Below, one piece after another: positions 1 through 36,272 of a stretch of DNA of 36,272 nucleotides. A model generated the notes under the pieces. That model saw only the letters and a program-made list of their open reading frames with translations. It ran no database searches and was not told the origin of the DNA. This stretch comes from an uncultured bacterium (GTDB lineage Bacteria; Abyssobacteria; SURF-5), in assembly GCA_964607485.1 (NCBI GenBank), contig CAZSKP010000042.1, positions 1 through 36,272 of the forward strand, in the 5' to 3' direction. A program made the translations under genes and the position numbers. Position 1 is the first letter of the stretch, and each line of letters opens with the position of its first letter.

Positions 1-67
1 AATTCTGTCGCCGCCCGCCCCCCCCCTTTTCACAAACTTCTCTTTCTCTTGTCACTTCTTTAGACAT

Positions 68-268
68 CCAGTTGTAGAATATGGCCTCGCTCACGCCCAT
101 CTTCCGGCAGATCTCGTTCGCCGTCTCACCCAGCTCCGCCTGCCTCAGGGCATAGAAAATCTGCTCCTCCGTATACCGTTTCTTCATCAACGCTCCTCCT
201 TCCAGCAATGAGCATTCTACCCGATATCACTCCAGTTCCATATGGAGGAGTTTCATGGGAGCCGGTCA
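68..268 (-). mobile_element. IS3-family (IS407-like) relic: left end plus truncated OrfA
   Basis: Minus strand begins TGACCGGCTCCCATGAAACTCCTCCA at 268 (TG-start IR), then AGGAGG RBS and ATG at 187: MKKRYTEEQIFYALRQAELGETANEICRKMGVSEAIFYNW. Similarity is lost after ~68. Confidence 0.85.
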
Positions 269-435
269 GTTCCCGAGGCAAGTTGGGCGACAAATTCCCT
301 CTTCTTGGGGGTCAGCGCAGACCTAACGATGTGCACCCGCACCTGAGACGGCGACGGCGACGTTCACTTCTCTAAGAATTACTCCCTTTGGAAGACGACT
401 AGACACTTTGGCCTTAATCTTGAGTATGCGAAAGA

Positions 436-470
436 CCGTAATCTTCCGATAATGTCGTGTTGCATATAAT
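436..470 (+). promoter_or_regulatory. Direct-repeat box plus -10 element (copy 1)
   Basis: CCGTAAT-CTTC-CGATAAT-N11-TATAAT; same geometry as copies at 21382, 28805 and 32562. Confidence 0.8.
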
Positions 471-525
471 GAGGTGGTTTGTCAAGTAAATAGTTCCGTT
501 TTCTTATAATGTCGGATCCTCTGCC

Positions 526-600
526 CACGATGTGACTATTCTGGATCTTGTGCTACCAAGTTTAAATGGTCTTTCCTTTCTATTTCAAATAAGGGAAAGC
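526..600 (+). pseudogene. Response-regulator receiver-domain relic
   Basis: Translates HDVTILDLVLPSLNGLSFLFQIRES, aligning with YDVIILDLMLPGLDGLSILQKLRQK of the regulator at 30386-31051. Confidence 0.6.
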
Positions 601-692
601 AGCGACCGGCAACAAACATGTTGTCACTTCTTTTGGATAATGAAGCACCACTTGGTAGTCGCGAGAGAGCTGTATCGCGTCATCTCCTAGGC

Positions 693-770
693 TTACGATT
701 CTCGTATGGATGCACAAACGACGACGTGTCGGATCTGGCCGAAGCGATTAAGAAAGGATTGTTCCAATGA
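693..770 (+). pseudogene. C-terminal relic of a DegT/ArnB-like aminotransferase
   Basis: LRFSYGCTNDDVSDLAEAIKKGLFQ* resembles the ArnB C-terminus in this window ([23 protein letters not shown]). Its TGA overlaps the next ATG (ATGA, 767-770). Confidence 0.45.
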
Positions 771-2455
771 ACATTCTTGACGATTCTACGACATCATCGA
801 CCAGAAGCAGATATCACTATATTCTACTTGGGTCTGCCGCTTTCCTGCTTTTCTTCTGGGCATTGGGCTCGAGGGGCCTATGGGCATCAGAGGGACGCTG
901 GGCCGAGATTACAAGGGAGATGTTTCTTACGGGTGATTTCTTCCACCCGACTATCAATGGAGAACCCTACTTCGACAAGCCTCTTCTCACTTACTGGCTC
1001 GTCGCAATTGTTTCTCAGATCTTCGGCAGACTCGATGAGTGGACCATCAGGATTCCGAGCGCAGTTTCAGGGCTTTCGGTTCTCTGGGCAACGGTCTATC
1101 TCGGTCGCAAGTTGTGGTCAGAGAAAGTGGGAATCACCGCAGGCTGGATTCTCCTGACCACCTATGGAGTCCTTTTCTGGTCAAGGACAGCCAGCGCGGA
1201 TATGGAGAACTTGGCTGCTGTGACCCTGGCCGTTGCCTGGTATTGGGCTCGGCGCGACCGCCCAAGTTTCTTTGCCTTTCTTGTCTTTTACCTCATCTGT
1301 TTTCTGGGGGCCCAGACCAAGGGCCTTGCCTCTGTGGCGGTGCCCATCATCGCCGTGCTTCCCGACATCATCAGAGAGAAGCGATGGAGGATGCTTTTGT
1401 CTTCTTCACATCTTGCGGCCCTGGCAATAGGCGTCATCGTCTATGTCACTCCCTTTATTTATGCCAACTTCACAAACGGAGGATACCAATCAAACGGACT
1501 TGCTTTAGTGTTTCGGGAAAATATCCAGCGTTATTTCAAGCCGTTTGATCATAGAGAACCCTTTTATGTCTATCTCTACTATCTCCCCGTACTTTTCCTG
1601 CCCTGGACGCCGGTTCTTCTAACGGCCTTATGGGGGACATTTTCCTCATACAAAAGACTGGACAAAAGGACCCGTTGGCTCGCTGAGGCATTTGTCATCA
1701 TATTTCTGTTTTTTACGTGTTCGGGTTCAAGACGGAGCTATTATATTCTCCCATTGCTTCCCTTCTGTGCGCTCTTAACTTCAGCGTTTTTTACGGCAGA
1801 AGGAAAAGAGCGGAAGGCGTGTTTTGGTTCCAGATTTCAAACGCGGGCTCTTGTCCTGATTTCAATCAGTGCGATTGCCAGTCTTGCCGCTTGGCCCATA
1901 ATCAAAGCATATGTGAGCTTTGTTCCTCCGCGATATCTGATACCGACGACCGCGCTACTGGGGCTCTTGGCCCTCTCTTCTTTGATCTTGGGTCGTCTAA
2001 GGCCTGGCCTTCAAGCGAATTTCCTGGGGATAAATCAATATCTCGCGCCCTGCGTGGTCGCTACAGTCATCCTTATGGGTGGGTTCTTTTGCCTGCAACA
2101 GGGGAGCCTTGAGATTTATCGCACTGATAGACCTTTTGCCATTGCGCTGAAAGACCTGACGAGAGGATTGTCGCCGGACCAGATTGCATTCTACCGTAGA
2201 GTTAAAACCAGTACGGTTTTCTATTTGGACCTCCCAGGTCCCGTCCAAGAGTTGGGAAACATCGACTCACTTGAAGCTTTTCTAAAGTCAGGCGAAGGAG
2301 ATAAAGTCCTGGTTTCGGAAGCTAGATACATAAAAGATTCGCGCTCTGAGATTCCGTCGGAGCTTAGAGGGCACCCAACCTTAGAAGAGAGAGCCTATCC
2401 GTGGGAGCGAAGAAGAGACAAGAAACTTATGGCTTGGAAGATTAAGGTTAAATAG
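767..2455 (+). CDS. ArnT/PMT-family (GT-C) glycosyltransferase, paralogue 1
   Basis: 562 aa polytopic membrane protein; LWASEGRWAEITREM, PTINGEPYFDKP, TKG, HREPFYVY and RRSYYILP motifs. Confidence 0.88.
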   Translation: MNILDDSTTSSTRSRYHYILLGSAAFLLFFWALGSRGLWASEGRWAEITREMFLTGDFFHPTINGEPYFDKPLLTYWLVAIVSQIFGRLDEWTIRIPSAVSGLSVLWATVYLGRKLWSEKVGITAGWILLTTYGVLFWSRTASADMENLAAVTLAVAWYWARRDRPSFFAFLVFYLICFLGAQTKGLASVAVPIIAVLPDIIREKRWRMLLSSSHLAALAIGVIVYVTPFIYANFTNGGYQSNGLALVFRENIQRYFKPFDHREPFYVYLYYLPVLFLPWTPVLLTALWGTFSSYKRLDKRTRWLAEAFVIIFLFFTCSGSRRSYYILPLLPFCALLTSAFFTAEGKERKACFGSRFQTRALVLISISAIASLAAWPIIKAYVSFVPPRYLIPTTALLGLLALSSLILGRLRPGLQANFLGINQYLAPCVVATVILMGGFFCLQQGSLEIYRTDRPFAIALKDLTRGLSPDQIAFYRRVKTSTVFYLDLPGPVQELGNIDSLEAFLKSGEGDKVLVSEARYIKDSRSEIPSELRGHPTLEERAYPWERRRDKKLMAWKIKVK

Positions 2456-2470
2456 GCACTATCTCAACAG

Positions 2471-2590
2471 AAGAGGACCAAGTTCACGGAGGAGGAGATC
2501 GCCTTTGCCTTGCGTCAGGCCGAGGGTGGAACACCGGTAGCTGAGATCATTCGCAAGATGGGGATAAGCGAGCCGACGTTATATCGATGA
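2471..2590 (+). mobile_element. IS3-family OrfA relic
   Basis: KRTKFTEEEIAFALRQAEGGTPVAEIIRKMGISEPTLYR*, clearly related to the relic at 68-187. Confidence 0.8.
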
Positions 2591-3064
2591 AGCCTCAGAA
2601 ACGGAGTTTCAAAAGAATTTGACTTCGGCGGACCAGTTGTGGAAAGCACTCCATTTACGAACCTTAAAGCGCCCTTCAATGAATCCCCTAGGACACTCGA
2701 AATGTATTCGTCGGGCCGTGGTGAGCTCAACTTCCGCCAGTTGAGGAATCAGATCAGGAACCTGCAAAGAAATAGTTACGATGCCCATCGCCTCAGAGTA
2801 GATTACTACAGGAAGTTTTCCTTCCCTGCGGCCAACTTCATAGTCGTCTTCCTAGGGCTGCCGTTTGCCCTGGAATACCGAAGAGGAGGACTGACAATCA
2901 ATTTTGCGCTCAGCCTCCTGGCCGCGCTTCTCTATTACAGCGCTTTTCAGATAGGGTTGGCCCTCGGAATGGGAGGCTTCCTTCCGGCAGTTGTCGCCGG
3001 CTGGCTGCCAAATTGCCTGTTCTTGGGTATTGGCGCAAGCCTGACGATGCGCGCTCGGACATGA
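2591..3064 (+). pseudogene. C-terminal fragment of an LptF/LptG LPS-export permease (LptG-like)
   Basis: ELNFRQLRNQIRNLQ...RVDYYRKFSFPAANFIVVFLGLPFAL...RRGG...G.LPAVVAGWLPNCLF is the typical YjgP/YjgQ C-terminus; the N-terminal half is absent. Confidence 0.8.
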
Positions 3065-3668
3065 GACGGTCAATGCGCGATTGTTTCATATCCTGACGAA
3101 ATATAACGATGGCGAAGTTCTTGCGAGTAACTGGCACGGATATCACCTGAAGAAAGACATGGTACTGTTTCTTTTGTTAACGGATATGGTGACGATTGCG
3201 ATCACCACGAAAGGATGACTTTCTGCCACTTTGTATTGGTCGAGCTCGGAGGCGACAACGTCGCCCGCCTCGTTCTATTGGGCGTAGACGTTTATACCGG
3301 CCTGATTCTCGCAAAGAGAACCAATCCTCGGAGTGGAGCGGACAGAGTGACGGTTTCTAGCTTTCCGTAATGACCACCATGGTGGCTGAGCATATGTTAA
3401 TGTGCCGGTACTTCATTTGTCTCACAAGATATGAGAAATTGAGCAACATCCCATCCCAGCTAAGAGAATCTCTTCCCGAGGTTAACCGTATCTTCGCATA
3501 TATTCGCTCAAGAGGCAAATGGATGCTCTGGTCTCTTTTTGCGCCAAGCGATAGAGGATACATTCGCCGCCAAATTATGTCGAGTCCCGCGGAAATGTCC
3601 TTCCCCTTCAAGAGGCTCCTCTATCCACTGCAATTTGAACGATAACCTGTCCATTCCTGGGGGGAAGT

Positions 3669-5357
3669 TTACTCAGGGAAAGCCGGAGTTGTGGAATCTG
3701 CCCGAATAAGGAGAAGATGTCCACGTCCAAAGTCAACGTCCGCCTCAATACGGAGAACGACACCAGCGCTCTGAGCCGCATCGATGATCTGGGCCGGAAG
3801 CCCGCTACCGGTGCGCGATTGCAGGATGGCCGCAACCTTGCTTGGGTCTTCAACAAGCCGAGAGACGAATTTCGGGGGGTTGTTCACCACAGACGCTGTC
3901 CGGTTGCGGTAGAAGCTGACAGCGCCACACAGTCCGTCGCCTGGATAGTAGAGTAGAAGCTCACGGCTGTCAGCGAGGCGGATGACCTCCTCTACGGGCT
4001 GGCGCAGGCTACGCTTCGAGACCTCCTGGTCGGCGATAGGGTCGGTAAACCAGAGAACCCAAGTCAACGCAAAAAGGCTAATTATAGATACACCGACCCA
4101 CCTCAAATCTCTGCGACAAAGCGCAAGCACACAGACGGTTGCGCAGCACGCTGCGACGATACTTGCCTTAAGAACCAATAGCGGTGGGGCACCCAAAATC
4201 CCATTCGCCACCACCGCTGCCCCGGCAGCGAGGATCCCCGCCGTGGCCATGACGTTAGCTAAAATACGTGTCCAATTTCCAGGCTCAGCCCATACGAACT
4301 TGATCGCCCACGTGACGAGTAACGCGAGTGCGGGATATGCTGGCAACAGATAAATAGAGTCTTTCGCTTGTGAGAACGAGAGAAGTACGACTGGCGCCAT
4401 CGCAAAGGCGAGAAAGAAGACTCCATGCCGACACGCGGAGATACGACGGCTCTTCCATGCGACCCAAACGGAGGCGGGTAACAAAAGGGACACGGGCGCG
4501 AACGCCGGCCATATGTCGAGGAAATAATAGTAAAAGGGGCGCCTATTGCTCTCAAATGCGTGCAGAAATCGCCCGAAATGGTTCTGAATGAAGAACGCGT
4601 TGATAAGGGAGGGCGAAGCCCTCATAACAAATGGAACCACCCAAACGAGCACGGGCACGAAAAATGCTATGACCGGAAGTGGACGCAATATGTACCGTAG
4701 TTCGCTGAACCGCCGACTCAACAGAAGATAGGAAAGCAAGCCCGTCCCAAGGAGGGCCGGGCCCACGAATCCTTTGATAAGAAAGCTCACGCCCAGCATA
4801 AGGCCAGCCGCTGAATAGGCTCGGCCCTTCGAGCGCGGCACCTCTGCCTCCAGCGCGACCCATGTGAAGAGGAGCACGAAGGCGCTGGCCGATGCCAAGG
4901 CGTTGTCAATGTGAATTCCATGGGCCGCTCTGCAGAATCGAGATGATATGGCGAGGCTCGCCACCGCCAATGCGCCCTCTTCAACTCCCATCACCCGCTT
5001 GCCAAGCAGAAAGACAGCAGCAAGCGTTGCTAACGCGAAACCCGCCGTCGTCAGCCGTGCAACGGCGGCGCTCGGCCCTCCAGTGATCGAGTATGCCATG
5101 GCGACGATGGCCGGAAATCCGGAGGGCTTTTCGACAAAGGGAAGACCACCGAACTGAGGGACGACAAAATCGCCGGACTCCAGCATTTCCCGGGCGACTT
5201 CCACTTCGCGGAGGTCATCAGGTCGAAGGAGTTCGCGCCCGACTTGTCCAACCAAGATAATTGTGGCGCTGGCCAAAAGCAAGAGAGCCACGCGAATCCT
5301 TATTGCACACGGCTTGCCCCCTGGGGGAAAATCATGGTTAATCGACACGGTGTTCAT
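3669..5357 (-). CDS. ArnT-family glycosyltransferase, paralogue 2
   Basis: RPDDLREVEVAREMLESGDFVVP, FVEKP, IKG, RPFYYY and KDSIYLLP; lies downstream of arnD. Confidence 0.88.
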   Translation of the reverse strand: MNTVSINHDFPPGGKPCAIRIRVALLLLASATIILVGQVGRELLRPDDLREVEVAREMLESGDFVVPQFGGLPFVEKPSGFPAIVAMAYSITGGPSAAVARLTTAGFALATLAAVFLLGKRVMGVEEGALAVASLAISSRFCRAAHGIHIDNALASASAFVLLFTWVALEAEVPRSKGRAYSAAGLMLGVSFLIKGFVGPALLGTGLLSYLLLSRRFSELRYILRPLPVIAFFVPVLVWVVPFVMRASPSLINAFFIQNHFGRFLHAFESNRRPFYYYFLDIWPAFAPVSLLLPASVWVAWKSRRISACRHGVFFLAFAMAPVVLLSFSQAKDSIYLLPAYPALALLVTWAIKFVWAEPGNWTRILANVMATAGILAAGAAVVANGILGAPPLLVLKASIVAACCATVCVLALCRRDLRWVGVSIISLFALTWVLWFTDPIADQEVSKRSLRQPVEEVIRLADSRELLLYYPGDGLCGAVSFYRNRTASVVNNPPKFVSRLVEDPSKVAAILQSRTGSGLPAQIIDAAQSAGVVLRIEADVDFGRGHLLLIRADSTTPAFPE

Positions 5358-5420
5358 AGAGCGATGGTTACGAGTATTGCAATATCAGGAGGAATCCTAT
5401 GACCGCAAGAGATGATTTTT

Positions 5421-6332
5421 TCAAATATCCGTTCCCGCTTGTCTTTCCCGCATCATTTGGCATGAGACCCAGCCTTCACGGCCAGGAATTTCCTTCATGA
5501 TGATGGTTCCTTGACTAATCGGCAAGAAACCGTCAAGAAGGACACCGAGCGGAACAAAAGATGCTCCTCTTGTCTGAGCCATTTGCAGAAACTCTTCAAA
5601 CATCTGTACATAGGCAATGCCCTCAACTTCCGCGTGGATAGTCAGCACGTTAAGTTTCTTAGGATCTAGGAGCGCGAGCATAAAGTCATTGTAGTTGCCG
5701 TCTGAAACCCCGTTCCGCCCAATCGTTTCGTCGAAGGTTGGCAAGGTTACAGGAATCTGAGGTTGAGGCAGTTCCTCTCCATCGATTTCAGGACGGAATA
5801 TGCCTTCTCCTCTGCAATCACTGTTGTATTCAAAGGGGAATCGATTCTTCTCCAAGAGCACAAGGTCATTACATTTCCAGCCGGGAACCGCCGAGCAGGT
5901 TGGCGGTCGTCCTAAGATGTTCGTGAGCAGTTCGACCCCTTTCTCCATGGAACAGCGGATGGAATCACGACTCATCGTATCTATGTGCGCCTGCCATGAA
6001 TAGTGATCCCACGCGTGAAATCCTATTTCATGGTCAGCATGGGCTGCAGCTCGAATAACGCTGTCAAGCTTCCTTCCTATAACAGGTCCCGGCCAGAGTG
6101 CGCCCCGGAAAAGAATATCCCAGCCATAGAGCTGCGGAGCCTTTGTTCTCAGCATTTTCCTGAGAAAAGCCGGGCGGAGCAAGCGCCAGATATTTCGACC
6201 CATATTATCCGGGCCTACCGAGAAGAAGAACGATGCCTTGATGGAATACTCGGCAAGAATTCTACACAAGTTAGGAACGCCATACTTGGTGCCGCGGAAT
6301 GTGTCGACGTCAATTCGTAGACCTACTCTCAT
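5421..6332 (-). CDS. arnD: 4-deoxy-4-formamido-L-arabinose-phosphoundecaprenol deformylase
   Basis: VGLRIDVDTFRGT, FFFSVGPDNMGR, HAWDH, QIPVTLPT, TIHAEVEG, GREGW. Confidence 0.95.
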   Translation of the reverse strand: MRVGLRIDVDTFRGTKYGVPNLCRILAEYSIKASFFFSVGPDNMGRNIWRLLRPAFLRKMLRTKAPQLYGWDILFRGALWPGPVIGRKLDSVIRAAAHADHEIGFHAWDHYSWQAHIDTMSRDSIRCSMEKGVELLTNILGRPPTCSAVPGWKCNDLVLLEKNRFPFEYNSDCRGEGIFRPEIDGEELPQPQIPVTLPTFDETIGRNGVSDGNYNDFMLALLDPKKLNVLTIHAEVEGIAYVQMFEEFLQMAQTRGASFVPLGVLLDGFLPISQGTIIMKEIPGREGWVSCQMMRERQAGTDI

Positions 6333-6389
6333 AGAATAGTAGATTTCCCTATGCTGGCACCGATAGGAGAAAAGTCTGTCGGAATTACA

Positions 6390-8363
6390 TCACAGAGCTT
6401 GCCGCAGGTAGTAATTCAGCGTTTGCTCAACGGATTGTTCCAGTCCCACCGAAGGTGACCATCTCAAGAGCTTGCGGGCATTACGGATGCTGGGTCTTCT
6501 GTGAAAGACATCCTGGTATCCCGCGCCATAGTATGACCCGCTTTCCACTGTTCGGTATCCTGCAAAAGGAGGGAATTTCGACCGGAGGGGATGCCGTTCG
6601 AAAATGGCCACGAGCATCTCTGCCAGCTCCTTGATACTGGCTTCATTTTCAGGATTGCCAATATTGATAATCTTGCCGTTGCATATACTTTCCTTGTCTT
6701 CGATAATTTTATACAAGCAATCTATGCCGTCAGATATATCAGTGAAGCAGCGCTTCTGGTTTCCGCCATCAATGAGCTGAATCGGGGAACCTTCGACTAG
6801 ATTGAGAATCAGCTGTGTGATCGCGCGCGAACTCCCGATGCGAGCTGCTGATAGACTATCAAGCTTGGGTCCAATCCAGTTGAAAGGCCGAAACAGTGTG
6901 AAACGAAGTCCTTCTTGTTGTCCATAGGCCCAGATAACCCTGTCAAGAAGCTGTTTGATACATGAATAGATCCAGCGTTGCATCCGGATCGGTCCCTGGA
7001 CTAGTCTGGAATTGTCCTCATCAAACTCTGCGTCGTCGCTCATACCGTAAACTTCCGAAGTGGATGGGAAGATAATCCGCCTTCCGTATTTCACGCAATA
7101 GCGGATAACTCTGAGGTTCTCTTCAAAATCGAGTTCAAATACCTGAAGGGGATTTCGGACATATTCGATTGGCGTTGCGATGGCTACCAGAGGAACAACA
7201 ATATCACACTTCCTGATGTGGTATTCGATCCATTCTCGATGAATTGAGATATCACCTTCGCTAAACTTGAAGCCCTCTCTTCTCAGAAGAAGCTCAATAT
7301 TATCCGAATATAGATCCATACCATGAACTTCATACTTACCGCTATCCAGAAGTCTTTCGCCCAAGGCATTGCCTATGAATCCGTTGACTCCCAGTATTAG
7401 AACACTCGTCTTCCTGGCTAATCTCTTTCTCGCAGCGGCATATGGCTTGAAGACCATATCTTGTGCGAGATTGAGTTCCTCGGCCAACTGAGCACCTGTT
7501 GTGTGGACGCCATCTTCCGCCTGGCCGAAATCCACCCGAACAGATCCTTCCCCGCATGCGATCACAAGGGGATTGGTGGACATGATGGTTCCCGGATTTG
7601 GTTTGTTTTTTGTTTCGGACATTGCAGAAACTGTCCAGAACAGGCATTTCCTGTTGCCAACAAATGAGAATGCGCCGGGATACGGGTGTGTTACTGCCCT
7701 CACCAAATCCCTGACTTCGGTTGAGTTTCTTGTCCAGTCGATTTCCCCGTCTTCCGGATCGCGCCCGCCGAAGTATGTCGCTTTCGAATGGTCTTGAGGG
7801 ACGCGCGGCGCAGTCCCGTCTTTAATCTCGGGAAGAACTTCATCGAGAAGTTCGACAGATGTCTCCGTTACCTTGTCATAGAGTGATTGTGCCGTGTCGT
7901 GGTCGGAAATCTCGATTGCCTTCTGAGCGACAATATCACCACCGTCCGGTTTCGGGGTCATGTAGTGCAGCGTGACACCCGTCTGCTTCTCACCATTCAC
8001 GAGCACCCAATTAATTGGGCACCGCCCTCGATATTTGGGAAGCAGAGACCCATGAAGATTCAGACAACCCATGTGCGGAACCTCTAGTATTGGCGGCTTC
8101 AGCACTTGGCGGTAATAAAAGGAAAAGATGATATCCGGATGGATATCTCTGATCTTCTGCACCCATAGAGGGTGGTTGACATCTTCCGGTGCATAGACGC
8201 GAATGTTGTGAGATGCGGCCATTTCAGCAACAGAGCGGAACCAAATGTTCTCACCCGGGCTGTCCAAGTGAGTGAAGACGGCCGCAATCTCGAACCCATT
8301 CCTGAGCAGGGCTTGGATTCCAACACAACCGACGCTGTGATACGCAAAGACTATTGCTTTCAT
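6390..8363 (-). CDS. arnA: Bifunctional UDP-Ara4N formyltransferase / UDP-glucuronate oxidase-decarboxylase
   Basis: Probable start MKAIVFAYH at 8363 (the ORF-track start overlaps arnC); [12 protein letters not shown] formyltransferase domain plus GVNGFIG/TSEVYG/RPFNW SDR domain. Confidence 0.96.
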
Positions 8364-8373
8364 GGGACTCCGC

Positions 8374-9327
8374 TTATTCTGAGAGATTCCCGCCCACAAC
8401 CTTTTCGACGAAATACCGGGGTCGTCCCCTGACATCAGAATATATGCGCCCGATGTACTCCCCAAGCAATCCCAAGCCAACGAATTGAGCGCCAACAAAG
8501 ATAAAGAGGATGGCGAACAATGTAAATATTCCTTGTGCTGCCCATTCAGTCCCGTAAATCAATCTCATTATTAGGAGAAACGTGCCGAATCCTACCCCCA
8601 CTGCCGATATAATCGCACCCAGAAGGCTTAGGAGGCGAAGGGGGAATGTTGTAATGCTTGTTAATAGATCAAATTGGAGGTTGATGAGTTTCCACAATCC
8701 ATACTTCGATTCGCCTCTGGGGCGCTTCGAGTGATGTACTTCTATTTCTATAGCGCTGCTTGCGAAGCTATTGGCAAGGATAGGTATGAACGTGCTCCGC
8801 TCGTGACACTGCAACATCGCGTCGACTATGTCTCGCCGGTATGCCCTCAGCATGCAACCGTAGTCGTGCATCATCACTCCAGTTGACTTTTGTACGAACT
8901 TGTTGACCAGAAAAGAAGAGAGTCTCCGAAACGCCGTGTCATGCCTTGGCACTCGAATCGTCCCGATAACATCAGGACCCTCTTCGATTTTCGAGACCAA
9001 TCTGGGAATCTCCTCGGGAGGATTCTGCAAGTCGGCGTCGAGCGTGACGACAACATCACCCTTTGATTGGGCGAAGCCCGCCATGACTGCCGCGTGTTGA
9101 CCGTAGTTCCGATTGAGAAAGACTCCAATAATTTCGCCAGGGTTCTGTCTTGTCGCTTCGGTGATCTTCTGGGGCGAACTGTCGGAACTCCCGTCGTTAA
9201 CGAGAATGATTTCGAAGGCTTTATTCATGCTCCGGCATGCCACCAGACAACGTTTGACCAATTCTCCGAGTGTTTCATCTTCATTGAATATCGGAATAAC
9301 GACCGATACTAAAGGGGGCATGTTCAT
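8374..9327 (-). CDS. arnC: Undecaprenyl-phosphate Ara4FN transferase (GT2)
   Basis: [48 protein letters not shown]; two C-terminal TM helices. Confidence 0.95.
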
Positions 9328-9352
9328 GTTCTCCTGGCTGTCGCATCGCGCG

Positions 9353-10510
9353 TCAATGCTTCAGGACTTCCTTTATCACATCTATGACATCATCGACGTC
9401 CTCAGTGGTCATTCCCGGAAAAAGTGGAAGAGAACATATACGGTCGGAATTCCATTCGGTATTGGGGAGCATCCCTCGATGTGTACCCATCGATTCTGTG
9501 TAGTATCTTTGAAGATGTACGGCATAAAAGTGGAGTCCCGTTCCAATGTTTCTCTGTTTCAACTCGTGCATAAAATGATCACGGCTGAATCCCGCACTGT
9601 CAATATCCAGCCGTATGATGAAGAGGTTCCAGGCATGTTTGAATGAATACGAAGGCTCTGAAAGCGGCAAGATTTCGTCGATCTGGGAGATCCGCTCGCG
9701 ATATCTCGCAGCCAGTTCGGCTCTTCTTCTGTTCAGTTCATCCACGCACGCCAGCTGCTTCAATCCCAGGGCGGCCGAAATATCTGTCATATTGTATTTG
9801 TACCCTGGCTCGATCACCTGAGCTTGCGGAGCCCGACCCTGCTGCTCGCGGTCATATGCATCGACACCAAGCCCATGAAACTTCAGCCGGCGAATTCGGT
9901 TCAGTAATTCCTCCTCGTCCGTACAGACCATGCCTCCTTCACCCGTAGTAATGTTCTTAATTGGATGAAAGGAGAATATCGACGTTCCATTTCGACCGAT
10001 AGGCCGTCCCATATAATGCGCACCTAACGCGTGTGCTGCATCTTCCACAAGAGGAATGCCACGATCGTTGGCCATCTGGCGAATGGGACCGATATCAATC
10101 GGAGCGCCGGCAAAATGTACAGGAATGATCAGCCGTGTCTTGGCGGTAAGACATTCTTTTATCGTATCAGGGGTAACCATTAATGTATCTCTGTCTATAT
10201 CTGCGAACACTGGAACTGCACCGGCGAGGACTATCAGGTTTGGGGTAGAAACCCAGGTCATCGAAGGCGTAACAACTTCATCTCCAGCTTTGATGTCAAG
10301 CGCCGTTAGCATAAGGTGCATGCCAGCGGTTGCAGACGCCACCGCCACTGCCCCCCGACAACCGACATATTCGCCGAACTTCTTTTCAAACTCGGCCGTT
10401 TTCTGTCCTGTCGTAATCCATCCAGATCTCAGGACTTCGACTACGGCCGCGATGTCTTCCTCGGCGATAAGTGGTCGCGAAAACGGCAGGAAGTCATGTC
10501 TCAACATCAT
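9353..10510 (-). CDS. arnB: UDP-4-amino-4-deoxy-L-arabinose aminotransferase
   Basis: [38 protein letters not shown] (PLP lysine), [12 protein letters not shown]. Confidence 0.95.
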
Positions 10511-10538
10511 ACTCCCGTTCTTGGGCCCGTCTGGCGTT

Positions 10539-12239
10539 TCATCTATTGTTCCCGATTCCTTCTACCCATACCAGCGAGCGCTTGTGCTTGTAGGGACCGG
10601 CTCTACCTTGTGCCAGTGTATTGTACGGCATTTCCAAGAGTTCTGGAATGGATTCCACCCCCGAAATAATGACGCTGTCGAACTGATGGTCTTTCCTCTC
10701 AATAATACTCCGGAGACGATCAACGTCGTTGATCACCGGCATTATCCAGTTTTCATAATCGTAGAAATACGCTTGCATATATTCATCAGAGAAATTCCAG
10801 GCAGCCACACGCGGTCTCGTTTCCACCGGTATCTGCTCAACAAACGAGACGATATCATCTCTTGCGCTCCTTTGCTGGTTGAGGGCTTTCCCCAGAACGA
10901 CAAAGGTGCCGATATAGAGGAGAGCGGTGGCGGCTACTAAGAGCCTTCCGATTCGAATTCGATCACGCCGAACCAGTAGAAAAAGACATAACGCCATTCC
11001 TATCCCTGCGAAGCCGTTCCTCAGCGTAAATGTTTGAAGAGAAACATCCAGATTGCCGGATGCCGATACAGGAAGCAAGGGTGTCACGAGTGGAAACATC
11101 GTTAGTACCAGGAGTGCCACGGCACAAAAGCCGATCCAGATCATGCAAAGCCTCGTACACCACCGGGGAAGGCCCTCACCCAATGCATCGGCGCAGATGA
11201 TGGCGAATGCCGGAAATAACGGCAGCAAGTATAAATGGCGCTTTGTTGACGACATAGTAAGAAATAAGATCGAGCCAATACTCCACGTCAACAGAAAAAC
11301 TCGAGAAGGAGAAAGCGCACGATTCTTCCTCAAGTCCCGGTAGCAGTAAGCACCCCAAATCACAAGCAATGGCGCCCACGGCAAGGACTCCGTAGCAACC
11401 CCTTCCACATAGTAGAAAGGCTTTCCAGAATGCTTGTGGCCCAACGAGGCGGTGCCAAGCAGTCTGCCCACATGATTATTCCAGAACCATTCATGCCATA
11501 ATTCCGGTCCTCCGATTTTTCTGAACATGATCATCCACGCCCCAGCTAGTGAAACGAATGTAAGAAAACACAGGAAGTGATGCAAAACAAAAAGTTCCAG
11601 CCTTTCCTTTTCCCGCCGCTGCCTTGCCAGCCAGGGGATGATCAGGCCCAACCAAGCGACAGCGATGAAGACCAGCCCTATCATGCCTTTTGAAAGAAAG
11701 GCGCCGGCGGTAAAAAGGCCGGCAGACAGACAAAACCAGGGTCTTTCCGCAAGATATACTTCGGAAAGACTCCACACCGCGGCAACGACAAAGAATAGGA
11801 GAGCGGCATCAACCCGGATCCAGTGTGTGTGCTTAACAAATCCAGCCATCGTTGCCAGGATCAATGCGGCAAGAACAGCACAATCTCGCCCCACGAGTCG
11901 TCTTGCCAGAAGAAATGTCATCAGCAGAGCACCCACCCCCCAGAGAGCCGAGGTGAGGCGGACGGCGCCTGTGTTTCCTACCACTGAGCCGATGAGGCGG
12001 ATAGAACCTGCAGCGACCGCGAAATAGAGCGGCGGTTTTTCCACGAAAGGTTTCCCTAAGAAATGCGGGACTACGATATTGCCGGTCTGACTCATCTCAA
12101 TGGAGATCGCAGCAACCCTTGGTTCATCGGGAGTCCACAAATCTCGGTTGAAGACACCCATAAAGGAAACAAATAGACAAAAAAGAACTATCCATGGGAC
12201 ACGGGCAAGCCGCCATGATTCAGTCAAATACAAAAACAC
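10539..12239 (-). CDS. ArnT-family glycosyltransferase, paralogue 3
   Basis: LWTPDEPRVAAISIEM, FVEKPPLYF, SKG, KPFYY and KRHLYLLP; GTG start after GAGGGG; first gene of the arn run. Confidence 0.9.
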   Translation of the reverse strand: MFLYLTESWRLARVPWIVLFCLFVSFMGVFNRDLWTPDEPRVAAISIEMSQTGNIVVPHFLGKPFVEKPPLYFAVAAGSIRLIGSVVGNTGAVRLTSALWGVGALLMTFLLARRLVGRDCAVLAALILATMAGFVKHTHWIRVDAALLFFVVAAVWSLSEVYLAERPWFCLSAGLFTAGAFLSKGMIGLVFIAVAWLGLIIPWLARQRREKERLELFVLHHFLCFLTFVSLAGAWMIMFRKIGGPELWHEWFWNNHVGRLLGTASLGHKHSGKPFYYVEGVATESLPWAPLLVIWGAYCYRDLRKNRALSPSRVFLLTWSIGSILFLTMSSTKRHLYLLPLFPAFAIICADALGEGLPRWCTRLCMIWIGFCAVALLVLTMFPLVTPLLPVSASGNLDVSLQTFTLRNGFAGIGMALCLFLLVRRDRIRIGRLLVAATALLYIGTFVVLGKALNQQRSARDDIVSFVEQIPVETRPRVAAWNFSDEYMQAYFYDYENWIMPVINDVDRLRSIIERKDHQFDSVIISGVESIPELLEMPYNTLAQGRAGPYKHKRSLVWVEGIGNNR

Positions 12240-12773
12240 CCCCTCTTATTCGTTGAATTTACCGTGTACGTCGCCAGATCACCTGGCGCACTTTGGTGCG
12301 ACAATTGGGGGAAAGAATCGGCTTCTTCGCCCAAATTGATTAATCTTCACCTAACGAGAGCCTGCTACGTGAACAAAAGCTTTCTCTTTTATCTGTAGTA
12401 GCATTTTATTCTGTTAATGCAAACATACTTCACTAAACGTCACATTGCAAGACCTTATCCGCCACCGAAGGAAAGCAAAATGGCGAGTGAAGAGTGGAAA
12501 ACGGAACTAATAGGGGCGACTTCTCAAGAGGAAACATTTCCCACCTCCCCTATGAGGGGGCTTGATTACCTTACAAGTCTGCCGAGCGCGTGGATTCCCT
12601 CACCTTTGCCTGGCTTTCGTCTTTCCGGATGGTGCTAGATAATATGATGATCTGCAGCACGCAACTAACGGGGCTCTACGTGACAGCCTCCCAATACTCG
12701 GCTCGTCACGCTGTCCTGTGGACGGGGACAGAGGACCGGCGCCGATAGACTATTCTTACCGAGCTGACCTCAT

Positions 12774-12845
12774 TCAGACCGCATACCAGAAAGTCAACCT
12801 GAATGCGAGAGTATGCCGTATCCTACTTAGCTTCTTTGAGAACAT
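12774..12845 (-). pseudogene. N-terminal stub of a sensor histidine kinase
   Basis: MFSKKLSRIRHTLAFRLTFWYAV* overlaps the 3' end of the response regulator. RLTxWY preceding TM1 is the usual start of CusS-like kinases; the rest is missing. Confidence 0.7.
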
Positions 12846-13500
12846 ATCCCACACCGCGAATCGTATGGATGAGCTTCGATCCAAAGTCTTTGTCTATCTT
12901 GTCCCTGAGTCGGCATATTCGGGCCTCTACGACATTGGTCTGGGGATCGAAATTGTAGTCCCAGACATGTTCCATGATCATGGTCTTGGAAACCACTCTG
13001 CCGGCATTTCGCAAGAGGTATTCCAGCAAAGCATACTCCTTGGGCTGCAGGTCGATCTGCCTGCCCTCTCGGATTACCTCGCGGGCCGGAAGGTTCATGG
13101 AAAGATCGCCCAGTGAGAGCATTGTGGGCTCCGCCGCCCCGCTGGCTCTTCGCATCAATGCCTGCAGCCGGGCGAGGAGCTCTGAGAATGCGAAAGGCTT
13201 GGTCAAATAGTCGTCGCTCCCGGTTCTAAGTCCTTTGACGCGATCCTCCACGGACCGTTTGGCACTCAGGATGATGACGGGAAGATTGACTTTTGCTTGC
13301 CGCATGCGCTCGATCACGGAAAGGCCGTCCAGCCCGGGCAACATGATATCCACGACAGCCGCATCATAGGGCTTGTTTATTGCCAGAAAGAGACCATGTT
13401 CACCATCCACAGCGTGGTCTACCGCATAGCCTGCCCCTTTCAGACCTCTTAAAACAAAGGAAGCAATCTTCAGATCGTCTTCAACCAGAAGTATTCGCAT
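12823..13500 (-). CDS. OmpR/CusR-family DNA-binding response regulator (now orphan)
   Basis: MRILLVEDD, DIMLP, DDYLTKPF and winged-helix HVWDYNFDPQTNVVE...TIRGVGY; likely start 13500. Confidence 0.93.
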   Translation of the reverse strand: MRILLVEDDLKIASFVLRGLKGAGYAVDHAVDGEHGLFLAINKPYDAAVVDIMLPGLDGLSVIERMRQAKVNLPVIILSAKRSVEDRVKGLRTGSDDYLTKPFAFSELLARLQALMRRASGAAEPTMLSLGDLSMNLPAREVIREGRQIDLQPKEYALLEYLLRNAGRVVSKTMIMEHVWDYNFDPQTNVVEARICRLRDKIDKDFGSKLIHTIRGVGYVLKEAK

Positions 13501-13655
13501 GACTGCAGATGTCCCTTTCACTCTCTATCACGGAGAGATCGGGATTCAAGACGTGATTCGCGGAATGTCGATATCTCAAATTGAGACTGAGGCTCTGAGC
13601 CATTTGCAATCTTCGCTCCATTGTCTGAGAAGAATCATATTTCCTCATAATCGTT

Positions 13656-13700
13656 ATGATACTCCGCGAAGCTGACCGGAAGGTTGCCAGAAGATTACCA
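13656..13700 (-). promoter_or_regulatory. Degenerate triple direct repeat plus -10 upstream of the response regulator/arn run
   Basis: Minus strand TGGTAAT-CTTC-TGGCAAC-CTTC-CGGTCAG-N10-TATCAT; 11-bp period and the same CTTC linker as copies 1 and 3. Confidence 0.5.
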
Positions 13701-13814
13701 TTTGGCAATCCTCGTCGTTCAACCCTGGAGTCCCCTGACTCGCCTTTATTGTCGCATCAAGGCTCTCCCCGGGCTGGTACAACCTGTTTCTCTGTACACT
13801 CGCGGGCAGCGCAG

Positions 13815-14477
13815 CCTGAGACGGTGCCAATGTTTGTGATTGCTGGCAACCACGACGTCCGCGGCGATTCCTCCAGATTGTTCGAGCGATACTTCGAACC
13901 GAGGGAGCTGGCATTCACATACAGGAATTCCCCATTCGTCCTGCTCGACGACTCGCTCGAGCCGTTCGACGACGCCGACTACGCCAGACTGGAGGAAAGC
14001 CTTCGAGATCATCCCGACGTGCAACACCGATTCCTGTTCATGCACGTCCAACCGATACACTGGGAAGGAGAGGGCAAGTGACCCGTCGAGCAGCATTATG
14101 ATAAGCTGTTCGATTTACTGGGCAGGTATCGGATCGACTACTTTTTCACGGGAAACTCGCATGGCTATCATCGCGAGGAGCGCAACGACACGGTGTTCGT
14201 CGTCAACGGCCGCCGGGGCGACTTCTACCACGATGCGCGAATGGTGCCGTTCTACTTCACGCAAGCCGATGTCGATGGAGAGTCGGTCACGGACGGGGTC
14301 CTCGAATTACCGCCGAAGGCGAGTATCGTTGTCCGGAGATCCCCTGCAAACTGGTCGGTCGCATATCTCGGCGGGGTCGAATTGGCGCGGCCCTGCCCCA
14401 CCGGCCTGTTGTTGGTGATCGCGGGCGGCTCGATAGTTTGCATTGTCTCCATCTTCCGCCATTCCGCTTACTCTTGA
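13815..14477 (+). pseudogene. Calcineurin-like metallophosphoesterase relic with C-terminal TM segment
   Basis: VIAGNHD, FLFMH and FTGNSHGY motifs in one frame across an internal TGA (14079-14081); N-terminal DxH/GD motifs absent. Confidence 0.8.
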
Positions 14478-15003
14478 GGGCCACATCCCTTGACCGGCTG
14501 ATATGTTAGTAACACTCTATGGCGAGTTGTGCAGTTATCGAGAAAGAACCTCATCCGTCAGTATTCGAACTGCTGGAGCGAGAGGCGTGGTGGCAATACC
14601 TCAGCAGGCGTGGTGAGACACAGCCTCTCTTTCATTCCTCGTAATTGGTTGTTCCTCTTATTCGATCTTCTTCCCACTCCTAAGCAACAATATCGGTCTT
14701 ATACCGCATAAGAGCAGCTTCTTGACAGTCAAGTCTGTCGCGATTCACCTCTAGCACCAAACTTCGGCCTGGGCGGCCCCCCGTTTTCTGGGACTGTTTT
14801 GGTCAGTTCTCAATCGCGTTCTTGTCAGACTTCCTGGCCGCCGCCGAGTCACGAGGGGATGTCCGCAAGCGCCTTCATCGTGTTCGATCATGATTCAAGG
14901 CAAGCTACTCTTAGCAATGTGAAAAAGTCGGGCATCCGAGCGTTGAAGTTGGTATAGGCTGGTTGTGATAGTCGACCAGCACTTCAACACAAGGAGGCCC
15001 GTG

Positions 15004-15580
15004 ATGCATACTATCGAATTGGGTTCGCACAGTGCGAGCTTCACAATTATCGTACTGGATCGCAAGGGGGAACTGCGCTCGTGTTTGAGACGATCGAGCT
15101 CAGAGGAAGATCTGATCGAGATTGTCAGCGCGGCTGAAAGCTCGAAGCAGCTGGTCGTTGAGGAAAGCCATCTGGCACGGTAGATCAAAGCTGTGCTCGA
15201 GCCATACTCAGATAAAGTCATCATCTGCGATCCCCGGCACAGCCGATGGATTGCCCAGGAGGGCTTCGCCAACGATCGCACCAGCGCCATCAAGCTCACC
15301 AAGCTCTGTCGCGGCAGGTACATCAAAGATATTTCTCATCTGGATGATACGGGCGCATCGCTTCGATCTCTGTTCTTGCACAACTATGATTTGAACTGCC
15401 AGACCATGCGGTTCAAGCTGAAGCTCAAGGCCATCTTCAGGCAGATCGGTATTCGGGCCTCGAGCCAGTCCATGAACCAGGACTTGTATTTAAGGGATTA
15501 TCTCGAGCAGCTTGATGCTGGCACACCAGGCGAGGCAGTACTTTGCTCTTGTCGATTCCTTAGCAGCGTATGAAGCATAG
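15004..15580 (+). mobile_element. IS110-family recombinase/transposase pseudogene
   Basis: AAGGAGG RBS; decayed DEDD domain MHTIELGSHS...LVVEES...IICDPR...NDRTSAIKL; internal TAG at 15181-15183; frameshift near 15515; C-terminal domain absent. Confidence 0.8.
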
Positions 15581-15763
15581 AACCTGGACGGAAACGCCTA
15601 ATATTATCCCATAACCTAACTCCTGCGCCAAAGTGTCGCAAATCGTCTGAAGACGCACGCGGTGTCCTTGCTCACTGATAGAAAGCGGAAAGGGAGGAAT
15701 CTCCCATCCTCCGCAATGAATTATCCGGTTCATCCTGGCTAACACCAATTCATGGGATTTGCG

Positions 15764-17311
15764 TTATTCGTTACAATCAGCCGCATGTCGCATTTCACAG
15801 TATGAATAGACGACAAACGAGTCGTTCCTGAAGAGCTCTGAAAAGCTCTCAGGTCTGCCGGCGATCATCGGCACCAGATATTGCAGGTCACGCTCTTCGG
15901 TGAGCTTGACGATCACATGGGTGACGCCGACGCTGTCGAAGTGCTCCAGTATCTCCTCCGCCGTGGCGTCTTTTGGATATGCGGTAGCGGATCGTCCGGT
16001 ATAGAGGGCGAGAACGCGCGGCTTTCGGAAGGCAAACACCGCCTCGGCATCGGTGTCCTCCTTGACGTACGTGAAGAGTTCGGTCGCGTCCCTGCTGTAA
16101 GGACCATCAGGTGTTTTATCGGAAAGCACAATCGCCCTGCCGAGGCCCGAGGAATATGAGACTGCAATCATGCCCGCGACAATCCCTGCAAACACTTGTT
16201 GGCGATGCTCGCTCCCGATCACCTCTCCTATTCTCAGTATTCCGACAATCAAGCACAAGAAGTAAAACGGCGCGACAGGCAGCAGGAACCTCCGCGCATT
16301 CGAAGGGAATATCAGCAGCGTCGTCAAATAGAAACACAGGAAGAACTCATAGAAAGAAACACGCCTCCGCACCTTTGCAACGGCACCGGTGATCACCACA
16401 GGGGTGGTAAGGAGAAACATCGCTCTGCCCGTGTAAGGTATGCCAAGCACATCCGACCACAGGACGTCGAGATGGATGAAGTAGTAGTTTAGAGCAGTAA
16501 ATAGGTCTTCCGTCTCCCACCCTATGAACTGGTCAAGGTAGGAAATATCCGATCGGAGAAAGACTCGGCTGAGTAGAACCAATAGGACGGAGAGACCGCC
16601 GGCCATCAGTGCAAATCTTGACGGCCTCTTGTTTCGGAAGAAGTCGTACGCCGGCAAGGCGGGAATCAGCACGACCCCGACGGTCCTGAGCAGGTAACAG
16701 CAGAAGAACAACGCCGCGAACAACAGTGCCGGCCGGACGCCCAGCCGACCCTTCCTATAGCAGACTTCAGTCAGGACGATCGAGCACAGCAGGAAGAAGA
16801 GAAACGGTAGGTCCGACATCACCGAATTCTTGAAGTTCACGACATAGGGATTCATCGCAAAGAGCAGGATTGCAGTCACCCGATACTTGAACGGTAGATC
16901 GTCGCGGAACAACAACAAGAGCGGGGGCAAGGTAAGCAAGAGAAACGCGATTATTTCAATCTTGAAGGCTGCCATCGACAGTCCGAACAGCATGCAAGCG
17001 GGCGCCAAAAGGAGTGGGAAGCCGGGGGGATACTGCCTGGGGCCGAGCGAGGGGTAGGACGAACAATATATGTAGCCGGTGTTCCCATACGGCATGCCGG
17101 TGGCAAGATTCTCGGCGTGATGGATGTATTGGGCGAAATCGCCGCCCCAGTCATGTCCGGGCCGTATCGTCACGAGATCCAACAGGCCGATTAGCAACAC
17201 GACGCAGAAGAACAAGGGCCTATGACTTCGTTTGGCCACATCCTTCAATGCTGCCTCAGGCTTGACATTTGCGCCAATCACCGTTATTCCTTTTCGGGGA
17301 TTCACGGACAC
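15764..17311 (-). CDS. GT-C-fold membrane glycosyltransferase (PMT/ArnT-related, divergent), paralogue 4
   Basis: Polytopic; DWGGDFAQY, YPPGFPLLL, MSDLPF and RRFLLP; soluble C-terminal domain. Confidence 0.75.
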   Translation of the reverse strand: MSVNPRKGITVIGANVKPEAALKDVAKRSHRPLFFCVVLLIGLLDLVTIRPGHDWGGDFAQYIHHAENLATGMPYGNTGYIYCSSYPSLGPRQYPPGFPLLLAPACMLFGLSMAAFKIEIIAFLLLTLPPLLLLFRDDLPFKYRVTAILLFAMNPYVVNFKNSVMSDLPFLFFLLCSIVLTEVCYRKGRLGVRPALLFAALFFCCYLLRTVGVVLIPALPAYDFFRNKRPSRFALMAGGLSVLLVLLSRVFLRSDISYLDQFIGWETEDLFTALNYYFIHLDVLWSDVLGIPYTGRAMFLLTTPVVITGAVAKVRRRVSFYEFFLCFYLTTLLIFPSNARRFLLPVAPFYFLCLIVGILRIGEVIGSEHRQQVFAGIVAGMIAVSYSSGLGRAIVLSDKTPDGPYSRDATELFTYVKEDTDAEAVFAFRKPRVLALYTGRSATAYPKDATAEEILEHFDSVGVTHVIVKLTEERDLQYLVPMIAGRPESFSELFRNDSFVVYSYCEMRHAADCNE

Positions 17312-17458
17312 GACAGCATCTCTTTCCCCAAATATGATGGCGCGCTCAGGCTTCTCTTCATTCTGGGACCTACTCGCAGCGACGGCACCGAACTGTCCCC
17401 AGTTACTGCTTTAGTCAAGATGATCGAATTCTGGGCTAACAGGCCACTTGATGAACGG

Positions 17459-19810
17459 CTATTGCGTTTCCGTTGGTCTGGCAACGAAAGGATGGAGGAT
17501 TTTTCCTTCGTCGATGACTCTCTCATTCAGTGTGTATGCCGAAAAGCAACACCTGTCCGGGGCAAACTTGAGCACAAGCGTTACGTTCTCACAGTCCTCA
17601 CCCGCTATTCTCTCCGCGCACTCGGGACGGAGATCCCCCTTCCTTAACTTACCGCTGCTGCCGACCGTCATGTATTGAATGCCGTGGATGGGCCGGAGGC
17701 GCTCATATACATGATTGTGTCCCGCAAGCACGAGGTTTACGCCGGTCTTCAGGAACAAAGGTTCGAGCAGGTCGATCATGGCGGGGTCCGAAGGATTCTT
17801 CTTTGCCGAGGAATATATCGGATGATGCATAGCGACAACCTTCCATCGCGCAACGCTCGCTTCGAGAGCGCCGGTGAGCCATTCCACCTGCTGCGGATCA
17901 TTCCTGATCGTGTTGGAATCGAGGAAGAACACTTCCACGAGGTCATCGCCGAACATTCTTGAGTAGTAGCGTCTTCCCTCCATGTTGAACAGGGGGTAGT
18001 TAGTTTGGAAGTCCGCTTTCCCGTATTCGAGGTCGTGATTGCCAAGGGCGGCGTAGAACGGAACAAGGTTCTCGATCAGCGGTGCATATGGCCGCTCGAA
18101 GTACTTGCGATAGGCTCTTGCGGGATCTCCGCCACCATCCCATCCAACGACGTTGTCTCCGAGCAGTAGAATCCCGTCGAGCGACGTGCCCTGATCGACA
18201 TGATACAGCGTCCAGCCCAGCGCGTCCTGCGAGATGGTGCCCGTTCCCGCATCTCCAAGCACCGCCAGCCACACAGTGTCGGAGGATCGCTTGGGATCGC
18301 AGAATATCAGGAAATGCCGGAATGGTCCCTGGGTGACCGAATAGCTAACGTCTTGTTCCTTCAGATCCGCAACGATCTTCTCGAAATCACTTTCACGAAC
18401 GAGGAGCACGTGGACGTAACGGCTCGAAGCCAGTTCCTCGTATTCCTCGCTGATGTGCTCTACGGGGGCGAATGTGGAGGCACGGGTCTTTTCCTTTGTG
18501 GTCACGGATTCGACGTTCGCGCCGCTGTAAAAGGCAAGCCCGAGATAGTTGCTGCGGATGACAGCGATCTCGTAGGGAGCATCCCCCACCTTCTCTTCTA
18601 TCTGTCCCTTTATTCCGGTCCACATCGCCCGACTGTCGCGCTTCCAGGTCACGTGGGCGGCAACCCCTTTCGATATCAGCAGGATGAGGATCAGAATTCC
18701 CAGACACATGCCCGGCTTTCCGCGAAAGCGGATAGCAAGCGAAACCTTATCGGGATATCGCATCACCAATGCACGCGAGCTCGCAAGCGCGAGTGGAGCG
18801 TACAGCGGCAACACATAGAGGGGAAGCCGTGAACTAGCCAGGCAGAATACTGCCAGGGGAATGCTGAACCAGAGGACGAGAAACAGGGCATTCGGTCTCT
18901 CGCGTAGATTTCGCCACCACGCAAATGTATGAAGGCGAGGCCGGCTGTACGCCAACAGCCGAGGCCAGAAAGCCGCCCACGGAAGCGGGCCCGCAAGGAG
19001 CGTTGGCAGGTATACCTTGAAAGGTCCCAACCAGCCCGGATTGCGATTCTGCTCGCCGCTGAATATCCGTCCGATAAGTTCGTGCTTATATAAGTATGAG
19101 AAGAGTTCTCGATACTGCATCGTGACCGCCACAAACCACGACGCCGACACACCAATGAAGAGAAGCAAACCCAGTGCGGTGACTGCGGCGGGAAGCCGCT
19201 TCACGCTTCTGTAGATCAGGAGAAATGCTAAGATCGATGCAAGCGGAAGTAGTCCGGGCGGTCCCTTTGTCAGGAACGCCAGGCCGAATGAGAGCCACAT
19301 CGTCAGCGACCAGAGTGAGGCCCGGAACGCATTTTCTCTTCCAGACACGCTCATCCAGAAGCAGAAGATCGCCAGGGTCTCGAAGAACGTGAGAATCGTA
19401 TCAGTTGTGACCGCGTTGCCGGCAAGAAACGGCAGGATCATCGTTGCATAGGACAAACACGCAAACAAGCCAGTGCGTCGATCCCACATGCGCTCGCCGA
19501 GCAATCCCACGAGCATGGCAGTGAGTGCAAACGCAAGCCCGTGGAACACTCGTGCGCCCCACTCGTTTCTGCCGAAGAAGCGGATTCCCGCGGCGATCAG
19601 CCAGTACGTTGTCGGAGGCTTCGTGAAATGCGGCTCGTAATTAATCTGCGGGACGAGCCAGTTGCCCGTTTTCTGCATCTCATATGAGCAGCGGACATAG
19701 CGGCCCTCATCCGGTTCCCAGAGCCCGCGCGAACCCTGGAAAGCGAAGGCAAGAGTCAGTACGAGTGCCGCGATAATCAATCGTGTTCTCTTGGCGTTTT
19801 CCTGTTCCAT
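17459..19810 (-). CDS. ArnT-family glycosyltransferase fused to a C-terminal metallophosphoesterase
   Basis: N-part LWEPDEGRY, TKPP, TKGP, SRLPLYVLP; C-part (from ~18290) LGDAG, LGDN, LGNHD, MHHP, AGHNH. Confidence 0.88.
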   Translation of the reverse strand: MEQENAKRTRLIIAALVLTLAFAFQGSRGLWEPDEGRYVRCSYEMQKTGNWLVPQINYEPHFTKPPTTYWLIAAGIRFFGRNEWGARVFHGLAFALTAMLVGLLGERMWDRRTGLFACLSYATMILPFLAGNAVTTDTILTFFETLAIFCFWMSVSGRENAFRASLWSLTMWLSFGLAFLTKGPPGLLPLASILAFLLIYRSVKRLPAAVTALGLLLFIGVSASWFVAVTMQYRELFSYLYKHELIGRIFSGEQNRNPGWLGPFKVYLPTLLAGPLPWAAFWPRLLAYSRPRLHTFAWWRNLRERPNALFLVLWFSIPLAVFCLASSRLPLYVLPLYAPLALASSRALVMRYPDKVSLAIRFRGKPGMCLGILILILLISKGVAAHVTWKRDSRAMWTGIKGQIEEKVGDAPYEIAVIRSNYLGLAFYSGANVESVTTKEKTRASTFAPVEHISEEYEELASSRYVHVLLVRESDFEKIVADLKEQDVSYSVTQGPFRHFLIFCDPKRSSDTVWLAVLGDAGTGTISQDALGWTLYHVDQGTSLDGILLLGDNVVGWDGGGDPARAYRKYFERPYAPLIENLVPFYAALGNHDLEYGKADFQTNYPLFNMEGRRYYSRMFGDDLVEVFFLDSNTIRNDPQQVEWLTGALEASVARWKVVAMHHPIYSSAKKNPSDPAMIDLLEPLFLKTGVNLVLAGHNHVYERLRPIHGIQYMTVGSSGKLRKGDLRPECAERIAGEDCENVTLVLKFAPDRCCFSAYTLNERVIDEGKILHPFVARPTETQ

Positions 19811-19842
19811 GACAAACCGATCTTGTCCCTTGGATTAGCTCA

Positions 19843-20837
19843 TTACTGCGCGATACGCCCTAAGGGAGGGGGTGTTGGTCGGCTGATGACCGTACAGAGC
19901 ACATCGCGACTGCCGATCTGCGCCCAGACAACATCTTCCATGATGCATGATTTAGGAATTACTAATGCATCCTTTCGATTGGAGTCGTATATCAGGAAAA
20001 TCCTATCCGACTTGCCCAGGGCCTTCAGAACATCTTCTTTGTCTCCTAGCATGGGAACGCGTCGGTGCATGTAGCAGTGTATGTTTGGCCGGTAGAATCC
20101 ATAGAAGAACAGCTGGTCATCTCCTCTCATATCTCTTAGCACCGTTGAACAGAAAGGACGCGCCGATTTGAAGTGGTCCATTAACGGCGCTGCGTAGCCA
20201 AACACAGTTACAACAAGGAGGACTGTAATCACCACAATGCTTCCGAGCTCGACCATAGGCGGCCGGTGGACGCACAGGCGATAGAGGAAAAATAATCCCA
20301 CAGAACCTGCGGCGGCTGCCGCCATTGCGAGCCATATGTACTGCTGCGTATGCGGATATGCGCCCGCTGTAAGGACAACCAGCCCAACGATGCATAGCAA
20401 GGCAAGCAGAAGCAGCGGCAGGAAGAACTCCTTTCGTTCGCGGAGCCTGCCCTCCTCCGGATTCGAGCTCATCAGCGCCCAGCCTAAGAGCAGCCCAGCT
20501 GCCGGAAAGAGAGGCAGAAGATACTGTCTCCTCTTGCCCGAAATGAGCGTAAAGAAGATGAATCCAGCAATATAGAAAGAGCGGCGCTCCTTCTCGTAAC
20601 CGAGATAAACATTGCCAGCGCGATCAACCAGAAATAGAGTGGTGGCTTCTCAGGATAGACCTCGCCGTTGAGATGCGGCGCTACCCCGTCTCCCGTCTCG
20701 ATCATCTCACGTGCCACCTGCGCATATGGAGGTTCATCCGGGTCCCACAGGTCACGAGCCCCGATCTTCAAGAAGAAGAGGAAATAACAGATAAAGAGCA
20801 GCAACACTATGTGCTTCCGCGACGCGATACCTGACAT
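19843..20837 (-). pseudogene. ArnT paralogue with large internal deletion and frameshift
   Basis: N-terminus LWDPDEPPYAQVAREM...EKPPLYFWLIA jumps in another frame to SGKRRQYLLPLFP and the C-terminal domain. Confidence 0.85.
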
Positions 20838-21029
20838 GCTGCGATCCCTTAACCGGTTCGAAGAGTTCTCGCTTTCGTCAGCAGTATGTTAAGACCGGTC
20901 CACAGTAGCGACAAAGGCATAGGGATAATTCCGTAACCTCTCCAACGCAAGGATACGGTTCGCCCGCCTATGGCCGACGAACTTCCGACAATTAAGGAGT
21001 GTTGTCGAGGCAACAATCAATCACCTAAG

Positions 21030-21215
21030 CTAAGCAGATACCCGCGTGCGGTAAATGAGCATCAAGTTGCGAATGTATACAACAGCCCCAAAGCCGTGTC
21101 CCAAGATGAATACCGGGTCACGGCGTCTCTCCGATGCTATTCACTGAACTGCGAACCGCATGGTAAAGACTAGTTGTCCGAGAAAACCAATGCTTAGCCA
21201 CATCTGATCATTCAC
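21030..21215 (-). pseudogene. LAB_N (lipid-A-disaccharide synthase N-terminal domain) small membrane protein relic
   Basis: MNDQMWLSIGFLGQLVFTMRFAVQ*IASERRR/DPVFILGHGFGAVVYIRNL; the conserved W is a TGA (21141-21143) and the middle helix is deleted. Confidence 0.85.
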
Positions 21216-21277
21216 CGTTTTTCCTTAGCTTCATGGCTTAGGTAACACTTCAACAACCACAAGGGGGCACGGAGATC
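21212..21277 (-). pseudogene. Possible C-terminal tail of a GT2 polyprenol-phosphate glycosyltransferase
   Basis: DLRAPLWLLKCYLSHEAKEKR* with its TGA overlapping the LAB_N GTG (GTGA); GT2 genes commonly precede LAB_N genes. Confidence 0.4.
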
Positions 21278-21381
21278 TTGCTTCGTCGTAAATGATCCTC
21301 GTAGGTGACATAAACCTTCTAACAATGCGACCTCGTGGCGATATCAAGTTTCAGGACACGCAGGTCAAAAAGACAGAGGAA

Positions 21382-21416
21382 ATTATAGTGAAACGAACAT
21401 TACGGAGAGATTATGA
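21382..21416 (-). promoter_or_regulatory. Direct-repeat box plus -10 element (copy 2)
   Basis: Minus strand TCATAAT-CTCT-CCGTAAT-N11-TATAAT. Confidence 0.8.
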
Positions 21417-21771
21417 ACGCAGTGCACATTCCAGAAGCCGGCACACCCCGGCCCGTCTTGCCTGCCTGTATACTCGTCGAGGAGGTGGGCGTCCGTTAGG
21501 AGGATCTTAACCGGCAATCATGGTGGTTACCCAACCTGATGATGATTCGGTCCCATCCTTGATTTGTTACTTGACATCGTCTATCCCCTCAGGGACAAAC
21601 TGCAGATCGTCCGAAACTAGAAGTGTTCTCTTGACTGAGAAAGCCCCTTTCACTCTCTGTTATGATATCGGTCCAATTTGCCCTCGTTTATGCACTAAAA
21701 TGAATAGAACCTCGGAAGTAGGACGCCACTCCCATTTCAGGAGGTGAGGCCCTTCTCGAAGACAATATCGC

Positions 21772-21940
21772 TCAAGGAGTTGTCATGTCGATGAGTTCGA
21801 CACGCTCTCCGGCCTCCCGATTTGTTTCAAGCACCACACCAATACCGGGGGCATAGCACTTGAATTCGACGAGATCGGGTTCTACGGGCGAAAAGTCTCT
21901 CGTTTTCAGAACATCAACGGAAAATGCGCCGAAGGTGGCT
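21772..21940 (-). pseudogene. C-terminal fragment of a conserved hypothetical (probably exported) protein
   Basis: FGAFSVDVLKTRDFSPVEPDLVEFKCYAPGIGVVLE...ERVELI resembles a known uncharacterised beta-rich family; no credible start. Confidence 0.5.
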
Positions 21941-22074
21941 CCATTTAGCCCGCGGCACCGTTGATGGATTACCACTCGGTCGCCATAATCTCGTAGTCAT
22001 AAATGAAATATAGATTTGAACAGAAACGGCCGCAACAATGACCAAATGGGGCTCTAACGCTGTCGTTCGGTCTT

Positions 22075-25000
22075 TCATTCTCTGTTGGCGGTGTTCCCAT
22101 CCGAGAGCGCTTTCTCGTCTTCTTCTTTTCTTCCTCCGACACGCAAGACCATGAACGCAACGGGTAATATGAAAAGCACGAGCGGCATTTGCACGGAAAG
22201 CCCGGAGATGATAGCGATAGCCAACGGTTGTTGCATGGCCGAACCCTGCCCTATGCCCAAGGCAAGAGGCAGGAGAGCAAGAATGGCCGCCACCGTAGTC
22301 ATGGCTATTGGTCGCATGCGATTTTTGCCTGCCGTTATCAGCCGTTCTTGTTGATTCAATCCGGCTGGCAAATCGTAGTATTCGGACGCATAGAAGATAG
22401 CGACTTCGGTGACAATGCCCACAATCATGGTCATGCCCATCATGGATGATATGTTGATTTCCGTGCCTGTGAGCCATAGTCCGACGAATACCGCCGCCAT
22501 TGACAGAAGGGTAGTTGCCATGATGGCGATGGCGGATCGAAAACTTTCATAGATAAACAGAAGCAGTATAAAAACAAGAATCACAGCCGACGCCATGACT
22601 GCCGTCAGACCGGCGAATGCAACTTGTTGCTGCGCGTAGAGCCCACCCAAATTGTAGTAAACTCCCGCGGGCAATAGCCCGGGTCGTTTGAGAGCTGCTT
22701 TAATGTCGCGTATTACGGAGCCCATGTCTCGGCCGCTAATGCGCCCAGTGACGGCAATCATTCGCTTGAAATCGTCGTGCATAATCTGTGGTTGGCCGGT
22801 AATAGGAGACGTGGCGGCTATTCGCTTGAGAGGAAAGAGATGCCCATCGGGAGCGCTAAGTTGCAGGTTGTCGACGTTTCGTTCGGTTGCCCAAGCATCG
22901 GCTGGGAGAGACAACCGCACGCCGACCAGTTTAGGCCCAGCCTGTATTTGTGTGGTGACCACTCCGCTGAGATAATCCGATAATGTCTCCGTAACGGATT
23001 GTGGATCTGCCCCTTCCAAAGACGCTTTGACCCGGTCGACCTTGATTCCGAGAGCGTCGCCGGCGAGCACAATGCCGTCGCGCACATCCACAACGCCGGG
23101 GATTCTTCCGATGGATTCGGCTACCTGCGGGCCGAGCTTGTTCAGAATTTCCCCGTCATCAGAGTAAAGCTTGATCTCGATCGGCTGGGGCACGGCGGTG
23201 AGATCGCCAATAAGGTCTTCCATCAATTGAAGCATCTCAATTTGCAGGCCGGGGACTGTCCGTTCCACTTGCGTGCGCACATCGTCCATGACCGTTTCGA
23301 TTGGCCGTCGGGGAAACGGCTTGAGACGGACAAAGAAGTCGCCTTCATTAGCTTCAGTCAGCCCGCCGCCAAGCTGGAGTCCTGTGCGACGAGAGTACGT
23401 TTGCACATCGGGCGTTGCGCGCAGGATGCCCTCCACCCGACGCAGGAGACGATCCGTCTCGGTGAGCGAAGTCCCCGATGGGGCCCAATAATCCAGAATG
23501 AAACCACCTTCGTCCATTGCCGGCATGAAGCCCGAGCCAATATGCCTGTAACTAAACCACCCCGCCAAGAGGAGAGGAGCTATGCCGAGCGTCACAAGCC
23601 AGGGGCGAGTCAGAAGACGTCGCAGCACCGCATCGTAGATGTGATGAACTCGTGTTGTCACAGCGCCACCCTCTTCCTGGGCAGCATCTTTCTCGTTCAG
23701 CAAATGTTCCGCGATAAGCGGCACGGCGAGCCACGCCACGAAGAACGAAACGAAGAGACTGGCCGCCATGGTAAGGGACAATGCTTTGAAGAATGCGCCG
23801 GTCACCCCCGAGAGAAACGCCAAAGGCGTGAAGATGATGATTGTCGAAGCTGAGGAGCCAAGAAGCGGCTTGCTGAACTCGCGAGCGGCATGCATCACCC
23901 TGAGATGGTGTTCACGGTCGCTTCCACGCAACCGGCGAACCATGTGTTCCACCATGACAATGGTATCATCAATAATAAGCGCCACTGCCGCCGCCATTCC
24001 GCCAAGGGTCATGATGTTGAAGCTCATGCCTAATGCATACAACAGCAGCACTGTCGAAGCCAACACACACGGCACCGATGCAATCGCGATCAGCATGGTT
24101 TTGGCGTTGCGGAGAAAGATTAACAAGATGACCGCGGCAAGCAAGACTCCGATGAGGACAGCGTCACGCACGCTGGAAGTGGAGGTAAGAATCAATTCGC
24201 TCTGGTCATACCAGTTAGCAATCTTGATGTTTTTGGGCAATTGTCCGCGAATCCCTTCGAGCTTCGCTTTCAGCTCCTGAGCGATCCGGACCGTGTTGCC
24301 ACCCGGTTGCTGGTAAATCTGGAAGATCACCGCGTCATGGCCGTCGGCGGTGACGCGCGTCCACTGAGGGACCGTCTCCAGGTCCACCGCAGCAATATCA
24401 TCGAGACGCACTATCCCATTTTTGGCGGAACGCACCACCGTTTGACGAATCTGGGAAAGATTGAGGAAACGGGTATCCGACATGACAAGGTAGAGTTTGT
24501 AGTGGTCTTCCATGCGGCCTACCGCCGTGATTACGTTACCAGCAGAGAGCGCGCTTGCTACGTCTTGCATAGACAAACCAAAGGAAGCAAGTCGAGCGGG
24601 GTCAACGGTCACCCGATATTCCGCCTCGGCGCCACCAAGCGTCTCAACCTTGGACACGCCTTCTACTGTGGAAAGCAATGGCCGTAGCTGATACTGCGCT
24701 ATGTCCCGAAGCTCGACCAGTGAGTGAGCATCGGAAGTAAGCGTGTACCCCAGAACGGGAAATACCGTGGGGTCCATTCTTCGGACGCTAAACGTGGTCC
24801 CTTGAGGCAGAGACGCCAACACTTGATTTATGGCCGATTCCACTTGCAGCAGAGCTGCCACCATGTCTTTCCCCCAACCGAAGCCAATTGAGATCTCGGC
24901 GCTCCCTCGACTGGTGGTAGAACGCACATTGAGAACTCCGGGAACGGCCCGTGCCGCCTCCTCGACCGGTCGGGTCACCTCGATGGCCATGCGTTCCGCC

Positions 25001-25164
25001 GGACGGTCGCCGGCGTCCACGTTCACTTGTACCCGGGGGAAGTCAACATTCGGGAAGAGGGAGACTGGAAGATGCAGACTACTAGCCAATCCGCCGAGAG
25101 CCAGTGCTGCCATCAGGAAAAGGATAGATCTGCGATGTTGCTGCACCCACCCTGCAGCGCTCAT
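22075..25164 (-). CDS. RND efflux transporter permease (AcrB/CusA superfamily)
   Basis: 1029 aa; TRPVEE, NIMTLGG, LIIDDTIVMVE, GFMP..DEG, RMRPIAMT, QPLAIAIISGL. Confidence 0.95.
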   Translation of the reverse strand: MSAAGWVQQHRRSILFLMAALALGGLASSLHLPVSLFPNVDFPRVQVNVDAGDRPAERMAIEVTRPVEEAARAVPGVLNVRSTTSRGSAEISIGFGWGKDMVAALLQVESAINQVLASLPQGTTFSVRRMDPTVFPVLGYTLTSDAHSLVELRDIAQYQLRPLLSTVEGVSKVETLGGAEAEYRVTVDPARLASFGLSMQDVASALSAGNVITAVGRMEDHYKLYLVMSDTRFLNLSQIRQTVVRSAKNGIVRLDDIAAVDLETVPQWTRVTADGHDAVIFQIYQQPGGNTVRIAQELKAKLEGIRGQLPKNIKIANWYDQSELILTSTSSVRDAVLIGVLLAAVILLIFLRNAKTMLIAIASVPCVLASTVLLLYALGMSFNIMTLGGMAAAVALIIDDTIVMVEHMVRRLRGSDREHHLRVMHAAREFSKPLLGSSASTIIIFTPLAFLSGVTGAFFKALSLTMAASLFVSFFVAWLAVPLIAEHLLNEKDAAQEEGGAVTTRVHHIYDAVLRRLLTRPWLVTLGIAPLLLAGWFSYRHIGSGFMPAMDEGGFILDYWAPSGTSLTETDRLLRRVEGILRATPDVQTYSRRTGLQLGGGLTEANEGDFFVRLKPFPRRPIETVMDDVRTQVERTVPGLQIEMLQLMEDLIGDLTAVPQPIEIKLYSDDGEILNKLGPQVAESIGRIPGVVDVRDGIVLAGDALGIKVDRVKASLEGADPQSVTETLSDYLSGVVTTQIQAGPKLVGVRLSLPADAWATERNVDNLQLSAPDGHLFPLKRIAATSPITGQPQIMHDDFKRMIAVTGRISGRDMGSVIRDIKAALKRPGLLPAGVYYNLGGLYAQQQVAFAGLTAVMASAVILVFILLLFIYESFRSAIAIMATTLLSMAAVFVGLWLTGTEINISSMMGMTMIVGIVTEVAIFYASEYYDLPAGLNQQERLITAGKNRMRPIAMTTVAAILALLPLALGIGQGSAMQQPLAIAIISGLSVQMPLVLFILPVAFMVLRVGGRKEEDEKALSDGNTANRE

Positions 25165-26261
25165 CGGGAGACCTCTGTTTCAACCAGCATGCCGTCTTTA
25201 AGCTCGTAATTGCCAATAATAACCACCGAGTCGCCAGCCTGGATTCCGGCGCCCGCAACTTCAAGTTCCTTCTTGTTTTCAAGACCGAGCCGGACCGTGT
25301 GCTTCACCGCCCGGCCTTCTTTGACGGTGAAAAGAATGTTTTCCCCTTCGTGCGGTAGAACCGCAGTGTGGGGAACAATCAGGCCCTCAGTTGAAGCTAT
25401 TGATATCGTTCCAAACACATATTCGCCCAGGAGGAACTCAGCGGACGGCGCTAACGTAACGAAAACATCCACGAGGCGCGTGGTTGGGTTAACAGAGCGT
25501 GAGACCTTCCGGATACGTCCGGTTACGGCAGGCGATGTTGGTGCATTCACGCGCACAAGCGAGACCGATTGGTTCGAATGGACGTGGTCAATGTCTTCTA
25601 GCTCGATTCCGAGTCGAACTTCCAGCCGGTTCTGGGCAATGATTTCCGCAAGAGGGTTCCCTGCAGAAACGATGGCTCCTTCTTGGACATTAACCTTGCT
25701 GCTCAGTCCGGCCACATCTGCACGAATTTCGCGCGGGCCGGCGATCCCGCGCTCTTTCATGCTTTCAAGAGCGAGTTCGGCCTGCTGCAACCTCTGTTTG
25801 GCTTCCAGCAGTTGGTCATTGGTTTTGAGTCTAAGATTGAACTGCTGTTGTATCTGACGGAGACCCTCCTTGGCTGACTGATACGCGGCGCGTTCCTGTT
25901 GTAATTGAAGATACGTATCAGGGCTTGGTTCGATTTCAAGAAGGATATCTCCCGGTGAAACCTCTTGGCCTTCACTGACCGACACGCGGCGCACCTGACA
26001 TTCAAATGGGACAGAAACAGTCTTTACCGCGTCAGGCGCGGGGATGGCTGTTCCATTGACTATGATGTCTTCTGTTATCGTTCCTTCTCTGATGGGAACA
26101 GTCTTCACAGAGGCCACGGGGCCGTCCGCAACTTTTGCTTGGGGAGTGGCGCTATTCTTCTTGACGGATTGTGCTTCGCTGCGAGAAAGCCACCAAAGCC
26201 CTCCCGCAAGTATACCAACGAGGGCGGCAGCCGTTGCCACGATTGAGCCGAATCGTTTCAT
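25161..26261 (-). CDS. RND periplasmic adaptor (membrane fusion protein)
   Basis: N-terminal anchor, VSEGQEVSPGDILL lipoyl motif, coiled coil, VNPTTR; ATG 26261 overlaps the TolC stop. Confidence 0.92.
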   Translation of the reverse strand: MKRFGSIVATAAALVGILAGGLWWLSRSEAQSVKKNSATPQAKVADGPVASVKTVPIREGTITEDIIVNGTAIPAPDAVKTVSVPFECQVRRVSVSEGQEVSPGDILLEIEPSPDTYLQLQQERAAYQSAKEGLRQIQQQFNLRLKTNDQLLEAKQRLQQAELALESMKERGIAGPREIRADVAGLSSKVNVQEGAIVSAGNPLAEIIAQNRLEVRLGIELEDIDHVHSNQSVSLVRVNAPTSPAVTGRIRKVSRSVNPTTRLVDVFVTLAPSAEFLLGEYVFGTISIASTEGLIVPHTAVLPHEGENILFTVKEGRAVKHTVRLGLENKKELEVAGAGIQAGDSVVIIGNYELKDGMLVETEVSR

Positions 26262-27643
26262 TTGGGTATCTCCTGCTCCTCGGCACGTGTACAGTACCAT
26301 CCGGCAGCTATTTCGAGCGCACTTGTTTGATCAGCGAGGTCTTGCTTCAGTTTGAGCACCCCTATTTGTTTCTCGAACAATTCGTTTCGGACATTGTAAT
26401 AACTGAGAACATCGGCATTGCCCTCTAGCAGGGCATTGTGATAGGCTTGAACCACGTCGCTCAGCGTCGGGATGATTTGTTCATCTGCATGGATTTGTTG
26501 CTTGATGGCGTCGATATTTGCCAGTATCTTCGCCAAGTCAGACCTCGCTTGATAGACCCGTGCCACATATTCGTCGAGCAGCTGCTTTCGAGTCGCCTTT
26601 TCTATTGCGATTGGTCCCTGGTTGCGGTCAAAGATAGGGAGGTCTATGGTGATGCCGAAGCCGGTGGAGACGACATTGCCGGTGTCGCGGGCGTGGGAAA
26701 ACCCGATGTTGATATTGGGGAATTGGGCAAGGATTGCCGATCTCAGCCGCGCCTCCTGGCTTTGGTACCCCATCTTGAGAGCGAGGAGGTCAAGGCGCCT
26801 CCCCTCGATTCCGTCCATTATCTCCGAGGTAGCGGGAAGCACCTTCTGTGAAAGCGGTTCTACGCCTTGCTGAAGCGGAATTATGTACTCTGGAGGCAGC
26901 CCGAGCGCTTCATTCAAGGCAAGTCGCTCCTGTTCCGCCTGCTGTTGAATAGCGAGTAACGAGGCATGCGCGTTCTGCTGAGCCGCATGAGTCGCAGATA
27001 GGTCAATCACTGTCACATATCCGGCATCGACTGCTTTTCTCAAGGCATCGAGGCTCTCCGAAAGACCTTCCTGTTCGCTTCCTGCGATTGCCAGTTGTTG
27101 TTGAAGGAGAATCGAGCGGCACACGTGCAGCTTAGCCGCTTCGGCAACCTGCCATTCCTGCCACGCGATATCGAGGTCCACAGAAGCGGCTTGCGCCCGC
27201 GCGGCATCGATTTCTGCGTGCCGAGTGATCAAGGATCTTATGTCCCAACCGAGGCCCAGACCAAAGCCGTTGACCGTTCCTTGGGTGCTTCCACCTGTGG
27301 GTACATCGAGACTATAAGAGAGTTGCGGATTGGGGAGAATAGCGGCCTGGAGAAGTTGAGCCTTCGCAATTCCCCTTTCGTCGCGGATAGCGCGGAGGGT
27401 GGGGTTGACCAGGACGGCCATGACAGCTGCTTCATCCGGGGAAAGCCCGTCTTTCTCATCGAACTCGATCCGTTGCAAGATCGGGTGTTTGATTTCCCTT
27501 GCTTGAATGCGAATTGTTTCCATGCTTGGGGGCGTCAGCTCGCGAGAGACTCTGGAATGATCCAGCGGCTCCTGATGATAGGCCACACACCCTTGGAAGA
27601 TAATAAAAGCAAACCCGATAAGTAAATGGCGTCTTCTTATCAT
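26258..27643 (-). CDS. TolC-family outer-membrane efflux lipoprotein
   Basis: Lipobox-like FQGC, AVLVNPTLRA, LPNP, LPIFDRNQG; start at 27643 or 27673. Confidence 0.9.
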   Translation of the reverse strand: MIRRRHLLIGFAFIIFQGCVAYHQEPLDHSRVSRELTPPSMETIRIQAREIKHPILQRIEFDEKDGLSPDEAAVMAVLVNPTLRAIRDERGIAKAQLLQAAILPNPQLSYSLDVPTGGSTQGTVNGFGLGLGWDIRSLITRHAEIDAARAQAASVDLDIAWQEWQVAEAAKLHVCRSILLQQQLAIAGSEQEGLSESLDALRKAVDAGYVTVIDLSATHAAQQNAHASLLAIQQQAEQERLALNEALGLPPEYIIPLQQGVEPLSQKVLPATSEIMDGIEGRRLDLLALKMGYQSQEARLRSAILAQFPNINIGFSHARDTGNVVSTGFGITIDLPIFDRNQGPIAIEKATRKQLLDEYVARVYQARSDLAKILANIDAIKQQIHADEQIIPTLSDVVQAYHNALLEGNADVLSYYNVRNELFEKQIGVLKLKQDLADQTSALEIAAGWYCTRAEEQEIPK

Positions 27644-28046
27644 TGCGCCAATCGCGATTCCGGCAGCAGGCATTCTGCTGTTCCGCTCGAAAGAATTTTA
27701 GGGGCTTTTCGGATAAAGACGGTCATTGACACCATTTTGCCTTCTTCATGTTGTTCTCACAGTGACTCGTAATTGCAAGAGGGTTCTCCTGCTGGTCAGA
27801 AGAACGAAATGCATGTATACCTTGTAGATCAACGGGAATGTCCATACGAGGGCCCTAATTGAAGGACTTACTCTTCGTATTTTCTCCCCTTTTTCAGTTG
27901 GGCTGAGTCCAATACCTCTTGTATCTCTATGATCACCAATGAGTCCTGTTATCAGAATCACCCTTCAGTCTTGTCCTCTCACAACTCTCCATCTCTCCAA
28001 GCATATGGAATCGCAACCTCCAGTATCACGGCCCGAAAGACGGTCA

Positions 28047-28667
28047 CTATGCAAGTTGCGCCATCGCGCAAAGCATGTCGCGACTGCCTGTGTAGGCATG
28101 GGCGCTTTCCCTTATCTGGTATTTTGAACCAAGGTTAACTTTGTCCGCATCTCGTTCCTCAGGCAAGAGGAACGTTTGCGGAACGCTTTCGATTCTTTCA
28201 TCGACGTCCTCTGGAGAATTAAGCCGAGGCACAAGCCGGTGCATGTAGAAATGCACGTTGGGCCGATAGGATCTGTAGAAGACGAGCCGGTCATCCGGCC
28301 CAACTGCGGAAAAGACTGTGTTGCAAAAGGGGCACGGAGAATTGTACCGATCGACAATCCGAGCCACATATCCAGACATAATGACTGCCCCCAGAGTCGT
28401 GACGGGTCCAATGAAGATCAACGAATAAGGGGGAGGTCGACTCAGCAAATAGCGGCCGAGAATGACAAGTGAAACGATCAAACAGTTCGCTGCAGTTAAT
28501 ACAACGGGGAAGTGTTCTTGGGCGTACGTGTCTGCAGCAATTGTAACGGTGATGAGGCCAGCAATGAGGAGAGCCGCGATCACGGCCTGCGCGCCTATCC
28601 GGAAAAAGAAAAGGAAGTAGCATAGCGAGAGCAATACGAAGAGTTGTATCAGCGTACGGGATTTCAT
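28047..28667 (-). pseudogene. Internally deleted but in-frame mini-ArnT (first TM fused to the C-terminal part)
   Basis: CYFLFFFRIGA joins the last TMs directly, then SPCPFC...YRPNVHFYMHRLVP...GSRDMLC; paralogous to 19843-20837; catalytic DE/KP region missing. Confidence 0.75.
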
Positions 28668-28804
28668 GTTCGTTTCGAAAGGGATTCCCCTCGAACAGGG
28701 GCAATAATCGTTCCATTCCGCTTTCTTGTTCGGTTGTCTTGGCATGCATTCCCCGTTGTTTCCAGGAAGCGATGACGTGGAATTTCTCACATTTGGGTTC
28801 TTCG

Positions 28805-28839
28805 ATTATAGAAACGGGAACATTACGGGAAGATTACGG
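28805..28839 (-). promoter_or_regulatory. Direct-repeat box plus -10 element (copy 3, perfect repeat)
   Basis: Minus strand CCGTAAT-CTTC-CCGTAAT-N11-TATAAT; the first repeat overlaps the kinase's last codon and stop. Confidence 0.82.
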
Positions 28840-30372
28840 CTTGTTGGCCGTGTGGGACGAAAATTGGGCTCGCTCAGCTGCTTTCCCGGTGAGAGTGATC
28901 ATCAACGTTGTGGGAGTTGTGAGACGGGAATCGACGGCAAGTCCAAGAACCGAGGACAGGGATTGGATTAATGATAGCCCCAGACCGCTATGGGCGTGCC
29001 CTGACGTTCGGGCTTCATCCTTTCGCCAAAAGGGTTCGAACAGATAGGGCAGATCATTACTCGACAAACCCTCAACTGAATTGGAGATAGAGAAGGAAAA
29101 GGTGCCCTCTTTAGTATCTGCTTTCCACTCAATCGTCCCTCCCTCGGGCGTATAGCTGACAGCATTGGAGAAGAGATTCTGCAATATTGTTTGCAGGAGG
29201 TATTGGTCAGTGACGACGAATAGCTGCGACGGCACATCGCAGTGCACCGTTATCCTCTTGCCGGCGGCAACGTCTGCATGCTCTCTCCAAATGGAGTTGA
29301 CCAATGGCTCTAATTCAACTTCCTCTCTTCCGTGCGTCAGATGGCCCGACTGGTACCGGGCAAGAGTGAGAAGGTTCGTGACGGTCCTCTGCATTTCCTT
29401 TGCCGATGCAAGAATATCACTGTAATTGTCGCGGTTATCGTGATCCAGGCTGTCACCCCATTTCAGAGCCACCTCGGAGAGCGAACGGATTTCGCTGATG
29501 GGCGTGCGCAGCTCATGGGCCACATTTGCAGTGAATCGCCGTTCCCGCTCGAAAGCTTCCTTCAATTCTTCGATAACGCGATTAAGGGTCATGGCTACCG
29601 TGGCGATTTCCTTCACTTCCGGCACGTTTACCGGTGACATATTCGATGAGGAGATCGATCGTACTTCCCGGTCCAGGTGCTGAAGAGGCTTGAGACTTCG
29701 CTCGATCGTAATCCATCCAAGAACAAGCGTCAACAAGAGCCCCACGCCCAACACAGGCGCCGTTGTCTCGATCGATTGCTCATACCGCTCATTGACATAG
29801 CTATTGTCCAGGCCGGCGACGAAGAGAAGCTCCGTGCCCGTGGAAGCTGTGGAGTAGCTTCTTCGGGCGGCACCTGCAGGATCTTCTTTGCGAGGAGAGT
29901 CCTCCGCTTCACTTTCGGCCCCTTCTTCTCTTTCGGATCGCACGAATCTACGGAGGGCAACGAAACGAACATCTTTGCCGTTTAATTGTTCATTCCAGAA
30001 CTCAGGCTTGTCCCGCGGAATTTGACGCACGGTTTCAGGCAGCGACAACTTCACATTCTTCAACGATTCTGATCGCCACACTTCTGAATTGTCGGCAATT
30101 CGGAATATTGCGAAATGAGCATGGGGATGATCCCGAGTGAAGTCCCGCATGATTTCATCGGAGGCTTTCCATCGTATCGCGCCGTTCGAATCCACTTCCG
30201 TCTGCGAAGCTACGCTCAACGCATAAGCCGTTATAGCCTTGTCCGAGATCTTGATAAACGATCTGCGGCTTTTCTCGACTATCGTTATTTCCGTCAACAA
30301 GAACACACCGAACACTATCAAGAACAGGTAAAACAAAATTCGATTCTTCAGGCTATGAAACTTGAGGCCCAT
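28834..30372 (-). CDS. Sensor histidine kinase (2 TM, periplasmic sensor, HisKA, HATPase)
   Basis: FTANVAHELRTP, QNLFSNAVSY, LFEPFWR, HSGLGLS. Confidence 0.93.
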   Translation of the reverse strand: MGLKFHSLKNRILFYLFLIVFGVFLLTEITIVEKSRRSFIKISDKAITAYALSVASQTEVDSNGAIRWKASDEIMRDFTRDHPHAHFAIFRIADNSEVWRSESLKNVKLSLPETVRQIPRDKPEFWNEQLNGKDVRFVALRRFVRSEREEGAESEAEDSPRKEDPAGAARRSYSTASTGTELLFVAGLDNSYVNERYEQSIETTAPVLGVGLLLTLVLGWITIERSLKPLQHLDREVRSISSSNMSPVNVPEVKEIATVAMTLNRVIEELKEAFERERRFTANVAHELRTPISEIRSLSEVALKWGDSLDHDNRDNYSDILASAKEMQRTVTNLLTLARYQSGHLTHGREEVELEPLVNSIWREHADVAAGKRITVHCDVPSQLFVVTDQYLLQTILQNLFSNAVSYTPEGGTIEWKADTKEGTFSFSISNSVEGLSSNDLPYLFEPFWRKDEARTSGHAHSGLGLSLIQSLSSVLGLAVDSRLTTPTTLMITLTGKAAERAQFSSHTANKP

Positions 30373-30385
30373 CGATCATCCTTCG

Positions 30386-31051
30386 CTATTCAATGAGGTA
30401 TCCCGCTTTTCGTCGCGTTTTGATTAGTGATGCCTCTCCAATCTTTCCGAGTTCCTTTCTCAGCGTGGATATCGCCGCATCCACCACATTGCTCATCGGC
30501 TCTGTGCGCTCGTCATAGATATGCTCCTCGATTTCCGTCCGGCTAACGACAGTACCTCTCCGCAATACCAGAAACTCGAGCAAGGTATACTCCCGAGGAG
30601 GTAGTGGGACAACCTCGCCGCCGCAGATGACGGTGCGTGTCGCCAAGTTGATTTGAAGACTTCCCACCGAAAGATTGTCCTGTTTGACGCCGTATCTGCG
30701 GCGTACGAGCGCCTGTACACGGGCAAGTAGCTCCTCAAAAGCAAAGGGCTTCACCAGATAATCGTCGGCGCCCGACTCTAAACCTTGGACCCGGTCTTCG
30801 ACAGTGTCTCTCGCCGATAGGATCATCACACTGGCAGGTCTCTGCTTCTGCCGGAGTTTCTGCAAGATGGAAAGACCGTCCAGTCCCGGCAACATCAGAT
30901 CAAGGATTATGACATCATAGTCAAAAGACTCGGCAAACCAGAGTCCCTCGCTGCCATCCCCGGTCGCGTCAACCTTGAAACCTTCCTTTCGCAGCCCCAT
31001 GGAAAGGGATTTTTGAAGCCGCGTCGAATCTTCAATTAGCAACAGTCGCAC
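30386..31051 (-). CDS. OmpR-family response regulator, cognate to the adjacent kinase
   Basis: GTG start at 31051 (MRLLLIEDS), DLMLP, DDYLVKPF, SNVVD...LRK. Confidence 0.92.
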   Translation of the reverse strand: MRLLLIEDSTRLQKSLSMGLRKEGFKVDATGDGSEGLWFAESFDYDVIILDLMLPGLDGLSILQKLRQKQRPASVMILSARDTVEDRVQGLESGADDYLVKPFAFEELLARVQALVRRRYGVKQDNLSVGSLQINLATRTVICGGEVVPLPPREYTLLEFLVLRRGTVVSRTEIEEHIYDERTEPMSNVVDAAISTLRKELGKIGEASLIKTRRKAGYLIE

Positions 31052-31315
31052 AACCCACTCTCCGGGTAGCTGCCAATCGCAGTCAGTGACTATCGTTTCA
31101 TATTCTACTTCATACGGGCGGTTTCGCTCAACCGCCATGCCCGGATATGTTGCCGAAGAATGAGAAGAGGAGAAAACAGGCCCAGCATCGGGATCATGTC
31201 TTCTTAGGAGACTATCGGTCCCGGAGTCTGTGGGAATGATACAATCTGTGGGTACAGGCTTAGGTCGCATGGTGCACTCGGACATACTTCTCTCGTGGCA
31301 GAAGCCATGGGTACA

Positions 31316-31564
31316 TTAGACCTCCCACAGTACACCTAGAGCGATCTCTACGAGACTGATCCAGGCGACCAGCCCTTCGATGGGTTCCGTGCCTGCATTG
31401 GTGATCGTGCTCCAGAATCGCAGGTGATCTCCCATGACGGGCGCCGACGGGTTGTGCTCATCCGCCCGCAGATCAAGGGCCAACGGTCCCTGAGCCACGG
31501 ATGCAGCCGAGGCGGTCAGAACTGTGAGCACGAGAGCTGCCAGGAGGTATTTCCAAATGTTCAT
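31316..31564 (-). pseudogene. Exported hypothetical protein, probably C-terminally truncated
   Basis: GAGG RBS; signal peptide MNIWKYLLAALVLTVLTASAA; follows the ABC permease relic. Confidence 0.55.
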
Positions 31565-31576
31565 GGTCGATTCCTC

Positions 31577-32470
31577 TCACTGAAAGTTGAGCCGGGCTGC
31601 GCTGTGTCGGGCCGCCAGCAGACAGAGAACCAACCACGCCATCACCAGCGCAAGTCTTGCCATCTGGGCGGAAAACGGCTCGCTGTCGATAATGACGCTG
31701 TCGAAGGTGTTGAGCGCGCCAGCGAACGGATTCATTGCATCCAGGCCGCGTCCGATGGCGGAGCCACGCAGACTGGGACCGAACAGAAGCGGACTTGCGA
31801 CCAGCATCAGCAAGGTGAGCGTGCTCAACAACGATCCCAACACGCTGCCCGTCCGGGCGGATAGAGCCATGGCCAAGTAGCCGAATCCAAGCACCACAGG
31901 CGTTCCAAGAAGGGCCAGATAGAGCACGGCTTCGCCAAGATTCTGGCCGCCTGAACCAACGGCTCACAGATATGGCACCGCCACCGCAAACATGACACCC
32001 CATGCGGTAAGGAGGCCCACGGCTTTGCCGGTAAGCAAGGTCCTTGCTACGGCCAGGCGTTGCTTCATTCCTCTGGAAAATGTCGCTATGGACCGATACC
32101 GCATCGAGCCGAGACCAACTTTTTCCAGCAGCTTCCGCACGTCCCGCTCGTCCGGAAGCTCTCCGTACAAACGGCCATACCAGTCCAGGTAGGCGGGCGC
32201 CGTCATCCAGTCATAGAACTCGGTCCGCTCCGGCATGACGCCGACATTCCAGCGAATTTCCCGGGCGTGGTCCGCGGGATCGTTTTCCAACACGCGGATT
32301 TGGCCGCTGCTGCGCCCGCGCAAGCCCAGCAGGGCAAAGATGGTCGTGAACTTGCCGGCCCCGCTGGGTCCCAATAGACCGTATATATCACCGGGACGCA
32401 AATGCAGGTCGATTCCCTCAAGGATTACCCTTCCGTCAATATGCAGGTGTAGGTTCTCGATACTGATCAT
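31577..32470 (-). pseudogene. ABC transporter relic: ATPase N-part fused by deletion to permease C-part
   Basis: GPSGAGKFT Walker A and FSRGMKQR signature, no Walker B; continues in frame into permease LTGKAVG...VPYL*AVGSGG... with TGA at 31964-31966. Confidence 0.85.
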
Positions 32471-32561
32471 GGCACCAGCCCCAAAGAATGAAATCAAGGT
32501 TGAGTGATCTTGCCCGCAATCGCTGCATTGATCCTACGGGTTGCCGTGTTTCCTTATTCTT

Positions 32562-32596
32562 ATTGTAACGGATGAAACATTACGGAAGCATTACAG
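32562..32596 (-). promoter_or_regulatory. Direct-repeat box plus -10 element (copy 4)
   Basis: Minus strand CTGTAAT-GCTT-CCGTAAT-N11-TACAAT. Confidence 0.78.
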
Positions 32597-32739
32597 TCCA
32601 GTGCGCGAATGGGATGCAGGCCAAGAGAGCTTGTTCATTCTTCCGGTGGGAATAATCGCTATAAGAGTGGGCTTGCCGCGTCAACTCCGGGCACAAAGAA
32701 GTCTCTGTATGGAGAGTGTGTAATGGATCGTCCACAGGT

Positions 32740-33006
32740 CGGGACTGAACTCATCCCGATCACAAAGGGAGTTACTGTCCGCAAACCATATATGAAACGA
32801 AAACCGACTAGATAGAGTGACTCGAAACGTTTCAGCAGCCTATGCGCTCTATCGATGCGGACTTTCCATGAGGGACGCTTTGACAAGAAGACCTGACTGT
32901 GCCTGCGACCGAGGTAGAAGAAGAACTGATCTCCACCGAAACTTCCCCAAAAGGCAGCGATTACCACCCACGGCAAAGCCATGTATCCCTGATGGGCGGC
33001 GAAGCC
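32740..33006 (-). pseudogene. DedA-family membrane protein, internal fragment
   Basis: GFAAHQGY...GSFGGDQFFFYLGR...FRFIYGLRTVTPFVIGMS; both ends missing. Confidence 0.88.
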
Positions 33007-33136
33007 TCACGCAGTTTGTTGATGATCTGTTCAGGTGTGTGGTGCTTCCGCGGCATGCCCCTTACCTCCTTTCACAAGCCCGATCAATCCTGAAATACTA
33101 ACATATCAACTGGACTCGTTTCTGGGGGCTAGGCCA
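33003..33136 (-). mobile_element. IS3-family left end plus OrfA stub
   Basis: TGGCCTAGCCCCCAGAAACGAGTCCA at 33136, AGGAGG RBS, ATG 33056: MPRKHHTPEQIINKLREA. Confidence 0.8.
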
Positions 33137-33137
33137 A

Positions 33138-33306
33138 GAGATCGACCTGAGGAAGCTAGCTCGACTGCTGAAGAAAGCCAGTTGGGGCACCTTCTCAACC
33201 GAATAAGGCGCGGGAACTGAAACAGGCGGCCCGGCTGAGCTTTGGGATCAAGATAGCCCGCGACACGTTCCAGTTTCAGATCAGACAAATCGTCGCCAGG
33301 CAGATA
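33138..33306 (+). mobile_element. IS110-family transposase internal fragment (frameshifted)
   Basis: EIDLRKLARLLKKASWG.../KARELKQAARLSFGIKIARDTFQFQIRQI resembles the helical mid-region of long IS110 transposases. Confidence 0.6.
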
Positions 33307-33511
33307 TGAAACATGCTAGCGAGGTATGACAGGGGATACGAATTGGTCGATTACCATCGTCAATGCAGTGCGCATCTCGGGAGATAGGCTCTCCCAGGCT
33401 TGCATGAGTTTCTTGATAGGATGTCCGGCAGGTTCTTTAGCATATTTGGTGCAGAGGGCAATCTCTTGTTCAGTAACGCTTGTATTTTCAATGCATTCTG
33501 GCTCTGCTTGT

Positions 33512-33537
33512 ATTGGTTCAAGTCCAGTAGCGCCCAC
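33512..33537 (+). repeat. Duplicated tRNA 3' end (T-arm plus acceptor strand, probably tRNA-Val); attachment site
   Basis: ATTGG-TTCAAGT-CCAGT-AGCGCCC-A-C; no D-arm or anticodon arm upstream. Confidence 0.8.
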
Positions 33538-33554
33538 TGAAGTGTGAGAAGTGC

Positions 33555-33604
33555 CAGCTTGCGCGGGCCTTTGCGAGGCGTTGCCGCAAGCTGTTTTTCT
33601 TTTG
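33555..33604 (+). terminator. Rho-independent terminator
   Basis: CAGCTTGCG (33555-33563) and CGCAAGCTG (33585-33593) stem followed by TTTTTCTTTT. Confidence 0.7.
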
Positions 33605-33638
33605 TGAAGAGCCACGCATCAGTTGCGTCCGGCCGCAA

Positions 33639-33667
33639 TTGACATCGCCGGTCGATGGCGTTATAGT
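33639..33667 (+). promoter_or_regulatory. Sigma70-type promoter of the acyl-CoA ligase operon
   Basis: TTGACA-N17-TATAGT, ~80 nt before the ATG at 33747. Confidence 0.7.
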
Positions 33668-33746
33668 GTCCGACGACGACTGAGAATTGTGTTCCGGAAG
33701 CACCTTGACATAATCGCAAACCAATTCGCACCCAATCGGACAGTCC

Positions 33747-35852
33747 ATGCTCAAGAATCTGTTTTTCCCGAAATCCATCGCGGTCGTAGGAGCGTCTCGG
33801 GAAAAGGGAAAAGTCGGACACAATGTTCTGAACAATCTCGTCAAGTACGAATTCCCCGGCAAAATCTATCCCATCAACCCAAACGCGAAAACGCTGCTGG
33901 GCAAGAAGTGCTATCCGTCGGTCTCGGACGTGCCGGGCAAGATCGACCTTGTCGTATTCGCGATTCCCGCTGTGGCGGTTGTGGACGTGTTCGACCAGTG
34001 CGGCGAGAAGAAGATTCCGGCGGCCATCATCATCTCCGCCGGATTCAAGGAGAGCGGCCGGAAGGGCGCCTCGCTGGAGGCAAAGCTTGCAGAGAAGGTG
34101 GCCGAGTACGGCATTCGCGTCTTAGGGCCCAACTGTCTGGGAATCATCGATACCTCCTCGAAACTGAACGCCTCATTTGCCGCAGGCATGCCCGCCCGGG
34201 GCAACATCGGCTTCTTCTCGCAGTCGGGAGCCCTGTGCACGGCGATACTCGACTGGGCGCTGGGCGAGGGCATCGGATTCTCCAAGTTCGTGAGCCTGGG
34301 AAACAAGCTCGACATCGATGAGATCGACATGCTGCGGGAAATGGGGGACGACGACCAGACCGAGGTCATACTCGGTTACATCGAGGGCGTCAAAGACGGG
34401 GTCGAGTTCCTTGAGGTCGCCCGATCGGTCACGAGCAAGAAGCCCGTGATAATGATAAAGTCGGGCGGGACGGAGGCCGGCGCGCGTGCGGCCTCGTCGC
34501 ACACCGGCTCCCTGGCAGGTTCGGAGAAGGCTTTCTCGGCCGCATTCGCGCAGAGCGGCATCATTCGAGTCACGGCCGTCGAGGACCTGTTCGACTACGC
34601 CCGCGCGTTCTCCTGCCGACGTTATCCTTCGGGCAATCGCGTGGCGATAGTGACGAATGCGGGCGGGCCCGCCATCATAGCGTCGGACGCAGTGGAACAT
34701 TCCAGCCTCCGCATGGCCAGCTTCGGGAAGAAGACCATAGAAACCCTGCGGGCATCTCTTCCGCCGAACGCTTCCCTCTACAATCCGGTTGACCTGATAG
34801 GCGACGCCAAGGACGACCGCTACTCCGCCGCGCTCAAGGCCGTGCTGGACGACGAAAGCGTTGACGGCGTTTTCGTTATCTTCACCCCCCAGGCCATGAG
34901 CGGGCCCGAGAAGGTCGCGCGCGCGGTCAGCCGGTGCAGCTCCGACGGCAAACCCGTTCTCGCGGCTTTTATGGGTGGCCCTACGGTGAAGGGAAGCATC
35001 GAGATACTCTCGAAGGCGTCTATCCCGAACTATCACTATCCAGAACGGGCAATCTCGGCCATGGAGGCGATGGTGCGCTTCGAGAGTTGGCGCAATCGAC
35101 CGGAGCCGCAGCACAAAAAATTTTCCGTCAACAAAGAACAAGTGCAAAGTCTGTTTGCGGAGGCGATGGAGAAAGGACAGGCGGAAATCGGTGAGTACCA
35201 GGCGCGCGAGATAATATCGGCTTACGGGTTCAAAGTGCCGGGAAGCGTGATCGCCAACAACGTGTCCGACGCCGAGTTTATCGCCGAGAAGATCGGCTAC
35301 CCGGTCGTAATGAAAATAGCGTCGCCCGACATAATGCACAAGTCGGATTTCGGAGGCGTTCGTGTCGGAGTGAGGGACGGGGAAGAGGTGCGCAGGGCGT
35401 TTGTCGAAATGAGAGAACGGGCCAAGCGGCTCCTGCCCGACGCCGACGTGTGGGGTGTCTCCGTTCAGGAAATGATTCAAGGAGGAAAAGAAGTCATTCT
35501 GGGCATGGTGCGGGACCCGCAGTTCGGCCCCATCATAATGTTCGGGCTGGGCGGCATCTACGTGGAGGTCCTGAAGGATGTCTCATTCCGCATCGCCCCG
35601 CTCAGCGTCGAGGACGCACAGGAAATGATCCACAACATTCGCTCCTTGCCGCTCCTGCAAGGCGTGCGCGGAGAGAAGGCGATACACTTCGACTCGATAG
35701 TCGAGTCGCTGCTCCGTCTTTCCCAGCTTGTCACCGATTTCAATGAAATATTCGAGATAGACATCAATCCATTGAAGGTGTTTCCCGAGGGTCGCGAGCC
35801 CGTGGCGCTGGATGCAAGGCTCACATTGAGAAAGAATGAGGTGGGACGATGA
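33747..35852 (+). CDS. ADP-forming acetate/acyl-CoA ligase (fused alpha/beta subunits)
   Basis: CoA-binding PKSIAVVGAS, GPNCLG, SQSGA, phospho-His SHTGSLAG, ATP-grasp HKSDFGGV...DINP; no GNAT domain. Confidence 0.93.
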   Translation: MLKNLFFPKSIAVVGASREKGKVGHNVLNNLVKYEFPGKIYPINPNAKTLLGKKCYPSVSDVPGKIDLVVFAIPAVAVVDVFDQCGEKKIPAAIIISAGFKESGRKGASLEAKLAEKVAEYGIRVLGPNCLGIIDTSSKLNASFAAGMPARGNIGFFSQSGALCTAILDWALGEGIGFSKFVSLGNKLDIDEIDMLREMGDDDQTEVILGYIEGVKDGVEFLEVARSVTSKKPVIMIKSGGTEAGARAASSHTGSLAGSEKAFSAAFAQSGIIRVTAVEDLFDYARAFSCRRYPSGNRVAIVTNAGGPAIIASDAVEHSSLRMASFGKKTIETLRASLPPNASLYNPVDLIGDAKDDRYSAALKAVLDDESVDGVFVIFTPQAMSGPEKVARAVSRCSSDGKPVLAAFMGGPTVKGSIEILSKASIPNYHYPERAISAMEAMVRFESWRNRPEPQHKKFSVNKEQVQSLFAEAMEKGQAEIGEYQAREIISAYGFKVPGSVIANNVSDAEFIAEKIGYPVVMKIASPDIMHKSDFGGVRVGVRDGEEVRRAFVEMRERAKRLLPDADVWGVSVQEMIQGGKEVILGMVRDPQFGPIIMFGLGGIYVEVLKDVSFRIAPLSVEDAQEMIHNIRSLPLLQGVRGEKAIHFDSIVESLLRLSQLVTDFNEIFEIDINPLKVFPEGREPVALDARLTLRKNEVGR

Positions 35853-36272
35853 TACCGCTGTTTGTCGATTCGCTCTCGGAGTTTTCGGGAAGGAACACGA
35901 TATGCCTGGCCACCGGTATCAGGCTCAGGAGAGCGAACAAGTCGGTGGGCTTCTTCAAGCCCCTCGGTGTGTTTCCCACACGTGTGGAGGAGGTCCTCAC
36001 CGATGAGGACATGGTCTTCTTCAAGCAGTCGCTCGAGCTCGATGCCGCCCTGGATGACCTGTGTCCCGTCGTGCTCACCCAGGAGCTGCTCAACGAGGTT
36101 CTCGGAGGGAAGAAGGTCGACGTCTACGCCGCTGCAATCCGCAAGGCGTTCGAGAAGATTTCCGCCGGCAGGGACATCACTATTGTGATCGGGATAGGGT
36201 ACCCGCGCAGCGGGATGCTCATCGGCCTCTCGGAGTCGGTCCAACGATTCAGAGCGGGCATGCTGGAAGTGG
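35849..36272 (+). CDS. Phosphotransacetylase-family (BioD-like/DRTGG) protein, runs off the window end
   Basis: Not in the ORF track; ATGA overlap at 35849; MIPLFVDSLSEFSGRNTICLATG...VGFFKPLG...LCPVVL; a usual neighbour of this ligase family. Confidence 0.8.
   Translation, partial: MIPLFVDSLSEFSGRNTICLATGIRLRRANKSVGFFKPLGVFPTRVEEVLTDEDMVFFKQSLELDAALDDLCPVVLTQELLNEVLGGKKVDVYAAAIRKAFEKISAGRDITIVIGIGYPRSGMLIGLSESVQRFRAGMLEV

Follow-up and report, generated by a model that had tools for sequence, protein, structure and literature searches.

A conserved fusion of an ArnT-like glycosyltransferase and a metallophosphatase, with a possible role in exchanging envelope phosphate for sugar

Results

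The fusion gene and its neighbours

The window, by which we mean the whole 36,272-nucleotide stretch of uncultured bacterial DNA analysed here, contains one open reading frame in which an ArnT-like glycosyltransferase body of the GT-C type (residues 1–508, membrane part plus periplasmic domain) is followed directly by a metallophosphatase (residues 509–783). The ORF list and its translation give an ATG start and 783 aa on the minus strand; the corresponding plus-strand frame has many stops. The single uninterrupted 783-aa ORF of an earlier note on this DNA, which gave no strand, is therefore present. The fusion and the genes that bear on it are as follows.

17459..19810, minus strand: whole fusion gene, 783 aa plus stop (ORF list, translation, Pfam, homologues)
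18653..19810, minus strand: GT-C membrane domain, residues 1–386 (phmmer match to ArnT 5EZM; last hydrophobic segment 367–385)
18287..18652, minus strand: ArnT-type periplasmic alpha/beta domain, residues 387–508 (AlphaFold secondary structure; Foldseek alignment to 5F15)
17462..18286, minus strand: purple-acid-phosphatase-like metallophosphatase domain, residues 509–783 (Pfam Metallophos, PDB sequence matches, Foldseek)
15764..17311, minus strand: 515-aa membrane protein, downstream of the fusion (by features, PMT_2/PMT in 12–45% of members of the nearest ESM Atlas clusters)
19843..20837, minus strand: broken ArnT-like gene (ORFs of 117 and 209 aa), upstream of the fusion (tblastn)
21060..21191, minus strand: broken remnant of a LAB_N small membrane protein gene (Pfam PF07578)
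22075..27673, minus strand: RND efflux operon (outer membrane factor, membrane fusion protein, RND pump), upstream of the fusion (Pfam)
28834..31285, minus strand: two-component system, a histidine kinase with a 2CSK_N sensor and an OmpR-type regulator (Pfam)

By Pfam, the window also carries arnB, arnC, arnA, and arnD, further PMT_2 genes, and two-component systems. The four arn genes lie 7–12 kb from the fusion, with two other PMT_2 genes of their own on their flanks. A lipid A substrate exists, since LpxC and LpxK are encoded in the genome, which also has two PAP2 genes of its own. Pfam gives no match for the 515-aa protein downstream of the fusion, which is probably a further divergent PMT_2-like GT-C protein, a lead only.

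Several genes in the window are broken: two internally deleted ArnT-like genes, the LAB_N remnant, and an LptF/G fragment. The broken ArnT-like gene next to the fusion aligns by tblastn with residues 10–75 (76% identity) and 290–547 (48%) of a 547-aa PMT_2 protein on another contig of the genome (C47), the middle being missing. The LAB_N remnant matches PF07578 positions 1–23 and 50–71 and contains one TGA; an intact copy is found in C47 at the same relative place. Upstream of the fusion, no GT2 remnant was found in the window. Of the module, the fusion is intact and the LAB_N and ArnT-like genes before it are broken, a contrast that we count as evidence of selection.

The composition profile of the stretch reveals no clear foreign island (GC 0.49–0.58), and promoter and terminator scans of positions 15400–22400 gave counts near those of shuffles (8 vs. 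4.7 and 8 vs. 6.3, respectively), with no usable operon borders. The stretch is found, whole or in part, in four DNA runs of one study, and no RNA runs are listed for it.

Domains and fold

Pfam places PMT at residues 8–228 (E = 3e-19) and PMT_2 at residues 64–219 (E = 1.5e-17), both above their cut-offs, and Metallophos at residues 517–702 (E = 1.9e-13, 51.7 bits vs. a cut-off of 21.5). Residues 12–349 match ArnT 5EZM by phmmer (E = 6.8e-26). The AlphaFold model (pLDDT 85.8, pTM 0.79) aligns in Foldseek over 565 columns with the ArnT crystal structure (5F15/5EZM) as a whole, its periplasmic domain as well as the membrane part (TM-score on target 0.72, E = 1.5e-16), in keeping with the full ArnT body that the earlier note had recognized. 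The membrane part is of the 13-helix type, and the ArnT loop motif PDEG (residues 33–36) lies in the first periplasmic loop. By its PMT and PMT_2 matches, its alignment to 5F15, and this motif, the fusion belongs with ArnT in the GT-C PMT clan. It differs from ArnT, however, in that the two share only 20–21% identity in the structural alignment and in the addition of a 275-residue phosphatase domain after the periplasmic domain. Against the NCBIfam ArnT equivalog PRK13279 it scores 184.1 bits, where the cut-off is 567, and covers only positions 7–365 of the 539 in the profile. As judged by sequence, the transferase half is ArnT-like but not an ArnT equivalog.

Residues 509–783 best match mammalian purple acid phosphatases (TRAP/ACP5), both in sequence (PDB, E = 1.2e-9) and in fold (Foldseek, 7OV8, 1UTE, and 2BQ8; E = 1e-13, TM-score on target 0.72–0.76). 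Pfam finds no PAP2 domain in the fusion protein, which is not a member of the LpxE/LpxF family.

Active-site residues and a missing tyrosine

The five motifs of the calcineurin-like metallophosphoesterases (PF00149: GDxG/GDxH, GDxx, GNHD/E, H, and GHxH) are all found in the phosphatase half, as GDAG (519–522), GDN (551–553), GNHD (590–593), HHP (662–664), and GHNH (697–700), so the complete domain that had been described from the letters is there. In the alignment, D520, D552, N591, H592, H662, and H700 are kept in 18 of 18 fusions and H698 in 17 of 18. The transferase half, with TKPP at 63–66, is similarly constrained: K64, R248, and Y332 are invariant in all 18 fusions, and D34/E35 is present in each of the 16 fusion rows that have the N-terminus. 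The phmmer alignment pairs K64, R248, and Y332 with K85, R270, and Y345 of ArnT; the Glu beside the Lys in ArnT (E84) is Thr in the fusion. We take R270 to be one of the residues that hold the phosphate of the carrier lipid. For K85 and Y345, contact with this phosphate has been described (PMC7801869). Active-site residues are thus intact in both halves, and at the level of sequence the possibility of an inactive domain, which the earlier note had left standing, finds no support.

The hallmark of purple acid phosphatases is the Tyr of GDxxY, which forms an Fe(III)-tyrosinate. Of the seven metal ligands of these enzymes, the fusion keeps six, together with the GNH histidine; the Tyr is replaced by Val (GDNVV), an absence that had been noticed earlier and is borne out by the alignment. 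This Tyr is present in 74 of 76 stand-alone bacterial relatives but only in two of 24 scored fused rows and one of five split or short rows. Most ArnT-linked forms therefore lack one metal ligand, which leaves the site under-coordinated and its chemistry uncertain, and the loss in this clade suggests a changed function.

Predicted location of the phosphatase domain

The last hydrophobic segment of the fusion spans residues 367–385, and none is found C-terminal to residue 386. Because no membrane segment follows this point, the phosphatase domain should be periplasmic, facing outward from the inner membrane. A cytoplasmic domain, which the earlier note had named as a possible objection, would also sit poorly with the alignment to whole ArnT and with the relatives, which appear to be exported: of 76 stand-alone homologues, 62 begin with a strongly hydrophobic signal, and the remaining 14 have mostly twin-arginine-like leaders (judged by eye). 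A phosphatase split off as a separate gene in a genome of the window's family (G004) has its own N-terminal signal anchor.

Conservation and spread of the fusion

Among 120 clusters listed, 18 (query included) have PMT and Metallophos over 93–100% of the query at 40–62% identity, which makes 17 other full-length fusions. A second copy, 62% identical, is encoded in the same genome (C47:11712-14033). In the window's family, the phosphatase domain is found in three of nine other genomes: It is fused in G003 (an 812-aa frame), split off in G004, and represented in G006 only by a Metallophos match that is weak and distant (E = 3.3e-16). A second phylum, that of G041, has matches at the threshold of E ≤ 1e-40 in 10 of the 35 genomes searched; eight of its genomes were confirmed to encode, in all, 11 ORFs that combine the two domains in a single frame, one ORF being cut by a contig end.

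These sequence comparisons indicate that the fusion is old and conserved rather than a recent accident, and most of the relatives that bear the domain are fused, not encoded by the two separate genes that the earlier note had considered. The window does contain broken genes, and in such an island one might suspect that the fusion arose recently by accident or that the domain is inactive; this is contradicted by the 17 further full-length fusions, the paralogue in the same genome, the fusions in a second phylum, and the invariant catalytic residues, and we consider it very improbable.

A metagenome scan returned no new complete fusion among the 80 loci listed (67 of the phosphatase type only, 12 of the transferase type only, and one with both as separate genes). 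None of 72,556 plasmid records in PLSDB has a place covering ≥80% of the protein, and 317 match the ArnT-like part only. Our literature search found no paper on an ArnT-like plus metallophosphatase architecture, in agreement with the earlier note, whose author knew of no such characterized protein. The architecture is rare, conserved, and unstudied.

Split relatives, other fusions, and losses

The separate phosphatase gene of G004 follows an ArnT-like gene at a distance of 37 bp, and in the tree its product nests inside the fused clade. Because of this nesting, the arrangement looks like a later split of a fused gene. Within the transferase subfamily, the domain has been lost several times (the starred branches of the tree force at least four changes), and in P0134 the phosphatase domain has decayed; coupling of transferase and phosphatase is therefore not obligatory. 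Among the nearest unfused homologues of the transferase (10 loci), two (L102 and L002) have a different Metallophos gene within three genes, and the L102 neighbourhood also has VTT-PAP2, GT2, and VTT genes. In P0162 and the G042 protein, a Metallophos domain is joined to a different ArnT-like paralogue, probably by an independent fusion, as judged from a tree in which the branches are long. GT2 and LAB_N, partners in the pathway, likewise occur as fusions with ArnT-like proteins.

Neighbourhoods of related loci

In another phylum, G071 has the order OMP-MFP-RND-fusion-fusion, with two tandem fusions, and the proteins of the window's RND operon are 43%, 36%, and 59% identical, in the same order, to the trio directly before these fusions. 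In G073 the order is RR-HK-PAP2-fusion-MFP-RND-PMT_2-GT2; the window's regulator and kinase are 61% and 30% identical, respectively, to the pair preceding PAP2 and the fusion. ArnC-like GT2 genes are present at four of 13 fusion loci (window, C47, G003, and G073) and at three of 10 unfused loci. A LAB_N gene, named for a "lipid A biosynthesis N-terminal domain," is part of the ancestral cluster, and the syntenic cluster of C47, G003, and G004 includes a PlsC-type acyltransferase. Near the unfused transferase homologues there are DedA/VTT genes, which are candidate Und-P flippases. Neighbours are uninformative at eight of the 13 fusion loci.

The stand-alone phosphatase relatives have contexts of a phosphate-scavenging type at about seven of 15 loci (PhoU plus regulator, alkaline phosphatase, Exo_endo_phos, PLD-like genes at three loci, and a regulator-kinase pair), and no LPS genes were found among the 60 neighbours scanned. 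The fused domain might then be an ordinary scavenging phosphatase for which the transferase serves just as a membrane anchor, the two being mechanistically unrelated. In favour of this, the proteins of the nearest stand-alone clade are exported and their genes often close to Pho-type genes, and unrelated genes surround many of the fusions. We regard mere anchoring as improbable: the fusion persists at 40% identity in two or more phyla, the phosphatase gene still adjoins an ArnT-like gene after fission, other Metallophos genes lie near unfused homologues, a second fusion has probably arisen independently, and the ArnT-linked clade has lost the Tyr ligand that nearly all stand-alone forms retain.

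Discussion

A possible exchange of phosphate for sugar

From the architecture, its conservation, the intact residues, and the predicted location obtained in the analysis, we infer an order of action, a substrate, and the addition of a sugar, and we put these forward as plausible but tentative. At the periplasmic face, the ArnT-like GT-C half would draw its sugar from a polyprenyl-phosphate carrier, with the binuclear metallophosphatase held in the periplasm atop the transferase's periplasmic domain. The phosphatase would strip a phosphate from one envelope glycolipid, most likely lipid A or inner LPS, and the transferase would then add the sugar at the freed position of the same molecule. The outcome would be a cell surface with lower negative charge and less phosphorus. 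The two activities would thus be sequential steps on one molecule, rather than the two parallel routes that the earlier note had proposed. It counts against this reading that classical ArnT attaches its sugar onto the lipid A phosphate itself, so that a true ArnT would lose its acceptor, since removal of the phosphate deletes the attachment site.

To our knowledge, all established lipid A phosphatases are integral PAP2 enzymes, and none is a soluble PAP-like domain. The proposed logic is the one described for Rhizobia, in which lipid A first loses phosphate to LpxE/LpxF at the periplasmic face and then receives sugars from the ArnT-like enzymes RgtF/RgtD (PMC9393093), although LpxE and LpxF are separate PAP2 proteins and the fused domain here is predicted to be a soluble binuclear metallophosphatase. 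Recruitment of another phosphatase family has a precedent in Caulobacter, where the non-PAP2 phosphatase CtpA is proposed to replace LpxF, dephosphorylating lipid A before sugar addition (PMC9393093); CtpA is, however, a tyrosine-phosphatase homologue and is not fused to a transferase. Because the genome has two PAP2 genes, and a PAP2 gene lies directly beside the G073 fusion, the metallophosphatase may do something else.

One such role would be processing of the polyprenyl carrier, from Und-PP to Und-P or from Und-P to undecaprenol, and carrier recycling had indeed been among the functions suggested in the earlier note. Enzymes of the PMT_2/ArnT type use monophosphate-linked sugars and release Und-P with no need of a phosphatase, as is established for ArnT; recycling is therefore unlikely. 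The ArnC-like GT2 genes of the related clusters, which would make the donor, also argue against it, and stripping of the last phosphate would waste the carrier. The fusion of two domains that are both predicted to face the periplasm, the DedA/VTT genes near unfused homologues, and reported activity of LpxE-type phosphatases on Und-PP as well (PMC6581854) point the other way, but we give carrier processing little chance.

The two-step logic could also be kept with a target other than lipid A, in a phosphorus-sparing remodelling of membrane lipids. We know of no GT-C enzyme that glycosylates diacylglycerol, which counts against such a target, and PlcP-Agt, the system that best illustrates it, uses UDP-sugars on the cytoplasmic side. 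The window's context of arn, two-component, and efflux genes, with no pho genes, and the LAB_N gene of the ancestral cluster likewise argue against it. Nevertheless, the stand-alone relatives lie in Pho-like or scavenging contexts, the syntenic cluster has its PlsC-type acyltransferase, and the transferase falls short of ArnT equivalog status. In the published description of PlcP-Agt, a metallophosphoesterase and an adjacently encoded glycosyltransferase swap phospholipids for glycolipids under phosphate stress, replacing a phosphate head group with sugar on a membrane lipid (PMC8528852); compared by description, PlcP and Agt differ from the fusion in being separate proteins, with a transferase of another fold and glycerophospholipid substrates. 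We consider a non-lipid-A target possible, if doubtful.

Lipid A phosphates determine the surface charge of Gram-negative cells and are the handle for cationic peptides, polymyxins, and innate immune recognition. If the tentative lipid A exchange is correct, the conserved fusion points to an unrecognized enzyme class for lipid A phosphate removal, with a built-in replacement, and could account for phosphate-free lipid A where LpxE/LpxF are absent. More speculatively, the fusion may be the first lipid A phosphatase with a binuclear metal site (non-PAP2), joined in one protein to the glycosyltransferase that caps the freed position, so that one gene swaps an anionic phosphate for a neutral or differently charged sugar. 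Together with RND pumps and two-component regulators, it might move from one uncultivated phylum to another (Poribacteria-like and Omnitrophota-like) as a self-contained module for envelope hardening and phosphorus saving; we rate this wider proposal as conceivable rather than probable. Public records label these proteins only "GT39" or "ArnT," and this naming leaves any phosphatase activity of the fusions invisible in present annotation.

The fusion protein and its predicted topology

As the earlier note described, a single ORF of 783 codons without interruption encodes the fusion (17459-19810). It lies on the minus strand and begins with ATG; the plus-strand frame of this interval is interrupted by many stops. 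Its Pfam matches are PMT (residues 8-228), PMT_2 (64-219), and Metallophos (517-702; 51.7 bits, cut-off 21.5). The sole NCBIfam match is the ArnT equivalog model, at 184 bits against a cut-off of 567 and over the membrane part only, so we treat the front half as ArnT-like rather than as a certified ArnT. The calcineurin-like domain is complete, as had been claimed, with GDAG at 519-522, GDN at 551-553, GNHD at 590-593, HHP at 662-664, and GHNH at 697-700.

An AlphaFold model computed from 18 fusion sequences has good overall confidence (pLDDT 85.8, pTM 0.79). Over the first ~505 residues it aligns to the whole ArnT crystal structure with its periplasmic domain (5F15/5EZM; E 1.5e-16, 565 columns, TM-score on target 0.72); a full ArnT body is thus present at the level of the fold, the sequence being only ArnT-like. 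The last ~275 residues align best to the mammalian purple acid phosphatases 7OV8, 1UTE, and 2BQ8 (E ~1e-13, TM-score on target 0.72-0.76). PDB sequence searches agree with both structural matches.

In ArnT, 13 membrane helices precede a periplasmic domain (PMC7801869). The final hydrophobic segment of the fusion spans residues 367-385, with none after it, and the phosphatase begins ~10 residues past the end of the ArnT-type periplasmic domain. A strongly hydrophobic N-terminal leader is present in 62 of 76 stand-alone homologues of the phosphatase domain from species-representative genomes, and most of the other 14 have leaders that appear twin-arginine-like by eye. The split phosphatase of G004, a genome of the window's family, has its own signal anchor. 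Because of these four features, the domain is predicted, on grounds of homology and sequence, to be periplasmic, in line with the earlier note.

Active-site residues

We scored residue conservation across 18 aligned fusions. In the phosphatase, the metal ligands and the catalytic His are nearly invariant (D520, D552, N591, H592, H662, and H700 in 18/18; H698 in 17/18). On the transferase side, K64, R248, and Y332 occur in all 18, and D34/E35 in all 16 rows that have the N terminus. In alignment with ArnT, K64 and Y332 fall on K85 and Y345, which contact the phosphate of the carrier (PMC7801869). At the position adjoining the Lys (E84 in ArnT), the window's subgroup has Thr and the other fusions have Glu or Asp. 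Judged from these residues, both halves look active, which speaks against the inactive domain that had been raised as an objection.

The GDNxY motif is present in 74 of the 76 stand-alone homologues. Its Tyr is kept in only two of 24 scored fused rows (one additional fused row, without a motif match, lies outside the 24) and in one of five split or short rows. The missing Tyr first noticed in GDNVV is therefore a mark of the ArnT-linked clade, and the fusion phosphatase is, by sequence, purple-acid-phosphatase-like yet fails the defining ligand of that family. The metal site probably changed on joining the transferase.

Distribution and history of the fusion

Among 120 clusters listed from a search space of 5.8 billion proteins, 18 (query included) span 93-100% of the query with both PMT and Metallophos, their identity being 40-62%; two others are truncated forms. 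The best 150 matches of an all-against-library search include the full-length fusions P0003, P0121, and P0020 and the more distant P0162. The window's own genome carries a second copy, 62% identical, on contig C47. Of nine other genomes in the family, G003 has the fusion (812-aa frame), G004 the phosphatase alone, and G006 only a weak, distant Metallophos match (E 3.3e-16); six gave no match with the fusion query. In a second, Omnitrophota-like phylum, matches at E<=1e-40 occur in 10 of 35 genomes, with two matches each in four of these, and 11 single ORFs (one ending at a contig end) hold both domains. NCBI names such proteins only "GT39", "ArnT", or "phospholipid carrier-dependent glycosyltransferase", and labels a 59%-identical protein Candidatus Poribacteria and a 41% cluster Omnitrophica/Hinthialibacteria. 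The fusion was not found in any sequenced plasmid. Given the 17 other full-length clusters, the C47 copy, and the second phylum, these comparisons argue that the fusion is not an accident, recent or otherwise; an accidental fusion or a dead domain is contradicted by the conservation data and is hardly credible.

In a phosphatase tree of 106 domains, from a quick search with midpoint rooting only, a branch with SH-aLRT 98 separates the 76 stand-alone forms, mostly from Acidobacteriota, from all fused and split forms. The separate genes in relatives that could have spoken against the fusion do exist (G004, P0211, P0179, and P0142), but they nest within a Poribacteria-like fused group and therefore look like later fissions. 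The 567-aa ArnT-like neighbor in G004 does not correspond to the fused transferase: its orthologue in G003 and C47, at 52-54% identity, is the separate PMT_2 gene that precedes the fusion. G004 therefore appears to have lost the transferase half, and its phosphatase, now with a new signal anchor, to have remained in the cluster.

Fused and unfused members interleave in the transferase tree within a single well-supported subfamily, whose starred branches force at least four gains or losses of the phosphatase domain. P0134 (736 aa) is an ArnT-like protein with a decayed phosphatase domain, a relic of the fusion, in which SE and AEP replace GD and GDN in the first two metal motifs. In P0162 and a G042 protein, Metallophos is joined to an ArnT-like paralogue outside this subfamily, probably a second, independent fusion; the branches are long.

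Genomic context

Genes around the fusion, in minus-strand order
Response regulator
Histidine kinase with 2CSK_N sensor
28047-28790, minus: ArnT-like remnant, one 247-aa ORF joining residues 2-29 to 370-543
22075-27673, minus: outer-membrane factor, membrane fusion protein, RND pump
21060-21191, minus: broken LAB_N small membrane protein (profile positions 1-23 and 50-71, one TGA)
19843-20837, minus: broken ArnT-like gene (ORFs of 117 and 209 aa; residues 10-75 and 290-547 kept)
Intact fusion
15764-17311, minus: 515-aa multi-helix membrane protein, no Pfam match
13840-14418, plus, and 14895-15326, minus: two short ORFs, no family match
Second regulator
10539-12239, minus: PMT_2 gene
arnB, arnC, arnA, arnD
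3669-5357, minus: further PMT_2 gene

The arn cluster thus has PMT_2 genes on both flanks (3669-12239, minus), and the genome holds at least nine ArnT-like loci. The 515-aa protein is probably a divergent GT-C transferase; ESM Atlas clusters nearest to it by features partly carry PMT_2/PMT. A 141-aa ORF (2639-3064, plus) covers only the C-terminal third of an LptF/LptG LPS export permease (profile positions 219-352 of 353) and looks like a truncated gene. Truncation may also explain short ORFs at 31473-32982 (minus): one of 177 aa matches only part of an ABC ATPase (profile positions 1-131 of 137), and one of 107 aa only part of a VTT/DedA domain.

C47 and G003 share a syntenic order: guaA, GT2, LAB_N, PMT_2, (PMT_2), fusion, acyltransferase, pur genes. 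C47 has an intact LAB_N (17824-18036) at the place matching the window remnant, and 19843-20837 and 28047-28790 are internally deleted copies of one paralogue, the PMT_2 preceding the fusion in C47 and G003. By this comparison the broken LAB_N and PMT_2 are remnants of the C47/G003 module, of which the fusion alone stayed whole.

In the second phylum, G071 has the order OMP-MFP-RND-fusion-fusion (locus L197, 3730-14026). Its three pump genes, directly upstream of the tandem fusions, are the counterpart of the window's RND operon, with order preserved and identities of 43%, 36%, and 59% (the last for the pump); operon and fusion may move as a unit. G073 has RR-HK-PAP2-fusion-MFP-RND-PMT_2-GT2, its regulator being 61% identical to the window's. 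Across 13 fusion loci, an RND pump adjoins in three, a two-component system in two, and further PMT_2/GT2 genes in four; neighbors are uninformative in eight.

For the nearest unfused transferase homologues, two of the 10 loci have a different Metallophos gene within three genes: L002 (22% identical to the window's domain) and L102 (PAP-type, 30%). The metagenomic L102 cluster (4287-11099) comprises this phosphatase, a VTT-PAP2 fusion, an unnamed ORF, the transferase homologue, GT2, and VTT, and would represent the presumed pathway in unfused form.

Possible function

Each part belongs to a known family, and there are separate enzymes known to follow the two-step logic. The earlier note knew of no characterized protein with the fused ArnT-like/metallophosphatase architecture, and we found no relevant paper in the full-text literature, a scope that largely leaves out subscription journals; as far as we have found, the architecture is uncharacterized.

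The donor side is reasonably clear: the transferase would use a polyprenyl-monophosphate sugar, since it is an ArnT-type GT-C with the carrier-phosphate contacts kept and related clusters contain ArnC-like GT2 genes. Und-P, the product of ArnT-type transfer, needs no phosphatase, which makes the carrier recycling put forward in the earlier note unlikely; carrier processing by the phosphatase is accordingly among the weaker readings, and a doubtful one.

The most likely mechanism, which we advance tentatively and by analogy, is sequential: the phosphatase domain would remove phosphate from lipid A or inner LPS, and the transferase would then glycosylate it. We prefer it because of the donor side, because the genome encodes LpxC and LpxK and so makes lipid A with a 4′-phosphate, and because LpxE/LpxF followed by RgtF/RgtD provide a precedent for a phosphatase with an ArnT-like enzyme; in Caulobacter, one such step may fall to a non-PAP2 phosphatase (both from PMC9393093). 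The window also holds remains of LPS transport genes. The two-step logic is alike, but the precedent uses separate enzymes, whereas here one polypeptide carries a metallophosphatase.

Several points tell against lipid A. To our knowledge, the lipid A phosphatases established so far belong to the PAP2 membrane proteins; the window's genome has two PAP2 genes, and one adjoins the fusion in G073. Classical ArnT requires phosphate as acceptor, the Tyr ligand is lost, and the subfamily often lacks the domain. The main rival, possible if less probable, applies the same steps to another phosphorylated envelope molecule, as suggested by the domain's scavenging ancestry and by analogy with PlcP-Agt (PMC8528852).

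That ancestry is seen around the stand-alone homologues. Of 15 sampled loci, ~7 have neighbors of a phosphate-scavenging flavor: PhoU with a regulator, alkaline phosphatase, Exo_endo_phos, a regulator-kinase pair, and, at three loci, PLD-like genes. No ArnT-like ORF lies within up to 8 kb in any of the 75 loci with stand-alone homologues. That the fused phosphatase is a scavenging enzyme merely anchored by the transferase is nonetheless improbable, again one of the weaker readings. The stand-alone loci L003-L079 encode exported purple-acid-phosphatase-like enzymes of ~300 aa with Sec or twin-arginine leaders, widespread in Acidobacteriota, and many of these genes follow a same-strand ORF, without Pfam match, of ~180-300 aa.
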